Assembly: GCA_016715895.1 (NCBI GenBank)
Contig: JADJXH010000004.1
Span: 356,712-420,711, forward strand
Origin: Flavobacteriales bacterium
Lineage (GTDB): Bacteria > Bacteroidota > Bacteroidia > Flavobacteriales_F > PHOS-HE28
Length of the DNA: 64,000 bases
Reading direction: 5' to 3'
Below, one piece after another: positions 1 through 64,000 of this stretch; within the stretch, counting starts at the first letter, position 1; each line of letters starts with the position of its first letter. A program made the translations under genes and the position numbers. The notes below the pieces were generated by a model. It did not search any database. It saw nothing but the letters and a program-made list of their open reading frames with translations, and was not told where the DNA came from.

Positions 1-662
<662 letters not shown>

Positions 663-834
663 GAGTTTGGGCGTGCCCCCTCGCAAAAGCCTCGGGGTCG
701 CGCTTTTCGCTGCTACTCCTCGCTCCTTCGTCGCTGCGGGGTATTCGCTTCAATCGCTCACGCAACCGTCCCGAATGATGTTCGCCACCATTTCAAAGAT
801 GCGCAGTACCTTGCCACAACAAACACCATTGCCC

Positions 835-2055
835 ATGCGCCTCCTCTACTCTTTGGCCCTTGTCTCTCTCAGCATCGCCGCAAATGCTCAAGTGCCAAGC
901 TACGTGCCCACGAACGGGCTCATCGGATGGTGGCCATTCAGTGGCAACGCGAATGACGCGAGCGGAAATGGGAACCATGGTGTCACCAACAACGCGTCAC
1001 TCACCGTGGACCGATTCGGCAACTCGAATAGTGCATACAGCTTCAATGGTGTGGACCAGCTCATTGCGGGTAACATCAACGCGATATCGAACACTGCCTC
1101 CACCACAGTAACTGCTTGGATGCGCTATGTAGGGGACGCCGGAGGCCAGCCCTACGACACATACTTTCAACTTGGCACATACGGAAGTCACACCTTCGCT
1201 TATGCCTACGAATACGGCTCCCAAGCTTTCAACCTTTACTCGTTCTGCACTTACATACCAACTGTACCCCTGGGTAACCTGAACAATGCATGGCACTTTG
1301 TCGCCATTGTCGACTCAGAAACAGAATCCTTTCTATACGTCGATGGGAATCTCCTTGCGTCAGGCTCCGGCGGTCCAGCTGGCAATTGTTTTCAGGGCAG
1401 TTCTGCATTCAGCATAGGGTCAGCGAATTCCGTCACCGACAATCAATGGGTAACAGGCGACCTCGACGACATTGGGTTTTGGACCCGCGCATTGACCGCA
1501 ACTGAAATCGATGCGCTATATAGTGCTGCCCTTGTTCCCCCTTGCGTCTCAACTGAGGTGCTAACTATGACTGGTCTAGATGCGAGTTATCAAACCACGG
1601 ACGGTCCCGCGACATTGACCGGAACCCCTCCCAACGGCGTCTTCCTTGGTCCTGGCGTTTCTGGTGTGTCGTTCGATCCGGCAGCAGCAGGTGTCGGAAC
1701 TCATACCATCATCTACACCTATGTCGATGAGAACGGATGCGTGAACTCCACCGGCCAATGCACGAGCGTTTCTCTTGGCATCGGCATCGGCGACGAGGAT
1801 AACATGCCGCTCCAAGGCGTGCGCGTCTTCCCCAATCCAGCCAATGGTCTGTTCAATCTCGAATTGGAACTGCAAGGCATGGTGTCCTTGGTCGTGTTCG
1901 ATAGCCGAGGCAGACAGGTGATGAACCAGACGTTCATGGCCAATGGCTCCAAGACTTTGCGCGTACTTGACCTGAGCCGGGAAGCTGCTGGGACCTATTC
2001 ACTTCAAGTGAGCACAGCCAACGGCTCCGTCAGCCAGTCCTTGGTGCGCGAATAA
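835..2055 (+). CDS. LamG/concanavalin-A-like domain secreted protein with T9SS type A C-terminal sorting domain
   Basis: Signal peptide MRLLYSLALVSLSIAANAQ at the ATG at 835. Central LamG-like region (…AWHFVAIVDSETESFLYVDGNLLASG…DLDDIGFWTRALTATEID). C-terminus VFPNPANGLFNLELE…YSLQVSTANGSVSQSLVRE matches the Por/T9SS CTD pattern. GC about 50%, versus about 67% for the flanking suf genes. Confidence 0.8.
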   Translation: MRLLYSLALVSLSIAANAQVPSYVPTNGLIGWWPFSGNANDASGNGNHGVTNNASLTVDRFGNSNSAYSFNGVDQLIAGNINAISNTASTTVTAWMRYVGDAGGQPYDTYFQLGTYGSHTFAYAYEYGSQAFNLYSFCTYIPTVPLGNLNNAWHFVAIVDSETESFLYVDGNLLASGSGGPAGNCFQGSSAFSIGSANSVTDNQWVTGDLDDIGFWTRALTATEIDALYSAALVPPCVSTEVLTMTGLDASYQTTDGPATLTGTPPNGVFLGPGVSGVSFDPAAAGVGTHTIIYTYVDENGCVNSTGQCTSVSLGIGIGDEDNMPLQGVRVFPNPANGLFNLELELQGMVSLVVFDSRGRQVMNQTFMANGSKTLRVLDLSREAAGTYSLQVSTANGSVSQSLVRE

Positions 2056-2419
2056 CCAGCTAACCACTCAACTAGAGCAAGCAAATGAGCGCCTGGATTG
2101 ATCAAATCTTCTCTGCGGCCGAGGCAAATGGTGAGGGGGTCGTTCGGAGACAGAAATCTGACGTTGACGGTATGGGCCTGTTCCAAGAACTGATTCGCGA
2201 GGTCCGGAGGCGGAACTTCCATCTCCTCGAGATCGGAGACCAGTATGTCATCATCTGCAACACAAATGCGATCATCACGCATTGCTGACAGGGCTAGGCT
2301 CTCACGCGAACCATTGATTCGCTAGACTGTTCCATACTCACCCTTGGTCGCCTCCCACAGCGGCCCTACCTTTGGCCTCCGTTCGACTTTAGAACGGTTC
2401 TAAATAGTCGTATGAGACC

Positions 2420-3166
<747 letters not shown>

Positions 3167-3280
3167 TCGATCAGAAGATCAGATAATCAGACGATCAGAT
3201 GATGAAATACCAAGGCCGCGATAAGGCACCCGTAGCGTCCTCCGATATGTATCGGAGCCATTGGGTCGACTGATGAAGCC

Positions 3281-4546
3281 ATGACCACATTGACCCAGAC
3301 CGACCCCAAGACAACGGTGTTGCCGTTGTTGCAAGCCAGCACCTGGCCCAACGCCGCCGAAGCCCTGGCCCAGGTAAACACCCTGCCAGTGCCCACCACC
3401 CGCACCGAGGCCTGGAAATACACCCGCGTTGGCAAGCTGTTCAAGGACGCATACAGCGCCCCGCAAGGTGATGCGACCGTCGCACTGCCCGCCCGCCTGC
3501 CCTTCGATACCACCCGCATCGTCTTCGTCAACGGCCACTTCCGCGCGGACCTCAGCGACGACCTGAAGGCCGACAAGGGCATCGTCGTCGACAGCCTGAA
3601 AAACCACTTGGCACACGGCCCGGTGAAGGCGCACTACGGCACACTGGCCCCCATCGGCGATCGTCTCTTCACGGCGATGAACACCGCTGCGCCTACGGAT
3701 GGTCTGATCATCCTCGCCACCAAGGGCACTAGGACCAGCAAGCCGATCCATGTTCTGCACATGTCAAGCGGTGATCGGCAATTGATCCAGCCGCGCGATC
3801 TCTTCATGCTTCATGAAGGCACGAGCGTGGAAGTGATCTTCGAACACATCGGAACGGACGCATCATCATCACTCGTCAACAGCATCCGCGAAAGCGTGAT
3901 CGGAGAAGGCGCGAGCCTCACCATCCACCTGTTGCAGAATGAAGGGAATGGTCCCGCACACATCGGCCTCGATGGCGTGTCGATCGGTGCGAAAGGCCGC
4001 TTCAGCATCGACACCACCACATTGAACGGTTCGTTGGTGCGCAACGAGGTGAACGTTTCCCTTGCTGGTCGGGAAGCGCATGCCGAACTGAACGGCGTGT
4101 ACCTGTTGAACGGCACCACGCATTGCGACAACCACACCTACATCGGTCACGACGTGCCGGACTGCACCAGCGACGAGCTCTACAAGGGCATCGTGGCGGG
4201 CAAGGGCACCAGTGTGTTCAATGGCAAGGTGTACGTGGCGCCCGACGCGCAGCGCACCCGCGCCTACCAGAGCAACGCGAACATCCTGCTGGGCGACGAC
4301 GCCAAGGTGTACACCAAGCCCGAGCTGGAGATCTACGCCGACGACGTGAAGTGCAGCCACGGGTGTACCATCGGTCGCCTGGACGAGAAAGGGCTGTTCT
4401 ACCTGCGCAGCCGCGGGGTGAGCGAGGCAGAAGCGCGCAAGCTGATGGCCCATGCCTTCATCACCGAGGTGGTGGAGCGCATCCAGAACGAGGAGTGGAA
4501 GGCGGTGTTGACGGCCTTGATCGACAACAAACTCGCACACCTGTGA
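3281..4546 (+). CDS. sufD: Fe-S cluster assembly protein SufD
   Basis: 421 aa. C-terminal region shares the SufB/SufD beta-helix core (…YTKPELEIYADDVKCSHGCTIGRLDEKGLFYLRSRGVSEAEARKLM…). Located between sufC and sufS. Confidence 0.9.
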   Translation: MTTLTQTDPKTTVLPLLQASTWPNAAEALAQVNTLPVPTTRTEAWKYTRVGKLFKDAYSAPQGDATVALPARLPFDTTRIVFVNGHFRADLSDDLKADKGIVVDSLKNHLAHGPVKAHYGTLAPIGDRLFTAMNTAAPTDGLIILATKGTRTSKPIHVLHMSSGDRQLIQPRDLFMLHEGTSVEVIFEHIGTDASSSLVNSIRESVIGEGASLTIHLLQNEGNGPAHIGLDGVSIGAKGRFSIDTTTLNGSLVRNEVNVSLAGREAHAELNGVYLLNGTTHCDNHTYIGHDVPDCTSDELYKGIVAGKGTSVFNGKVYVAPDAQRTRAYQSNANILLGDDAKVYTKPELEIYADDVKCSHGCTIGRLDEKGLFYLRSRGVSEAEARKLMAHAFITEVVERIQNEEWKAVLTALIDNKLAHL

Positions 4547-5841
4547 GCACCAAAGCGGCACCGGTCTCCCAAGCGTTCAACATCGCCGAGATCCGCTCGC
4601 AGTTCCCGATCCTGAAGGAGCTGGTGCACGGCAAGCCGCTGGTGTACTTCGACAACGCCGCGACGAGCCAGAAGCCGCGCCGCGTGATCAAGGCCGAGAG
4701 CGCCTACTACGCCACGACCAACGCCAACGTCCACCGCGGCGTGCATACGCTGAGCACCAAGGCCACCGAAGCGCAGGAGGCCGCGCGGGAGATCATCCGC
4801 AAGCACATCAACGCCAAGCACGCGCACGAGGTGATCTTCACCAGTGGAACCACGGCGAGCCTGAACCTGGCGGCGTTCAGCCTGGGACAATTGCTGTGGG
4901 GAAGTTCGCCTTCGCGCAAGGCTTTGGCGAACGAGGGCGACGAGGTGCTGATCAGTGGGATGGAGCACCATGCGAACATCGTTCCCTGGCAGCTGGCGTG
5001 CGAACGGCACGGGGCGAAGCTGAAGGTGATCCCGATCACGGACAGCGGCGAACTTGAACCGCGACGACGCGACGACGCGACGGGTAGCGCGACGAGCACT
5101 TTCACCGAGCGGACGAAGGTTCTCGCTATCTCGCATGTCAGCAACACGCTGGGCACCATCAACCCGGTGAAAGAACTGGTCGCGGAGGCGAAGAAGCTTG
5201 GCATCATCACCGTGGTCGACGGGGCGCAGGCCATCGCGCACCTGGATGTGGACGTGCAGGACCTCGGCTGCGACCTCTACGCCTTCAGCGGGCACAAGGC
5301 CTACGGGCCCACCGGCACCGGAGTGCTCTATGGCCGCGAGGAGCTGTTGGAGCGCATGCCCCCCTGGCAGGGCGGCGGCGAGATGATCGACGTGGTCACC
5401 TTCGAGAAAACCACCTACGCCAAGCTGCCCTTCAAGTTCGAGGCGGGCACGCCGCACATCGCCGGCATCATCGGCCTGGGCGAGGCCTTCCGCTGGATGG
5501 AGGACTACGACAAGGCTGCGATGGCGAAGCACGAGCACGCGCTGCTCGAGCACGCCACCAAGGAACTGCTCACCATCAATGGCCTACGCATCATCGGCAC
5601 GGCGAAGGAGAAGGTGGGCGTGATCAGCTTCGTCGTTGAAGGCGTCCACCACTACGACCTCGGCACCCTGCTCGACCAGCAGGGCATCGCCGTGCGCACG
5701 GGCCACCACTGCACCCAGCCGCTGATGGAGCGCTTCGGCGTGAGCGGGACCACGCGGGCGAGCTTCGCGTGCTTCAATACGGTGGAGGAGGTGGATGTGA
5801 TGGTGGCGGCGACCAGGAAAGCTGTCAAGATGCTACGATGA
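4543..5841 (+). CDS. sufS: Cysteine desulfurase SufS (PLP-dependent)
   Basis: GTG start at 4543 overlaps the sufD stop (GTGA). Translation has class V aminotransferase hallmarks, including the PLP-lysine context SGHKAYGPTGTGVLYG and the catalytic Cys loop RTGHHCTQPLMERFG. The long GC-rich ORF at 4123 is an upstream read-through artefact. Confidence 0.95.
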   Translation: MSTKAAPVSQAFNIAEIRSQFPILKELVHGKPLVYFDNAATSQKPRRVIKAESAYYATTNANVHRGVHTLSTKATEAQEAAREIIRKHINAKHAHEVIFTSGTTASLNLAAFSLGQLLWGSSPSRKALANEGDEVLISGMEHHANIVPWQLACERHGAKLKVIPITDSGELEPRRRDDATGSATSTFTERTKVLAISHVSNTLGTINPVKELVAEAKKLGIITVVDGAQAIAHLDVDVQDLGCDLYAFSGHKAYGPTGTGVLYGREELLERMPPWQGGGEMIDVVTFEKTTYAKLPFKFEAGTPHIAGIIGLGEAFRWMEDYDKAAMAKHEHALLEHATKELLTINGLRIIGTAKEKVGVISFVVEGVHHYDLGTLLDQQGIAVRTGHHCTQPLMERFGVSGTTRASFACFNTVEEVDVMVAATRKAVKMLR

Positions 5842-6269
5842 GCACCACGACGACATTGGCCCAGACCCAACAAGAGCTCATTGACGAGTTCGCCATGTTC
5901 TCTGACTGGCAGGACCGTTACGAGCACCTGATCGAACTGGGCAAGGACCTGCCCCTGATCGCGCCGGAGCAGAAGACGGACGACAACCTCGTGCGGGGTT
6001 GTCAATCGCGGGTATGGCTGCATGCCGCTCCGCAGAACGGCCTCGTGCACTTCACCGCCGATAGCGACGCGATGATCACCAAGGGCATTGTGGCGCTGCT
6101 GGTGCGCGTGTTCAACGACCGCACACCGCAAGAGATCCTGGGCGCATCAACTGAGTTCATCGATCAGATCGGCCTGCGGGCACACCTGAGCCCCAACCGC
6201 GCGAACGGGCTTAGCGCGATGATCGACCAGATGAAACGCTACGCCCTCGCCTACTCTTCCAAGTCATGA
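5838..6269 (+). CDS. sufE: Cysteine desulfuration protein SufE
   Basis: ATG at 5838 overlaps the sufS stop (ATGA). 143 aa with the SufE conserved region …DNLVRGCQSRVWLHA… carrying the sulfur-acceptor Cys. Confidence 0.9.
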   Translation: MSTTTTLAQTQQELIDEFAMFSDWQDRYEHLIELGKDLPLIAPEQKTDDNLVRGCQSRVWLHAAPQNGLVHFTADSDAMITKGIVALLVRVFNDRTPQEILGASTEFIDQIGLRAHLSPNRANGLSAMIDQMKRYALAYSSKS

Positions 6270-6375
6270 GGGAAATTCATTTCACCGCAACGGCGCAACG
6301 AACGCAACGGGTTACGCCACGTTGCGCATTCTTGGCGTCCGCTGCGGCGTGGCGGTTAGAAACTGAGCGTGCATC

Positions 6376-6696
6376 ATGACCCCCGAGGAGAAGAAACAAC
6401 TGGAGGAGAGCATCATCAACTCCCTCAAGTCGGTGTACGACCCGGAGATCCCGGTGGACATCTACGAGCTGGGGCTGATCTACGACGTGGTGATCCACGA
6501 CGACGCCAGCGTGTACATCAAAATGACCCTGACCAGTCCGGCATGCCCGGTGGCGGGGACCCTGCCCGGCGAGGTGGAGCAGAAAGTGGCGGACGTGCAG
6601 GGTGTGAAGAGCGCCAAGGTGGAGATCACCTTCGAACCACCGTGGGACAGGACCATGATGAGCGAGGCGGCGCAGTTGGAGCTGGGGTTCATGTGA
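6376..6696 (+). CDS. DUF59 / MIP18-family Fe-S assembly protein (SufT-like)
   Basis: 106 aa: MTPEEKKQLEESIINSLKSVYDPEIPVDIYELGLIYDV…TLTSPACPVAG… Typical DUF59 fold motif. Frequently follows sufE in Bacteroidota. Confidence 0.85.
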   Translation: MTPEEKKQLEESIINSLKSVYDPEIPVDIYELGLIYDVVIHDDASVYIKMTLTSPACPVAGTLPGEVEQKVADVQGVKSAKVEITFEPPWDRTMMSEAAQLELGFM

Positions 6697-6739
6697 GTAC
6701 ATCCACAGATGGCGCCGATGACACAGATGAACACCTGGA

Positions 6740-7363
6740 ATGATGGCAGGTTGGCAACAACCTGGCTACAGGGCACCTGTAGCGTCGACCCACTGGGTCG
6801 ACCTATCAGCGTTGCCCCTGGATGTTGACCAAGCGTTCAAACAGGACATGTCGGATCAACCCATCATCAACAAAGTCGCCTCCTCCGGCATCATCACCCT
6901 CGACCTGGAGGAGATGTACCCGGCCGGTGAGCGCGTCGTCTTCGACCTGAAGCCGCTGCTGTGGCAGGAGATCGCCCTGAAGGAGGATGACCTGCGGGCC
7001 TTCTGCAAGGAGCACAACTGGTCGCAGTATGCGGGCAAGTTGGTGAGCGTGCACTGCAGCGCCGATGCCATCGTGCCCACCTGGGCCAATATGCTCGTGG
7101 CCACGCACCTGCAGCCGCACGCGGCCTTCGTCACGCAGGGTGATGCGGACCAATTGGAACGCGCCGTGTTCACCCGATTCGTGCAGCAACTGGATGTTGA
7201 GCCCTACCGCAATGCCCGTGTGGTGGTGAAGGGCTGCAGCAAGCTGCCCGTGCCGCTGAACGCCTACGTGGAACTGAGCGCGAAGCTGCTGCCTGTGGTG
7301 AAGAGCCTGATGTTCGGGGAGCCGTGCAGCACGGTGCCGCTGTACAAGGCGCCGAAGGGGTAG
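6740..7363 (+). CDS. DUF2480-family protein (suf-operon associated, Bacteroidota-specific)
   Basis: Translation …INKVASSGIITLDLEEMYPAGERVVFDLKPLLWQE… matches the DUF2480 pattern usually found downstream of sufE/DUF59. An alternative start at the ATG at 6848 (MSDQPIINKV) would give the usual 170-aa length. Confidence 0.75.
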   Translation: MMAGWQQPGYRAPVASTHWVDLSALPLDVDQAFKQDMSDQPIINKVASSGIITLDLEEMYPAGERVVFDLKPLLWQEIALKEDDLRAFCKEHNWSQYAGKLVSVHCSADAIVPTWANMLVATHLQPHAAFVTQGDADQLERAVFTRFVQQLDVEPYRNARVVVKGCSKLPVPLNAYVELSAKLLPVVKSLMFGEPCSTVPLYKAPKG

Positions 7364-7380
7364 GGCGTATCTTCACGGGC

Positions 7381-9561
7381 ATGCGGACCAGCCTGCTCTT
7401 CTTCTTCGTCTGTTCGTGCATCACGGCGTTCGCACAGGGTGTTCCGCGCAATGCCGCTGGTTCGCCGGTGGCGCCCGGTGCGGTGCCGACCAGCGGATCG
7501 CCCGATACCGCGCGCATCCGCAGTGAACATGGCTGGTACCTGAGCCCGCATGGCACGTTGCGCGTGCTGGTGCTGTTCGCCGAGGTGGTGTACGACAAGG
7601 ACCCCGCACGCGACCCGCAGCCCGATGGGGCCGCGCACTGGCCGAAGGGCCGCCTGCCCCTGTGGAAGGACGAGGTCTTCGACCCACAACCGCTGCCGGT
7701 GCCCAAGGCGATGGTGACGCGCTACTACCACGACATCAGCCTGGGCCGCTACACGGTGCTGGGCGACCATGTGGACCAGCTGCTGCGCCTGCGTCAGAGC
7801 GAGCACGGCGACCTGCGCAGCGCCAATGACCTCAGCAGGGCGGCGGTGGCCGAGGCCAACAAGCTGGGCGCCCTGCGCACCGCGCATCGTCTTTCGGTGG
7901 CTGACTTCGACCTCTGGAAGGACGGGCGCACGCCTGGCGTGGCCAAGGAGGCCGGTCCGGACGGTCCGCACAGCTACGACCACGTGATGCTGATCCTGCG
8001 CAACAGCGGCCTGACCCATGGCCAGGGCAGCACGGACCCGGGCAGCAGCGGTGCCTTGTACGGCTACGAGAGCGACACCCAGAGCCGCTTCGGTGGGATG
8101 AACGCCCTGCCTTTCGAGATCCTGAAGCACGAGTTCAACCACCTGCTGCTGGGGGGCAACAACTTCCACAGCGGGGGCGGGAACGCTTCCAACTTCCAAA
8201 GCCACTTCATCCCCTTGCAGGGCGGCCACAGCATGATGGGGGCGGCGAGCAGCGCCCTGCTCACCTGCAGCGGGTGGGACCGCGACCGGTTGGGCTGGCG
8301 GGCCGATGGAGCGCCGTATCGCATCAATGCCCGTACCACGGACGGACGCTGGACCGACGGCGACCTGGACCCCGCCGAAGGCGATACGGGCGTGTATGTG
8401 CTGCGCGACTTCGTGACGACCGGTGATGCGATCCGGATCCGGCTGCCTTACCTGCCCGCGGATGTACACCCGCAATGGCTGTGGCTGGAGAACCACCTGG
8501 GCTTCGCCCGCAACGGCAGCCCGACGGACCGTTTTCACTGGGAGGCCGACAGCCGCTGCATCGATCCGGTGGAGCCCGGAGTCTTCGCCCTGGTGCAGGT
8601 GGCGCACGAGGAACGTGCCGGCAAGGACACCTACCAGGGTCATGCCGACTACCTGCGCGCAGTGCCTGCCACCGGCCTCTTCGACCTGGAGCTGCGCGGG
8701 GATACGCTGTCCACGGATTGTCCGTTCGGCGGAGGCCGCAGCATGCCCTTCTTCGCCGACAGCCGCGATGCGAACCCCTTGAGCGGCGGCCACGAGCTGG
8801 AGCTTCCGGTGTACGATCGCAACGGCGATGGCCGTCTCGACCGCCGCGAGCACTACATCCCCGGCACCCGCATCGTGGACGGTCGCACCACGGAGGAGGC
8901 CGTGTTCTTCGGCCGGCCCGAGCACGCCTTCCGTATGATCGGGAACCGTGCGCTGGGCCTGGCCACCAACCCCGGCACCGCCAACCTGATGACGCTGGTG
9001 AGCGCGGGCGGCAAGGCCCTGCACAAAGGCGGGGCGCCCGATGCGCGGCTGGTGGTGCTGAACGGGCTGCGCGTGGAGCTGCTCGCCCAGGCGGCGGACG
9101 GTGCGGCCACCGTGCGCGTGCGCACCGACGACAACGTGGTGGACCGGGAAGTGCGCTGGTGTGCGGACAGCATCGTGCTGCCGCCCTTGCGCGGACGCGG
9201 CGGGGTGGGCCTGAGCGTGGAGGCGGGCGCCCGCCTGCTGCTCGACCGGTCGGCCACGCCCACCCGCGTGGACCGTCCCGAGGAGGCCGACGGCCGCACC
9301 TGGTTCAGCGCACCGACGCGCTTCGTGGTGACCACGGGAGCCACCCTCCTCGTACGGTCCTCGGCGTCGCTGGAACTGGTGCGGGCCAGCGAACTGCACG
9401 TGCTCTCCGGTGCGACGCTGCGGCTGGAGCCCGGCGCGCGCGTGCAGCTCGACCGGTCATCGCGCATCGTGCTGCATGGCGATGCGGTGCTCGAGCTGCC
9501 GGCGGAGGAACGCCAGCGCCTGGAGAAACGCGGGCGGATCGAGCGGCGTGAGGGTCAGTAG
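7381..9561 (+). CDS. Secreted hypothetical protein with HExxH motif (putative zinc metallopeptidase)
   Basis: Signal peptide MRTSLLFFFVCSCITAFAQ. HEFNH…SMMG motif about 260 aa in. No recognisable T9SS CTD. Function inferred only from the motif. Confidence 0.6.
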   Translation: MRTSLLFFFVCSCITAFAQGVPRNAAGSPVAPGAVPTSGSPDTARIRSEHGWYLSPHGTLRVLVLFAEVVYDKDPARDPQPDGAAHWPKGRLPLWKDEVFDPQPLPVPKAMVTRYYHDISLGRYTVLGDHVDQLLRLRQSEHGDLRSANDLSRAAVAEANKLGALRTAHRLSVADFDLWKDGRTPGVAKEAGPDGPHSYDHVMLILRNSGLTHGQGSTDPGSSGALYGYESDTQSRFGGMNALPFEILKHEFNHLLLGGNNFHSGGGNASNFQSHFIPLQGGHSMMGAASSALLTCSGWDRDRLGWRADGAPYRINARTTDGRWTDGDLDPAEGDTGVYVLRDFVTTGDAIRIRLPYLPADVHPQWLWLENHLGFARNGSPTDRFHWEADSRCIDPVEPGVFALVQVAHEERAGKDTYQGHADYLRAVPATGLFDLELRGDTLSTDCPFGGGRSMPFFADSRDANPLSGGHELELPVYDRNGDGRLDRREHYIPGTRIVDGRTTEEAVFFGRPEHAFRMIGNRALGLATNPGTANLMTLVSAGGKALHKGGAPDARLVVLNGLRVELLAQAADGAATVRVRTDDNVVDREVRWCADSIVLPPLRGRGGVGLSVEAGARLLLDRSATPTRVDRPEEADGRTWFSAPTRFVVTTGATLLVRSSASLELVRASELHVLSGATLRLEPGARVQLDRSSRIVLHGDAVLELPAEERQRLEKRGRIERREGQ

Positions 9562-11456
9562 GCCCGGACGTTCTTGCCCTGGCGCCAGTTGATGAAGGCC
9601 CGCAGGGCCACGCGGTCGCCGCCGGGCGTGGGGTAGTCGCCGGTGAAGTACCAGTCGCCCAGATGCCCCGGACAGGCCGCATGAAGGCCCTCGATGGTCT
9701 GGAACAGGATGCGCACCTCGGCGTTGATCCCCGGTGGGGTGAGCAGCTCGGTGATCTTGGCGCTGATGCGGTCGGCGCTGAAGGGGCGGTAGATGTCCTT
9801 CACATGGTTCACCATGCTGCCGAGCGGCTTGTCCACGTCGGCCATGCAGCGCTCGTACACATCGTCGATGATGTTCTCCTGCTTGGTCTCCTTCAGCAGG
9901 GCGATGGCCGCCTGGAAGGCCACGAGGTCGCCCAGCTTGGCCATGTCGATCCCGTAGCAATCGGGGTAGCGGATCTGCGGGGCGCTGCTGGCCACCACGA
10001 TGCGCCGCGGACCAAGCCGGTCCAGCATGCGCAGGATGCTCTGCCGCAGGGTGGTGCCGCGCACGATGCTGTCGTCCAGCACCACTAGGCTGTCCACCCC
10101 GGGGCGCACGGTGCCGTAGGTGATGTCGTACACGTGCGCCACGAGGTCGTCGCGGGTGTCATCGCCGGTGATGAAGGTGCGCAGTTTCGCGTCCTTGATG
10201 GCCACCTTCTCCATGCGGGGCCGCAGGGCGAGGATGCGGGCCAGCGCGTCGGGATCGGGTGCGGGGCCGAGCTCCAGGATGCGGCGCGCCTTGATGCGGT
10301 CCAGTTCGTCCTCCAACCCCCGGACCATGCCGAAGCAGGCCACTTCGGCGGTGTTGGGGATGAAGGAGAGCACGGTGTGCTCCAGGTCGTGGTCCACAGC
10401 CTCCAGGATCGCCGGGCACAGCGAGCGGCCCAGGGCGATCCGTTCCTGATACACATCGCGGTCGCTCCCGCGGCTGAAGTAGATCCGCTCGAAGGAGCAC
10501 GAGCGTTTCTCGCGGGGCTCCCGCACCAGGTGCTCGCCGTAGCTGCCGTCCTTGCGGATGATGAGGGCGTGCCCGGGGGTGAGCTCATGCACGGCCTCGG
10601 TGGGCACATGGAACGCGGTCTGGATGGCGGGGCGTTCGCTGGCCACCACCACCACGTCCTCGTCGGCGTACCAGAACGCGGGGCGGATGCCGTTGGGATC
10701 GCGCAGCACGAAGGCATCACCGTGGCCGATCATGCCGGCCAGGGCATAGCCGCCGTCGAAGTCCAGCGCGCTGTTCACCAGGATCTGCCGCACATCGAGC
10801 TTCTCGGCGACCACCTGCGTGATCTGCCGGTCGTTGTACCCCAACTGCCGGTGGATCTGCGCGATGCGGTCGTTCTCGACGTCGAGGAAGTGACCGATCT
10901 TCTCCAGCACCGTCATGGTGTCGCTGCGCTCCTTGGGGTGCTGGCCGATGCTGACGAGCAGGTTGAACAGCTCGTCCACATTGGTCATGTTGAAGTTGCC
11001 GGCCACCACCAGGTTGCGCGTGATCCAGTTGTTGAGGCGGCGGCGGGGATGGCAGTTCTCCAGGCTGTCGCGGCCGAAGGTGGCGTACCGCAGATGGCCC
11101 AGGAGCACCTCGCCCAGGAAGGGCACATGGGCCTTCAGCCATTCGGCGTCATCGGGCCGGGCGCCTGGCAGCCGCAGGGCATCCTCGTGGCCTTTCTGGA
11201 CGCGGCCGAAGATCTTCTGGATGGCCTGCTTGTCAGTGCTGCGCTCGCGGTCGATGTAGGGCGTGCCGGGCAGGGGGTCCAGCTTGATGGACGCCACTCC
11301 CGCACCGTCCTGGCCGCGGTTGTGCTGTTTCTCCATGAGGAGGAACATGCGCTGCAGGCCGAAGAACGGGGTGCCGTGGCGTTCGGCGTAGTGCGCCAGC
11401 GGCTTGCGGAGGCGGATGAGCGCGATGCCGCACTCGTGCTGGAGGACGTCGCTCAT
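9555..11456 (-). CDS. purF: Amidophosphoribosyltransferase (long Bacteroidota form)
   Basis: N-terminal nucleophile MSDVLQHECGIALI (class II glutamine amidotransferase) and PRPP-binding loop VVLDDSIVRGTT. 633 aa. Confidence 0.9.
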   Translation of the reverse strand: MSDVLQHECGIALIRLRKPLAHYAERHGTPFFGLQRMFLLMEKQHNRGQDGAGVASIKLDPLPGTPYIDRERSTDKQAIQKIFGRVQKGHEDALRLPGARPDDAEWLKAHVPFLGEVLLGHLRYATFGRDSLENCHPRRRLNNWITRNLVVAGNFNMTNVDELFNLLVSIGQHPKERSDTMTVLEKIGHFLDVENDRIAQIHRQLGYNDRQITQVVAEKLDVRQILVNSALDFDGGYALAGMIGHGDAFVLRDPNGIRPAFWYADEDVVVVASERPAIQTAFHVPTEAVHELTPGHALIIRKDGSYGEHLVREPREKRSCSFERIYFSRGSDRDVYQERIALGRSLCPAILEAVDHDLEHTVLSFIPNTAEVACFGMVRGLEDELDRIKARRILELGPAPDPDALARILALRPRMEKVAIKDAKLRTFITGDDTRDDLVAHVYDITYGTVRPGVDSLVVLDDSIVRGTTLRQSILRMLDRLGPRRIVVASSAPQIRYPDCYGIDMAKLGDLVAFQAAIALLKETKQENIIDDVYERCMADVDKPLGSMVNHVKDIYRPFSADRISAKITELLTPPGINAEVRILFQTIEGLHAACPGHLGDWYFTGDYPTPGGDRVALRAFINWRQGKNVRAY

Positions 11457-11598
11457 CGGCGGCGGGCCGGCCGGGAGAGGGACCGGACCGCAAAGGTACG
11501 CCGCCCCGTCCGGCCGCTTCCCGTTCCATCGCCTCCCCTACCCGTTCCAAGCAACTTCCGGGGCCCGGGGCCTGTCTACCCAGCGTAATTTCGACGAC

Positions 11599-14500
11599 GT
11601 GCTCCCCGCCCACCGGTCCATCGGCCTGGCCTTCGGCTTGTTGCTCGCCTGCGGCGCGTCGGGTGGCAGCGGGGTCACCTTCACGGAGAACCGCGGCCAG
11701 TGGCCCTCGCAGGTGCTCTATCGGGCCCATATCCCCGGCGGCGCCCTCTTCGTGGAGCGCGGCGCCCTCACGTTCGTGCTGGCGGAAGGCGGTGCCCACC
11801 ACCGCCATGGACATGCCGGGGATGCGCACGACCACGCCGAACAGGACCCGTACAGGGCCCATGCCTACCGGGTGACCTTCGAGGGGGCTTCGGGCGGTGT
11901 GGGTGAGGGCCGACAGGTGCTGGGCCATCGCGAGAACCACTTCATCGGCAACGACCCGGCGCGCTGGGGCGCGGATTGCGGGGTGTTCCGGGAGGTATGG
12001 GTGAAGGACCTGTACCCGGGCATCGACCTGCGGGTGGATGGCAGCAAGGGCCTGAAGTACGACCTGCTTGTCCAGCCCGGCGTCGATCCGGGGCGGATCC
12101 GCATGCGGTACAGCGGCCAGGATGCGCTGGCGCTCGAGCAGGGCCGGCTGGTGGTGCGCACCAGCGCCGGCACTGTGGTGGAAGAGGCTCCCATCGCCTT
12201 CGGACCCGGTGGGGCCATCGCCTGCCGCTACCGGCTGGAGGGTGACCGTCTCGGCTTCGAGCTGCCGGACGGGTACGACGACCACGGCCTGCTGGTCATC
12301 GACCCCACCCTCACCTTCGCCAGCTACTCGGGCAGCACGGCGGACAACTTCGGCTTCACCGCCACCTACGATGCGGCGGGCAACCTGTACGGGGGCGGCA
12401 TCGTGTTCGGCTTCGGCTACCCGGTGACGGTCGGCGCGCTTCAGACCAACCTGTCCGGCGGCACCATCGACGTGGGCATCAGCAAGTGGGACGCCACCGG
12501 CAGCACGTTGTTGTGGAGCACCTACCTCGGCGGTGGGCAGAACGAATCGCCGCACAGCCTGGTGGTGAACGATGCGGGCGAGCTGTTCGTGCTGGGCAGC
12601 ACGGGCTCCAGCGACTTTCCCACCACGGCGGGCTGTTTCGACAACAGCTTCGGTGGAGGCCCCTCGCTCAACTTCACCATCGGCTACGGGTACAACCATT
12701 TCTCCGGCGTTGACGCCTTCGTGGCGCGGTTGAGCGCAGCCGGCAACGCACTGCTGGGGTCCACCTACGTGGGCGGCGCCGGTGCCGATGGCATCAACAA
12801 CGACGGTGCCCTGGCCTACAACTACGGCGATTCGTTCCGCGGCGAGATCGCCCTGGACCCCAATGGGAACCCGGTGGTGGCCACCAGCACCGAAACGACC
12901 GGGCTTCCCGTCACGCCCGGTGCTCCGCAGGCGGCCTTCGGAGGCGGACAACAGGACGGCTATGTGTTCCGGCTCAACGCCCCTCTCACCAATCTGCTCT
13001 GGGCCACCTATGTGGGCGGCACCGGGGACGACAGCGCGTTCGGCGTGCAGTTCGACAGCAATGGCGAGGTCTACGTCACCGGGGGCACCACCAGCACGGA
13101 CCTGCCGATGGCCGGCACCCCGTACGACGCAAGCCACAACGGCAGCGTGGACGGCTACATCATGCGGTACAACGCCACGGGCAACGCCCTTCTGGGCTCC
13201 ACCTACCTGGGCACCGCCGCTTACGACCAGAGCTACTTCGTGCAGCTGGACACGGACGACGAGGTGTACGTGGTAGGTCAGACGAGGGGCAATTACCCGG
13301 TGACGCCCGGCAAGTACGCCAACCCCGGCAGCAGCCAGTTCATCCACAAGTTCAACCATGCGCTCAGTGGCTCGCTGTGGAGCACGCGCATCGGCAATGG
13401 CAGCGGTACGGAGGACATCGCACCATCCGCTTTCCTGGTGAGCGACTGCGGGCAGATCTACTTCTCCGGCTGGGGCGGCGCGGTGAACAACAACGGCGTG
13501 CCGAACACCAGCACCACCACCGGCCTGCCAACCACCCCGGGCGCGTTCCAAACGACCACGGACGGTAGCGACTTCCATCTGATGGTGCTGGAGCCCGATG
13601 CCATCGGTCTCAACTACGCCACCTTCTTCGGCGGCAACCTCAGCTCCGAGCACGTGGACGGCGGCACCAGCCGCTTCGACAAGAACGGCAACGTGTACCA
13701 GGCGGTGTGTGCGGGCTGCGGCGGCAACAGCGACTTCCCCACCACTCCGGGCGCGTGGAGCAACACGAACAACAACCCGAACTGCAACCTAGGCGTGTTC
13801 AAGTTCGCGCTGTCGCAGACCCTGGCGGTGATCGCCATCGACGGCCCGCAGTACGTGTGCCATCCGGGAACCGCGCAGTTCGCCAACCTGAGCAATGGCG
13901 GCAATACCTACACCTGGTACTTCGGCGATGGCGCCACCAGCACCGATTTCGAACCGACGCACGCCTATGGGGCACCGGGCACCTACACGGTGATGATGGT
14001 GCTGGAGGACAGCCTGGACTGCACGCCGCCGGACACGGCCTACGTGACCATCGAGGTGGTGGACCCGCTGGACGCTTCGGTGGACAGTGTGCCGGCGGTA
14101 TGCGCCGGGTCCAGCGTCCAGCTTCAGGCCAGCGGAGGCACCAGCTACCTGTGGAGCCCCGGCACAGGGCTCAACAGCACCACCGTGCCCGACCCGGTAT
14201 GCACCCCGTTGGCCATCACCACCTACCAAGTGCTGGTGACCGACCAATGCGGCACGGACACCGCCTTCGTGGACGTGGTGGTGGACGACCCCTCCGGTTT
14301 CGCCGGGCCCGACGTGGTGATGTGCGCGGGTGATGCGGTGGCCATCAGCGCGAGCGGAGGCGCCACCTACAGCTGGAGCCCGGCCGGCTTCGTGAACGAC
14401 CCCACGAGCCCCACACCGCTGGCCTCCCCGCCGGACACCACGCTCTTCACCATCACCATCGTGACGGCCGATGGTTGCGTGGGCGTGGATTCGGTGCTGG

Positions 14501-15462
14501 TGATCGTGCAGTTCACTCCGCCCGACCCGGTCTCCGCGGACACGGCGGTGTGCGTAGGGGGCAGCGTGCAGCTCCAGGTGAGCGGCGGCGACAGCTATGG
14601 GTGGGTGCCGGCCCCCGGCCTCACCACGCTCACTGTTCCCGATCCGGTGGTGACCCCGCCCACCACCACGGACTACGTGGTGCTGGTGAGCAACACCTGT
14701 GGCACCACGCCGGACACGGTGACCGTGCTGGTGGTGGTGCCGATGGCCGATGCCTGGCCGGACACCCTGGTGTGCCCCAACGCGCCGGTGCCGCTCTTCG
14801 CCAGCGGCGGGGTGAGCTACATCTGGAACCCCGCACAGGGCCTGGACAACGACACCAGCGCCACCCCCATCGCCACGGTGGGAACGCCGACCGTCTTCAC
14901 CGTGATCTCCACGGACGCCTACGGCTGCAGTGACACGGCCCAGGTGTCCATCGACCTGCTGCCACAACCGGTGGTGAACGCGGGCCCCGATATGTCCATC
15001 GATTACGGCGACGCCACCACCCTGGCGGCCACCGGGGAAGGCGCCTTCATGTGGAGCCCGGAGCTCTATGTGGAACAGGCCAACGGCGCGCTGCTCACCG
15101 TGCGACCGGAAACGAGCACGCTGTACACCGTGCAGCTGACGGACCTGAACGGATGCGTGGCCACGGACCAGGTGCTGGTGATCATCGACGGCGCGTTGTA
15201 CGTGCCGAACACCTTCACCCCCAACGAGGACGGGATCAACGACACCTTCTTCGCGCTGGGCAAGGAGATCGACACGTTCCGGATGATGGTGTTCAACCGC
15301 TGGGGCGAAATGATCTTCGAGACGGACGTGCTGACCGGACGCTGGGACGGCACCTACAAGGGGGTGGGCTCACCGATCGACACCTACGTCTGGCGGGTGG
15401 ACTACACCGAACTGAACGGCGAGGACCACATCCTGTACGGGCACGTGAACCTGGTGCGCTAG
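11599..15462 (+). CDS. Large cell-surface adhesin-like protein (beta-propeller/SBBP-like repeats, PKD-like domains) with T9SS type B C-terminal domain
   Basis: 1352-aa ORF. Only in-frame start candidate after the divergent purF gene is the GTG at 11599 (VLPAHRSIGLAFGLLLACGASGG; start uncertain). Repeated ...YLGG.G.D.A/G... beta-propeller-like units. PKD-like segment (YTWYFGDGATSTDFEPTHAYGAPGTYTVMMV). C-terminus YVPNTFTPNEDGINDTF…NRWGEMIFE… is the gliding-motility/CHU-type T9SS CTD. Confidence 0.75.
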   Translation: MLPAHRSIGLAFGLLLACGASGGSGVTFTENRGQWPSQVLYRAHIPGGALFVERGALTFVLAEGGAHHRHGHAGDAHDHAEQDPYRAHAYRVTFEGASGGVGEGRQVLGHRENHFIGNDPARWGADCGVFREVWVKDLYPGIDLRVDGSKGLKYDLLVQPGVDPGRIRMRYSGQDALALEQGRLVVRTSAGTVVEEAPIAFGPGGAIACRYRLEGDRLGFELPDGYDDHGLLVIDPTLTFASYSGSTADNFGFTATYDAAGNLYGGGIVFGFGYPVTVGALQTNLSGGTIDVGISKWDATGSTLLWSTYLGGGQNESPHSLVVNDAGELFVLGSTGSSDFPTTAGCFDNSFGGGPSLNFTIGYGYNHFSGVDAFVARLSAAGNALLGSTYVGGAGADGINNDGALAYNYGDSFRGEIALDPNGNPVVATSTETTGLPVTPGAPQAAFGGGQQDGYVFRLNAPLTNLLWATYVGGTGDDSAFGVQFDSNGEVYVTGGTTSTDLPMAGTPYDASHNGSVDGYIMRYNATGNALLGSTYLGTAAYDQSYFVQLDTDDEVYVVGQTRGNYPVTPGKYANPGSSQFIHKFNHALSGSLWSTRIGNGSGTEDIAPSAFLVSDCGQIYFSGWGGAVNNNGVPNTSTTTGLPTTPGAFQTTTDGSDFHLMVLEPDAIGLNYATFFGGNLSSEHVDGGTSRFDKNGNVYQAVCAGCGGNSDFPTTPGAWSNTNNNPNCNLGVFKFALSQTLAVIAIDGPQYVCHPGTAQFANLSNGGNTYTWYFGDGATSTDFEPTHAYGAPGTYTVMMVLEDSLDCTPPDTAYVTIEVVDPLDASVDSVPAVCAGSSVQLQASGGTSYLWSPGTGLNSTTVPDPVCTPLAITTYQVLVTDQCGTDTAFVDVVVDDPSGFAGPDVVMCAGDAVAISASGGATYSWSPAGFVNDPTSPTPLASPPDTTLFTITIVTADGCVGVDSVLVIVQFTPPDPVSADTAVCVGGSVQLQVSGGDSYGWVPAPGLTTLTVPDPVVTPPTTTDYVVLVSNTCGTTPDTVTVLVVVPMADAWPDTLVCPNAPVPLFASGGVSYIWNPAQGLDNDTSATPIATVGTPTVFTVISTDAYGCSDTAQVSIDLLPQPVVNAGPDMSIDYGDATTLAATGEGAFMWSPELYVEQANGALLTVRPETSTLYTVQLTDLNGCVATDQVLVIIDGALYVPNTFTPNEDGINDTFFALGKEIDTFRMMVFNRWGEMIFETDVLTGRWDGTYKGVGSPIDTYVWRVDYTELNGEDHILYGHVNLVR

Positions 15463-16484
15463 GAGCCTGGCATGAAGCGCTGGCGGGGCAGGTCGAGCCA
15501 GCTCAGCGCGGCACCGCTCAACAGCATCTCCTTGCGGGCATCATCCCAGGGCATGCTGCGGATCAAGGACCCGGGCTCCAGCTCACCGAGGGGGAACGGA
15601 TAGTCGGTGCCCAGGGCCACGCGCTCGGCGCCCAGCATGTCCACGACGAGCTTCAGGATGGCGGGGTCGTGCACCAAGGCGTCGATCCAGAACCGGCCGA
15701 GGTAGTCCTTGGGCGGCACCTGGTTGTCCACCGCGCACAGGTCCGGACGCACCTCGAACCCGTGCTGGATGCGGCCGAGCGTGGCGGGAAAGCTCCCTCC
15801 GCCGTGGGCGAAGGCCACGCGCAGGCGCGGCAAGCGCTCCAGGAGCCCGCTGAAGATCATGGAGGTGATGGCCAGGGTGGTCTCCGCGGGCATGCCCACC
15901 AGCCAGGGAAGCCAGTACTTGTCCATGCGCTCCTTGCCCAGCATGTCCCACGGGTGCACGAACACGGCCATGCCCAGGGCCTCGCACGCCTGAAAGACAT
16001 CCAGGAACCGGGGGTCGCCCAGGTTGATGCCCTCCACATGGGTACCGATCTGGATGCCGCTGAGACCGATCGACCGGCAGCGCTCCAGCTCCTGCACGGC
16101 CAGCGCGCTGTCCTGCATGGGCACCGTGCCCAGGCCCACGAAGCGGTGCGGCCAACGGTCCACGATGCCGGCGATGTGGTCATTGAGGAACACGGAAAGC
16201 TCCAGCGCGTCCTGTGGTCGGGCCCAATAGCTGAACATCACGGGCACCGTGCTCAGCACCTGGGCATGCACGCGGTGGCCGTCGCACTCGTCCAGCCGTA
16301 CCAGGGGATCCCAGCAATTGGCCTGCACCTCCCTGAAGAACTTGTCATCCATCATCATCCGTGCACAGCCCGGGCGGTGATGGTCGAGGTGGATGAAGCC
16401 CTTGTATCCGAAGCGGGCCCCGAAATCGGGGATGTGCTCCGGCAGGATGTGCGTATGGACGTCGATGGCCAGCAGCTCGGCCAT
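15459..16484 (-). CDS. nbaD: 2-amino-3-carboxymuconate-6-semialdehyde decarboxylase (amidohydrolase-2 family)
   Basis: Start MAELLAIDVHTHILPE (metal-binding HxH). Amidohydrolase_2 pattern throughout. Directly follows and translationally overlaps the 3-HAA dioxygenase gene. Confidence 0.85.
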   Translation of the reverse strand: MAELLAIDVHTHILPEHIPDFGARFGYKGFIHLDHHRPGCARMMMDDKFFREVQANCWDPLVRLDECDGHRVHAQVLSTVPVMFSYWARPQDALELSVFLNDHIAGIVDRWPHRFVGLGTVPMQDSALAVQELERCRSIGLSGIQIGTHVEGINLGDPRFLDVFQACEALGMAVFVHPWDMLGKERMDKYWLPWLVGMPAETTLAITSMIFSGLLERLPRLRVAFAHGGGSFPATLGRIQHGFEVRPDLCAVDNQVPPKDYLGRFWIDALVHDPAILKLVVDMLGAERVALGTDYPFPLGELEPGSLIRSMPWDDARKEMLLSGAALSWLDLPRQRFMPGS

Positions 16485-17014
16485 CAGGAGAAGCGCGGAT
16501 CGGTGGCCATCACATGACCGCAATTGCGGCAGGTCCGCAGGGCCTCGTTGCCGTAGAACTCCCGGAAGCGTGGCAGGAAGTCCTTCTCGATGTTGTGCAG
16601 CACGAAGCGGTACTCGTGCAGCAGGGTGTTGCACTTCTCGCAGTACCACTGCAGTCCGTCCTCCAGGGCGCGGTCATCGCGTTTGCACTCGATCACCAGG
16701 CCCACGGTATCGGGACCACGACGCGGTTGATGCGGCACGTTCGCGGGCAGCAGGAACATCTCGCCCTCCCTGATGGGGATGGTGACGGCCTTGCCATCCT
16801 CCTGGATGCCCACCTCGATGTCGCCCTCCAGCTGGTAGAAGAGCTCCTCGGTCTGGTTGAAGTGATAGTCCTTGCGTGCGTTGGGGCCGCCGACGATCAT
16901 CACGATGTAGTCGCCGGCATCGGCGTACAGGTTCTTGTTGCCGACCGGCGGCTTGAGCAGCGCGCGGTTGTCGGCGATCCATTGCTTGAGGTTGAACGGT
17001 CGACGGACGGCCAT
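16484..17014 (-). CDS. nbaC: 3-hydroxyanthranilate 3,4-dioxygenase
   Basis: MAVRRPFNLKQWIADNRALLKPPVGNKNLY…, cupin core …GEMFLLPANVPHQP…, and C-terminal CxxC…CxxC rubredoxin-like site (CEKCNTLL…CRNCGHV). Confidence 0.9.
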   Translation of the reverse strand: MAVRRPFNLKQWIADNRALLKPPVGNKNLYADAGDYIVMIVGGPNARKDYHFNQTEELFYQLEGDIEVGIQEDGKAVTIPIREGEMFLLPANVPHQPRRGPDTVGLVIECKRDDRALEDGLQWYCEKCNTLLHEYRFVLHNIEKDFLPRFREFYGNEALRTCRNCGHVMATDPRFS

Positions 17015-17066
17015 GGCGGTGGAGGGGTTCCGCCGCAAGTTAGGGCCGCTCTGGCGAAGGCCGGCG

Positions 17067-17612
17067 TCAGCGCTCGCGCTTCTCCACGCGACCGGCCATC
17101 AGCAGCAGGGCACCGTTGGTGCGTTGCATGCCCATGGTCCATTCGGGGTCCTGGGCGAACATGCCGGCCTTCTCGTCGTAGCGGATGCGGGCGAAGGGGA
17201 AGTCGAGCTCATCGGTGCTCACGCCGTTGTACTTCGCCTCGGCCAGCATGCCGATGTCCATCACCAGGGGTTCGAAGACCAGATCGTCCGCCGCCTTGGG
17301 GAAGTGCGTGTCGATCTGAACGCGCTTGGGCACGAATCCGGCCTTTCGGAACTCGATGCTGAAGCTCCGGTTCAGGGCCAGGCCCAGGGCGAACCTGCCG
17401 CTCCTGTCCGTGGTGATGGAGCCCACTTGTTCATTCTCCCTGTAGGTGATCACTTCGCAGCCTTCCAGCTTGCTGTCACCGTCGGTGATCCGGCCGGTGA
17501 TCGGCAGCACGACCTCCTCCCCGCCCGATTGAGCGCGGGCCGTTGGGATGGAGAACAGGCCGGCGATCGGGATCAGGAGCGCAACGGCGGAACGGAATGG
17601 TCGGGAACGCAT
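17067..17612 (-). CDS. Hypothetical secreted protein
   Basis: 181 aa. Signal peptide MRSRPFRSAVALLIPIAGLFSIPTARAQ starting at the ATG at 17612. No recognised domain. Confidence 0.55.
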   Translation of the reverse strand: MRSRPFRSAVALLIPIAGLFSIPTARAQSGGEEVVLPITGRITDGDSKLEGCEVITYRENEQVGSITTDRSGRFALGLALNRSFSIEFRKAGFVPKRVQIDTHFPKAADDLVFEPLVMDIGMLAEAKYNGVSTDELDFPFARIRYDEKAGMFAQDPEWTMGMQRTNGALLLMAGRVEKRER

Positions 17613-17667
17613 GGTATCAGGGATGGTGGCCCTGATACGAACGCATGGGTCCGGTGGTTCCGAACGG

Positions 17668-18732
17668 TCAGCGCACCACCCGCCGCACGACGGGAGGCGA
17701 GCCCTCGCTGTCCAGCCGGACCAGGAGGGCACCGCGGGCGACTTCCGGCAGGGTGATGCGGCTTGTGGAACCGGCTGACACCCAGCTTCGGTGCACGGAG
17801 CGGCCCACGGCATCGAGGACGGTGACCCAGGCACCCTGTTGGTCCCTGTCCGGCCCGATGCAAAGGACATCCCCATCCATCCACACGGCACGCTGGCCCA
17901 CCTCCACTCCCTGCACACCCGTGCAGATCTCCACGAAGAGCTCCACGAAGTTGTCGCTGAGCTCCAGGCAGGCCCCATCGCTGGTGAGGTCGCGGATGGA
18001 CAGGCCTGCTTCAAGACCGAACAGTGCCCCGTCCCAGCTCACGGCGTGGATCCGGTAAGCTCCATCACGAAGGGTGTCCGCCTCCAATAGGCCGCCGGGC
18101 AGTTCAGCGACGATGTTGTCGCCATCATCGGTCAGCACGAGGATCACCGGGGAGGTCCCCTGGGAGAAGCTCACGAAGGTCAGCAGGTCGGAGAGCCCGT
18201 CCTTGCAGATGGTCAGGGTGGTGTCGCCCTGGTCCGTCTTCACGATGTTGCCGTCGCAAAGCAACGGGGGCATGGCCGCACTGAGACAGATGCCGAAGGT
18301 GCCGGGGGCACCGAAATCGGTGTTGGTGAAGACCCGGACGCGATAGTTAGTGCCGGGTGTGGTGGGAATGGTGAACTCGAAGAGCGGCCAGACGCCGCAG
18401 ACGAAGGAAGTGGCCAGGCAGCTGTCGGGCATCACCTCGATGCCCCAATCGGTGATGGAACCGGGGACCAGGCGGAGGAAGACCTCGCTGTGGATGTCGC
18501 TGTTGAAGGTGTACCAGACATCGGGGAAGGAGAGTCCGTTGCCATCGCACACCGGCAGGTCACCGCCCCAACTGGCCTGCCCGTTGTCGCCCGGCGTGGC
18601 AAGCAAGGGGCATTCCAGCAGGTCGTTGATGGTCAACGGCTGCGGGAAGGCGCAGCTGTCGTTCGTGGGGATCTGCGCAGCCACGCGCAGCGTGAGGGCG
18701 GCTGCGGCAAGGAGGGTCGGGATGCGGGCCAT
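17668..18732 (-). CDS. T9SS-secreted hypothetical protein (type A CTD), related to the downstream repeat-domain proteins
   Basis: Signal peptide MARIPTLLAAAALTLRVAAQ. Shares the DVWYTF…/Cys-rich module with the 18778..20769 product. C-terminal …RITLPEVARGALLVRLDSEG… CTD-like tail. Confidence 0.7.
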   Translation of the reverse strand: MARIPTLLAAAALTLRVAAQIPTNDSCAFPQPLTINDLLECPLLATPGDNGQASWGGDLPVCDGNGLSFPDVWYTFNSDIHSEVFLRLVPGSITDWGIEVMPDSCLATSFVCGVWPLFEFTIPTTPGTNYRVRVFTNTDFGAPGTFGICLSAAMPPLLCDGNIVKTDQGDTTLTICKDGLSDLLTFVSFSQGTSPVILVLTDDGDNIVAELPGGLLEADTLRDGAYRIHAVSWDGALFGLEAGLSIRDLTSDGACLELSDNFVELFVEICTGVQGVEVGQRAVWMDGDVLCIGPDRDQQGAWVTVLDAVGRSVHRSWVSAGSTSRITLPEVARGALLVRLDSEGSPPVVRRVVR

Positions 18733-18777
18733 GGGGCGGAATAGGACCCGCCAAGGTAGCCGGAAAGGAGGAATGCC

Positions 18778-20769
18778 CTACCGGACGGTGAGCCGCTTCT
18801 GCCAGCTGCCATCGGCCGTCTCACAGCGCAGCACGTACCCGCCCGGCGCCATCCCGGTCAGGTCCAGGCGGCTCACCCCACCGGCCACCAGGCTCCGCTG
18901 CTCCGTCATCACCACCCGACCCATCAGGTCGGTGAGGCTCAGGCGCACGAGGCCGGCAGCGCCCGACCAGCGCAGGTCGGCGAAGCCCTGTGCCGGGTCG
19001 GGGAACACCGCGAAGGGAGCCTCATCGGCGGGGTGGCCCACCGTGGTGGTGATGTCCGCGGCGATGCACAGGCGGAAGTCGCCACCGAGACCGAGGTCCG
19101 TGTTCGTCATCACGCGCACGTAGTACGGTTGGTTCGGGATGGTGGTCACCGTGACGGGGCCTGAAGGGAACTGCACGCAGGCCACCTCGGCGCCGCCGCA
19201 AGCCTCGTACACGGCCATGGACCAGTCGCTCATCGTGAGGTTCTCGAGGGTGACCTCCACCTGGGTGTTGACACCGGGCTCGAAGGTGTACCAGACGTCC
19301 AGGTAGCCATTGGTCGACGAGTCGCAGGACGGATCATCGGTGGACAGGACCGCACCGCTGTTATATCCACCGGTGGAGCTGCCCGGGCAATCCGGAAGCG
19401 GAAGCACCTCGATGTAGGCGGCGTTGGCACAGTCATCGTTCGGCGGGGGGGCCGGGCAGGCGTTGGCCGAAACGGTCAGCACGTAGTCGCCTGAGGAGCC
19501 GCTACCGAAGTTGCCCACGGGGATGTAATAGGTCCCTGGCGCCAGACCCACGAAGGTGATCTCGGCGTTGGTGTCCACGCAGGTGAAGTCCGCCTGCGCG
19601 GTGAACAGCGTCTGGGCGGCCGGACAGCTGGTGGTCAGCGCCGGATAGACCTCATCGAAGGGGGGCGTGGAGCCGCAGTAGGAAATGGTCACGATGGCGC
19701 AGTCGCTCAAGGTGAACGCGTGCCAGACCTTGGGGACGCCATCGTTCAGGAGGCTGGTGATGTCGGCATCGGCCAGCGTGGTGGCACCCGCGTTGTTGCC
19801 CGTGAACGTGAGGGTGCCGCCCAAGGCAAGGGGATCGGCGATGACCGCGGAGCAGAGGTCGTTCGCCGGTGCCGATCCGCCACCCTGTACACAGATGGTG
19901 AAAGTGGGCCCTGCGGGCTGACCGCCGTACCAGTCGTAGACGCGCACGAAGTAGGTGTTCCCGATCGTCAGGTTCGAGAGCACCACGGTCTCGGTGGCCC
20001 CGAGCGCACCTTGATCGCCACAGGCGATGCTCGTCGTGGCGCCACAGGCCCCTTCCAGGACATCGACCACAGGGTTGAAGCCCAGCGATGGCTCCACCAC
20101 CACCGAATGGTCGCTCGAGCTCGCCACGAAGCTGAACCACACATCGTCATTGGCGTCACCGGTGATCCCGGCGCAGGTGATGGCCGGCAGGGATTCCGTG
20201 GCGCCGAGCGTGGTGCCGTTGACAGGTGTGCATCCGGCATCGGGCACCAGCGCGATCGCTCCGCTGCATTCATCGTTCGCCGGGGGCGGGGTGGTGCAGA
20301 CCTGGCCCGTGAACGTCAGCGTGTACGGACCGGTGGAGCCCGGCTCATTGATCACCGGGAAGTAATAAGTGCCTGCAGGCAGGTTGGGGAAGAGGATGGT
20401 GACGTTGCCGTCCCCGCAGGTGACGAACTCGAACACGCCGGTGTTCACGATGTTGGCGATCGGGCACCCGATCACCAGGTTGATGAACGAGTTGGGAAAG
20501 GCCGGGGTGGTGCCGCACAGGTCCACGGTCACATCCATGCACTGGCTCAGGGAGAAGGCCTCCCAAACCTGGGCGGCGCCGAAACCCACCTCGTCGGTGG
20601 ATCCTCCGCTATCGCCGTTGCGCACGGCCGGCACACCGGGGGACAGGGCCACCACGGTGGCGCCGGTGCACAGGTCGTTCACCGGGACACCACCGCCTTG
20701 TGCGAAGAGCTGCGGTGCGTGGGCGGCGAGGAGAGCGGCCAGGGCGGTGAGGGCGGTGCGGTACGGCAT
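18778..20769 (-). CDS. T9SS-secreted tandem-repeat-domain protein (4 x ~130-aa Cys-containing repeats + type A CTD)
   Basis: Signal peptide MPYRTALTALAALLAAHAPQLFAQ. Repeated units with conserved …VWHAF…CG..P…C…GTYY(F/I)PV… C-terminus …GYVLRCETADGSWQKRLTVR. Confidence 0.75.
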   Translation of the reverse strand: MPYRTALTALAALLAAHAPQLFAQGGGVPVNDLCTGATVVALSPGVPAVRNGDSGGSTDEVGFGAAQVWEAFSLSQCMDVTVDLCGTTPAFPNSFINLVIGCPIANIVNTGVFEFVTCGDGNVTILFPNLPAGTYYFPVINEPGSTGPYTLTFTGQVCTTPPPANDECSGAIALVPDAGCTPVNGTTLGATESLPAITCAGITGDANDDVWFSFVASSSDHSVVVEPSLGFNPVVDVLEGACGATTSIACGDQGALGATETVVLSNLTIGNTYFVRVYDWYGGQPAGPTFTICVQGGGSAPANDLCSAVIADPLALGGTLTFTGNNAGATTLADADITSLLNDGVPKVWHAFTLSDCAIVTISYCGSTPPFDEVYPALTTSCPAAQTLFTAQADFTCVDTNAEITFVGLAPGTYYIPVGNFGSGSSGDYVLTVSANACPAPPPNDDCANAAYIEVLPLPDCPGSSTGGYNSGAVLSTDDPSCDSSTNGYLDVWYTFEPGVNTQVEVTLENLTMSDWSMAVYEACGGAEVACVQFPSGPVTVTTIPNQPYYVRVMTNTDLGLGGDFRLCIAADITTTVGHPADEAPFAVFPDPAQGFADLRWSGAAGLVRLSLTDLMGRVVMTEQRSLVAGGVSRLDLTGMAPGGYVLRCETADGSWQKRLTVR

Positions 20770-20787
20770 GGGCGGAAGGAATTCGGG

Positions 20788-22854
20788 TCAGTGGATCACG
20801 AAACGCTGTTCGGTGCGGGCGTGCGGCGTGGTGGCGCGCAGGGTGTAGGCACCGGGTGACAGGCGGTCGAGCTGCAGGCTGTGCGAGGCCCCTTGGGCGA
20901 TGCGGGCACGCTCGGCATGCACGGCACGGCCGGCCATGTCCAGCACTTCCAGGGTGAAGGCCGCGTCAGCCGCCGGATTGCGCACGTTCAGCACACCGGT
21001 GGTCGGGTTGGGGAAGAGGCTCAACGGGGCGGTCTCCATGGCGGCCACGCCCGTGTTGATGCAGTTCACCCCGTCCACGGTGATGGCATAGGGTCCGATG
21101 GCGTTGCTGTTGGCATCGAGCACCACCGGCAGCAGGTAGGTTCCCGCATCGAGCTGGTAGAAGTAGTAGGTGAGGTTCTGGTCGCCGCAGGCCGTGTCAT
21201 TGAAGGTGCTGAAGTACACCACCGAATCCGCCGGGCAGCTGGTGGCCAGGAAACCGAAGGCATTGGTCCACGCGGGGTTCTGTCCGCAATAGCTCACCGT
21301 CACGTCCATGCAGCTGTCGAGGCTGAAGGCATGCCACACCACCGGGGCCAGGCTGAAGGGGCTGCCGCTCACCCAGTCATCGGTGAAGGTGGCACCGGTG
21401 TTGTCACCGGTGAAGGTCAGCGGTGCACCCGGCTCCAGGGCCTCCGGGACCACGTTGGCGCAGTTGTCGTTGGGCGGGGTGTTGCTGCCCTGGCAGGCCA
21501 CGGCCGTCACTTGGATGCTGTAGGGGCCGATGGCGTTGTTGTTGGCGTCACGCACCACGGGCAGCAGATAGGTGCCGGCGGCGAGCTCGTCGAACACATA
21601 GGTGAGGTTGCCATCGCCACAATCGGTGGTGTTGAAGGTGCTGAAGAGCACGATGCTGTCCGCAGGGCAGCCGGTGGCCAGGAAACCGAAGGCATTGGTC
21701 CAGGCCGGGTTCAACCCGCAATAGCTCACGGTCACCGTGGCGCACTCCACGGTGGTGAACATGTGCCACACGACCGGGGCGCCGGCGAAGGGGCTGGTGG
21801 GCACGAAGTCGGCCGTGGGGGTGGCGTTGGTGTTGTCGCCGGCGAAGGTCAGCGTATCGTCCACATTGAGGGCCACCGCGATGGCGTCCGCGCAGAAGTC
21901 GAAGAAGGCCGGAGGCGTGGAACATTCGGTGGCGAGCACATCGATGCTGTACGTGCCCACGGCGTTGTTATTGGCATCCAGCAGCACCGGGACGTAGTAG
22001 GTGCCTGCGGCAAGTTCGGAGTACACATAGGTGCGGTTGCCGTCGGCGCAGGTGGTGTCGTTGAAGGTGCTGAAGAAGACGAGCGAATCGGCCGGGCAGT
22101 CCGTGGCCAGGAAGCCGAAGCTGTTCTCCCACACCGGGTTCTGCCCGCAGTACCGCACTTCCACGGTGGCGCAGGTGGTGGTGGTGAAGGCATGCCACAC
22201 CACCGGAGCACCGGCGAACGGCGAGCCCTGGGCGAAGTCGTTCGTCGCGGTGGCGTTGGTGTTGTCGCCGGTGAAGGTGAGGGTGTCACCGACCGCAAGC
22301 CCCTCTGCCGTCACCTGCCCGCACTGATCGTTGGGCGGGGCCTGCGATCCGCCGCAGGCCTCGGCCGTCACATTGATGACGTACGGACCGAAGGCGCTGC
22401 CGACCGCCGTCCATACCGGAAAGAGGTAGGTACCGGCAGGCAGGTTGTTGAAGCTCACGGTCGGGTTGCCGTCCCCGCAGCTGTTGTACTCATACAATTG
22501 GGTCACGATCAGGGCGTTGGTGGCCGGGCAGCTGGTGGCCAGCACGTTCCAGAAATCCACGAAGACCGACGGCGATCCGCAGTAGTCGATGGTGACATCC
22601 GCACAGGCCGTGGTGGTGAAGGCGTGCCACAGCACGGGGATCCCGAAGCCCTCCAGGACCGAGCCCGGTGCATAGTCACCGGTGATGGTGGCGTTGCTGT
22701 TGTCACCGGTCCATTGAAGGGTGCCACCAATGGCCAGGGGGTCGGCGACCACCTGGGAGCAATCGTCCACCCCCTGGGCGGCGATGCGGCTGATGCCAAA
22801 AAGAGCGACCGCGGCGAACGCGGTGCAGTGGATCAAAGCGGAATGAAGGGTCAT
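20788..22854 (-). CDS. T9SS-secreted tandem-repeat-domain protein, paralog of 18778..20769 (4 repeats + type A CTD)
   Basis: Start ATG at 22854 (MTLHSALIHCTAFAAVALFGISRIAAQ). Four near-identical repeats (TFTGDNTNAT…VVWHAF…YCGQNPAWTNAFGFLAT.CPADS…CGDGNLTY…AAGTYLLPV…NNNAIGPYSI). CTD LSLFPNPTTGVLNV…YTLRATT… The upstream extension in the ORF table (to 23202) is non-coding read-through. Confidence 0.75.
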   Translation of the reverse strand: MTLHSALIHCTAFAAVALFGISRIAAQGVDDCSQVVADPLAIGGTLQWTGDNSNATITGDYAPGSVLEGFGIPVLWHAFTTTACADVTIDYCGSPSVFVDFWNVLATSCPATNALIVTQLYEYNSCGDGNPTVSFNNLPAGTYLFPVWTAVGSAFGPYVINVTAEACGGSQAPPNDQCGQVTAEGLAVGDTLTFTGDNTNATATNDFAQGSPFAGAPVVWHAFTTTTCATVEVRYCGQNPVWENSFGFLATDCPADSLVFFSTFNDTTCADGNRTYVYSELAAGTYYVPVLLDANNNAVGTYSIDVLATECSTPPAFFDFCADAIAVALNVDDTLTFAGDNTNATPTADFVPTSPFAGAPVVWHMFTTVECATVTVSYCGLNPAWTNAFGFLATGCPADSIVLFSTFNTTDCGDGNLTYVFDELAAGTYLLPVVRDANNNAIGPYSIQVTAVACQGSNTPPNDNCANVVPEALEPGAPLTFTGDNTGATFTDDWVSGSPFSLAPVVWHAFSLDSCMDVTVSYCGQNPAWTNAFGFLATSCPADSVVYFSTFNDTACGDQNLTYYFYQLDAGTYLLPVVLDANSNAIGPYAITVDGVNCINTGVAAMETAPLSLFPNPTTGVLNVRNPAADAAFTLEVLDMAGRAVHAERARIAQGASHSLQLDRLSPGAYTLRATTPHARTEQRFVIH

Positions 22855-23003
22855 GCGGTTGGGGTCGATGGGTGACGGGATACCGAGCGCAAAGATGTCC
22901 TCTCCGCGTAAAGCGAAGGTGAACGGGGACGGGTGGTTATCAACATTCGCCCGCGGATGGCGGAAGGTGCCGGCTACCTTTGGCCGCACATGAAGCCCCT
23001 TCC

Positions 23004-23783
23004 ATGATGAACCCCGATCTGCAGGGCCAACGGGCGCTCGTGTGCGGCGCCACGCAGGGGATCGGAAGGGCGGTGGCCATGGCGCTGGCCGCACAGGGGG
23101 CCCGGGTGACGGTGCTCGCGCGCAAGGCCGAGGCGTTGGATCACCTGGTGACCGCGCTGCCGGGTGAGGGCCATCAGGCCCTGCCGGCCGACCTGTCAGC
23201 AACGGCCGAACTCGAGCAGGCGGTGGACCGTGCGCTCGGCGAAGGGTCCTTCACCATCCTGGTGAACAACGCCGGAGGGCCACCACCGGGGCCCGCGCAC
23301 AAAGCGCAGGTCATGGAGTTCGAGCAGGCGATGCGGCTCCATCTGTTCGCGTTCCACACCCTGGTCAGGCGGCTTCTTCCGGGCATGCGCGAGGCCGGCC
23401 ACGGCCGCATCATCAACATCATCAGCACCAGCGTGAAGCAGCCGCTGCCCGACCTGGGGGTGAGCAACACGGTGCGGGCGGCGGTGGCCAACTGGGCCAA
23501 AACGCTGGCGAACGAGCTGGGGCCATGGAACATCACGGTGAACAACGTGCTTCCGGGGGCCACGGCCACCGAGCGTCTCGAGGCCATCATCCGGGCGAAG
23601 GCCGAGCGCACTGGGTCGAGCGAGGAGGAGGTGGCGGCCCATATGCGTGCGGAGATCCCCTTGCGTCGCTTCGCCCTGCCCGAGGAGGTGGCGGCAGCCG
23701 TGGCCTTCCTGGCCGGACCGGGCGGCTCCTACGTCTCGGGGATCAACCTGCCGGTGGATGGCGGGCGCACGGCGAGCCTGTGA
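23004..23783 (+). CDS. SDR-family oxidoreductase (3-oxoacyl-ACP reductase-like)
   Basis: Gly-rich NAD(P)-binding CGATQGIGRAVAMAL near the N-terminus and classical SDR layout. Start may be the ATG at 23004 or 23007. Confidence 0.85.
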   Translation: MMNPDLQGQRALVCGATQGIGRAVAMALAAQGARVTVLARKAEALDHLVTALPGEGHQALPADLSATAELEQAVDRALGEGSFTILVNNAGGPPPGPAHKAQVMEFEQAMRLHLFAFHTLVRRLLPGMREAGHGRIINIISTSVKQPLPDLGVSNTVRAAVANWAKTLANELGPWNITVNNVLPGATATERLEAIIRAKAERTGSSEEEVAAHMRAEIPLRRFALPEEVAAAVAFLAGPGGSYVSGINLPVDGGRTASL

Positions 23784-24503
23784 TCAAGCCTGCTCCCGGG
23801 CGGCCAGGCGGAAGCCCTGACCGTGGATGTTGATGATCTCCACCTCGGGGTCCGCGCGCAGGTGCTTGCGCAGCCTGGCGATGTACACATCCATGCTGCG
23901 GCCATTGAAGTAGTTGTCATCGCCCCAGATCTCCCGCAGGGCCTGCCGACGCTCCAACAGGCCGTTGCGGTGCAGGCACAGCAGGCGCAGCAGTTCGCTC
24001 TCCTTGGTGGTGAGCTTTCGCTCCTCCTCCCCACGCCTCAGCAACTGCTTGCGCACATCGAACGTGTAGCTGCCGATGCTGTGCTGCTGAGGCTGCTCCG
24101 GGCCGAGACCGATGCCCGCACTGCGCCGCAGCACGGCCTGTACGCGCAGCACCAGCTCCTCCATGCTGAAGGGCTTGGTGAGGTAGTCGTCCGCCCCCGC
24201 CTGAAAGCCCTGGATGGTGTCCTGCTTCATGCTCTTGGCGGTGAGGAAGATGATGGGCACCTGGGCATCGGTCCGGCGGATCTCGCGGGCCAGGGTGAAG
24301 CCGTCCTTCACCGGCATCATCACGTCCAGCAGCAGCAGGTCATAGCGGTCCCTGGCCTCCGCGGCGGCACGAAAGGCCTTGAGGCCGGCCTCGCCATCGG
24401 CGCGCAGGTCCACCTCGAATCCTTTCACGCGCAGGTACTCGGCCAGCAGGGCGCCGAGGTTGGGGTCATCCTCGACCACCAGGAGCTTGGGTGTTGGAGC
24501 CAT
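23784..24503 (-). CDS. OmpR-family response regulator (receiver + winged-helix DNA-binding)
   Basis: MAPTPKLLVVEDDPNLGALLAEYL…LLLDVMMPVKDGF…, and C-terminal trans_reg_C (…RSMDVYIARLRKHL…GQGFRL). Confidence 0.9.
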   Translation of the reverse strand: MAPTPKLLVVEDDPNLGALLAEYLRVKGFEVDLRADGEAGLKAFRAAAEARDRYDLLLLDVMMPVKDGFTLAREIRRTDAQVPIIFLTAKSMKQDTIQGFQAGADDYLTKPFSMEELVLRVQAVLRRSAGIGLGPEQPQQHSIGSYTFDVRKQLLRRGEEERKLTTKESELLRLLCLHRNGLLERRQALREIWGDDNYFNGRSMDVYIARLRKHLRADPEVEIINIHGQGFRLAAREQA

Positions 24504-25857
24504 GTTCAAAGGGGAGGGTGATCGTGAAGGTGCTGCCCTGGCCGGGTTCGCTGGCCACCTGGATGCGTCCGCCATGCCGCTGCACCACGGCGCGCACATA
24601 ACTGAGACCGAGGCCGAAGCCCTTCACGTTGTGGACGTTGCCGGTGGGCACCCGGTAGAGCTTCTCGAAGATGCGCCGTTGTTCGGCGCGCGGAATGCCG
24701 ATCCCGTTGTCCTGCACCTCCACGGCGATCCCCTGGTGATCGCTGCGGGTGCGCACCTGGATGCGGGGTTCGCGGGCGGCGTACTTGATGGCGTTGTCGA
24801 TCAGGTTCTGCAGCACGTTGGTCAGGTGGATGCGGTCGCCCTGCAGGCGATGCAGCACGGCCCCGAAGGCCACCTCGATGCCTCCTCCGCGCCGCTCGGC
24901 CTGGATGCGCATGTTGCGCACCACGTCGTCGATCAGCACGTGCAGGTCCAGGTCCACCGGCCGCAGCCGCATCTGCCCGCTGTCCTGCACGGCGCTCTGC
25001 AGCACGTTCTCCACCAGCACCCCGAGGCGCTTGTTCTCCTCGCGGATCATGTTCACGAAGGTGCGCGTCTGCTGTTCGGTGTGCGGCATGGACGGGTCGT
25101 TGAGCGCCTCGCAGGCCAGTGCGATGGTGCTGATGGGGGTCTTCAGCTCGTGGGTGAGGTTGTTCACCAGATCGTTCTTGATGTCGCTGATGCGCTTCTG
25201 CCGATGGACGGTGCGCAGGGTGATGACGAAGACGGCCACGATCACCAGCAGGAAGGCGGCGGACATCAGCAGCATGGGCCGGATGGCGGCACGCACCAGA
25301 CGCTCCTGCCCGGGCAGGAGCACATGCAGACGCAGGCGTGCACCGGGCGCGTCGTTCCGGAAGAGCGGCACGGTATGCGGGGAGCTGACGAGCGCTGCGG
25401 TGTCGGCACCGGGCGAGGCCATCACCACCTGGTCCACGGCATCCAGGATGGCGTGGTCCACAACTCCTGTGATGCCGCGCAGTCGCAGCTCCTCGCCCAG
25501 CAGCGAATCGAGCACCGGGGCGGGCACACGTTCCTCCACGGGACGCACATCGTCCACAGCGATGAGGCCGCGGAGCATGTCGGCCACCACATCGTCCGAC
25601 CCGGTGGGCGCGCCGATCACGGTGAGGCTGTCGGTGGAGCGCAGGCGGTCGAGGCCGCTGTGCGCGCGCAGGCGCTCCAAGGTCTCGAGGCGTTCCAGGC
25701 GCTCGCCCACCGCGATCAGGGCGTTGTCCACGCTGCGGCCCAGCTGCACGTCCTTCAGGTCCATCGACTCACCGATCCACCGCACCTGGATCACCACCAG
25801 GCCCACGAGCGCCAGGGTGATGGCCAGCGTGAGCCCCAGGATCGACCGCTCGTTCAC
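24466..25857 (-). CDS. Sensor histidine kinase (HisKA + HATPase_c), partner of the OmpR-type regulator
   Basis: TM N-terminus. H-box LTHELKTPIS. N/G1/G2 boxes (…NLIDNAIKYA…DNGIGIP…GFGLGLSYV…). 38-nt overlap with the regulator gene in a different frame. Confidence 0.85.
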   Translation of the reverse strand: MNERSILGLTLAITLALVGLVVIQVRWIGESMDLKDVQLGRSVDNALIAVGERLERLETLERLRAHSGLDRLRSTDSLTVIGAPTGSDDVVADMLRGLIAVDDVRPVEERVPAPVLDSLLGEELRLRGITGVVDHAILDAVDQVVMASPGADTAALVSSPHTVPLFRNDAPGARLRLHVLLPGQERLVRAAIRPMLLMSAAFLLVIVAVFVITLRTVHRQKRISDIKNDLVNNLTHELKTPISTIALACEALNDPSMPHTEQQTRTFVNMIREENKRLGVLVENVLQSAVQDSGQMRLRPVDLDLHVLIDDVVRNMRIQAERRGGGIEVAFGAVLHRLQGDRIHLTNVLQNLIDNAIKYAAREPRIQVRTRSDHQGIAVEVQDNGIGIPRAEQRRIFEKLYRVPTGNVHNVKGFGLGLSYVRAVVQRHGGRIQVASEPGQGSTFTITLPFEHGSNTQAPGGRG

Positions 25858-26307
25858 GGTCCGAAACTATCCGGGCCCTTCTCCCCGGCCGGAACCACTT
25901 AACGTTCTTTAACGGCGATCAACGTGTCGTTAACGTTCGACGGGGCGTTCAGCGTGTACGTTCGCAGCATCGAACGCCGAACCATGCGCCGCACCACCGC
26001 CTCCCAGCTGTTCTGCCTCGGCCTCGCCATCGGCGGCGTCACGTGGACACAGGCCGCATCCCCCTTCCGCTATCCCCCTCAGCGCAAGGCCATCGAGCCG
26101 GCGACCACCACCGCGGGGAACACGGTACGCCCCGTGGCACCGACCGATCGGTTGGCCTGCCTTCCGTCCAACACATTCACGAAGCTTGTCATCGAGTAGG
26201 TTCGTTCAATGACAGCGCAACAAGGGGCTGGAAGGCTTCCACGATGTGGGGGCTTTCGGCTTTTCGGGGGGGTGCGGTCCGGTGCCTGTACCTTCGGCGC
26301 AGCAGCC

Positions 26308-27750
26308 ATGGAGACGATCCTGAACCACATCGGCGGGCGCTTCGCCGCCGCGCATAGCGGCGCCACCCTGCCGGTGCATGCACCCGCCACGGGCGCGGTG
26401 TTCGCCACCGCACCGGACAGCGACGCACGCGATGTGGATGATGCGGTGGCGGCCGCGCGGGCCGCACAACCCAGGTGGTGGGGGCTGGGGCGCGAGGGGC
26501 GCAGCAACGCCCTGCTGCGTGTGGCGGACCAAGTGGAACGCGACCTGGAGCGTTTCGCCCAGGCCGAGTCGCGGGACAATGGCAAGCCCGTTCATCTGGC
26601 GCGCGAGGTGGACATTCCACGCGCCGTGGCCAACCTGCGCTTCTTCGCCACGGCCATCCTGCACCAGCAGAGCGAGGCGCACCTGATGGACGAGGTGGCG
26701 CTGAACTACACCGACCGGCAGCCGGTGGGTGTGGCCGGCTGCATCAGCCCGTGGAACCTGCCGCTCTACCTCTTCACCTGGAAGGTGGCCCCCGCCCTGG
26801 CGGCCGGCTGCACGGTGGTGGCCAAGCCCTCGGAGGTGACACCCCTCACGGCGCATCTGCTGGCCGAAGCCTGCGCGGCCGTGCAATTGCCCCCCGGTGT
26901 GCTGAACATCGTGCACGGACTTGGCGCCAAGGTGGGGGCCGCCATCAGCGCGCACCCGGACATCCCCGCGATCTCCTTCACCGGCGGCACGCGCACCGGC
27001 GCGGAGATCGCCCGCACCGCGGCGCCGATGTTCAAGAAGCTCAGCCTGGAGCTCGGCGGCAAGAACCCCGTGGTGGTGTTCGAGGATTGCGACTTCGACC
27101 GCATGCTGGACACCACGGTGCGGTCCTCCTTCCGCAACCAGGGACAGATCTGCCTGTGCGGTTCACGCATCCTCGTGGCACGCAGCATCTACGACCGCTT
27201 CAAGGAGGCGTTCGTGGCGCGCACCGAAGCCCTGCGCGTGGGTGATCCGTCGGACCCTGCGACCGACCTGGGCGCGCTGGTGAGCGAGGCGCATCTGGAG
27301 AAGGTGCTCGGCCATGTGGACCTGGCGCGTGCCGAAGGCGGCACCGTGCTGTGCGGCGGAGAGCGCGTGCGGCTGCCGGGCGCCCTGTCCGGCGGCTGGT
27401 ACATGCGCCCCACGGTGATCGAGGGGCTGGGTCCGCAGTGCCGCACCAACCAGGAGGAGATCTTCGGTCCGGTGGTGACGCTGCAGCCCTTCGACAGCGA
27501 GGAGGAGGCGCTGGCGCTGGCGAACGCGACGCCTTACGGCCTGGCCGGTGTGGTATGGACACGGGATGTCCAGCGGGCGCACCGGGTGGCGCGCGGCATC
27601 CAGGCGGGCATCGTGTGGGTGAACTGCTGGATGGTGCGCGACCTCCGCACGCCCTTCGGGGGCACCAAGCAAAGCGGCGTGGGGCGCGAGGGCGGCTGGG
27701 AGGCGCTGCGCTTCTTCACCGAGGCGCGGAACGTGTGCGTGCGCTGGTGA
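26308..27750 (+). CDS. NAD(P)+ aldehyde dehydrogenase family protein (candidate 2-aminomuconate-semialdehyde dehydrogenase)
   Basis: METILNHIGGRF… ALDH hallmarks: catalytic ELGGKNP and Cys in GQICLCGSRIL. The specific substrate assignment is inference from the kynurenine-pathway genes at 15.4-17 kb. Confidence 0.85.
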   Translation: METILNHIGGRFAAAHSGATLPVHAPATGAVFATAPDSDARDVDDAVAAARAAQPRWWGLGREGRSNALLRVADQVERDLERFAQAESRDNGKPVHLAREVDIPRAVANLRFFATAILHQQSEAHLMDEVALNYTDRQPVGVAGCISPWNLPLYLFTWKVAPALAAGCTVVAKPSEVTPLTAHLLAEACAAVQLPPGVLNIVHGLGAKVGAAISAHPDIPAISFTGGTRTGAEIARTAAPMFKKLSLELGGKNPVVVFEDCDFDRMLDTTVRSSFRNQGQICLCGSRILVARSIYDRFKEAFVARTEALRVGDPSDPATDLGALVSEAHLEKVLGHVDLARAEGGTVLCGGERVRLPGALSGGWYMRPTVIEGLGPQCRTNQEEIFGPVVTLQPFDSEEEALALANATPYGLAGVVWTRDVQRAHRVARGIQAGIVWVNCWMVRDLRTPFGGTKQSGVGREGGWEALRFFTEARNVCVRW

Positions 27751-27951
27751 ACGCCGTGCCCTTCCGCTCCCGGTCCTTCATCCCGTTGGTGAAGAACCAG
27801 CCGAAGCGGCGGTCGAACCAGGCCTCGAAGCGCTCCAGCGCATGGAACAGGGCGGCAAGCATCGTGCGTGCGGGGTTGCTCATGGATAACACCAACACGG
27901 GACAGGAATTGTGCCAGGGGCCGGGCGATCCGGCGAACGGTGCGTTGGGGA

Positions 27952-28984
27952 TCAGGAACGGGCCTCCACCCAGGCCAGGGACAGCTCCGCGTCCAGGTCG
28001 CACCGACCGGCGGTGAGCCCCCCGGTGGCGCGCATGGCCAGTTCCAGCAGCCCGGCACCGGCGGGGTCCTCCCCCTGGAGGGCCGCGCGGTAGCGGCGTT
28101 TGAGGTGAAAGGCCGTATCCCGGCCGATCCCCTCCACGACCTCCTGCAGGTGACGGGCCTCTGAAGCCGGGCCCACCGCACCAGCCAGCATGCTCCAGCC
28201 GACGGGGGAACGGCGCTGGACGGCCAGCAGCACGGGCCCGCTGCGACGCGCGGCGCTGTCATCGAAATACTGGGTGGCGGCCAGCAGGCAGGCGTGCAGC
28301 GGTTCCCCGCCCACCCCCGACTCCTGCACCAGCCCCAGCAGCGCGTTCAACAGGGCCGGCGCGGGTTCTCCGAGCATGGCGGCCACTACGCGACACGCCT
28401 CCTGCGCGCGGCAGACCCCGGCCACGCGGTCGAACGGCAGGGGCTCCGCATCCCCGAGCAGCACCTGGAGCATGAAGCGGTGCATGCCGGCCTCGAGGGA
28501 TTCCAGCGCATGGCCCGGATCGCGGCCGCTGCGGCGCGCCATCTCGATGAGCCCCAGCCCGGCGCCGCCCTTGGCCGATGCGGCGTTGGCCTGCAGCCCG
28601 CGGAGGAAGAGCGCCTTCAACGTGTCGGCATCCTTGCCGAGCACACCGTTGAGCGCGCGGTGCAACGCGGGCAGGTCGGCGTCGGCCACCGGGTTGAAGG
28701 TGATCACCTGCTGGCCCTGCGGCACCACGCCGAACAGGAGACCGCTCCGGTGCTTGATGCCTTCGGTTTGGGGGCGGTGGCGGATGATGTTCTGGAAGGC
28801 CTCCACCAGCACGAAGGCCAGTCGCGCGCGGGCCCCTTTGGACAAGCCCTGCCGCTCGGCGATGGCCTCGGCCAGCTCGATCAGGGCGGGCGGTCTGCGC
28901 GTCGCGGAAGGGATCGCCGAGCAGGAGGGCGAAGGTGCCGCCGGACAAGGCCCGGTACAGGCTGAGCGCATGGGGGACCTCCAT
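27952..28984 (-). CDS. Putative regulatory ATP-binding protein (histidine-kinase-like ATPase, SiaB/DUF6272-like N-terminal domain + uncharacterised C-terminal domain); frameshifted near codon 30
   Basis: N-terminus MEVPHALSLYRALSGGTFALLLGDPFRDA in one frame continues as …PALIELAEAIAERQGLSKGARARLAFVLVEAFQNIIRH…GGAGLGLIEMARRSG… in another. Single-base indel around 28885-28905. Family assignment is tentative. Confidence 0.45.
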
Positions 28985-29050
28985 CGGCCGAAGCGTTCAA
29001 AGATAGCCGCGGCCCCGAACGGGCCCCGGCGCACCGATAACTTGCGCCCC

Positions 29051-31740
29051 ATGCGGTCGGGTGAACGCGAGGCGGTGCTGGAGCAGGCGCGGCTCCATGT
29101 GCGGCGCCACTTCAGCAAGCACATCGGTGCACGCTTCACCTTCCACGACCTGGACCACACGCTGGCGGTGACGCGCACGGCGCTGGAGATCGGTCGGGCC
29201 CACCGCCTGTCCGGGACAGACCTGTGGGTCCTGGAGATGGCGGCCCTGTTCCACGACACGGGCTACGCGCAGGCCTACGCGGGGCACGAGGGGGTGAGCG
29301 CGCGCCTGGCCGCGGCCTTTCTGAAGGAGCAGGGTGTACCGGCGGCGCTGGTCCGGCGTGTGGTGGGGCTGATCCAGGCCACGCGCATGGGTGCCCGGCC
29401 CCGGAGCCTGCTGCAGCGCATCCTGCGCGATGCGGACAGCGCCAAGGCCGGCCAGGTGGACTTCGAGGAGCACAGCGAGCGCTTGAAGCTGGAGCAGCAG
29501 GCCGTGACGGCGCGCTCCGTGAAGCGCGGCGAGTGGGCGCGCGAGAACCTGGCCTACCTGGAGGCGCATCGCTTCCACACACCGTACGCCGAGCGGCGCT
29601 TCGGGGCGCAGAAACGCATGAACCTGAGCCTCGCCCGGCGGCGTGTGCGCGAGGGTGTGCTGCCCGCACCACGGGTGCAGCACGACCCCTTCTTCGACCG
29701 CGACCTCAGCTGGCTGGCCTTCAACGACCGGGTGCTGCAGGAGGCCAGCGACCCGCGCGTGCCGCTGCTGGAGCGCATCAAGTTCCTGGCGATCTACAGC
29801 AGCAACCTCGACGAGTTCTATCGCGTGCGCGTGGCCTCGCTGCGCTCGCTGGCCAAGCTGGGGCGGCGCGACCGCACGGCGCTGGGGGTGGCCACCGAGG
29901 CCTTGATCGCCCGGATCAACCGCACCGCGCTGCAGCAGCAGAAGCAGTTCGGCCGCCTCTACCGGCGCACCCTGCTGCCCGCCCTGGCGCGCCATGGCAT
30001 CCGGCTGCTGCGCGACGACCAGCTGGACCCCCGCCAGGAGGCCTTCGCCCGCACTTTCTTCACCGCGCGGGTCGCGCCGCTGCTGCACACCGCCGAGGTG
30101 CGCGACGGCAACGCCCTGTTCATCGAGGACCGCAAGCTGTACCTCGTATGCCGGTTGCGGCCGGCGGGCAAGGGCAAACGCCGCGAACGGCTGGTGCTGG
30201 TGAACGTGCCCAGCGATGCGGTGGGCCGCTTCCTCACCCTGCCGGCCGCACGTGGCCGCACCGCGGTCATCTTCCTGGACGACGTGATGCGCCTGGGCCT
30301 GCAGGACCACTTCGCCGGTCACGTGCTGGTGGACAGTTACGCCATCAAGCTGAGCCGCGATGCCGAGCTGTACCTGGAGGAGGAGTTCGGCGAACGCGTG
30401 GTGGACAAGGTGCGCCGCAGCCTGCGCAAGCGCTCCACCGGTGTGCCCAGCCGCTTCCTGTACGACGAGCGCATGCCGGCACCCGTGCGCAAGGCGCTGC
30501 GGTCGCTGCTGGGGCTGAAGGGACCCGACCTGGTGGCCGGGGGGCGCTACCACAACTTCAGCGACCTGATGGGCCTGCCCGTGGAGGGCCATCCGGCCTT
30601 GCGCGATCCGGAGCGGGCACCCCTCCCCGCCCCGGACCCAGGGCGCGCCGTCGGCTCTTCGACCGCATCGCGCAGCACGACCTGCTGCTGCACTTCCCCT
30701 ACCACGACTTCGGTGTGGTGGTGGACTGGCTGCGGCAGGCCGCGCACGACCCGCAGGTGCGGAGCATCGCCCTCACGCTATACCGCGTGGCCGAGCGCTC
30801 GCAGGTGTGCGAGGCGCTCCTCGAGGCGCTTCGCGCCGGCAAGCAGGTCACCGTGTTCGTGGAGGTGCAGGCGCGCTTCGATGAGCGCACCAACCTGAAC
30901 TGGGGCGAGCAGCTGGAGGCCGACGGCGCGCGGGTGCTGTACAGCTATGAGGGGCTGAAGGTGCACGGCAAGCTCGGCCTCATCGAACGGCGCGAAGGCC
31001 GCGCCACAAAGCGCTACGCCTACCTCGGCACCGGCAACTTCCACGAGCGCACCGCGCGGCTGTACGCGGATTGCGCGCTCCTGACGGCCGACAACGAGCT
31101 GTGCCGCGAGGTCAGCGAGGTGTTCCGCCACCTGGCGGACCGGCGGCATGTGCCACAGCTGCGGCACCTGATGATGGCACCCACCGGTCTGCGCAGCGGC
31201 CTGGAGGCCCTCATCGACCGGGAGATCGAGCAGGCCCGTTCCGGCAAGCCCTCGGGCATCCTGCTCAAGATGAACAGCCTGGAGGACAAGGCCATGATCG
31301 GCAAGTTGTATGACGCATCGCGCGCCGGAGTGCCCGTCCGCCTCATCGTGCGCGGCATCTGCTGCCTGGTGCCCGGCATCCCGGGAACGAGCGACAGCAT
31401 CTCGGCCATCAGCATCGTGGACCGCTACCTGGAGCATGCGCGGGCCTACGTGTTCCACGCGCAGGGGCGGCAGCTGGTGTACCTGGCCAGCGCCGACCTG
31501 ATGGAGCGCAACCTGGACCGCCGCGTGGAGGTGGCCTTCCCGCTGCGCGATGCGGCCGCCAAGGCCGAGGTGTTGCGCATGCTCGAACTGCAGTGGGCCG
31601 ATACCACGAAGGCCCGCGCGATCGATGTGCGGCAGGAGAACCGATACCGCAAACCTCCGCGCGGGACCAAGGCCGTGCGGGCCCAGGAGCAGTTCCGCGC
31701 GTGGCTGGCCACCCGGGACAGGCCGCAGGGTGGCCGATAG
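29051..31740 (+). CDS. ppk: Polyphosphate kinase 1 with N-terminal HD-domain extension; one apparent frameshift near 30645
   Basis: HD motif (…FHDLDHTLAV…AALFHDTGY…) at 29051-29600, in frame with PPK1 N-domain (…FFDRDLSWLAFNDRVLQEA…). After …DPERAPLPAPD the PPK continues in another frame (…RLFDRIAQHDLLLHFPYHDF… to the conserved PLD-like C-terminus). Internal ATG at 29618 could give a stand-alone PPK. Confidence 0.8.
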
Positions 31741-31744
31741 ACGC

Positions 31745-32569
31745 CTAGACCGGCAACTGGGAGGGTGCGACCAGCACCGGGGTGCGGGCGCGACGGAGCA
31801 CCTGCTCGGCCCGGCTGCCCCAGAGCGCATCCCCCAGGCTGTCGTGCCCTTCGGTGGCCATGGCCACCAGGTCGACCGCCAGGCGATCGGCGGTGTCCAC
31901 GATGGCATCCACCACCTCTCCGTCGGCATGGTGATGGGTGAAGGAGGCGCGTCCGTTCAGGCGATCGTGCAGGTCGGCCGGCAGGGCGGCCTCCCCCACC
32001 GTCAGGGTATGCACCTCCACCCGCTCCACGCCACAGCGCTGCAGCAGGTCGTGCAGGGCGATGCCGGCGGTGCGGGCCAGCGCGGGCGGTCCCACGGGCA
32101 GCAGCACCCGGTGCAGGGCCACGCGGCCGTGGTCGGGCAGCACGAAGCCGGGCACGCCGGCAGGCACCACCAAGGCCGGCACACGGGACTTGCGCATGAG
32201 GCCCTCGGCCACCGAGGCCTTCAACAAGCGATCGGTACCCGTGCGCTGCCCGGTGCCCAGCACAAGCCAGTGCGCAGGATGCCGGATCAGGTGGTCCAGG
32301 CAGGCGGTCACCGGATCGCCCTCGGCGCTGATCACCTTGCGCACGGCGAGGCGCAGGGCGCTGAGGCCCTCCTCGTCCTCGGGATGGCGCAGCAGGCCCC
32401 AGTCGACCAGGGCCTGGCGCACACCGGGCAGATCGCTGCGGTGCGCCTCACCGTCGGTGACATGCAGGATGGTGAGCTTGCCGGGCGCCGCCACGGCCAG
32501 CCGCAGGGCGTGCCGGAAGGCGGTGGCCCCGGCCTCGGACAGGTCCGTGGGGTGGAAGATGTGGGTCAT
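31745..32569 (-). CDS. Universal stress protein family protein (tandem UspA domains)
   Basis: ATG at 32569 (MTHIFHPTDLSEAGATAFRHALRLAV…ILHV…). Two Usp-like halves, each with …RRARTPVLVAP/…RKSRVPALVVP motifs. Confidence 0.85.
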   Translation of the reverse strand: MTHIFHPTDLSEAGATAFRHALRLAVAAPGKLTILHVTDGEAHRSDLPGVRQALVDWGLLRHPEDEEGLSALRLAVRKVISAEGDPVTACLDHLIRHPAHWLVLGTGQRTGTDRLLKASVAEGLMRKSRVPALVVPAGVPGFVLPDHGRVALHRVLLPVGPPALARTAGIALHDLLQRCGVERVEVHTLTVGEAALPADLHDRLNGRASFTHHHADGEVVDAIVDTADRLAVDLVAMATEGHDSLGDALWGSRAEQVLRRARTPVLVAPSQLPV

Positions 32570-32690
32570 CGGCGGAGGGCTCTGCAAGATGGGACGCAGG
32601 CGGAAGATGTGCGTTGCCCTCCCGTGTTTTTGGTACGTGACCGATCGTTTATCTTTGTGCCCCTTCGCGAAGAACGGAGGGTGACATTCT

Positions 32691-33709
<1,019 letters not shown>

Positions 33710-33714
<5 letters not shown>

Positions 33715-34594
33715 CCTTTCCGGCTCCCTGATCGAGCGGCTGTGCGAGCAGCTGAGCCGCCACCTCGGTGAGCATGCGGACATCGAGCATCAGGAGCCGG
33801 TGGACGGCGGCAGCATCTGTGCGTCCTACCGGCTGCACACCACGGCGGGGCGCTGGTTCGTGAAGGTGGTCAATGCCGGTCGGCACCCCGGCCTCTTCGC
33901 CGCCGAAACGGACGGGCTGGAGCGGTTGCGGGCCACGGGCGCGGTGCGCGTGCCGCTTGTGGTGGGCCACGGCGAGGACCACGACGAGGCCTACCTGCTA
34001 TTGGAGCACATCGATGGCGGCCTGCGCAGCACCGCGTTCCGGGAAGGCCTGGGGCGCGGGCTGGCCGCGCTGCACCGCCACACGGCGCCGCACTTCGGGC
34101 TGGAGCGCGACAACTTCATCGGCAGCCTGCCGCAGGTGAACACCCGCGAGGCGGACTGGCCCACCTTTCTGGTGCGCCACCGGCTGGAGCCCCTGGTGCG
34201 GCGGGCGCGCGACCGTCGGCGGCTGGATCCGGCCACGGTGCAGCGCTTCGACCGGCTGTTCGCCCGGCTGGACATGCTCTTCCCGCCCGAGCCGCCGACC
34301 CTGCTGCACGGCGACCTGTGGAGCGGCAACGTGCTGTGCGCGACCGACCATGCGCCGGTGCTGATCGATCCCGCCGTGTACCATGGCCACCGCGAGATGG
34401 ACCTGGCGATGGCACGGCTCTTCGGGGGCTTCGACGAGGCTTTCTTCAGCGTCTACCAGTCAGAATACCCGCTGGAACCCGGCTGGGCGGAACGGGTGGA
34501 GCTGTGCCAGCTCTACCCGTTGCTGGTGCACGTGCTGCTCTTCGGTGGTGGTTATGCGGCGCAGGTGGAGGGGGTGCTGCGGCGGTTCGCGTGA
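33710..34594 (+). CDS. Fructosamine/ketosamine-3-kinase family protein
   Basis: MALSGSLIERLCEQLSRHLGE… with family motifs …LLLEHIDGG… and HGDLWSGN…DPAVYHGHREMDLAM. Start codon lies in the final copy of the upstream tandem repeat. Confidence 0.85.
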
Positions 34595-34660
34595 GGCGGG
34601 GGAGCGCCGGCCGATGGAAAGGACAACTCGGCCATTCCGGCCCGCCCACACGCCCCTCCC

Positions 34661-36612
34661 CTACAACTTGAACCCCTTCACCGCGTCGCCCTCGGCCAGG
34701 TACACGGTGTTGGTGAAGGCGTCCACCTCGTAGCGCGGCGCCTTCTCGGTGCCCAGGGGGATGCTGCCGACCTCATGGCCATCGCTGCGGCGCAGGGCCT
34801 TCAGCACGTGCTCGCCTTTGCCTGCCACGGTCATCATGAAGTGGATGTCGGCGGTGGTGGCGCTGGCGGTGAAGCGGGCGTTGGCCTCCTGGAAGAAGCG
34901 GGCGGCGGCGCCGGTGGCGGCCACGGCCCCCTCGCCGTACACCTGGCTCACCGCGCCGGTGATGTCGCGCGCGGCGGCACTGCCCGCATCGGTGACCTGG
35001 ATGCTCTGGCTGGCGGCGCCGAAGGCCGCACTGGTGTAGCTGTAGGCCGCAGCGGCGTAGATGGCGCGCACGGCGCTGGCGTACTTCAAGGCGCGCACCA
35101 GGCCGCTCTCGCGCGGCGCGGGCAGGTATTTGCGGTACTTCAACGACCCGTCGGTGCCCAACAGCGCGAGGTTCTGGTCGCTGCTCAGCACCAGGCCGTC
35201 GGGAGCGCTCTCCAACGCGGTGGGCTTCTCCTTGCCCTCAAAGACCACGGGCGTGGTGCCCAGCGCGCGGGCCGCGCCGCCGTTCTCCGGCACGGTGTGC
35301 AGCAGCCCATCCTTGGTGTTGAAGACGTAGGTGGTGCTCGCGTCCACGGCCACCAGGTCGGCGCCGCCCTTCAGGGGGCTGGGCAGGCGCGAGAGGCCGG
35401 TGGCGAGGTCGATGACGTCGACCTCCTCCGCGGTGGCCACCAGCACATCGCCGCCCAGCAGGCGCACGCTGCGCACCACGCCGTCCAGCTTCACGGGCTT
35501 CTTCCACAGCTCGGTGCCGGCGGCGTCCACCAGGCTCACCACGCCATCATCGCCGCCGCTGGTGAGCAGGGTGCGGTCGCCCAGTTCCACGGCGCCGGCC
35601 AGGATGCCCTTCACGTTGATGCCCTTGCCGTTCTTGCCCCACTTGCCCGCGCCGGTGGCGTAGTCGAGCAGGTCCACGCTGCGGGTGTCGCCGGCGCCCA
35701 CCAGCAGGCCCTGCTTCAGCGGCACGATGGTGCCGAGCTTCTGCTGCATCTGCAGGGGCGCGCTCCAGGCGTAGCTGCCATCGTCGATGCGAAAGGCGTT
35801 CACGAAGGTCTTGTAGGTCACCGTCACGGTCTTCTTGCCCTGGCTGTCGGTGCTCTCCTTGCGCTGCTCGGTCTGCATGCCCATGAAGCCCAGGCCGGGC
35901 GCGTGGGGGTGGTGACGAAGAGGCCGGTGACGCCGGGCAGGTTGATGTTGGCGCCGCCCTTGTCCAGCATGGCGGCCAGGCCGCTCATCTTCTCGAAAGC
36001 GGGGTCGGGGCTCTTCTTCCAGAGCTCGGCGCCGGTCTTCGCGTCCAGCTTGTAGGCGAAGAAGAGGGTGCTGAGCAGGATGGCGTCGGGGCCGGCGCTG
36101 TTGCAAGCGGTGAGGCGGCTGAAGCTGTCGTCCTTGGTCCAGCGCACGGCGCCGGTGCCCATGTCCACGCAGGCCATGGCGGCGGTCTTGTCGGCCTTCT
36201 GGCCCACCACCACGATGGCGTTGTTGGCGTAGAGGAACCAGGTGCCGGTGACGTTGCTGATGCCGGCGGCATCGCTGCTGAAGACCACGGATCCGCCGAA
36301 GGGTTCCACCACGAAGAGGGCTTCGGGACGGCCCTGCGGGGCGAGGGCGATGAAGGGGCTGCGCTCCACCTCGCGGTAGCCGTCCACCGGGGCGTTGGCC
36401 AGTTCCTTCAGCGACCAGGCCACCGTGCCGGTGGCGGGGTCCACGCCCTTGAGGGCGTCGGCGGTGGCCACCACGAGGGCGCCGGCGCTGGTGGTGCGCA
36501 TCCATTGCACGGGGCCGGTGGCGGCGGTCCAGGCGGGGCTCAGCTGGGCGCTGGCGGCGGTGGCGAGGGTGACAAGGAGCAAGCTGGCGGAGGTGCGTAG
36601 GGCGTGCGTCAT
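34661..36612 (-). CDS. PQQ-like beta-propeller repeat protein (two propeller regions), secreted; frameshift at a C5/G5 run near 35905
   Basis: Signal peptide MTHALRTSASLLLVTLATAASAQ at the ATG at 36612. N-part in the frame of ORF 35824..36672 (…LDAKTGAELWKK…), continuing after …LFVTTP in the frame of ORF 34661..36643 (…HAPGLGFMGMQTEQ…). Repeated …G.L.ALDA.TG..LW… propeller blades. Confidence 0.7.
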
Positions 36613-36669
36613 GGTCGGTGGGTTCGGCGGGAGCGGTTCGCAAAGGTCGTGCCCGGGAGGGGGGTGGGA

Positions 36670-36749
36670 CATGTGCTCATGTGGTCATGTGCCCGTGTGA
36701 CCATGTGCTCATGTGGACATGTGCTCATGTGGGCATGTGCTCATGTGGC
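36670..36749. repeat. Short tandem repeat, about 5 copies of 16-bp unit CATGTGCTCATGTGGN
   Basis: acatgtgctcatgtggt catgtgcccgtgtgac catgtgctcatgtgga catgtgctcatgtggg catgtgctcatgtggc, read directly. Confidence 0.8.
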
Positions 36750-36815
36750 GATCCCGCAGGGCCGGAGCAGGAAGGAAGAAGGAACAAGGAGGAAGAGCCA
36801 AGAAGAAGGATGGGT

Positions 36816-36944
36816 GGCGACCTGACGGTGGTGGTGGACACGAACTCACGCAGAGGGCGCAGAGGACGCAGAGCGCCTCCGCATCGTCACTGCGAGGCGC
36901 TGCGATGGACCGGTGGATGGGGCGCCGTGGCAGTCTCCCCTGAG
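36816..36944. repeat. 129-bp intergenic repeat element, copy 1 (direct repeat of 38848..38974). Contains CTCACGCAGAGGGCGCAGAGGACGCAGAGCGCCTCCGCATCGTCACTGCGAGGCGCTGCG with an internal hairpin
   Basis: Near-identical to 38848..38974 (few mismatches). Core 24 nt also recurs at 49942..49965. Confidence 0.8.
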
Positions 36945-37047
36945 CGGACGGGAGCACCGGCACGCGTACCTTAGCTACCGGAGTCTACACGGCCATGCTG
37001 GAAGCGGACGGCATCCGCATCGGGGTGACCAAGTTCGAACTTGTTCG

Positions 37048-38582
37048 ATGAAGAGAGATCTGGTCCCAGGAATACTCTTAGCGGTTTCAGTTCTGGGGCC
37101 TGCAAGAAGTGGCGCCCAAGAGTACATGAGGCGGTACGACGCCTTGGGACAGGACCGGGCGCAAGGTGCCGTCGGGATCGAGCTGTTGGCCGATAGCACG
37201 TGGCTGGTGGTATTGAGCGGCAAACTCCAAGTTGGCGGTCTCATCTACAGCTCGGTCGTCACGGGGCTGCGCATTGATCGGTATGGGGTACCGTTGGATA
37301 CGGCCTTTGCTTTCACAGAAGGGCACGCTACCTATCCGGGTTGGGTGAACACCGCATGCCCACGACCGGGGGGTGGAGTTGTGGTTGGAGGAGGGGACAA
37401 GGACTCGACGAACATTGACCGAGCGGTGTTGTATTTCTTCGCCCCAACAGGGGCTTTTGATAGTTTATTGGCTTACGGAGGAGCTGGGGATGAACGTATC
37501 GGACGACAGGCGAGGACCACCCCTGATGGCGGGTATGTGATCACTGGGGAAACCAGCGCCAGCGGGACCAGCGTAGACGGCTTTCTGCTAAAGGTGGACA
37601 GCCTGGGGAACCCGGAGTGGGTGCAGACCTACGGGTTGCCGAACCGGACCGAGGTACTGACCACCGTGGACCTGGCGCCTGGGAACGGCTACTACCTGGG
37701 CGGCCAGGTGAACATGGGCAGCGGGAACTACGACCAATGGCTGCTGCGCGTGGACGCGAGCGGGGGGTGATCTGGGAAGAAGACTACCCCACCCCCTACC
37801 ACGACCCCAGTACCCATGTGACCACCTTGGCGGATAGCGACCTGGTCTTCGCGACCGCGTGGTCAGTGAACCCCGCTGATGACCAAGTACTGGCCCTGGT
37901 GAAGGTGGACCCGAACGGGAGCACCCTGTGGTCGAAGACCTATGATGGTGCAGCTTACAACACCGCACTGTTCGCCGTGAAGGAGGTGAGCCCCGGAGGG
38001 GATCTGATCGCGGTGGGCCAGAGCTCGTATCCCAGCCTCTTCAACGGTGTGTTGCTGCGTACAACTGCACAAGGGGATAGTTTATGGATGCGCTACTATC
38101 AGTACGCCGATAGTTTGTGGACACAGGGCTTCGGGAACTTGCGCGACGTGATGCCCACTCCGGACGGCGGCTTCATTGCCGTGGGCACGGCCTATCCGAG
38201 CAGCAACAACCCGAACGATCCGCCGATCTACGGGCAGGACACGTGGGTGGTGAAGGTGGACAGCATGGGTTGCCTGGAGCCGGGCTGCCACCTGATCACG
38301 GGCCTGGAGAGCCAGGTGACCACCTGGCGCGGTGCGCTGACGGTGGCGCCGAATCCGGCTCGAGGCGTGGCGCAGCTGGCGTGGGAGTTGCCAGATGGGC
38401 TGGTCGGCAGTTGCCAGTTGTCTTTGGTGAGTGCCGCGGGACACTTGGTGGAAACGGTGCCGGTGGCGCTCGCCGAGAAGAACTATTCCCTGGATGTGTC
38501 GGGCTATCCGGCCGGGCTCTATCATGTGCACCTGGTGGTGGATGGGCGGTGGGTGAGCGGGGGGAGGATGGTGGTGGAGTGA
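37048..38582 (+). CDS. T9SS-secreted hypothetical protein (type A CTD); frameshift at the G6 run 37762-37767
   Basis: Signal peptide MKRDLVPGILLAVSVLGPARSGAQ. ORF 36913..37770 ends …LLRVDASGG* and the protein continues in ORF 37617..38582 (…VIWEEDYPTPYHD…). C-terminus LTVAPNPARGVAQLAWELPDG…YHVHLVVDGRWVSGGRMVVE is a T9SS CTD. Confidence 0.7.
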
Positions 38583-38847
38583 GGGAGGCAAAGCGGAAAG
38601 CTGAAAGTTGAAAGTTGAAAGCTGAAAGAAGAGACGACCTGACGGCGGCCGTGGACTTGGCCTCCAGCTTCCGGCCACGAGCCTCCAGCCTCCGACCGCA
38701 GAACCGGACCGCGTGATGATGGCTGGGAAGGGGAGATCGCTTCGGCGGAAGAGCCCGCTTCGCGATTACGTTGATGACAAGGGTGCGGAGGGAGTCCTCT
38801 GAGTCGGGAGTCCTCTGAGTCGGGAGTCCTCTGAGTCGGAAGGCTGT

Positions 38848-38974
38848 GGCGACCTGACGGCAGCGGTGGACAAGCACTCACGCAGAGGGCGCAGAGGACG
38901 CAGAGCACCTCCGCATCGTCACTGCGAGGCGCTGCGATGGACCGGTGGGTGGGGCGCCGTGGCAGTCTCCCTTG
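38848..38974. repeat. 129-bp intergenic repeat element, copy 2 (direct repeat of 36816..36944). Lies within a 525-bp repeat-dense spacer that also holds 6-7-bp (tgaaag)n, 16-bp (gagtcctctgagtcgg)x3 and two 40-bp GGGGAGATCGCTTCGGCGG… copies
   Basis: Direct comparison of the two regions; additional microrepeats read at 38596-38630, 38797-38844, 38721-38760 and 38992-39032. Confidence 0.8.
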
Positions 38975-39108
38975 AGAGGGGATGGAGCACTTCCGGGGAG
39001 ATCGCTTCGGCGGCAAATGCCCGTCTCGCGATGACGGTGTGGGAAGGGGAGATCCCTTCGCCCGCGGAGCCGGGCTCGTGAGGACGTGTGGAGAGGCGCG
39101 TTAAACCG

Positions 39109-41301
39109 CTACCCGTCGCGCAACAATGGCATCTCCACCTCCACGCGGGTGCCGGTGGGGCGGTCCACATAGCGGAAGCCGGCGTGGCCGCCGTGCTGCT
39201 TCTGCACCAGATCAAGCCGGCTGCGGGTGATGGCCGTGCCCAGGGAGGTCTTCTTGGTGGGCTGTTCGGGTGCGGCGGCCTTCGGGGCGTGGCGCCCCAC
39301 ACCATCGTCCTCAATGATCCACAGGAGCTGTCCGCCGCGTGGCTCCACGGTGAGGGTGATGTGGCCCTTGCCCTCCATCTGGGTGACGCCGTGCCAGATG
39401 GCGTTCTCCACGAAGGGCTGCACCACCAGGGGCGGCACCTGCACCTCCTGCGGGTCGATGTCGGGATGCACCTTGATGGTGAAGTCGAACTTCTCCTGCA
39501 GCCGTCGGCGTTCGAGGTCCATGTAGCCGCGCAGGGTCTCCAAGTCGTCGTGCAGGGGCACGGTGGCGTGGCGGCTGTTCTCCAGCACGCTGCGCATCAC
39601 GCGGGCGAAGCGGGTGAGGTAGGAGCCGGCGGCGTCGGGGTCGTTGCGCTGGATGTAGGCGTTGATGGAGTTGAGGGCGTTGAAGATGAAGTGGGGGTTC
39701 ATCTGGCTGCGCAGGGCCTGGGTCTCCAGGTGGGCGGCCTCCTTCTCGAAGCGCTCGCGGCGGCGCTTGCGATCGAGCCGGAAGAAGAGCACGCCGCCGG
39801 CCATGAGCACCAGGGCGACGACCCCGAGGAGCTGCATGCGGTCGCGCGCCTGTGCGGCCTCGAGGCGCGCCACGCGGGAGGTGAGCCGCTCGCGTTCGAT
39901 GGCCTCGGCGCTGGCGATGCTGTCGGCGACGATGCGCTCACGCATGTCGGTCTCGATCTGGCGCTTCAGCAGGCCGAGGCGGAACTGTTCGCGGTCCAGC
40001 GAGTCGGCGCTGGCGAGGTGCAGTTCGTGCATGGCGAGGGCGGTGCGGGTGTCGCCGCGGCGTTTGTGCACTTCGTAGAGCAGGAGGCTGGCGCGGGCCA
40101 CCAGGGCAAGGTCGCCGCGCTGCCGGGCGGCGCGGAGGGCCTCCTCCCCGCTCTTCAGCGCCTGCTCGGTGCGGCCCACGGCGAAGGCCACCTCGCCGTG
40201 CTCCACGCCGGCAGCGATGCCGGCCAGGCCCGCCTGGCGCACCAGGGCCTCGCTGGCGGCCAGGTAGGCGAGCGCGCTGTCCGTGCTGCCGAGCGCGCGG
40301 TGGGCCCGGCCGAGGTCGAGCAGGAGCTCGGCGCGTCGCGGGGTGAGGCCGCCGAGGGTGGCGGGGTCGAGGGCGTGCGGACCGGCGCCACCGGCGAGCT
40401 GCAGTCCCTCGCGCAAGGGCGGCAGGGCCTCGCGTGCCGATCCGCGTTGGATGTGGAAGCGGCCCAGGCGGTCGCGGAACCGGGCGATGTCGGCGGGGTT
40501 GCCACGGGCCTCGGCCTTGGCCGCACCCGCGAGGATGAGCTCGCGCAGCGGGGCTTCCTGAGCGGTGAGGGCGTAGGTGGTGATGAGCAGGTCGATGGCC
40601 CCTATGGCACCGGTCGCATCGCCCAGGGTGTCGAAGGCGGCGTGTGCGGAGCGGGCCTTGTCGAAGGCGGCGGTGAGCCCCACGCGGGCCATGGCGCGGG
40701 CGATGCCGAGCTCGGCATAGGCGGCATCGCGCCGGTCGCCGAGGGCGTGGTCGATGGCCACGATGCGCTCGCCGGCCGCGATGGCCCCGCGCAGGTCGCC
40801 GCGGTCGGTGAGCAGGGCCATCTCCTCGTGCAGCAGGCGGCGCAGGCCGAGGCTGTCGCGGGCGGCGATGGCGCGGGCGGCCGCGCGGTGCAACACGGTG
40901 CGGGCGCTGTCCGTGCGCCCTGCGGAGCTCCAATGCTGGGCGAGCAGGGCCGCAAGCTCCACCTGGCGCCCGCGCAGGGCGGGCTGCTCGTTCAGGGCCC
41001 CGATGGCGGCCTCGAACGCGTCCGCGGCCTCGCGGGTGCGGCCGGCCCGGCGATGCACGGTGGCCTCCAGGACGGCGAGCTCCGCCAAGAGGCTGTCCAC
41101 ACGGCGCACGGTGGCACCATCGGTGGCGGTGCGGGCGAGGTCCAGGTCCGTACGCAGGGAGGCGAGGCCCCGCAGGGTCTGGTCGTCGTCGGTGCCGAGG
41201 CGCAGCACCTCGAGGCGGGCCTCCAGTTCGCGCCCCGCCCGGTCCTGCGCGTGCGCCGGAAGGACGGCGACCAGCAGCGCGATGAGGAGGAGGCGGGCCA
41301 T
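39109..41301 (-). CDS. Sensor histidine kinase, LytS/YehU-like (N-terminal TPR-rich periplasmic region, one TM, His_kinase + HATPase)
   Basis: Signal/TM MARLLLIALLVAVLPAHAQ at the ATG at 41301. Long Ala/Leu TPR-like repeats, TM LLGVVALVLMAGGVLFF, then LytS-type H-box MNPHFIFNALNSINAY and ATPase (…VENAIWHG…). Confidence 0.8.
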   Translation of the reverse strand: MARLLLIALLVAVLPAHAQDRAGRELEARLEVLRLGTDDDQTLRGLASLRTDLDLARTATDGATVRRVDSLLAELAVLEATVHRRAGRTREAADAFEAAIGALNEQPALRGRQVELAALLAQHWSSAGRTDSARTVLHRAAARAIAARDSLGLRRLLHEEMALLTDRGDLRGAIAAGERIVAIDHALGDRRDAAYAELGIARAMARVGLTAAFDKARSAHAAFDTLGDATGAIGAIDLLITTYALTAQEAPLRELILAGAAKAEARGNPADIARFRDRLGRFHIQRGSAREALPPLREGLQLAGGAGPHALDPATLGGLTPRRAELLLDLGRAHRALGSTDSALAYLAASEALVRQAGLAGIAAGVEHGEVAFAVGRTEQALKSGEEALRAARQRGDLALVARASLLLYEVHKRRGDTRTALAMHELHLASADSLDREQFRLGLLKRQIETDMRERIVADSIASAEAIERERLTSRVARLEAAQARDRMQLLGVVALVLMAGGVLFFRLDRKRRRERFEKEAAHLETQALRSQMNPHFIFNALNSINAYIQRNDPDAAGSYLTRFARVMRSVLENSRHATVPLHDDLETLRGYMDLERRRLQEKFDFTIKVHPDIDPQEVQVPPLVVQPFVENAIWHGVTQMEGKGHITLTVEPRGGQLLWIIEDDGVGRHAPKAAAPEQPTKKTSLGTAITRSRLDLVQKQHGGHAGFRYVDRPTGTRVEVEMPLLRDG

Positions 41302-41387
41302 GACGGTGCGAAGATCGACCGGGATGGCCCACGGTGGCGTTCCGCCCCATCGATCGCTGGTGCCGTAGTTTAGGCTCCCTGATCGCC

Positions 41388-42485
41388 ATGCGCCTCCATC
41401 TTCTTCTCCCCCTGTTCGTGCTGATCGGTGCACGCGGCGCTGCACAGCAGACCGTGGTGCGCGCCGATGGATCCCAGCTGCACGGCCAGGTGCAGCGGGT
41501 GGCGGCGGACCGGATCGACCTGCTCGTGACGAGCGGCCTGCGGAAGGGCCCCAGCTCGGTGCCGTGCAGCGAGGTGCTGTGCGTGGTGGACGGTGCGCTC
41601 ACGGTGCACACGCGTCCCTGTGGCGAGCCGCTCGCCTCGTTCGCCCAGGGCGGGGCGGCCTGCAATGCGCTGGTGCGCGTGGACCAGCAGGTGTTGAAGG
41701 GCACGATCGTGCGGTGGGACGACGACCGGCTGACGATCCGCACGGCGGCGGGTGACGTGAACGTGCCGCGCAGCGAGCTGGCCGGTGTGCTCTCGCCGGG
41801 GCTGGTGGAGTTCACCGCGCCGGCCGACCGGCTGAAGGGTCTGCTGGCCGATGCGGGGGTGGTGAGCGCGCTCAACGATGCCTCGCGCTGCCCGCCGGTG
41901 GCCGAGCCGCGCACGGTGCGGTACACCGAGAAGTGGATCGCACCGCGCTTCGAGCGCACGGTGAGCGAAAGCGGCAAGGCGGAGCTCGACTTCACCTACT
42001 TCAAGGACGTGGCGCTGGAGAAGACGCGCCGGCTGAGCGGGTACATCGCGCAGATCACGAACAAGGAGCTTTCGGCCATCGTGAAGGACAAGGCGGTGGA
42101 GCAGGCCATCGGCCTGTTCGAGCGGCCGGACAACCTGGTGCACGTGAGCAACGTGGCCTCCGGCGCCTCCAAGGCCCATCCGGTGCACAAGTACCTGAGC
42201 ACGCACCTGCGCTACCTGAAGTACGACGCGGTGACCATCGAATGGGCCGACATCCAGTACGTGAGCGACTTCGAGCTGCAGCCCGATGGCAGCTACACGG
42301 CCGTGGTCTCGCTGCAGCAGCGGTTCCAGGGCATGGTGGACGGCCAGGTGTACTACAGCGACATCACCAACAAGAACATCCAGATCAAGCTGCGCACGTA
42401 CGACAAGGTGGTGGAGGGCCGCACGGAGCGGTTGTGGGACGTGTTCCTGGGCGATATCGGGGTGGTGAGCACCATGGCCGAATGA
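41388..42485 (+). CDS. Hypothetical secreted protein
   Basis: Signal peptide MRLHLLLPLFVLIGARGAAQ. 365 aa, no recognised domain. First gene of a four-gene unit with overlapping stops/starts. Confidence 0.6.
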   Translation: MRLHLLLPLFVLIGARGAAQQTVVRADGSQLHGQVQRVAADRIDLLVTSGLRKGPSSVPCSEVLCVVDGALTVHTRPCGEPLASFAQGGAACNALVRVDQQVLKGTIVRWDDDRLTIRTAAGDVNVPRSELAGVLSPGLVEFTAPADRLKGLLADAGVVSALNDASRCPPVAEPRTVRYTEKWIAPRFERTVSESGKAELDFTYFKDVALEKTRRLSGYIAQITNKELSAIVKDKAVEQAIGLFERPDNLVHVSNVASGASKAHPVHKYLSTHLRYLKYDAVTIEWADIQYVSDFELQPDGSYTAVVSLQQRFQGMVDGQVYYSDITNKNIQIKLRTYDKVVEGRTERLWDVFLGDIGVVSTMAE

Positions 42486-43255
42486 AGCGCCGTCTTGCCC
42501 TGCCCGCCCTGTTGTTGGCGCTCGCACCGGCCGCCGCACAAACGCCCGACCAGCAGTACGAGCTGTGCGTGAAGCAGTTCAACGAGTTCCGCGACCGCTT
42601 CAATGGCCGCTTCGCCGGCACGGTGCCCGACGGGGTGGCCGCGCCCGACCGGCGTACGCTGCTGCACAGCCTGATGGCCGCGACGCTGGACGAAGGGACG
42701 CGTGAGGCCTTCGTGAACGACATGCTGGCGCGCGGGGCGGCCTCGGAACTGCAGCTGGACGGCACCCCGTGGCTGGCCCACGTGGTGTGTCACACCTGGA
42801 GCGGTGGGGACACCTCGGCGGTGGGGTTCTGGCTGGTACGCGAGCAGGTAGGCGCCGCCCGCAAGTGGTCCATCCTCAGCACCGACCTGGCGCGCGTGGC
42901 CCCCGGCACCCAGCTCTACATCGATTCCAAGAGCCACGAGTACGGCTTCATCGACCTGCTCCGCATCGACGATGAAGGTCATCCCGGTGTGTACCCGTAC
43001 ATCGGCCCACCGGGGATCTCGGCGCTCTTCGAGCTGCAGGAGGCCCTGTTGCGGGGCGGCCTGCGCATCCTGGCCATCGAGCGGGTGACCATGCACCTGT
43101 TGCAGGTACCGGGTTGGACGCTGCAGGTGGAGTATCGGCCGCCGCCGCTCCGCGCCAGGGACTTCACACCGTCCGGCTGGAACGTGGTGCGCGCCGACCG
43201 GATGAGCGAGGGCGACAAACTTCAGTACCTCTGGAAGCATGTGCTGGGCCTGTGA
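42482..43255 (+). CDS. Hypothetical secreted protein
   Basis: ATG overlaps the upstream stop (ATGA). Signal peptide MKRRLALPALLLALAPAAAQ. 257 aa, no recognised domain. Confidence 0.6.
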   Translation: MKRRLALPALLLALAPAAAQTPDQQYELCVKQFNEFRDRFNGRFAGTVPDGVAAPDRRTLLHSLMAATLDEGTREAFVNDMLARGAASELQLDGTPWLAHVVCHTWSGGDTSAVGFWLVREQVGAARKWSILSTDLARVAPGTQLYIDSKSHEYGFIDLLRIDDEGHPGVYPYIGPPGISALFELQEALLRGGLRILAIERVTMHLLQVPGWTLQVEYRPPPLRARDFTPSGWNVVRADRMSEGDKLQYLWKHVLGL

Positions 43256-46088
43256 TCGAGCGGCGCACCTGCTGGTGATCGTGGCGCTGATGGCGCATGG
43301 CGGAGCGGCACACGCGGCTCCGGGGGATACGCTCTCCCTGAAGGACAAGGGCCTGATCAATGCGCACGCGGAGAGCCTCTTCAAGCGGTACATCGCGCTG
43401 CTTGACAATGTGGCGGGGATGGATGCCGCGGATGACGAGAGCGCGATGCTCGTGCAGCAGTTGATCGCGAACGCGTGCGAGCCGGGCCGCGACCGCATGT
43501 TCCTGGGCCCGCAGGTGCGCATCGAGGACAACGTGGACCCGGCCAACGACGCCCGCACGGCCGGTCGCGACCGCCCGCTCGCCGAGTACATGAACGACCT
43601 GCTGCTCTACTTCCAGAGCACCGACCCGCTGGGCACCGCGGTGGAGGCCCGGCTGCTGAAGAAGCGCGAACCGGCCATCACCGACCGGGCCTTCACGCAG
43701 GTGCTGTACGAGCTGCGCTTCCTGGGTCGCCACAGTTCCAGCGCCCGGAGCTACGAGCGGCACCTCCGCGTGCTGGAGCTGGTGGCCGAGCGGCGCCCCG
43801 AGGGAGGCTGGGACGTGGCCATTGCGACGGACAACTTCTTCGCGCCCGGATCGGCGTTCGCGGAGGCCCTGATGGAGCAGGACATCGACTCCCTGGCGCG
43901 GGCGGGGCGGGGCGAGCTGGGCGAGCTGAGCCGGGCGCTGGCCGAGTACCGCGGCTCCTTCGACCAGGCGCTGCGCCGGGACGAGGAGGAGCGGGCCCAA
44001 CGCCGCAAGGCCTATGCCGATGCGGTCTCGACCGGGCGGAGCTTTCTGGAGCGGGGCGACCATGAGAGCGCCATGACCCTCTTCGAGCAGGCGCGCACCC
44101 TGGACCCGCTGGCCGTGGAGCCGCTGGTGCTGATCAACGAGGTGAAGCGCGCCATGGAGCGCAAGCGACTGAAGGATGAGGCCGAGGCCGCCGCCGCCAT
44201 CGAGGAGGGTGGCGTCCTCACCACGCTCCGGTGCTACGACCGCGCCATCGCCGCCTTCGAGCGCGCCGACCGTGTGAAGCCCGGCGACGCCTCGGTGAAG
44301 GCCCGCATCGACGGGCTGCGCGCCCTTGCCGCCAAGCAGGCCGAGCGCGAGAAGCTCTATCGCATGGGCGACCTGGACAAGGCCCTTGCCGAGGTGCAGG
44401 CCGCGCGCAACGGCGTGGGCCGGAGCGACGACCCCGACCTGACCCTGCTGCACGCCCGGATCCTCATCGCGCGCGACCAGAACGGCCAGGCGCTGCAGCT
44501 CCTGGGCACGCTGCTGGAGCGCATGCCCGACCACGTGCCCGCGCGCGACCTGCGGGCCTCGCTGCTGGAGCGCAGCACCGTGCCCGCCGACCGGCAGACC
44601 GCCGCCAGCGACCTGTACACGCTGCGGCTGAAGGACCGCTGGAACCCGGGCTACGACCATCGGCTGGCAATGCTGCTGTGCCAGGACCAGGGCAAGTGCA
44701 CCGAGGCGATCGCCCTGCTGGAGGAGACGCGGACACGCTGGCCCTTCGACCTGGAGACGCGCTACCAGCAGGGGGTCATCCACCTGATGGCCGCCCGGCC
44801 GCGCGAGGCATTGGACCACCTGGACGAGGCGCTCACGATCGATGAGGACTGCGCGCGCTGCCATGTGGAGAAGGGCCTCGCCCTGTTCGAGCTGGACAGC
44901 ATCGCCGCCGGCGAACGCAGCCTGGAGCGCGGGCGGGCCATCGGGTTGGATGAGGCGCAGCGCTCGGTGTTGCACGAGCGGGCGGCGCATCACCTGGAGA
45001 AGGCGCACGAACTGCAGGCGTTGAACGCCAACGCCGAGGCGGACCGTCATTTCCGGGTGGCCTGCGCCCTGCGCGACGACCAGCCCGACCTGCGGCTGGA
45101 AAAGGCGCGCAACCTGATGCGCATCGACCGCTACGCGGAGGCCATCCACGACCTCGACCAGTACATCGCGAGCTCGGTGACCCCCTTCGTCGGCATCCTC
45201 GAACGGGGCCACTGCCGGCTGGGACTGGGCGAGCACGCCAGGGCCATGGAGGACTTCGATGTGATCCTGCGCAACAACGTGGAGCGCATGAAACACCCGG
45301 CGATGCTGGGCAAGGCCCGGGCGCACTACGCCATGGGCGATGCGGCCAATGCGGAGAGCCTGTTGAAGGCGGTGCTCAAGGAGGAGCGGCGCAACGCCGA
45401 GGTCCTGTCGATGCTGTCGCGCATCGCCCGCACCTCGGGCCGGCTGGCGGAGGCGAAGGAGCTGGGCGAGCAGGCCGTGGACGCGGACAAGGACAACGCG
45501 GAGCTGCACTACGAGCTGGGGCTGGTGTACCAGGCGCTGCGCAGCGACGAGGCCGCGGTGAAGTGCTTCGACCGGTCCATCGAACTGGGCAAGGACAAGG
45601 CGGAGGCCAAGAAGCAGATGGGCCGTGCGGCGATGCTGGCCGGCAACCTGAAGGAGGCGGTGCCGCAGTTCGACGAGAGCCTGCGGATCCGCGACGATGT
45701 GGAGGCCGCCCGCTGGCGTGCCGAGTGCCTGCGCCGCACCGGCGATGCCCGCCAGGCCCTGGAGCAGCTCAACCTGGTGTACGAGAAGAACCCCGCGCTC
45801 AAGAACGACGTCACCATCCTGGCGGACCTGGCGTACCTCTACGTGCTGAACGACATGCTGCCGCTGGCGCGTGACCACATCGACCGGGCCCAGGCCGCCG
45901 ACCCGCTGTACCGCTACACGCAGCTGGTGAAGGCCTGCTACCTGCACCGCACGGGGCAGACGGAGGATGCGGCCACCCTGGTGCGCAGCCTGGTGAACGG
46001 CGGGGAGGTGAAGGAGGAGGACCTGCGCCGGATGGACGTCATGAAGGAGGTGCTGTCCTCGAAGGCCTACCGCAGTGGAAGCCGTTGA
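43239..46088 (+). CDS. Large TPR-repeat protein
   Basis: 949 aa. Many TPR-like helical repeats (…AEAKKQMGRAAMLAGNLKEAVPQFDESLRIRDD…ELHYELGLVYQALRSDEAAVKCFDRSIELG…). Start coordinate uncertain (overlaps upstream gene by 17 nt). Confidence 0.65.
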   Translation: MCWACDRAAHLLVIVALMAHGGAAHAAPGDTLSLKDKGLINAHAESLFKRYIALLDNVAGMDAADDESAMLVQQLIANACEPGRDRMFLGPQVRIEDNVDPANDARTAGRDRPLAEYMNDLLLYFQSTDPLGTAVEARLLKKREPAITDRAFTQVLYELRFLGRHSSSARSYERHLRVLELVAERRPEGGWDVAIATDNFFAPGSAFAEALMEQDIDSLARAGRGELGELSRALAEYRGSFDQALRRDEEERAQRRKAYADAVSTGRSFLERGDHESAMTLFEQARTLDPLAVEPLVLINEVKRAMERKRLKDEAEAAAAIEEGGVLTTLRCYDRAIAAFERADRVKPGDASVKARIDGLRALAAKQAEREKLYRMGDLDKALAEVQAARNGVGRSDDPDLTLLHARILIARDQNGQALQLLGTLLERMPDHVPARDLRASLLERSTVPADRQTAASDLYTLRLKDRWNPGYDHRLAMLLCQDQGKCTEAIALLEETRTRWPFDLETRYQQGVIHLMAARPREALDHLDEALTIDEDCARCHVEKGLALFELDSIAAGERSLERGRAIGLDEAQRSVLHERAAHHLEKAHELQALNANAEADRHFRVACALRDDQPDLRLEKARNLMRIDRYAEAIHDLDQYIASSVTPFVGILERGHCRLGLGEHARAMEDFDVILRNNVERMKHPAMLGKARAHYAMGDAANAESLLKAVLKEERRNAEVLSMLSRIARTSGRLAEAKELGEQAVDADKDNAELHYELGLVYQALRSDEAAVKCFDRSIELGKDKAEAKKQMGRAAMLAGNLKEAVPQFDESLRIRDDVEAARWRAECLRRTGDARQALEQLNLVYEKNPALKNDVTILADLAYLYVLNDMLPLARDHIDRAQAADPLYRYTQLVKACYLHRTGQTEDAATLVRSLVNGGEVKEEDLRRMDVMKEVLSSKAYRSGSR

Positions 46089-46701
46089 GCCCTTCCGCGA
46101 TCCCGCCGAGCTTGAGGCGGCGCGTGCGCAGCTGCGTGCGTTCACGCAGCGCATCGTGGAGGTCGACGACGCCGTGATGGACCGGCTGATGGGCGCGCTG
46201 GTTCCCGCGACCCTGGCGAAGGGCGGGGTGCTGCTGCAGGACGGGGAGGTCTGTGAGCACGTGTGGTTCATCGGGCGGGGGCTGGTGCGCGCCTACTTCC
46301 TGAAGGACGGTGAGGAGATCACCCAGCAGTTCTTCTTCGAAGGCAGCTACACCACCGACTACGAGAGCTTCCTGACCCGGCGGCCCACGCAGCTCCACCT
46401 GGAGGCGCTGGAGCCCACCCTGTTGCTGGCCCTGCACCGGGAGGCGATGCAACGGCTCTACGCCGCCGACCCCGGAGCGGAACGCATGGGCCGGCGCATC
46501 GCCGAGGAGATCTTCCTGTCCGTCTCGCGGCGCAACCGCTCCTTTCTGCTCGACAGCGCCGAACAGCGCTATCTGGACCTGATGCGCGAGCGCCCCAAGG
46601 TGATGCAGCGGGTGCCTCAACGCCATATCGCTTCATACCTGGGCGTGAAGCCCGAGAGCCTCAGCCGGATCCGGGCGCGGGTGGCCCGCGGCGGTCGATG
46701 A
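46075..46701 (+). CDS. Crp/Fnr-family transcriptional regulator (cNMP-binding + HTH)
   Basis: …GGVLLQDGEVCEHVWFIGRGLVRAYFLKDGEEITQQFF… (cNMP-binding beta-roll) and C-terminal HTH …RHIASYLGVKPESLSRIRAR…. Confidence 0.85.
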   Translation: MEAVEPFRDPAELEAARAQLRAFTQRIVEVDDAVMDRLMGALVPATLAKGGVLLQDGEVCEHVWFIGRGLVRAYFLKDGEEITQQFFFEGSYTTDYESFLTRRPTQLHLEALEPTLLLALHREAMQRLYAADPGAERMGRRIAEEIFLSVSRRNRSFLLDSAEQRYLDLMRERPKVMQRVPQRHIASYLGVKPESLSRIRARVARGGR

Positions 46702-46822
46702 TGTCCCGCCGATCGGACGCTCATCCCGCGTTCCGACCGTTCCTCCCACCGCTGTATTCTTAACCCATGTCAACGCGTCGCATGGCCGTCAGCAAGCTCC
46801 TTTGCACCCGAAACGACCTGCC

Positions 46823-49234
46823 ATGCGCCTGCACTTCGCTCCCCTCCTGCTCGTCCCGATCCTCATGACCGCCACGCCCATCGCTGCGCACGCGCAGGGC
46901 ACGCAGACCGTCCGCGGCCGCGTGCTGGACCAGGAGAGCGGCTACCCCGTGTTCATGGCCAACGTGGTGGTGGCCGGCAGCCAGCCCACGCTGGGCACCT
47001 CCACCGACGAGGAGGGCCGCTTCACGCTTGCGACCGTGCCGCTGGGCCGGGCGGTGCTGCAGGTGGCGGCGATGGGGTACCAGCCGCTGAGCACCGCCCC
47101 GCTGCTGGTGGTGGCCGGCAAGGAGCTGGTGCTCGACCTGGAGCTGGCCCCGAGCGTGGAACAGCTCCAGGAGGTCACCATCCGCGCCGCGGAACAGGAC
47201 CGCAACGCGCTCAACAACGAGATGACCACCCTGAGCGCGCGCACCTTCGATGCGGAACTGAGCCAGCGCTTCGCCGGAAGCCGCGGGGACCCCGCGCGGA
47301 TGGCCACCAACTTCGCGGGGGTGAGCGGCGCCAACGACGGCCGCAACGACATCATCATCCGCGGCAACTCGCCCGCAGGCCTGCTCTGGCGCCTGGAGGG
47401 TGTGGACATCCCGAGCCCCAACCACTTCAGCTCCTTCGGCAGCACCGGCGGTCCGGTGAGCATCCTCAACAACAACGTGCTGGCCAAGAGCGACTTCATG
47501 ACCAGCGCCTTCCCGTCGAGCTACGGCAACGCCCTCAGCGGCGCCTTCGACCTGTTCATGCGCAGCGGCAACGACGAGAAGCATGAGTTCCTCGGCCAGC
47601 TCGGCTTTAACGGCTTCGAGCTGGGCGCCGAGGGTCCCATCAACCGGCGGTCGCGCGCGAGCTACCTGGTGAACTACCGCTATTCCACCCTGCAGGCGTT
47701 CCAGGCCATCGGCCTCGACTTCGGCACGGGCAGCGCGGTGCCCAAGTACCAGGATGTGAGCTTCAAGCTCGACCTGCCCACGGCCAAGGCCGGCCGCTTC
47801 ACGCTGTTCGGCCTGGGCGGCAAGAGCGGGGTGGACCTGCTGGGCCGCGAGACCGACCTGAGCGCCGCCAACGAGAGCGAGCTGTACGGCTCTGCGGAAC
47901 GCGACATCTACAACCGCTCGCGCACGGGCGTCGTCGGCGCCTCGCACACCTACTTCTTCGACCCGAACACCAGCTACCGCCTGGTGGTGGCCGCCACACA
48001 TCAGCTGGAGGAGAACATCGCCGATTCGCTCACCTGGGGCGATGCGGCCAACGGCTATCCCCTGCTGGACACCGATCCGGTGTACACGCAGCGCGGCGAG
48101 CAGAACAGCTACCAGGTGCATTTCGTGCTGCGCCGGCGCTTCGGTGCGCGGGACAATGTGCATGTGGGGGTGATGGCGAACCATGCCGTGGCCGGGTTCG
48201 AAGAGCGCTACTTCGCCCTGTCACCGCTGGGCGACCGCTGGGTGCAGTTGAAGCAGGGCGATGGGGCCAGCACGCTCTACCAGGCCTACGCCACCTGGAA
48301 GCACAGCTTCACCGACCGGTTGTCCACCACCCTCGGTCTGCATGGCCAGCTCTTTGACCTGAACAGCAGCACGGCGGTGGAGCCGCGCTTCGGCCTCACC
48401 TACCGGGTGAGCGACCAGGGCACCTTCGGCCTGGGCTACGGCCTGCATGGACAGACCCAACCCCTGCCGGTGTACTACACCACCGAGCGCGACGGCAGCG
48501 ACGGCGGGAACATGGGCCTCGACCTGACGCGCAGCCATCATGCCGTGGTGAGCTATGAGCAGCGCTTCGGGAGCACGATGCGCCTGCGCACCGAGGCCTA
48601 CTACCAGTACCTGTTCGGCGCGCCGGTGGAGTCCGTGCCCAGCACCTTCAGCATGTTGAACGCCGGTGCCGACTTCGGCACTCCTGACGCCACGCAGCTG
48701 GTGAACAAGGGCCTGGGCCGCAACTATGGCCTGGAGATCACGGCCGAACGCACGTATGACCAGGGCTTCTATGCGCTGGTGACCGCCTCGCTCTTCTGCA
48801 GCGAGGTCATGGGCAGCGACGGCGTATGGCGCTCGTCGGCCTTCGACGGCAACTACGTGTTCAACGCGCTGGCGGGCAAGGAATGGAAGCTGGGCAAGGG
48901 CAACAGCCACCTCGTGGTGGACCTGAAGGCGACCTATGCCGGTGGGCGGCGCTACACGCCGATCGATCTGGACGCGTCGATCGCGGAAGGGGAGCAGGTG
49001 CTGATCGAGGAGCGCACGAACAGCGAGCGTTACCTCGACTACTTCCGCACCGACCTGAAGCTGATGTACCGCCGTTCGGGCCGGAAAGCCACGCACGAGG
49101 CGGGCATCGACCTGCAGAACGTCACCGGCCGGCGCAACATCTACACGCAGTACTACGACGACCGCACCGGCAAGCTCGCCACCGAGTACCAGCTGGGCTT
49201 CTTCCCGATCCCGATGTACCGGGTGTTGTTCTGA
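46823..49234 (+). CDS. TonB-dependent outer-membrane receptor (carboxypeptidase-regulatory-like N-domain + plug + barrel)
   Basis: Signal peptide MRLHFAPLLLVPILMTATPIAAHAQ. CarbopepD_reg-like VRGRVLDQESGYPVFMANVVV. TonB-box/plug region …DIIIRGNSPAGLLWRLEGVDIP… C-terminal …YQLGFFPIPMYRVLF (terminal Phe). Confidence 0.9.
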   Translation: MRLHFAPLLLVPILMTATPIAAHAQGTQTVRGRVLDQESGYPVFMANVVVAGSQPTLGTSTDEEGRFTLATVPLGRAVLQVAAMGYQPLSTAPLLVVAGKELVLDLELAPSVEQLQEVTIRAAEQDRNALNNEMTTLSARTFDAELSQRFAGSRGDPARMATNFAGVSGANDGRNDIIIRGNSPAGLLWRLEGVDIPSPNHFSSFGSTGGPVSILNNNVLAKSDFMTSAFPSSYGNALSGAFDLFMRSGNDEKHEFLGQLGFNGFELGAEGPINRRSRASYLVNYRYSTLQAFQAIGLDFGTGSAVPKYQDVSFKLDLPTAKAGRFTLFGLGGKSGVDLLGRETDLSAANESELYGSAERDIYNRSRTGVVGASHTYFFDPNTSYRLVVAATHQLEENIADSLTWGDAANGYPLLDTDPVYTQRGEQNSYQVHFVLRRRFGARDNVHVGVMANHAVAGFEERYFALSPLGDRWVQLKQGDGASTLYQAYATWKHSFTDRLSTTLGLHGQLFDLNSSTAVEPRFGLTYRVSDQGTFGLGYGLHGQTQPLPVYYTTERDGSDGGNMGLDLTRSHHAVVSYEQRFGSTMRLRTEAYYQYLFGAPVESVPSTFSMLNAGADFGTPDATQLVNKGLGRNYGLEITAERTYDQGFYALVTASLFCSEVMGSDGVWRSSAFDGNYVFNALAGKEWKLGKGNSHLVVDLKATYAGGRRYTPIDLDASIAEGEQVLIEERTNSERYLDYFRTDLKLMYRRSGRKATHEAGIDLQNVTGRRNIYTQYYDDRTGKLATEYQLGFFPIPMYRVLF

Positions 49235-49253
49235 ACCACCGCACCACAACGCG

Positions 49254-49278
49254 AAAGGGCGCCCGAAGGCGCCCTTTT
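49254..49278. terminator. Bidirectional rho-independent terminator AAAGGGCGCC-cgaa-GGCGCCCTTTT between convergent genes
   Basis: 10-bp perfect stem, 4-nt loop, T-tract, read directly. Confidence 0.65.
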
Positions 49279-49297
49279 CCGCATGCCGCGATCCGGT

Positions 49298-49813
49298 TCA
49301 CCGGGCACTGGTGGCCTCGGCGCGCAGTTCGGTGACGGACAGGTCCTGTTCCACCGGGCGGATCACAGGCACGGTGATGCCGTCGTTCTCCGCGAAGGCG
49401 ATGTGACCGACCGGGCCGGCATAGCAGAGATGCAGGTCATCGGGCTGGCGCTCCAGCTCCAGGTCGAAGGCCACGCGCACCGTGCGGGCGAAGAGGCCCC
49501 GGGCCTCGGGCACGCCGTGGGTGTCGATGGTCACTTCCTTGGTGATGTGGCCGGGGCTTTCGAGGGTGAGCGTCACGCGCTCCTTCACCGGGATGTGGAA
49601 GCTGTAGGCACCGTTGCGGCCGAGCACCACGTCCATGGTCTCGTGGCCATCGCTCACGGTCATGCGCACGGGGTGCAGGTCCTGGTCGGGCATGCGCACA
49701 TCGCCGGTGAAGGTGACGAAGGTCTGCGCACCGGCGGCGATGCTGAGGGTGATGCAGGCAGCGATGAGGGTGGCCTGGATCAAGGTGCGGCGGATGTGGG
49801 GCTGGAGGTTCAT
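49298..49813 (-). CDS. Hypothetical secreted protein
   Basis: 171 aa. Signal peptide MNLQPHIRRTLIQATLIAACITLSIAAGAQ at the ATG at 49813. Confidence 0.55.
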   Translation of the reverse strand: MNLQPHIRRTLIQATLIAACITLSIAAGAQTFVTFTGDVRMPDQDLHPVRMTVSDGHETMDVVLGRNGAYSFHIPVKERVTLTLESPGHITKEVTIDTHGVPEARGLFARTVRVAFDLELERQPDDLHLCYAGPVGHIAFAENDGITVPVIRPVEQDLSVTELRAEATSAR

Positions 49814-49992
49814 GGCGTTCAGGTGTTGGGGTTTTCCGTGTCGTTGGTGGGTCAAAGCAAGCCCCGGAGGAGGGGGTGCGTGAGCCCGGCCGAGCAGGTG
49901 GCGGGGGACAGGGAGCAAGTGGCGGGAGTGAGCAGCGAAGGGCCTCACGCAGAGGCGCAGAGGACGCTGAGGAAGCACGAGCAGGGGCGAGA

Positions 49993-51369
49993 CTGTTCAG
50001 TAAAGTGTGTCAGGCCGGATTGCGAACTTCAACACCTGACCCATGGAGGACAAGACGGACAAGTTCGATTACGAAGCCTTCGAGAAGGAGGCCATGAAGC
50101 AATTGCTACTGGGCAAGCCCTTGAGCGGCAGCGATGGGGTGCTGACCCCGCTGGTGAAGCGACTGATGGAGGCCTCGCTACGGGGCGAGCTGAGCGCTCA
50201 CCTGGCCGAGGAGCCGCCTGGAGGTAACCGGCGCAACGGACATGGGCGCAAGCGGGTGAAGACCGCCCACGGAGAGGTGGAGATCGCCACGCCGCGCGAC
50301 CGTGAGGGAACCTTTGACCCGGTGCTGCTGCCCAAGCGCGAGCGCGTGCTGAACGCCGAGCTGGACATGAAGATCATCAAGCTCTACGGGCTTGGGATGA
50401 GCCAGCGCGACATAAGCGACCATGTGCGGGACCTGTACGGCATCGAGGTGAGCGAGGCCACGATCAGCGCGGTGACCGACCAGGTGATCGCCGACGTGCA
50501 GGCCTGGCGGCAGCGGCCCTTGGAGGCGCGCTACGCGATCGTGTGGCTCGATGCCATCCACTTCAAGGTGAAGCAGGAAGGGCGCGTGGTGAACAAGGCC
50601 GTATACACCGCCTTGGGCGTTGGCCCCGATGGCCACAAGGACCTGCTGGGCCTGTACGTGGGGCAGAGCGAAGGGGCCAAGTTCTGGCTGGGCGTGCTGG
50701 GCGACCTGCGCCAACGCGGCGTGGAGGACATGCTGATCGCATGCATCGACAACCTGAGCGGCTTCTCCGACGCGATCTCCTTGGTGTACCCACAGAGCGA
50801 TATCCAGCTCTGCATCGTGCACCAGGTGCGCAATACCCTGAAGTACGTCAGCTACAAGCACTACAAGGAGGTGGTCAAGGACATGCGGGCCATCTACCGG
50901 GCCCCTGGTGAGCAGCAAGCGCTGCATGCCCTGGAGGTCTTCAGCGACAAATGGGGGAACGCTACCCGCAGGCGGTGAGCTCCTGGCACACCAACTGGCC
51001 GCTGCTGGCCAGCCAGTACCGCTACAGCGAGCGCATCCGGCGGCTCATCTACACCACCAATCCCATCGAGGGCTTCCACGCTCAGCTGCGCAAGTACACC
51101 AAGACCAAGCGCGTCTTCGACAACGACATGGCCCTGCTCAAGCTGCTCTATCTGGCCCAGCAGCGCATCGTGGAGAAAATGGCCGCCAAGCCCATCTTCG
51201 CTTGGAGGGAGATAGCCGCCGAGCTACGCCTGCTCTTCGGCCCACGCTTCGATCCACAGGCGATCAACACCGATCAACAGGTTCTGAGTCTCCCCCGGAC
51301 CCCCTCGTTCAAAACCCAACAACATCAACATCATCAGCAATAACGATGATGACACACTTTATCTAACAG
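49993..51369 (+). mobile_element. IS256-family insertion sequence (about 1.38 kb) with imperfect terminal inverted repeats CTGTTCAGTAAAGTGTGTC / GACACACTTTATCTAACAG
   Basis: Terminal IRs read at 49993-50011 and 51351-51369. Internal transposase (50043..51343) has IS256/mutator-type motifs (…IVWLDAIHFKV…, …YTTNPIEGFHAQLRKYTK…). Transposase split by a 1-nt indel at the G5 run 50954-50958 (…FSDKWGNATRRR* versus …KWGERYPQAVSSW…). Confidence 0.85.
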
Positions 51370-51450
51370 ACCCGGAGTCAAGGATGACGCCCTCCAGCGC
51401 AGGGGCAACCCTATTCGCCGCTCGACGTCCAACCAGGGAGCACATCACCC

Positions 51451-53163
51451 ATGCGCCTGATCCACCTCCTACTTACCGTCCTTTCGCGCCTCTCGTGCTG
51501 TGCCTTGATCCCCATGCCAGACGCAGCGTTGCGCGCATGGGCGAACACCCAGTTCCCGGGGTGCATCGTGGGCACGTCCATCGACGAGACCCACCCCGGC
51601 GTACAGTCGGCCTACCAGGTGGACATCAGCTTCGTGGGCACGGTGACGGACCTGCGGGGAATGGAAGCCTTCCTGAACGCTGAGGAGATGATCGTGAGCA
51701 ACAACCCGATCGCCATTTGGATGGGCCCGCCGAACCTGTTGATGTTGGGTGCCGTGAACTGTGGTATCACGGGAACCTTCCACGTGCCGTACCATATTCA
51801 CACGCTGCAGATCTCCTTCAATGCCATCACCACCTTGGTCATACCTTCCGGGTCGAACCTGGGCGCACTGTATGCCCAGCACAACCAGATCAGCTCCATC
51901 GTGGGCAACTGGGATGCGACGTTCGTGGACGTGAGCCACAACCAGCTGACATCGCTATGGGGGATCGTGAACAGTTCGTGGTTGGTGACCCTCAACGCCA
52001 GCCACAACCTGCTCACGACCATGCCAGCGTTCAACTCCGGTCATATGAACGCCTTGGATCTGAGCTGGAATCAGATCACGGGAGTGGTGCCGGTGAACGG
52101 GAACAACGACCTGGATGTGGACCTGAGCCACAATGCGGTGGATGGTGTGAGCGGTACGGTGACCGCCCACAGCTTGAATTTGAGCCACAATCCACTAACG
52201 CAAGGGATCGCCCGGCTGAACAACCTGGTGCGAAGCTTGCGCGTGAGCGACACACAACTGCCCTGTCTGCCTCGATTGAACACTGGTCTGCAGACCTTGT
52301 ACTGTACCGGCAGCCCTATCAGCTGCCTGCCCAACCAGCCGACGGGGTTGAACACAAGCGTGGCCAACCTGGGATTCACCGCCGTGCTGTGTGGCAACAC
52401 CTCGCCATGCTTCCAGGCGCCCACGGCCGTGGACCTGCGGATGCTGTTGCAGGGGCCCTACGATCCGGTCACGCAATTCATGCGGACCGACCTGCGCACC
52501 CTGGGTGTGCTGCCCACCACCGACCCCTACCCGGGCCTGGGCATCACCTATGTGGGCAACGGCTGGCCGGGCGTCCAGGACCCCGCCGTGCTGAACGCCA
52601 CGGGGGTGGATGCGGTGGTGGACTGGGTGGTGGTGGAGCTGCGCTCCACCATTGCGCCATACCCGGTGGTGGCCTCGCGGCCCGCGCTGCTGCAGCGCGA
52701 TGGCGACGTGGTGGGCACCAACGGCTCGCTGACGGTGGGCTTCAACGCGCCGGCCGGCAACTACCGCGTGGCCGTGCTGCACCGCAACCACCTGGGGGTG
52801 ATGACCGGGAACGCCTACAGCATGGGCAGCACGCCCGCTGCGGTGGACCTGACGGTGAGCAGCACGGCCACCCACGGCACCAACGCACGGAACACCGTGG
52901 GCACGCGGACGGTGATGTGGCCTGGGGATGCCACGCGCGACGGCAGCGTGAAGTACATCGGTGCGGCCAACGACCGCGACGCGATCCTGGTGGCCGTGGG
53001 CGGGAGCACACCGAACACGGTACTTTCGGGCGTGTACGACAGCCGCGACGTGAACCTTGACGGGACAGTAAAGTACACGGGCAGCGCGAACGATCGGGAC
53101 ATCGTGCTGCAGACGATCGGCGGCAGCACCCCCACGGCGGTACGCACCGCACAGCTACCGTGA
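51451..53163 (+). CDS. Secreted leucine-rich-repeat protein with a roughly 250-aa conserved C-terminal module containing two dockerin-like Ca-binding repeats
   Basis: Signal-like MRLIHLLLTVLSRLSCC. LRR units (LDLSWNQITG, LSHNAVDG, LNLSHNPLTQ, LRVSDTQLPCLP…). C-terminal module VVDWVVVELR…ALLQRDGDVVG…HRNHLGVMT…SVKYIGAANDRDAIL…DVNLDGTVKYTGSANDRDIVL…TAQLP, shared with 55708..57888. Confidence 0.75.
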   Translation: MRLIHLLLTVLSRLSCCALIPMPDAALRAWANTQFPGCIVGTSIDETHPGVQSAYQVDISFVGTVTDLRGMEAFLNAEEMIVSNNPIAIWMGPPNLLMLGAVNCGITGTFHVPYHIHTLQISFNAITTLVIPSGSNLGALYAQHNQISSIVGNWDATFVDVSHNQLTSLWGIVNSSWLVTLNASHNLLTTMPAFNSGHMNALDLSWNQITGVVPVNGNNDLDVDLSHNAVDGVSGTVTAHSLNLSHNPLTQGIARLNNLVRSLRVSDTQLPCLPRLNTGLQTLYCTGSPISCLPNQPTGLNTSVANLGFTAVLCGNTSPCFQAPTAVDLRMLLQGPYDPVTQFMRTDLRTLGVLPTTDPYPGLGITYVGNGWPGVQDPAVLNATGVDAVVDWVVVELRSTIAPYPVVASRPALLQRDGDVVGTNGSLTVGFNAPAGNYRVAVLHRNHLGVMTGNAYSMGSTPAAVDLTVSSTATHGTNARNTVGTRTVMWPGDATRDGSVKYIGAANDRDAILVAVGGSTPNTVLSGVYDSRDVNLDGTVKYTGSANDRDIVLQTIGGSTPTAVRTAQLP

Positions 53164-53176
53164 GCGCACCGCGCGA

Positions 53177-53884
53177 TCACCGGTCCGCGGTGCCTCCGAT
53201 GCGCAGACGCGCCTTCAACGCATCGCGGTGCGTGCGGCCCACGGGCACGCGATGGGGCCCCACGAGCACATGCCCATCGTGCAGGGCGGACACGCGGTGG
53301 AGGTTGACCAGGTAGGAGCGGTGCACCCGCGCGAAGCCTGCTGTACCGAGCCGCTGCTGGATGTGGGCCAGCGTGGCCACGAGCACATGCCTGCGCTCGG
53401 CGGTGTGCAGGATCACATAGTTGTCGTCGGCCTCCGCGAAGAGCACTTCGCCGACGGGCAGCCGCACCAGGCGGCCCTTGTCGCGCACGAACAGATCGGC
53501 GGGACCCGTGGGCGCGGTGCGGGAGAGGGCCACGGCCAGCTGGGCGCGCAGGTCCTCCTCATCGAACGGTTTGCGGATGAAGCCTGCCGGGCGGGTCTCG
53601 CCCATGCGCGCGAGGGTGTCGGCATCGGTATGGGAGGTGACGTAGAGGAAGGGGATGCCGCGTTGCTGCAACCCCGCCGCCACCGCGAAGCCGTCCGGAC
53701 CATCGCCCAGGCGGATGTCGAGCAGGACCAGATCGGTCGTGATGGTGTGGAGCAGATGCAGGGCCTCCGCGGCATCGCGGGCCCGGCCGCTCACGGCATG
53801 CCCCAGGTCGACCAGCATCGTGGCCAGGTCCTCCGCGATGAAGGGCTCATCCTCCACGATCATCACCTGCAGCGGGCGCATCAT
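53177..53884 (-). CDS. LytTR-family response regulator
   Basis: Receiver MMRPLQVMIVEDEPFIAEDL…VLLDIRLGDGPDGF… and LytTR DNA-binding domain (…RVHRSYLVNLHRV…). Confidence 0.9.
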   Translation of the reverse strand: MMRPLQVMIVEDEPFIAEDLATMLVDLGHAVSGRARDAAEALHLLHTITTDLVLLDIRLGDGPDGFAVAAGLQQRGIPFLYVTSHTDADTLARMGETRPAGFIRKPFDEEDLRAQLAVALSRTAPTGPADLFVRDKGRLVRLPVGEVLFAEADDNYVILHTAERRHVLVATLAHIQQRLGTAGFARVHRSYLVNLHRVSALHDGHVLVGPHRVPVGRTHRDALKARLRIGGTADR

Positions 53885-55707
53885 GGGGCGTGGGGCGGGG
53901 TGTGAAGACGGAGTTGCACGGTGGTGCCGGGACCGGTGCGCACCAGTTGCTCGGCCTTCAGCTTCTCGGCGAAGGTGCGCACGAGCACCAGACCGGAGCC
54001 GTCAACGATCCCGGGAAGGGGCTCGGACAGGCCCACGCCATCGTCGGCGACGGTGAGGAGCAGACCATCGCGCTGGTGGTGCAGGCTCACCTCGATGCGG
54101 CCCTTGCGCCCGTCGGGGAAGGCATGCTTGAGGGCGTTGGTGATGAGCTCGTTGATGACGAGCCCGAGCGGGATGGCCGTATCCACATCGAGCCAGAGGG
54201 GTGCCACATCGAGGTGGATGGTCACGTGATCCTCGTCCACGGCATGGCTTCGCCGCAGGCCTTGCGCGAGGCGTTCCACGTAGGGCGCCATCTCGATGCC
54301 CTGCACCCCGTCGTGCTGGTAGAGGTCCTGGTGGATGAGGCTCATGCTGCGGATGCGGTCGAGGCCGTCGCGCACGGGCGCTCGCGCGGCGGGATCCCGT
54401 ATGGCGCGAAGCTGCGCGCGCAGCAGGCCGCTCACGATCTGCAGGTTGTTCTTCACGCGGTGGTGGATCTCTCGCAACAGGAGGCCCTTGGCCTGAAGGG
54501 CATCCTCCAGCGCGTGGGTGCGGTCGGCCAGGGCGTTGCGGTGGCGGCGTTCGCGTCGCAGCACGAAGGCCAGGGCGAAGGCGATGGCGGCCAGAAGGAG
54601 CACCGCCGCACCCACAAGGACGAGCTGCGTGCGCTGGCGGGCGATGACGGCGGCGCGGTGCTCAAGCTCGGCCTTGGAGAGCGCGTCGCTCGCGCGGCGT
54701 TCAAGGGCGAGGATGGCGGCGGCGTCGGAGCGCGCGTCCAGGGTGTCGTTCCACTGGATGAAGCGGCGCAGCTGGGCCAGTGCGCTGTCCGGTCGGCCGA
54801 GGGCCACCTCCAGGTCGCTCAGGGCCTCGTGCACCAGTGTGCGTTCCAGCACGAAGCCCCCGTCCACGGCCAGGCGCAGGGCACGGCGCAGGAGGCTGTC
54901 CGCGTCGGCGGGCTGGTCGTGCGCGAGCGACCAGCGGCCCGAACGCAGGAGGAGCCGGATGAGGACCAGGGGTGCGGGGACACCGACGGATGCGCTGTCA
55001 ACGGCGCGGAACCGGTCGACAGCCTCCGTGGTGCGGCCCGAGCGGAAGAGGGCACCGGCCTCGTCGAGCAGGATCTCGTGCGCATGGCGGGCCATGCCGT
55101 GGCGTTCGAGGGCCTCGGCCGACCGCCGGTAGTGCAGCGCGGCGCTGTCGTGCCGCCCCAGCACCTGGAGCACCTGGGCCAGTTCACGCTCCACTCCGGC
55201 GGCCCATTCGTGCTCGCCGGCCTGTTCGAGGTCGGCCAGCGCACGCGCATACGCCGTGCGGGCCTCGTTCCAATGGCGGGCATCGGCCAGGATGCTGGCG
55301 ATGTTGGCCTGCACCATGCCGGATCCCCCGAGGAGGCCCTCGGCGCGATAGGTGGCCAGTGACCGTTGAAAGTGCGGCAGGGCGCTCAGGCCATCGCCGC
55401 GCACATAGAGCGCCTGGCCCAGCATGGCCTGCGCCTGTGCGCGCTGATGTGCGGTACCGCCGGCATCGGCCAGTACGGCGAAGGCTTCGGCATGCATCGA
55501 GGCCCGGGCGGGCCTGCGGAAGACCTCGGCATGGAACAACGCGCGCAGCACCGGCAGTCGCGAGGTGTCCTGCGGCAGCCCGGCCAGCACGCGCTCCAGG
55601 CTGTCCACCTGGGCGGGAAGGGACAGGGCGCCGAGCAATGCCCACGGCAGGACGATGGCGCGCCACCCGGGGAGGGCGGCCACCATCGACCCGGGCATGC
55701 GGCGCAT
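53881..55707 (-). CDS. Sensor histidine kinase with N-terminal TPR-like sensor, one TM, HisKA_2 (HHRVKNNLQ) and HATPase_c; partner of the LytTR regulator
   Basis: TM LVLVGAAVLLLAAIAFALAFVL. H-box LLREIHHRVKNNLQIVSGLL. ATPase …INELITNALKHAF…DDGVGL… ATGA overlap with the regulator. Start could instead be the internal ATG at 55686. Confidence 0.85.
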   Translation of the reverse strand: MRRMPGSMVAALPGWRAIVLPWALLGALSLPAQVDSLERVLAGLPQDTSRLPVLRALFHAEVFRRPARASMHAEAFAVLADAGGTAHQRAQAQAMLGQALYVRGDGLSALPHFQRSLATYRAEGLLGGSGMVQANIASILADARHWNEARTAYARALADLEQAGEHEWAAGVERELAQVLQVLGRHDSAALHYRRSAEALERHGMARHAHEILLDEAGALFRSGRTTEAVDRFRAVDSASVGVPAPLVLIRLLLRSGRWSLAHDQPADADSLLRRALRLAVDGGFVLERTLVHEALSDLEVALGRPDSALAQLRRFIQWNDTLDARSDAAAILALERRASDALSKAELEHRAAVIARQRTQLVLVGAAVLLLAAIAFALAFVLRRERRHRNALADRTHALEDALQAKGLLLREIHHRVKNNLQIVSGLLRAQLRAIRDPAARAPVRDGLDRIRSMSLIHQDLYQHDGVQGIEMAPYVERLAQGLRRSHAVDEDHVTIHLDVAPLWLDVDTAIPLGLVINELITNALKHAFPDGRKGRIEVSLHHQRDGLLLTVADDGVGLSEPLPGIVDGSGLVLVRTFAEKLKAEQLVRTGPGTTVQLRLHTPPHAP

Positions 55708-57888
55708 TCAGGGCAGCTGTTCGGTGCGGGTGCCGGTGGGCAGCGGCGGTCCGATGGTCATCAGGATCGGATCCCGGTCGTTGGCGCTGCCGGTGTACTT
55801 CACCACGCCGTCCATGTTCGCATCCTCAGGCCAGTAGCCCGCGACGGTGGCGGTGGGGATGATCCCGCCGATCCGCACGAGGATGGCATCACGGTCATTG
55901 GCCGCGCCGGTGTACTTCACCGTGTTGTCGAAGCGGGTGTTGTTGGGCCAAAGCACCTGGGTGCCGTTCACATCCCTGCGGGCATCGGTGCCGAAGACGA
56001 GCGTGCCGGGCAGGGTGAGGTCGATGGTGAGCGGGGTGCTACCCAGGCTCACGGGCGCGGCGGTCATCACGCCCAGGTGATTGCGGTGGCGGAGCGCCAC
56101 ATGGTAGTCGCCCGGGAAGCGACAGAAGCCGACAGGCGCCACGCCGTCCACGCCCACCACATCGCCATCGCGCTGCAACAGGGCCGCCCTGCGGGCCAGC
56201 ACCTGGGTGGGGTCCACGGGATCGCGCAGTTCCACCAGCACCCAGTCCACGATGGCGCTGGATAGCGTCCAGCCCAGGACCAGAGGAGTGGTCACGGCGG
56301 GCTGTTCCAGGGTGAAGCCCATGGCCGTATACGGCTCCTCCAGGGGGATGAGCCCGGCCGTTCGGAGCTGATCGGACATGGCCAGGAAGTCGGCCGGTGT
56401 GTGCACGGCGCCCAGGATGGCCTTGAGGCGGACGAAGACGCCGGCGCAATCGGGTTTCTCGAACTGGACGGTGAAGGCCTCGGTGGAACCGGCCGACACG
56501 AGGAGCAGGGTGTTGGCCCCGGGGTCCGCGTCGAAGGTGCCGAGGAAGGCGCCGGTGACGTGGATGCGGCCATCGGCACCGACGGCCACTCCGCGGCCCA
56601 CGTCGTTCTGGGCACCACCCAGGTTGAAGCCTTGCAGAAAGGTGCCGGCGGCCGAGTAGCTGGCCACGAACACATCGGCGGCCCCGTTGGAGGCGATGGT
56701 GGAAACGCCCGCACCGGGGTCCAGGTCGAGCGGGTTGCCCGTGGTATTGCCGAAGGTGCCGGTGACGTGCGCGGCTCCCTGGGCGTCCACGTCGACATCG
56801 AAGCCCTCGTTGAGGAAGCTCTTGAGCATGAAGGCCCAGGCGAAGGTGCCATCGCTGTTCAGCTTGGCCACGAAGGCGGGCTCGCTGAAGTCACCGGCCA
56901 GGGGGAAGCTTCCGGGCCCCGGATCGAAGTCGGTGCTGCTGCTGATGCGACCGGTGATCACCGGTCCACCATCGGGTCCGACGTCCAGGGCCTGGGCGCG
57001 TTCGCTGCTGGTGCCGCTGAAGCTCGCGGCCCAGAGGACCGCTCCTCCGGAGGAGACCTTCATCACGAACGCGTCCTCAATGCCCGCGCTGGTGCGCGAC
57101 AGCACGGCCGCCCCGGGATCGAAGTCGACGGTGTTGCGGAACTCGCCGCACAGCAGCACATCGTCCAGCGCATCGGCGGCCACCCCGAAGGCCTGGTCGT
57201 TGCCGGTGCCGCCCACCGCGAAGCCCCACACGAACTGGCCGGCCGGGTCGAGCTTGAGCACGAAGGCGTCCTGCTGGCCGTTGCCGCCGGCGGTGGCCAC
57301 GCCGGGCCCGGGATCCAGATCACCGGCGGCGCCCAGCACACCGCAGACCAGCACACGGCCGCTGGCGTCCACGCTGATGTCGTTGCCGACATCGGTGCCA
57401 TTGCCTCCGATGAGGTGGCCCCACAGGTAGGTGCCCTGCGCATCGAGCTTCACCACGAACACATCGAAGGAGGTGTTGGCGCTGGTCCGCAGGTCCACGC
57501 CGGGGCCGGGGTCCAGGTCCACCGTTCCACTGGCACGGCCGGTGAGGTACACTTCGCCCCCTGTGTTGGTGGCCACACCGAAGGCCCAGTCCGCTCCGCC
57601 CGCACCGATGGAGCCCCCCCAGAGGAAGCCGCCCGCACTGTCCAGGGCTTGCACGAACACGTCGTTGCTGCCGTTGCTGGTGACGTTGAAGGTACCGGGA
57701 CCGGGATCGAGGTCCACCGTCAGGGTGAAGGTGCCCACGGTGATCACCATGCCGTTCAGGCCGATGGCTACATCATAGGCGAAGTCGGCCTGGGTGGATC
57801 CGAGAGCATGGGCCCACGTCGGGGCCTGAGCGAGGGTGTGGGCGGTGGACCCGAGGGCCGTCGCAAAGAGGAGGTGGCGCAACTGCAT
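55708..57888 (-). CDS. Secreted beta-propeller (SBBP/YVTN-like repeat) protein with the same dockerin-like C-terminal module as the LRR protein
   Basis: Signal peptide MQLRHLLFATALGSTAHTLAQA at the ATG at 57888. About 9 repeats of …G..D.D.G.GV(A/T)… C-terminal IVDWVLVELR…ALLQRDGDVVG…HRNHLGVMT…TVKYTGAANDRDAIL…DANMDGVVKYTGSANDRDPIL…TEQLP. Confidence 0.75.
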   Translation of the reverse strand: MQLRHLLFATALGSTAHTLAQAPTWAHALGSTQADFAYDVAIGLNGMVITVGTFTLTVDLDPGPGTFNVTSNGSNDVFVQALDSAGGFLWGGSIGAGGADWAFGVATNTGGEVYLTGRASGTVDLDPGPGVDLRTSANTSFDVFVVKLDAQGTYLWGHLIGGNGTDVGNDISVDASGRVLVCGVLGAAGDLDPGPGVATAGGNGQQDAFVLKLDPAGQFVWGFAVGGTGNDQAFGVAADALDDVLLCGEFRNTVDFDPGAAVLSRTSAGIEDAFVMKVSSGGAVLWAASFSGTSSERAQALDVGPDGGPVITGRISSSTDFDPGPGSFPLAGDFSEPAFVAKLNSDGTFAWAFMLKSFLNEGFDVDVDAQGAAHVTGTFGNTTGNPLDLDPGAGVSTIASNGAADVFVASYSAAGTFLQGFNLGGAQNDVGRGVAVGADGRIHVTGAFLGTFDADPGANTLLLVSAGSTEAFTVQFEKPDCAGVFVRLKAILGAVHTPADFLAMSDQLRTAGLIPLEEPYTAMGFTLEQPAVTTPLVLGWTLSSAIVDWVLVELRDPVDPTQVLARRAALLQRDGDVVGVDGVAPVGFCRFPGDYHVALRHRNHLGVMTAAPVSLGSTPLTIDLTLPGTLVFGTDARRDVNGTQVLWPNNTRFDNTVKYTGAANDRDAILVRIGGIIPTATVAGYWPEDANMDGVVKYTGSANDRDPILMTIGPPLPTGTRTEQLP

Positions 57889-58086
57889 GGTGGTGGGGCT
57901 GAGCGACCCGAACGTAGGCACACGATCAGTGCGCTCCAAGCCGATCGGGGCGAACGACCGATCCATGAGGGCCTGTGAAGACCGGCCCCGCTGAAGGAAC
58001 GCACCGGCCAAGGAAGAACTCCGGGCTGATGCCGCGATCGACGCATCGCATGCGGAGCCCGGGTGGTCACCGCCGGAGGGCCCTCG

Positions 58087-61000
58087 TCACTGCAGCATGA
58101 CGCGCAGCACGCTCCTCGCCCCGTGCGCTCGCTCCACGACCAGGGTGTAGCAGCCGCGTTGCAGCCCGCCCAGGCCGTCGATGCGGGGCGCCGGTGACCA
58201 TCCACGAACCATGCGACCCGCGGGATCGAAGAGCGCAATGCGTGCTTCGCCGGTCGCTCCCTCCACACGCACGTGGTCCGTGGCCGGGTTCGGGTAGGGC
58301 ACGAGACCCCCGGGCAGGGTCGCACCCGCCACCGGCACCACGGCCGTCCACACATGCCGTCCGTCCAGGTCCACCTGCTTCAGCTTGTAGTAGCTCGTAC
58401 GGTCCGCCTCGTTCGCGTCCACATGCCCGTAGTCCGTGCGCTGCTGGCTGTCGCCGGCGCCATCCACCCAGCCCACCTCGGTGAAGTCGTCCTCGCCTTC
58501 GATCATGCGCCACACCTCGAAGCCCGCATTGTTGTGCTCGGTGGCGGTGGACCAGTCCAGCCGCACCTCGCGATCGTTGATGCGTTCGCCGGTGAAGGAG
58601 AGCAGTTCGACCGGAAGGGGTGCCCCCATGATGGTGATGTACAGCTCGCCGTCCGCGCCGAGCAGGGCGGTGTAGCCATGGGTGCCACCGGTGGCCTGTA
58701 TGCGCGGCTCCAGCGCAGGGGATGCCGGGAAGGTGGGCATCCACACGTTGCCGGCCGGGTTGTTCAGCAGCGCACAGTCCTCCATGGGCCCGGCGTAGTG
58801 GGCCACGCCGGCATCGGCGTACACGTTCACCACCGGGTCGGCGGCCGCATAGGTGCCGAACTCCGCTCCGCTGTGGAAGAGCCGGACGATGGCGGTGCCG
58901 GACATGGGCAGGCTGGTGGTGAAGTGCCAGTTGCGGTCCAGGTAGTGCTGTCCGATGAGGCTCTGGCGCACCGGACCGCTGTTGAGGAACACGCCGAACT
59001 GCACGATCCCCAGGGGCTGCCCGTTGTCGTTGAAGCGCGCCACCACCATGCGATCCTTGTAGATCCATTGGTCGGTGCCCGTGCCGGTGCTCGTGATGGG
59101 ATCCGCGGGCACACAGAGATCATAGGTGGCCGACCACAGTTGCGGTTGGAACTCATCCGCCCCGATATCCGGCGCAGTGGTGCTGCGCGCCTCTCCATCC
59201 ATGTCCGTGGGGTAGAGGGCGAAGGGCAGTCCGCCGCCATCGGCGTCCATGCTGTAGCAGTGCAGGTCGCTGGCGGGATCGAAATAGCACGACTCGCCGG
59301 CGAAGCTGTTGGCGAACATGCCGCTCACGGACTGCAGCGCAGTGAGGGTGGTGACGGTGGCGCCGTTCCAGGTGGCCAGGGTGCTGGCCGATCTGCGCAG
59401 CAGGTTGTGGCGCACGTCGCTGAACGCGGTCCCGGAGGGGGCATCCAGCGGATGGCTGAAGCGGCTCGCCAGGATGTTGTTCACCAGCCAGAGGTCCGAC
59501 GAACCAGCGGCGGCGCTCGCGAACAACGCACGACCGGAGTACGCGCTCACGGAGTTGTGCACGATCCGAACGTGGTTGTTCAGGCCGAGGATGCGCAGGG
59601 TGTGCCCGGCGAACAGGTCCGAAATGAGGGTATTGTTCGTGACCCATGACGGCGCGCCCACGGTGGCGGCCACCGTGAGCTCCAAAGCGCTCCCTCGGGT
59701 CAGCACCCGGTTGTCATCGATGGTAGCACCGCAGCCACAGGTCACCTTGATCGCCGGGAACAGGGCGCTGCCGAGCATGGTGACCTTGTTCCTTGAGATG
59801 GTGACGGACGAAGCCTGGAACACGGTGATGCCGCCTTGCACGTTCTCGATCACATTGTCCGTGATGGTCCATTCATCGCCCGCATTGCCCGGGTTCCCGA
59901 ACGCATAGACCCCACCGTTGAAGTAGTTCCCCTCGAAGACCGTACCCACTTCGTTGAGGGCCGGCGAATTGGCCGCGCTCACCATGACGCTGTTGAAGCC
60001 GATCGCACCCGTACGCAGGAACCGGCAGCCGGTGAAGCGGATGTGCTCGGAGGGGTCGTTGGGCGTGCCAACACCGGAACGGAAGCGGAAGATCGTTCCA
60101 TAGGTCGCCACACCGTACCGCTCCAGGGTGATGCGCTCGAAGGCCACGTGATCGGCGCCCTCCATGCGCACCACGTGATCGATGGGCGTCGAGGTGGTCG
60201 TGGCGGGATAGCGCAGGGTGACCGCCGTGCTGTCCGACACATTGCCGCGGAAGGTCACCGTGTTGGTGGAGGACGATCCGGTGATGGCCGGCAGGCTGAT
60301 GGCCTCGGTGTACACCCCGTCCTCCACCAGGAAGAGGACCGGCCCGGCGATGCCGCAGATGCCCAGCTTCAGCACGGCCGCGCTGAACGTGGGGAAGTCC
60401 GCTCCGAGGGACGGGCCGATGGTGTAGGTCCCGTTGAGGGTGAAGCAGTACTCGTCCGTTTCATCCGCTCCGATATCCGGGTCGCTCAGCGCAGGGCGCG
60501 GTCGCAGCTCCGCATCCCGATCATCAGCCACGCCCGCCGCGAGCGTCCCCGTACCACCACAGGGGGACGTGCTTTGGATGTGGAGGTCGGTGAGCGGGTC
60601 CACATAGACCGGGTCCATGAAAAGGCTGTTGGCATCAAGGCCGGTGGCCGCTGTAAGAGAGGTCTGGTTCGAGTGGATCCCGGACCAGTTGACGGAGGCG
60701 CCGGACACCGTGTGGTAGCAGTTGTGGTCGGAGGCGATCACGGTGGCCGTGGCGCCCACGGTGAGCGCGTAGCCCAGGTCGCGGTACCAGCTGTTGTTCA
60801 GCATCCGGATGGCCGTGTTCCCATTGGAGATGTTGCCTGCACCTGACACGCTGTTGTGCAACAGATCCACCCGGTCACAGAACACCAGGCTCACGGTGCT
60901 GCTGCTCCCGATCACCATGTTGTTGGCCACCCGGATGGGCAGGGCAGGCGTCCCGGCGAGCTGCTGCAAGGCCAGGGTGGTGTAGAGCCCAACTGAGCGC

Positions 61001-61791
61001 AGCGTGTTCCGGCTGATGTCCACATCCCCGCTCAGGCTCAGGGCGGTCACACAACTCGCTGCCTGGGTGTGGAAGGAGGTGTTGCCCAGCAGGTGCACCT
61101 GTCCGGAGATCCCCTGGAACCACATGCGCGCCTCGTGGAGATCGCAGCCCTCCACGGTCACTTCATCGGCCTCGCCCGTAGTGGCCCACCAATAGAGACC
61201 ATGGTTGCCATGTTCGATGCGATCGGCCTCGAAGCGGATGGCGGCCTGCACAGCGTTGCTCGCGCTGTGGATCACGTTCCGGTCCTGCACGGCGGCGGTG
61301 AAATTGGTGGGGCCGCGCAGCTTGCAGTGCCGAACGGTGAGGTGTGCCGTGGTGCCGTCGATCACCAGCACGTGCGCATACTGGTTGGTCCCGGTGCGTT
61401 GCAGGGTCATGTGCTCCAGCGTGATGTACTGGGCACCGTCCAGGCGCAACAGGCTGTTGTGGCCCTGCCAGGGGATGGAGGTGTAGCTGGCCTCGGTCCA
61501 GGTCACCAACGAGCTGTCGAGGCTTTGCCCGCGGAAGGTCACCGTGTTCACGGCGGACACACCGGCCACCGCCCCGATGGTCGCACGACCGGAGTAGGAT
61601 CCGTCGGTCACCTCGAACAGCACCGGGCCGTTCACACCAAGCGCGTTCAGGTCGTCGATGGCCGCGCTGAACGTGGTGTAGTCGCCCCCACCGCCGCCAT
61701 CGATCACATAGGTGCCGTTGAGCTGGGCGGATGCCGAGGGCGCAAGGATCATTGACCCTGCGACGACCAGGGAGCGGAACGGACGGGCCAT
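58087..61791 (-). CDS. Very large secreted right-handed parallel beta-helix (pectate-lyase-fold) repeat protein with T9SS type A CTD
   Basis: Signal peptide MARPFRSLVVAGSMILAPSASAQ. Many NxxI/V…beta-helix rungs (…NNMVIGSS…, …NNILASRF…, …TDNVIENVQGGITVF…). C-terminus LVPYPNPATDHVRVEGATGEARIALFDPAGRMV…YTLVVERAHGARSVLRVMLQ. Confidence 0.8.
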   Translation of the reverse strand: MARPFRSLVVAGSMILAPSASAQLNGTYVIDGGGGGDYTTFSAAIDDLNALGVNGPVLFEVTDGSYSGRATIGAVAGVSAVNTVTFRGQSLDSSLVTWTEASYTSIPWQGHNSLLRLDGAQYITLEHMTLQRTGTNQYAHVLVIDGTTAHLTVRHCKLRGPTNFTAAVQDRNVIHSASNAVQAAIRFEADRIEHGNHGLYWWATTGEADEVTVEGCDLHEARMWFQGISGQVHLLGNTSFHTQAASCVTALSLSGDVDISRNTLRSVGLYTTLALQQLAGTPALPIRVANNMVIGSSSTVSLVFCDRVDLLHNSVSGAGNISNGNTAIRMLNNSWYRDLGYALTVGATATVIASDHNCYHTVSGASVNWSGIHSNQTSLTAATGLDANSLFMDPVYVDPLTDLHIQSTSPCGGTGTLAAGVADDRDAELRPRPALSDPDIGADETDEYCFTLNGTYTIGPSLGADFPTFSAAVLKLGICGIAGPVLFLVEDGVYTEAISLPAITGSSSTNTVTFRGNVSDSTAVTLRYPATTTSTPIDHVVRMEGADHVAFERITLERYGVATYGTIFRFRSGVGTPNDPSEHIRFTGCRFLRTGAIGFNSVMVSAANSPALNEVGTVFEGNYFNGGVYAFGNPGNAGDEWTITDNVIENVQGGITVFQASSVTISRNKVTMLGSALFPAIKVTCGCGATIDDNRVLTRGSALELTVAATVGAPSWVTNNTLISDLFAGHTLRILGLNNHVRIVHNSVSAYSGRALFASAAAGSSDLWLVNNILASRFSHPLDAPSGTAFSDVRHNLLRRSASTLATWNGATVTTLTALQSVSGMFANSFAGESCYFDPASDLHCYSMDADGGGLPFALYPTDMDGEARSTTAPDIGADEFQPQLWSATYDLCVPADPITSTGTGTDQWIYKDRMVVARFNDNGQPLGIVQFGVFLNSGPVRQSLIGQHYLDRNWHFTTSLPMSGTAIVRLFHSGAEFGTYAAADPVVNVYADAGVAHYAGPMEDCALLNNPAGNVWMPTFPASPALEPRIQATGGTHGYTALLGADGELYITIMGAPLPVELLSFTGERINDREVRLDWSTATEHNNAGFEVWRMIEGEDDFTEVGWVDGAGDSQQRTDYGHVDANEADRTSYYKLKQVDLDGRHVWTAVVPVAGATLPGGLVPYPNPATDHVRVEGATGEARIALFDPAGRMVRGWSPAPRIDGLGGLQRGCYTLVVERAHGARSVLRVMLQ

Positions 61792-61894
61792 GGGTCGGAA
61801 CGATGGACCTTGCAAGGTCCCCGAAGCCGACGCCCGTGGTCCAGCACGATCGGGTGAACGGCCCTCAGGATCGGGTGAACGTCCGAACCCATGC

Positions 61895-63679
61895 TCAGCC
61901 GGTACGCTTGTAATTGCGCACGACGATCCGCACCGTGGTGCCCCGTGCCCCGCTGATGGTGTGCTCCGCCTTGAGCTTGTTGGCGAACGTGCGGATCATG
62001 CCCAGTCCGAAGCCTGTGCCACCAGCCGAGACCGCCTCCGGGTCGGCGATGCCCACGCCATCGTCGGCCACCTCCACCACCAGCGCGCCTGCGGCTTCCT
62101 CCACAGCGATGGCAAGCGTGCCCGTTCGAGCATCGGGCCAGGCGTACTTGAGCGCGTTGGTGACGAGCTCGTTCAGGATGAGCCCGACCGGCACGGCCGT
62201 GTCCACGTCCAGGTTGACCGGCGCCACCCGCAGGTCGGCGGCAACACGATCGGTCATGCCGTAGCTGGTGATCAGGCCATGGACGAGCTTCTCCACGTAC
62301 GCAGGCATCGCCACCCCGGTGAGGTCGCCCTCACGATACAGGTCCTGGTGGATGAGCGCCATGCTCTTCACGCGCAGGCGGCTGTCGTTCACCGCCTCCT
62401 TCGCCTTGGTGTCGGTGATGCCGCGACCCTGGATGCTCAGCAGGCTGCTGACCGTCTGGAGGTTGTTCTTCACGCGGTGATGGATCTCGCGCAGCAGCAG
62501 TTCCTTCTCCTTCAACTGCGCCTCGATCACCTTCTTCTGGGCCATCACCTCCCGCTCGCCATTCCGCTTGAGGCGATAGGCACGGTAGGCGAAGAGCGCC
62601 ACCCCGAGCAGCAGCAGGGCTCCTGCGGCAATGGCTTTGATGGCAAGGGAGCGGCGTTCGAGCTGGGCCACGCTCTCGGCGATGAGGGCATCCTTCCTCC
62701 CGCTCTCGTACTTCTCCTGCATCTCGGCGACCTGCGCGCTGCGCTCCAGGCCGAGGATGGTGTCGCGCAGGGCAACGGAACGCCGGAGGTGGCGAAGCGC
62801 CGAGTCGGGCATTCCGCGCTGCTCGAACCACTCGCTGAGGAACTCATGGGCGTTGGCCTGCACATCGCCGGCCTGCACTGTGGTGGCCAGCGCCAGGCCT
62901 TCGCGCATGCGCAACAGTGCACTGTCCGGATCGCCGGCCTTGCCGTGCAAACGCCCGAGATCGGCCAGCATGTTGGCCCGCGTGTTCTCATCCTCGCCCA
63001 CGGGCATGATGGCCATGGCGCTTCGCAGGATGCCCAGTGCCTCCTCGCTTCGGCCCAATTCGTCCAGGGCATTGGCCAGGTTCATCCGTGTGGTGGCGGC
63101 ATAGCGGTCGAACCCCAAGGCGGTCAGGATCGTGTCCGCCTGCCGGTAGTACGCCACCGATCGGTCGAATCCCCTCTGTTCGTAGAGGATGTTCCCCATG
63201 TTGTTGGACACGTTCGCCATCCACACGGAATCCGGGATGCTCCGGAACCCCTTCAAGGCCATCTCATACTCGGCGGCCGCTTTGTCCAAGCGGTGCAACT
63301 TCTCGTGCACGGTGCCGATGTTGTTGTGGGCCATGGCGGTGTACCAGGGGTCGCCTCCGCGTTCGAAATGGGGCAGTGCGGCCAGGTAGTGCTGCAGCGC
63401 ATTGTCATGGTCGCTGCGGTTCGTGTAGCACATCCCCGTATAGTTGTGCCCCTTCCCGATCTCCAGGTCGATCCCGCTCTGCCCGGCGAGGGCCCTGTAC
63501 TCCCGGGCAAAAACCAGCGCGCTGTCCGGATCGTTGAACACCGTCGCACGCAGCAGCTCGGTCAGCACGGGTAGGCGCGATGTGTCCGCTGGCAGGCCCT
63601 CACGGATCCGGAGCAGGCTATCCAGCTGGCCCTGGGCCGCACCCGCAATGAGCATCAGGATGATCGCCACCGCTCGCAT
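61895..63679 (-). CDS. Sensor histidine kinase (TPR sensor + TM + HisKA_2 + HATPase_c), paralog of 53881..55707
   Basis: Signal MRAVAIILMLIAGAAQGQ. TPR-like repeats. TM ALLLLGVALFAY. H-box LLLREIHHRVKNNLQTVSSLL. ATPase …LNELVTNALKYAW…DDGVGI…GFGLGM…. Confidence 0.85.
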   Translation of the reverse strand: MRAVAIILMLIAGAAQGQLDSLLRIREGLPADTSRLPVLTELLRATVFNDPDSALVFAREYRALAGQSGIDLEIGKGHNYTGMCYTNRSDHDNALQHYLAALPHFERGGDPWYTAMAHNNIGTVHEKLHRLDKAAAEYEMALKGFRSIPDSVWMANVSNNMGNILYEQRGFDRSVAYYRQADTILTALGFDRYAATTRMNLANALDELGRSEEALGILRSAMAIMPVGEDENTRANMLADLGRLHGKAGDPDSALLRMREGLALATTVQAGDVQANAHEFLSEWFEQRGMPDSALRHLRRSVALRDTILGLERSAQVAEMQEKYESGRKDALIAESVAQLERRSLAIKAIAAGALLLLGVALFAYRAYRLKRNGEREVMAQKKVIEAQLKEKELLLREIHHRVKNNLQTVSSLLSIQGRGITDTKAKEAVNDSRLRVKSMALIHQDLYREGDLTGVAMPAYVEKLVHGLITSYGMTDRVAADLRVAPVNLDVDTAVPVGLILNELVTNALKYAWPDARTGTLAIAVEEAAGALVVEVADDGVGIADPEAVSAGGTGFGLGMIRTFANKLKAEHTISGARGTTVRIVVRNYKRTG

Positions 63680-63717
63680 GGCCGCAAGATGAGGGATACC
63701 GTTCGATCCGACCACCC

Positions 63718-64000
63718 TCACAGCACCTTCGCCCACTTCATCCGCTCCGCCCGGAAGCTCCGTCCCCCGGGCAGCCACTGCCCCCTGACCTGCGGTCCAT
63801 CGTCACTGATGGCCAGCACGAGGCCCAGGTTCACGGCATGGCCGCGATGGACCCGCTCCAGGGGATCCTGTGGCAGCTCCACGAGCACATCCTTCCGCAT
63901 ACGCGGTACCGTGAACCGTTGTTGGGCCCTGTGCACCTGGGTGCTGTGGTCTTCGGCCTCCCCATGGAGGATGTCGCTCACGGTCGGTCGCACATGCCGG
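63718..64000 (-). CDS. LytTR-family response regulator, C-terminal part (gene start lies beyond window end)
   Basis: …RVHRGHAVNLGLVLAI… resembles the LytTR motif of 53177..53884 (RVHRSYLVNLHRV). Positioned immediately upstream of the kinase, as in the other pair. Confidence 0.6.
   Translation of the reverse strand, partial: RHVRPTVSDILHGEAEDHSTQVHRAQQRFTVPRMRKDVLVELPQDPLERVHRGHAVNLGLVLAISDDGPQVRGQWLPGGRSFRAERMKWAKVL

Follow-up and report, generated by a model that had tools for sequence, protein, structure and literature searches.

A conserved trio of predicted T9SS type A cargo genes built from six-cysteine beta-sandwich modules in a Flavobacteriales bacterium

Layout of the gene trio

The window (the whole stretch of DNA analyzed, 64,000 nucleotides) comes from an uncultured, high-GC Flavobacteriales bacterium. 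Its ORF listing contains three consecutive minus-strand ORFs at 17668-22854, here called p3 (20788..22854, 688 aa), p2 (18778..20769, 663 aa) and p1 (17668..18732, 354 aa). [quoted passage not shown] Based on their sequences, all three products are assigned the same plan, with a signal peptide first, beta-sandwich modules next and a T9SS type A C-terminal domain (CTD) last. We distinguished two module types, A and B, which are arranged A-A-A-A in p3 (ORF, module HMM and orthologues) and A-B-A-B in p2 (ORF and module HMM), while p1 carries a single B module and a four-cysteine middle domain. The four VWHAF/CGDGN repeats that had been attributed to each of the two larger proteins are thus present in p3 but not in p2.

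The intergenic gaps measure 18 nt (p3-p2) and 45 nt (p2-p1). A terminator scan found no terminator-like site between the three genes on the coding strand, and all terminator-like matches at the locus were located within coding regions or on the strand opposite to the genes. A sigma-70 promoter scan, which does not model Bacteroidota promoters, gave no match at the locus. Judging by spacing and synteny, p3, p2 and p1 are probably co-transcribed. The next downstream gene (17067..17612, minus strand, 181 aa; ORF and synteny) encodes a CarboxypepD_reg-like protein with a signal peptide. It is co-oriented with the trio, syntenic in all relatives compared, and possibly transcribed together with it.

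Read by eye, the N-termini of p1, p2 and p3 each show a hydrophobic stretch ending in AAQ or FAQ, and each is predicted to be a Sec signal peptide with the cleavage site adjoining the glutamine. In p3, the putative signal peptide comprises approximately residues 1–27 (22774..22854) and ends in ISRIAAQ before a glycine; in the structure model of p1, residues 1–20 had a pLDDT below 50. A longer, TTG-start ORF of p3 reaches position 23202, which is probably not the true start, and the p3 orthologues were called at 685–691 aa.

The four A modules of p3 were delimited by sequence comparison as A1 (22354..22776), A2 (21922..22341), A3 (21493..21921) and A4 (21061..21486), with A1 sharing 43–48% amino acid identity with A2–A4. 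They are followed by a type A sorting domain (20791..21054) that clears the cutoffs of both PF18962 (43.7 bits, cutoff 27) and TIGR04183 (38.2 bits, cutoff 23). Of the 25 cysteines in p3, 24 lie within the repeats and one in the signal peptide. The protein is strongly acidic, with 61 Asp and Glu residues versus 12 Lys and Arg. The Bacteroidota O-glycosylation sequon D[ST][AILVMT] occurs seven times in p3 (3.3 ± 1.7 expected), never in p2 and twice in p1; since the enrichment was inconsistent across the three proteins, the idea of O-glycosylation was dropped.

In p2, modules A1 (20296..20691) and A2 (19456..19875) were recognized by our own module HMM, the former also by BLASTP to A1 of p3. B1 (19888..20289) and B2 (19060..19449) are of the PF23759 type (GBD_T9SS_assoc, a galactose-binding-domain-like module of T9SS-associated proteins): PF23759 matches p2 in two stretches (82.6 bits, cutoff 27), the best stretch being residues 444–558 in B2, and our own HMM also recovers B1. 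The type A CTD of p2 (18781..19044) passes TIGR04183 (26.1 bits, cutoff 23) and falls under the cutoff of PF18962 (23.5 bits, cutoff 27).

The p1 product is 100% identical to the NCBI MAG protein IPM49_10220, and an exact search with p3 gave no identical entry. Its B module (18277..18672) scores 19.5 bits on PF23759, below the 27-bit cutoff; p1 orthologues and the homologues P0130 and P0131 reach 31–44 bits on the same model. As had been proposed, p1 shares the DVWYTF-type module, with its B module matching B2 of p2 (35% identity, E 3e-22, BLASTP). The middle beta domain (residues ~155–270, 17923..18270) has four invariant cysteines (C159, C176, C255 and C270) and matches no database model. 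A local HMM search located it also in other proteins with A/B modules, again immediately ahead of the CTD, and a word-index search with the domain alone found at least one homologue. Foldseek with the whole p1 model returned generic multi-Ig/FN3 arrays only, which are uninformative on the middle domain. The divergent CTD (17671..17922) has no direct PF18962 or TIGR04183 match and is supported by profile-profile comparison with the p3-family CTD (hhalign 98.8%, E 1.3e-16); in the homologue P0130, PF18962 scores 38.1 bits at the aligned position.

Sequence and predicted fold of the modules

The A module is about 140 aa long, and individual A and B modules range from about 130 to 143 aa. In 37 diverse A modules six cysteines are invariant, along with D8, W52, G116 and G132, so that the earlier count of four cysteines per repeat does not hold. 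On the VWHAF-type A module, every Pfam and NCBIfam model stays below its cutoff, in agreement with the earlier remark that no known domain name could be assigned from reading alone; B is PF23759. PF23759 itself found no match in p3 or in any of the 37 A modules. Nevertheless, profile-profile comparison shows homology between A and B (hhalign 94.8%, E 4.8e-8, 124 columns): the alignment covers the whole A module, the two have the motifs ND.C, VW..F, GTY..PV and G.Y.I in common, and both occur with a type A CTD. They differ in their six-cysteine patterns, of which three positions are shared in the alignment, and A has an extra segment of about 10 residues between the fourth and fifth cysteines. 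As A is unmatched by the PF23759 HMM and related to it only at the profile-profile level, we treat A as a related but separate, unmodelled family. Literature searches on GBD_T9SS_assoc and on PPC domains with type IX secretion found nothing.

The AlphaFold2 model of p3 A3 is an all-beta sandwich with a pLDDT of 95 and a pTM of 0.89. Its best fold matches in the PDB are the collagen-binding domain of ColG (2o8o, 1nqd, 4hpk) and the PPC domain of Bacillus anthracis collagenase (5sv5), together in Foldseek with the claudin-binding domain of C. perfringens enterotoxin, PliG, CBM35 and CUB. These matches are weak (E ~5e-3, TM 0.35–0.55, with 0.55 relative to the target for the B. anthracis PPC domain), but they fit the earlier guess of a PPC- or CUB-like fold, which proved a good one. 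At the sequence level, PPC (PF04151) stays below its curated cutoff of 25.9 bits in p3 (18.9) and p2 (17.0), as it does in the four of 37 A modules with sub-threshold matches (best single E 4.6e-4), and searching PDB sequences with the A profile gave chance-level matches only (E about 0.8). The PPC consensus has an N-terminal ND and a G.Y near the C-terminus, a motif logic similar to that of the A module. Normally, PPC domains stand behind a peptidase domain and have no six-cysteine staple; in p1–p3, there is no peptidase and the modules stand in tandem ahead of a T9SS CTD. From the profile comparisons and the model, A and B appear to be two homologous subtypes of a six-cysteine beta-sandwich module in the PPC/galactose-binding-like superfamily. 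The N-terminal ND and the G(D/N)N..A(T/S) motif are kept between A and B, which suggests a functional site, possibly one for metal binding.

Age of the repeats and conservation among relatives

The similarity between repeats, within and between genes, is far above chance by BLASTP, as the original prediction had held: A2 and A3 of p3 share 68% identity (E 5e-66), and A1 of p3 and A1 of p2 share 39% (E 4e-27), in addition to the B match of p1 given above. Other parts of that prediction did not survive comparison at the DNA level. The repeats of p3 had been described as highly similar in nucleotide sequence, but they share 43–68% amino acid and only 56–71% DNA identity (codon-aligned, 67–71% among A2–A4 and 56–58% to A1), with a longest exact match of 30 nt and ungapped blocks that are 63–74% identical; TRF found no ~430-nt array at the locus. 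The out-of-frame ORFs said to recur with near-identical peptides also proved otherwise, as the cited minus-strand pair shares its first 10 residues (MPSVSWPPAA) and then diverges. Nor are the duplications recent. Identity at third codon positions is just 56–65% for the closest repeats, as against 39–56% in all more distant module pairs, A/B pairs included. Moreover, in orthologues with overall identities of 84% and 65%, each of A1–A4 is most similar to the repeat in the corresponding position, and hence the duplications are older than those species splits.

Approximately 12 independent assemblies, at 65–98% identity and compared at the level of assembled sequence, contain the same three genes in synteny with the module order AAAA / ABAB / B and with gene lengths of 685–691 aa (p3), 662–663 aa (p2) and 351–359 aa (p1). 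One apparent copy-number variant, a 2,763-nt match in a 98% identical strain (L007), was rejected: the tblastn alignment had run on into p2, and the p3 gene of that strain encodes 688 aa with four repeats. The outcome that the original prediction had named as refuting it, a well-characterised domain with a copy number that is invariant across relatives, is thus borne out by half: copy number is invariant in close relatives, and the B module belongs to a named Pfam family, which is itself functionally uncharacterised.

These data bear directly on the idea of a contingency-type locus, in which homologous recombination between near-identical repeats would give rise to surface protein variants that differ in length or antigenicity. 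The proteins are indeed repetitive and probably surface-exposed, and their tandem beta-sandwich modules recall repeat-variable adhesins of the Bap/Sdr type or the contingency tandem-repeat type. Near-identical DNA repeats are also present in some family members elsewhere. Among distant homologues, tandem arrays of 429–432 nt with 86–95% DNA identity were found (one of 4.9 units of 429 nt at 95%, another of 3.8 units of 432 nt at 86%), intra-protein repeats at least 80% identical occurred in 24% of 122 homologues, and proteins of the family contain between 1 and 9 module copies. At the present locus, however, the repeats are too diverged and orthologous by position, no array is detected, and module number, order and gene length are unchanged from 98% down to 65% identity. 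Diverged repeats together with fixed module order and lengths leave recombinational or antigenic variation unsupported here; for this lineage the sequence comparisons largely refute it, and we regard it as very improbable. The repeats read as old and stably inherited, not as a recombination-driven variation device, and the trio is an ordinary, though uncharacterised, protein family that is not rapidly varying.

The wider A-module family comprises about 1,900 clusters at 50% identity, the named members being Flavobacteriales MAGs; in p1–p3 and seven long family members, the partner domains are GEVED, TSP_3, PF23759 and Por_Secre_tail. The family as a whole evolves by episodic module amplification and shuffling. 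A bolder reading, which we consider quite unlikely, is that A is a distinct, unnamed, disulfide-stapled offshoot of the PPC/GBD superfamily whose arrays go through lineage-specific bursts of tandem amplification or gene conversion, with near-identical 429–432-nt arrays in some lineages and long-frozen ones in others. If so, the locus in the window would be a quiescent example; and should such bursts follow shifts in ligand or in pressure from predators (phage or protist), environmental Bacteroidota would have in this family a diversifying adhesin or receptor system.

Proposed function and wider relevance

Pfam and NCBIfam profile searches found no catalytic domain in p1–p3 or in seven long family members. 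Considering this result together with the fold class of the modules, p1–p3 are most likely non-enzymatic, multivalent surface binding proteins. They resemble known T9SS type A cargo, such as the gingipains of Porphyromonas gingivalis, in their predicted N-terminal signal peptide, C-terminal Por_Secre_tail and Bacteroidota host; they differ from it in having no catalytic or otherwise characterised passenger domain, and their secretion is predicted from sequence. A T9SS in the host is presumed, with indirect support from its placement among the Flavobacteriales and from further CTD-bearing ORFs in or near the window. Following established T9SS biology, the three proteins would be exported by Sec into the periplasm, fold and form their disulfides there, and cross the outer membrane via the T9SS. 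A PorU-type sortase would then cut off the CTD and attach the proteins to anionic LPS, as described for PorU cleavage and anchoring to A-LPS (PMC5445135). The end product would be strings of binding modules on the cell surface that work as multivalent adhesins or capture polymers. In the literature, collagen or other substrates are bound by segments that contain PPC domains, and insoluble protein substrates by PPC and CBD modules (PMC6168687, PMC3327674). Overall, we think it fairly probable that the locus is a conserved, probably co-transcribed trio whose old and stable modules are exported by the T9SS and displayed as multivalent surface binding proteins.

Two other functions were weighed against surface binding. 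The proteins could be released as soluble factors and, in activated-sludge flocs, form a coat on insoluble polymers or other cells or capture them, for instance as helpers of separately encoded hydrolases. Type A cargo may be either released or anchored (PMC5445135), the source MAG and its relatives derive from wastewater and activated-sludge metagenomes, and insoluble substrates are the typical targets of PPC and CBM-like folds; yet the cluster has no linked hydrolase gene, and we judge release of this kind unlikely. Alternatively, the proteins may mainly form a structural surface coat, with disulfide-stapled modules as rigid spacers that have no specific ligand, comparable to an electron-dense surface layer. 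CTD proteins of P. gingivalis do form a surface layer (PMC5445135), many of the invariant residues are cysteines, glycines or core aromatics and do not outline an obvious ligand site, and the p1 model matches only generic arrays of Ig-like domains. Against such a coat, the proteins lack a terminal 'functional' domain that the spacers could present, and the conservation of the ND and G(D/N)N..A(T/S) motifs between A and B would point to a functional site. A purely structural role therefore seems decidedly unlikely to us, and multivalent surface binding remains our preferred reading.

A large share of the surface and secreted proteins of environmental Bacteroidota is T9SS cargo, for the most part annotated only as 'T9SS type A sorting domain-containing protein'. 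Defining the A module and linking it to PF23759 and PPC gives an annotation handle on a sizeable, unmodelled family of wastewater Flavobacteriales, and the attractive reading of rapid antigenic variation is corrected for this locus. Family members with real recent repeat amplification, L018 and L019, are open to study. In or near the window, three further ORFs with type A CTDs and one CHU_C type B protein were also observed.

The cargo genes and their modules

The original prediction of three consecutive minus-strand genes was matched by the ORF listing, which gave p3 at 20788-22854 (688 aa, counted from the Met that opens a signal-peptide-like stretch), p2 at 18778-20769 (663 aa) and p1 at 17668-18732 (354 aa). 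The p3 ORF extends upstream to a TTG at 23202, and its orthologues are called at 685-691 aa. The intergenic gaps measure 18 nt (p3/p2) and 45 nt (p2/p1), and a terminator scan of the coding strand found no terminator-like site between the three genes. A fourth co-oriented gene (17067-17612, minus strand), whose CarboxypepD_reg-like product has a signal peptide, lies ~55 nt past p1. The G+C content of the window is ~66%. Long plus-strand antisense ORFs over p2 (19720-20859, 379 aa) and p3 (20881-22875, 664 aa) were read as shadow ORFs because no homology support was seen for them, and they are consistent with the shadow ORFs usual in high-GC DNA rather than with genes.

Self-comparison, alignment and purpose-built HMMs yielded the module orders signal peptide, A-A-A-A and C-terminal sorting domain (CTD) for p3; signal peptide, A-B-A-B and CTD for p2; and signal peptide, B, a middle domain and CTD for p1. 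[quoted passage not shown] The curated CTD thresholds were cleared by p3 and p2, and the divergent p1 CTD aligned to the p3-family CTD profile with 98.8% probability (E 1.3e-16). NCBI labels relatives either as "T9SS type A sorting domain-containing protein" or as "hypothetical protein". With 100% identity, p1 matches [quoted passage not shown], which places the window in an uncultured Flavobacteriales genome. The cluster is of use for annotation and would hardly come as a surprise to a specialist.

The domain HMM search named one of the two modules. B modules belong to Pfam PF23759 (GBD_T9SS_assoc), scoring 82.6 bits in p2 (cutoff 27); the p1 copy scored 19.5 bits, below the cutoff, and p1 homologues 31-44 bits. 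For A, which is characterized by VWHAF, YCG, CGDGN, AGTY.PV and GPY.I.V motifs, no Pfam or NCBIfam model reached its own cutoff; PPC, Y_Y_Y and DUF2141 fragments matched weakly, all below cutoff, with the "AGTYY.PV" strand at their centre. Aligning 37 diverse A copies revealed six invariant Cys, instead of the four per repeat originally counted, together with invariant D8, W52, G116 and G132. Profile comparison (hhalign, 94.8% probability, E 4.8e-8, 124 columns) shows that A and B are homologous, with the common skeleton ND.C ... G.N..AT ... VW..F ... C ... C ... GTY..(P/R)V ... G.(Y/F).I. A failed the PF23759 and PPC HMM tests and is most aptly treated as a sister family, as yet unmodelled, within the same superfamily. 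The p1 middle domain (17923-18270, minus strand; residues ~155-270, ~115 aa) matched no Pfam or NCBIfam model and has four invariant Cys (C159/C176/C255/C270) and a pLDDT of ~80-94. The same domain directly precedes the CTD in other A/B-containing proteins (P0237, P0155, P0266, P0156, P0141, P0078 and P0250).

Age and copy number of the repeats

The repeats had been considered recently duplicated, very similar in nucleotide sequence and a substrate for recombinational length or antigenic variation. Protein identity was 61-68% among p3 repeats A2, A3 and A4, 43-48% between A1 and A2-A4, 37-45% between p3 and p2 A modules, and 17-29% between A and B. Codon-aligned DNA identity among A2-A4 was only 67-71%, with third positions at 56-65% (39-56% in every less closely related module pair, including those of A with B). 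The longest exact DNA stretch common to repeats was 30 nt, ungapped repeat families had 63-74% identity, and Tandem Repeats Finder detected no ~430-nt tandem array at the locus. The out-of-frame ORFs said to recur with near-identical peptides both exist on the minus strand; they have only MPSVSWPPAA in common and then diverge.

Each p3 repeat was closest to the same-position repeat of its orthologues, with identities of 86/88/85/91% to the orthologue P0003 (off-position at most 70%) and 64/71/72/71% to P0008. The duplications therefore predate the split of lineages that share only 65% identity over the whole protein, and recent duplication is not supported at this locus.

The same syntenic block, with 65-98% identity to p3, was found in ~12 independent assemblies (L001/L010, L002-L009, L017 and L020-L023, some partial); relatives of the genome come from wastewater and activated-sludge assemblies. 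In order, the block comprises a two-component system, SDR, p3, p2, p1, CarboxypepD_reg-like gene, 3-HAO, amidohydrolase and large CHU_C protein. The AAAA, ABAB and B architectures were kept in all ~12 assemblies, at lengths of 685-691, 662-663 and 351-359 aa, respectively. An over-long match in contig L007 (98% identity) was rejected as a possible difference, the alignment having run on into p2. With architecture invariant and repeats diverged, length or antigenic variation is unsupported here, and p1-p3 are not contingency-type repeat proteins.

Architecture changes were seen only in homologues at most 58% identical, such as those on contigs L013 (AAAAA), L015 (AAA + BAAAB) and L016 (BABABB). 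In Flavobacteriales MAGs that are more distant, the family comprises four to six genes in tandem, an expansion in which the module orders are shuffled (L012:100-10800: A, AB, BAB, AB, AAAA, BAAB; L024:1500-10100: BAB, AB, AAAAA, BAAAB). Of the 120 best-matching p3 homologues, 72 had four A modules, 19 five and 12 three, the remainder being mixed A/B. An A-module profile search of 1.84 billion representatives returned 1,905 clusters (50% identity) at E <= 1e-3 and 904 at E <= 1e-10, with 1-9 A copies per protein and lengths up to ~2,160 aa. Seven long members scanned contained GEVED, TSP_3, PF23759 and Por_Secre_tail as partner domains and no catalytic domain. Intra-protein repeats were at least 80% identical in 24% of 122 homologues and at least 90% identical in 8%. 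Two distant p3 homologues contain tandem DNA arrays of the same module as p3: 429 nt x 4.9 copies with 95% matches in P0064 (L018:6136-8225), one repeat pair of which is 100% identical in protein, and 432 nt x 3.8 copies with 86% matches in P0114 (L019:6181-7818). These arrays, in which an assembly artefact is possible, point to recent amplification, gene conversion or homogenisation elsewhere in the family; such events do happen in the family, but not in the window's lineage.

Predicted fold and possible function

The AlphaFold2 model of A3, built from the 37-sequence alignment, was confidently all-beta (pLDDT 95, pTM 0.89, ten beta strands). Foldseek returned zero PDB matches at E <= 1e-3; the top matches (E 5e-3 to 3e-2, TM 0.35-0.55) were the ColG collagen-binding domain (CBD), the B. 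anthracis collagenase PPC domain, PliG, CBM35, CUB and the C-terminal (claudin-binding) domain of C. perfringens enterotoxin. Together these matches make up a consistent set of beta-sandwich binding modules, in keeping with the sub-threshold PPC hits at the sequence level and with the "galactose-binding-domain-like" label that Pfam gives PF23759. In the p1 model (mean pLDDT 77), low-confidence linkers lie between three beta domains, and the PDB matches of this model are generic Ig/FN3 arrays.

The proteins of the cluster combine a hydrophobic N-terminal leader with a type A CTD. The predicted cleavage site (AAQ/FAQ) has a Gln, which would match the +1 Gln that Bacteroidota signal peptidase I substrates reportedly prefer. 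p1-p3 are modular and contain no enzymatic domain, and p3 is acidic (D+E 61 vs K+R 12). Three disulfides formed by the six Cys would stabilise each module, and the conserved ND and G(D/N)N..A(T/S) motifs may form a metal or ligand site, likened here to the Ca2+ site in the ColG CBD structure. T9SS cargo is exported across the inner membrane by Sec, folds in the periplasm and is targeted by its CTD to the translocon, after which the PorU sortase cuts off the CTD and the cargo is anchored to anionic LPS or released (PMC5445135). By analogy with PPC and CBD modules, which bind ligands (PMC6168687, PMC3327674), the modules could bind a polymer, glycan or protein, and the tandem arrays together with the three paralogues might provide multivalent or multi-specific adhesion in flocs.

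Genomic surroundings

An SDR gene (22980-23783, plus strand) is divergent from p3, and beyond it lie genes for an OmpR-type response regulator (23784-24599, minus strand) and a histidine kinase (24466-25857, minus strand). In every relative these three genes keep their synteny with the cluster, and a regulatory link is possible. Directly downstream of the cargo genes and co-oriented are genes for 3-hydroxyanthranilate 3,4-dioxygenase (16484-17038, minus strand) and an Amidohydro_2/ACMSD-like enzyme (15459-16649, minus strand); these kynurenine-pathway genes are syntenic with the surface-protein genes in all close relatives. A large ORF (11404-15462, plus strand; 1,352 aa from TTG, orthologues 1,330-1,349 aa) converges on them. 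Its L001 orthologue has DUF7948, a faint SBBP match, PKD and, at the C-terminus, a CHU_C (T9SS type B) domain, so the neighbourhood is rich in T9SS cargo with both CTD types. Three further ORFs in the window matched the p3-family profile of the type A CTD (667-2055, plus strand, E 3e-15; 37527-38579, plus strand, E 3e-6; 58087-61815, minus strand, E 2e-9), and none contains A or B modules. At 36001-42000 the GC skew is strongly positive (0.11-0.17), unlike the remaining window, and G+C reaches up to 74% at 40-42 kb.

Follow-up and report, generated by a model that had tools for sequence, protein, structure and literature searches.

Two otherwise unrelated secreted proteins of an uncultured Flavobacteriales bacterium end in copies of the same module of about 250 amino acids, which is supported as a docking module with putative binding activity. 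Its three parts are an N-terminal arm, a beta-sandwich resembling an X-module and a dockerin of divergent type, and it is probably the Bacteroidota counterpart of the X-module–dockerin dyad (X-Doc) of clostridial scaffoldins, serving as a putative calcium-dependent plug for cohesins. A dockerin-type role had been proposed in the initial annotation and is supported by an X-Doc-like fold, by homologues that match Dockerin_1 and by cohesin-bearing partner candidates in the same lineage. Both genes lie in a stretch of 64,000 nt (positions 356,712–420,711 of the forward strand of contig JADJXH010000004.1, assembly GCA_016715895.1; GTDB lineage Bacteria; Bacteroidota; Bacteroidia; Flavobacteriales_F; PHOS-HE28), referred to below as the window.

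Two secreted proteins with a common C-terminal module

The first protein (51451–53163, plus strand, defined by its open reading frame and translation; 570 aa) starts with a hydrophobic, signal-like segment, continues with leucine-rich repeats (LRRs) of about 20 residues and ends with the module. Its repeats score above the cut-off with Pfam LRR_1 (24 bits) and resemble the LRR regions of SspH2/SlrP; an orthologue of the same architecture (48% identity) is found in locus L041. The second is an SBBP-like beta-propeller protein (55708–57888, minus strand; 726 aa) with repeated DxDPGxG blades, a weak SBBP match and a match to Lepto_SBBP_lipo (3.2e-13) that stays under the cut-off. Its longest open reading frame extends to a TTG at 58011; the ATG at 57888, which gives the 726-aa product, yields a signal-peptide-like N-terminus and agrees with the start of the orthologue in locus L075.

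BLASTP returned a single significant alignment between the two proteins (LRR aa 327–570 with propeller aa 486–726; 124 of 245 positions identical, E = 3e-59). The shared module that had been noticed from the sequence is therefore real, albeit with an identity of 51% and not roughly 55%. Exactly two copies are present in the window (tblastn) and, since they are only 67% identical at the DNA level, they are old paralogues. The motifs first picked out (VDWV[VL]VELR, ALLQRDGDVVG and HRNHLGVMT) coincide with the conserved positions of the family, and the duplicated D-x-N-x-DG-x-VKYTG-x-x-NDRD-x-IL segment and the terminal QLP are likewise conserved family-wide. In the LRR gene, the family alignment delimits the arm (tail aa 1–68; 52408–52611, plus strand), with the conserved motifs LEGPY...M-D-LR..GL-P..EPY..LG. 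The beta-sandwich follows (tail aa 69–170; 52612–52917, plus strand; VDWVVVELR, ALLQRDGDVV, HRNHLGVMT), and then the dockerin-fold subdomain (tail aa 171–251; 52918–53160, plus strand), where two loop-helix repeats (about 52927–52995 and 53047–53115) precede a last strand leading to the C-terminal ...R-x-x-Q-L-P. The second copy, recognized by BLASTP against the LRR tail and included in the family alignment, occupies propeller aa ~485–726 (55711–56436, minus strand), with its dockerin-fold part at about 55711–55953.

The module folds like an X-module–dockerin dyad

The AF2 model of the tail is of high quality (pLDDT 92.2, pTM 0.90; mostly 76–97 pLDDT in the arm) and contains the expected loop-helix repeats, arranged as the small helical domain that is characteristic of dockerins, with an Ig-like X-module directly N-terminal to it and packed against it. 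When the model was compared with known structures, the nearest to the whole tail were X-module+dockerin dyads of scaffoldins, and an independent Foldseek search placed X-Doc chains in the top seven positions. For the last 86 aa taken separately, the nearest structures are dockerins and almost nothing besides.

At the sequence level the tail belongs to no defined family: even with the threshold relaxed to E ≤ 10, no model of Pfam or NCBIfam matched either copy, Dockerin_1 included, and Dockerin_1 matched none of 31 members with window-type tails at that threshold. No PDB profile matched the tail, and hhalign gave only 7% probability for an alignment with the 1OHZ dockerin. The relationship becomes apparent through a sister subfamily, whose members P0333, P0355 and P0365 reach 25–33 bits with Dockerin_1 (cut-off 22.9) in the corresponding part of their sequence; across the entire module, P0333 can be aligned with the window-family profile (hhalign probability 99.9%, E = 2.7e-33).

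Compared with the sister subfamily, each calcium loop of the window-type module carries a 4-residue insertion. In loop 2, residues D1, N3, D5 and G6 are conserved (D 1.00, N 0.88, D/N 0.98 and G 0.97 among 260 sequences) and are followed by invariant Y, G and N-D-R-D; the insertion displaces the acid of position 12, and N-D-R-D is invariant at positions 15–18. In loop 1, position 3 is degenerate and its conserved residue is lost. The calcium-binding signature initially described is thus only approximately right: the duplicated loop-helix is there, but both loops are non-canonical. Because of the insertions and the loss at position 3 of loop 1, the putative calcium and cohesin binding may be altered or even lost.

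A large family at the C-termini of varied secreted proteins

The family, which belongs to uncultured Flavobacteriales, comprises at least 13,215 clusters (50% identity) at E ≤ 1e-3. In 260 of 262 proteins the module ends no more than 3 aa from the C-terminus, and 254 of the 262 terminate in Q-[LVIFM]-P. The passengers are varied (propellers, Kelch, MAM and PKD domains; M36, S8 and reprolysin peptidases) and mostly not carbohydrate-active enzymes. The modular display system envisaged at the outset fits these data, as the N-terminal scaffolds that bear the tail are numerous and unrelated. There are also proteins made of a signal peptide and the module without any passenger, P0128 has three internal tandem copies and P0004 has the module ahead of another domain; the stand-alone and the tandem internal modules show that acting as a tag need not be its only role. 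Although the tail-bearing proteins start with a Sec signal, no signal for export across the outer membrane was recognized in them, and a lipobox-like motif was seen in only one protein of the 262-protein set.

These properties could suggest that the module directs export or sorting in its own right, as a third, long class of type IX secretion system (T9SS) C-terminal domain or as the address for another outer-membrane route, recognized by secretion machinery and not by cohesins, with the dockerin fold reflecting ancestry and not function. The strictly C-terminal position with its near-invariant end, the presence of a T9SS in the lineage and the lack of any export signal other than Sec agree with such a role, as do the T9SS-typical passengers (DUF7619, GBD_T9SS_assoc, CARDB, M36 peptidase, PKD, SBBP), types that also accompany ordinary T9SS sorting domains, both in the window and beside module genes. 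We nevertheless consider this explanation unlikely. As no Pfam or NCBIfam model matches at E ≤ 10, the tail is neither a type A (TIGR04183/PF18962) nor a type B (TIGR04131/PF13585 CHU_C) domain, in agreement with the initial annotation; the positive controls did match, namely Por_Secre_tail (type A) cargo at 18781–20772 and 20791–23205 and CHU_C (type B) cargo at 11404–15462. Furthermore, with its 250 aa the tail is three times as long as the known T9SS sorting domains, internal copies such as those of P0128 and P0004 are at odds with a terminal signal, and cohesin genes are linked to the family. Type B genes are often accompanied by a PorP/SprF-like gene, but no such conserved neighbour of module genes was found among 85 clustered sources (84 loci and the window).

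Cohesin-bearing partner candidates

The search for partners, which had been suggested together with the docking hypothesis, did reveal cohesin-bearing candidates in the same lineage. Cohesins occur in 2 of 61 full-length close relatives. P0124 and P0240 combine a Pfam Cohesin match of 55–60 bits with a window-type tail, and the P0240 cluster contains MBK9276254.1, from a Flavobacteriales metagenome-assembled genome. Some members are scaffoldin-like, with two to three cohesins and the tail at the C-terminus (P0124, P0240 and P0385), and the sister subfamily includes proteins with a signal peptide, a cohesin and the module. The X-Doc scaffoldin architecture thus exists in the family, yet most tail carriers are not scaffoldins. 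In loci L085 and L086, a gene for a protein with a beta-helix, Dockerin_1 (25.7 bits), Cohesin (28.6 bits) and a T9SS type A domain lies directly upstream of a gene for a scaffoldin-like cohesin protein. The type A model TIGR04183 (cut-off 23) scores 26 bits in L086 and 17.5 bits in L085. The gene pair is conserved between these divergent contigs, at 39–45% identity. Neither the window nor any of the 84 related loci L001–L084 encodes a cohesin, and the cohesin genes are tied to the genome of the window by co-occurrence in the same sequencing run only.

On the docking interpretation, the tail would plug its carrier, in a calcium-dependent manner, into cohesins borne by a small number of partners whose genes lie at other sites of the genome. 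Among these, a scaffoldin-like protein would contribute two to three cohesins and, in addition, a tail of its own; a second partner, in which a cohesin precedes a T9SS type A sorting domain, would hold the complex on the cell surface. In that case the LRR and propeller proteins would represent two out of a large set of exchangeable heads, with binding or enzymatic functions, on display. We infer that the variant dockerin binds calcium and a cohesin; the candidates above may supply that cohesin.

A more far-reaching version would give uncultured Flavobacteriales a Gram-negative, non-cellulolytic ‘cellulosome’ (Ignavibacteriota and other Bacteroidota one with a more canonical dockerin), in which hundreds to thousands of secreted plug proteins of the X-Doc type would be gathered by multi-cohesin scaffoldins and a T9SS-sorted cohesin protein. 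Lacking an export signal, the plug-bearing proteins might bind the cohesin in the periplasm, cross the outer membrane through the T9SS as passengers of the T9SS-sorted protein and remain tethered to it at the surface. In this full form, piggyback export included, the idea is speculative and rather improbable.

Alternatively, the module could attach, in a calcium-dependent way, to a ligand other than a protein, for instance a cell-surface or environmental glycan; as an adhesin or anchor it would then act like a lectin or hemagglutinin and not bind cohesin. Stand-alone modules behind a signal peptide and tandem arrays are the behaviour of adhesive or binding domains, cohesins are much rarer than modules, and NCBI calls one member a ‘hemagglutinin protein’. 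However, that name comes from annotation, and dockerins far outnumber cohesins in cellulosome producers too. Given that the best structural matches are, by a wide margin, cohesin-binding X-Doc dyads and dockerins, and that cohesins are fused to the very same module and present in a conserved neighbouring gene, we find a glycan ligand doubtful and prefer the cohesin plug.

The intervening two-component system and the flanking insertion sequence

The two module genes bracket a response regulator gene (53177–53884, minus strand; 235 aa; Pfam Response_reg 1.4e-17, LytTR 6.1e-17), with REC and LytTR DNA-binding domains, and a sensor histidine kinase gene (53881–55707, minus strand; 608 aa; Pfam HisKA_2 7.2e-24, TPR_12 and HATPase_c). 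The kinase has an N-terminal hydrophobic segment followed by a TPR region, a transmembrane segment, HisKA_2 and HATPase_c. Encoded together, the two constitute a LytTR two-component system. The regulator gene is convergent to the LRR gene and shares 4 nt with the kinase gene (regulator start, kinase stop), and the kinase gene begins immediately past the propeller stop codon (0-nt junction). Only with the propeller gene do the kinase and regulator genes make up an operon-like unit; they are not a general part of the system.

That both tail-bearing proteins and the kinase/LytTR pair form one functional cassette, the two-component system regulating the display proteins or receiving signals from them, is very unlikely, even though the propeller, kinase and regulator genes are contiguous on one strand and are syntenic in one other genome (L075; 45/35/46% identity). 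Two-component genes are, it is true, the commonest neighbours of module genes (Reg_prop kinase family 11, sigma-54 regulators 9 and REC-GerE 5 among the 85 sources), and L083 has a further LytTR pair close to a module gene. However, of the 80 related genome loci (L001–L080), 79 lack the kinase, which speaks against the proposed control of the display system, and the LRR orthologue in L041 has unrelated neighbours, with neither kinase nor regulator. As the window alone has three TPR sensor kinases, such adjacency is expected often by chance.

The surroundings of the window LRR gene also weigh against the cassette: besides being convergent, the gene lies next to an IS256-family element (49988–51374, plus strand; Pfam Transposase_mut 1.2e-84 and 6.2e-10), which ends 76 nt before its start codon, as had been observed initially. 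The transposase is split over two overlapping frames (50043–50978 and 50951–51343) between 25-nt terminal inverted repeats that are 80% complementary (49988–50012 and 51350–51374). In addition, the junction differs in another assembly: Logan contig L082 departs from the window exactly at the right end of the element (51373/4). The GC content of the LRR part is indeed lower than that of the tail (59.7% versus 69.6%), but domain shuffling is a weak conclusion from it: the drop concerns mostly codon positions 1 and 2 (0.52 and 0.45) and mainly reflects LRR amino-acid composition, with a GC3 of 0.82 (0.75–0.94 in most called genes of the window).

Relation to known systems

A very large dockerin-type family that no domain database recognizes marks the C-termini of varied proteins secreted by bacteria that abound in lakes and activated sludge, and it is accompanied by cohesin proteins of scaffoldin-like and of T9SS-linked type. 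Should the binding prove real, it would define how these organisms organize their surface proteome, provide a domain annotation for thousands of ‘hypothetical’ proteins and offer a new orthogonal cohesin–dockerin pair for protein engineering. For the T9SS field it raises the question of how proteins without a sorting domain reach the surface.

To our knowledge, detailed accounts of cohesin–dockerin assembly are confined to some toxin complexes and to Gram-positive organisms that make cellulosomes; outside these groups, modules resembling cohesins and dockerins have been reported but left unexplained. The closest parallel is the X-module with a type II dockerin in the clostridial scaffoldins CipA of C. 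thermocellum and ScaA of A. cellulolyticus, which binds the type II cohesins of anchoring proteins. The tail differs from it in lacking detectable sequence similarity, in its extra conserved arm of 65 aa, in the insertions in both calcium loops and in its host, a Gram-negative, T9SS-bearing Flavobacteriales lineage. It is moreover found on thousands of ordinary passenger proteins and not on scaffoldins alone, these passengers are mostly not carbohydrate-active enzymes, and in the putative anchor a T9SS sorting domain takes the place of SLH repeats or sortase. In the non-cellulosomal Gram-positive toxin complex of C. perfringens NagH dockerin and NagJ cohesin (2ozn), a canonical dockerin is combined with a FIVAR module, and not with a sandwich and an arm.

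With the type I dockerin (PF00404) the tail shares the fold of its last 86 aa and the duplicated D-x-N-x-D-G loop and helix, and the sister subfamily homologous to the window module passes the Pfam threshold. In contrast, the window-type tail reaches no Pfam score, its loops have 16–18 residues with an invariant Y-x-G-x-x-N-D-R-D instead of 12, and its dockerin never occurs without arm and sandwich. Dockerin-bearing proteins have already been seen in rumen Bacteroidetes (Prevotella and Bacteroides), where they are canonical and were attributed to lateral transfer from Firmicutes; that report describes no X-Doc-like module, scaffoldin or T9SS link (PMC6487960). Finally, the T9SS type A and B sorting domains resemble the tail in occupying the extreme C-terminus of varied secreted Bacteroidota proteins with overlapping passengers, but the tail is three times longer and has no HMM or fold similarity to them; in this lineage, the T9SS sorting domain is carried by the cohesin-bearing partner candidate and not by the window-type tail.

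Sequence comparisons of the tail

No match to the ~250-aa tail common to the LRR and beta-propeller proteins was found when whole proteins and tails were searched against Pfam and NCBIfam, even at E ≤ 10, and 31 dockerin-like segments of window-type tails scanned singly at the same cut-off gave none. A profile of 50 tails retrieved nothing from PDB sequences, and hhalign of a window-type tail with the 1OHZ dockerin yielded a probability of just 7%. The models of T9SS sorting domains type A and type B did not match the tail either; both types occur on other proteins of the window, one positive for CHU_C (11404–15462) and two for Por_Secre_tail (18781–20772 and 20791–23205), in agreement with the initial annotation, which had set the tail apart from them. 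The connection with dockerins rests on just two things: structure and a sister subfamily. In the largely open-access literature that was consulted, neither this module nor any cohesin–dockerin system linked to the T9SS was found described.

The AlphaFold model of the tail, built from an alignment of 50 sequences (A1), has a pLDDT of 92.2 and a pTM of 0.90. It consists of an extended conserved arm (residues 1–68), a beta-sandwich (residues about 70–170), two loop–helix repeats (residues 174–196 and 214–236) and a last strand which closes at the C-terminal Q-L-P. When 1.84 billion representatives were searched with the profile, one protein (P0128) proved to have three copies of the module in tandem, all more divergent, and a search with one of these copies led to the sister subfamily. 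Its members belong to Ignavibacteriota and to further Bacteroidota, among them Pinibacter aurantiacus (P0367), which is cultured. Here the final portion of the module exceeds the Pfam Dockerin_1 cut-off of 22.9 bits (P0333, 32.7 bits; P0355, 26.2; P0365, 25.2). The window-family profile aligned with the whole module of P0333 (99.9% probability, E = 2.7e-33). P0333 has a canonical loop, GDANQDGSINATDL; at the same position the window family has W-x-G-D-x-x-x-D-G-x-V-K-Y-x-G-x-x-N-D-R-D-x-I-L, i.e. the same loop with four additional residues ahead of the helix. Among 260 sequences, loop 2 is highly conserved (D, 1.00; N, 0.88; D/N, 0.98; G, 0.97), the Y, G and N-D-R-D residues are invariant in both repeats, and position 3 of loop 1 is no longer conserved.

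On the basis of the homology to P0333 and of the loop conservation, the tail belongs to the dockerin superfamily, as a divergent member that escapes current HMMs. Within this superfamily, it is very probably a module similar to X-Doc, the X-module + dockerin dyad of clostridial scaffoldins. A calcium-binding geometry of the loops is plausible, and the tail may bind calcium. The docking role first proposed for it is thus supported and much extended, by the X-Doc-like dyad, by a very large unannotated family and by cohesin proteins, both scaffoldin-like and T9SS-linked.

P0128 itself (1,083 aa) is subtilase-like, and each of its three module copies closes with …VP[NT]. Q/x-[LV]-P therefore marks the structural end of the domain and not merely the protein terminus.

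Size of the family and diversity of passengers

Of clusters formed at 50% identity, 13,215 match the A1 profile with E ≤ 1e-3 and 4,293 with E ≤ 1e-30, and among genomes sampled once per species at least 577 module loci were detected. The best 80 of these come from about 49 assemblies with several copies in each, all of them MAGs of uncultured Flavobacteriales/Bacteroidota, sampled in habitats such as activated sludge and lakes; 22 of these 80 loci have 2–4 copies within 12 kb. The module ends at most three residues from the C-terminus in 260 of the 262 proteins examined, with a Q-[LVIFM]-P terminus in 254. Passengers range from 0 to about 3,000 residues: propellers (DUF5122, WD40, Kelch, SBBP), peptidases (M36, S8, reprolysin) and other domains (MAM, PKD, fn3, CARDB, Laminin_G, DUF7619, GBD_T9SS_assoc) were found, as were passenger-free members made of a signal peptide and the module alone.

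Two further passenger types are unannotated. Many short module proteins (P0008, P0031, P0053, P0060, P0081, P0103, P0104, P0107 and P0114) carry at their N-terminus tandem repeats built on a G-G-N-G-R-G-D core, which Pfam does not match, and an N-domain of roughly 60 aa with the motif GGSVSWSVGEPVIG is common to P0006, P0017, P0019, P0048, P0075 and others. In a complete 4.48-Mb Flavobacteriales genome (L083; CP064979.1, 1731967–1753103), which also encodes P0069, a module gene lies within a cluster of T9SS type A cargo and is followed by a Reg_prop/His_kinase and REC–LytTR pair.

The lower GC content of the LRR part had been seen as consistent with domain shuffling. The difference is real (59.7% versus 69.6% for the tail), but it is no evidence of recent shuffling or of a foreign origin of this part: the drop is mostly at codon positions 1 and 2 and comes from the abundance of L, N, T, S and I among the LRR residues, and GC3 (0.82) is a value shared by most genes called in the window (within their range). 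The family-wide diversity of passengers argues far better for a tail that moves as a module.

Candidate cohesin partners

Pfam cohesins were detected in 2 of 61 full-length close relatives. Three proteins of 844–853 aa (P0124, P0240 and P0385) share one order: signal peptide, cohesin, Ig-like region, weaker cohesin-like region, Big_2, cohesin, Cys-rich linker and window-type tail. Their Pfam Cohesin scores are 55–60 bits (cut-off 24.1), and MBK9276254.1, from a Flavobacteriales MAG, belongs to the P0240 cluster. P0227 is composed of signal peptide, cohesin and tail, and ~380-aa proteins with signal peptide, cohesin and module are common in the sister subfamily.

In contig L085, the gene immediately upstream of the scaffoldin-like one encodes a 1,818-aa protein that combines beta-helix repeats with a canonical Dockerin_1 (25.7 bits), a cohesin (28.6 bits) and, at its C-terminus, a T9SS type A-like sorting domain (TIGR04183, 17.5 bits versus a threshold of 23). 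This gene pair is repeated in contig L086, from a different metagenome, where the proteins are 45% and 39% identical to those of L085 and the sorting domain (…VYPNPAIDGFTV…) scores 26 bits, above the 23-bit threshold. L085 originates from sequencing run SRR11674021, in which there is also a contig that matches the window at 99.9% identity and codes for exactly the same regulator protein; L085 is linked to the window by this co-occurrence and by equal GC (0.66) only. Exact-protein searches with the kinase and the TonB-type receptor of the window gave no match, and its LRR and regulator genes were met on short Logan contigs only. When the cohesin and sorting-domain end of the L085 protein was used as query, no homologue was retrieved, and a metagenome scan with the scaffoldin N-terminus gave L086 and L087 as the only true orthologues; in the other 45 loci the match was limited to the Cys-rich linker motif. 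Neither a local cohesin HMM nor tblastn queries from scaffoldin N-termini detected a cohesin in the window or in 84 related loci (L001–L084), and clustering of 556 called genes from the same loci and the window revealed no conserved neighbour of module genes, whether a cohesin or a PorP-like gene.

The linker of P0124, P0240 and P0385 (about aa 565–595) has the motif GC-x-N-x-x-ACNYD-x-x-A-x-CDDG-x-CAF, which is also present, unrelated to cohesins, on dozens of marine metagenome contigs (L088–L132). A weak Cu-binding_MopE match was seen in related proteins.

The window locus

Four genes on a Bacteroidota contig of high GC (about 66–70%) make up the locus. The LRR protein (570 aa; 51451–53163, + strand) has a signal-like N-terminus, leucine-rich repeats of ~20 residues and the tail; its LRR_1 score exceeds the Pfam cut-off, and the LRR regions of SspH2 and SlrP are similar. 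On the − strand are a REC–LytTR response regulator (53177–53884), a sensor kinase with TPR region, transmembrane segment, HisKA_2 and HATPase_c (53881–55707) and the propeller protein (726 aa; 55708–57888), which begins with a signal peptide, continues as an SBBP-like propeller of repeated DxDPGxG blades and ends in the tail. The two tails, the only copies in the 64-kb window, are 51% identical across 245 residues (E = 3e-59). As DNA they are only 67% identical; they are therefore old paralogues, and a recent duplication is ruled out.

The right end of an IS256-family element (49988–51374) with 25-nt inverted repeats lies 76 nt before the LRR gene. The transposase is spread over two overlapping frames, which may reflect a frameshift or a pseudogene. 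From position 51373 on, the window and Logan contig L082 (run SRR11674018) are identical, and the first 328 nt of the contig (L082:1–328) have no counterpart in the window. Since it departs from the window precisely at the IS end, an alternative junction is present in the population, through either insertion polymorphism or IS-mediated rearrangement. The initial annotation of the region was thus right in all material points.

Directly upstream of the propeller gene lies the gene for a 1,242-aa beta-helix protein (58087–61815, − strand), whose C-terminus is a T9SS type A-like sorting domain (…PYPNPATDHV…; TIGR04183, 16.8 bits, below the 23-bit cut-off). Its domain type is like the beta-helix part of the L085 and L086 anchor-type proteins, but without cohesin or dockerin. 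The longest ORF at 28190–30898 (+ strand) fuses an HD-domain region with the N-terminal and middle domains of polyphosphate kinase. Ppx/GppA phosphatase genes are near module genes in five related loci, probably a coincidental synteny.

It had also been suggested that the intervening two-component system regulates the display system. The propeller, kinase and regulator genes are contiguous on one strand with zero intergenic space, and a functional tie between propeller protein and kinase is plausible, since the three-gene unit is kept in one other species-level genome (L075; 45, 35 and 46% identity). However, the kinase is absent from 79 of 80 related genome loci (L001–L080), the neighbours of the LRR orthologue in L041 are unrelated, the window's LRR gene is convergent and adjoins the IS element at whose end the L082 junction differs, and the window encodes three TPR sensor kinases (39112–41448, 53881–55707 and 61898–63781, all − strand). 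The kinase is thus not a property of the module, and the suggested regulation is not borne out. Two of the three kinases are of HisKA_2 type and one of His_kinase/LytTR-partner type; this family seems strongly expanded in the genome. In raw counts over 84 loci and the window, the commonest neighbours of module genes are ordinary two-component genes, a Reg_prop kinase family being present in 11 of 85 clustered sources.

Proposed function

Most likely, the tail would dock its carrier protein onto cohesins, and on present evidence we somewhat favour cohesin binding as its mode of action. The scaffoldin-like protein could gather several carriers and, by its own tail, attach to a further cohesin, while it is the T9SS that would export the protein with cohesin and T9SS sorting domain and hold it at the surface; in known T9SS organisms, the sortase PorU links type A cargo to the cell surface. 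Under this model, the window would contribute two ligand-binding units for display, the LRR head and the propeller head. Fold, homology, domain architectures and the recurring gene pair are observed, while calcium binding, cohesin binding with its specificity and a surface location are inferred.

The carriers have Sec signals and no known outer-membrane export signal, a lipobox-like motif being found in 1 of 225. It follows that either an export machine also recognises the module, which would itself be a signal for the T9SS (whose sorting-domain models do not match it) or for another outer-membrane route, or the carriers are exported together with the sorting-domain protein after binding it through its cohesin in the periplasm; to each of these readings we give a low probability.

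Overall, we class the system as a putative cohesin–dockerin assembly of a Gram-negative lineage that has a T9SS, in which the dockerin is structurally modified. In clostridia, scaffoldins are anchored by SLH domains or by sortase, whereas here the protein with cohesin and T9SS sorting domain is proposed to take that role.
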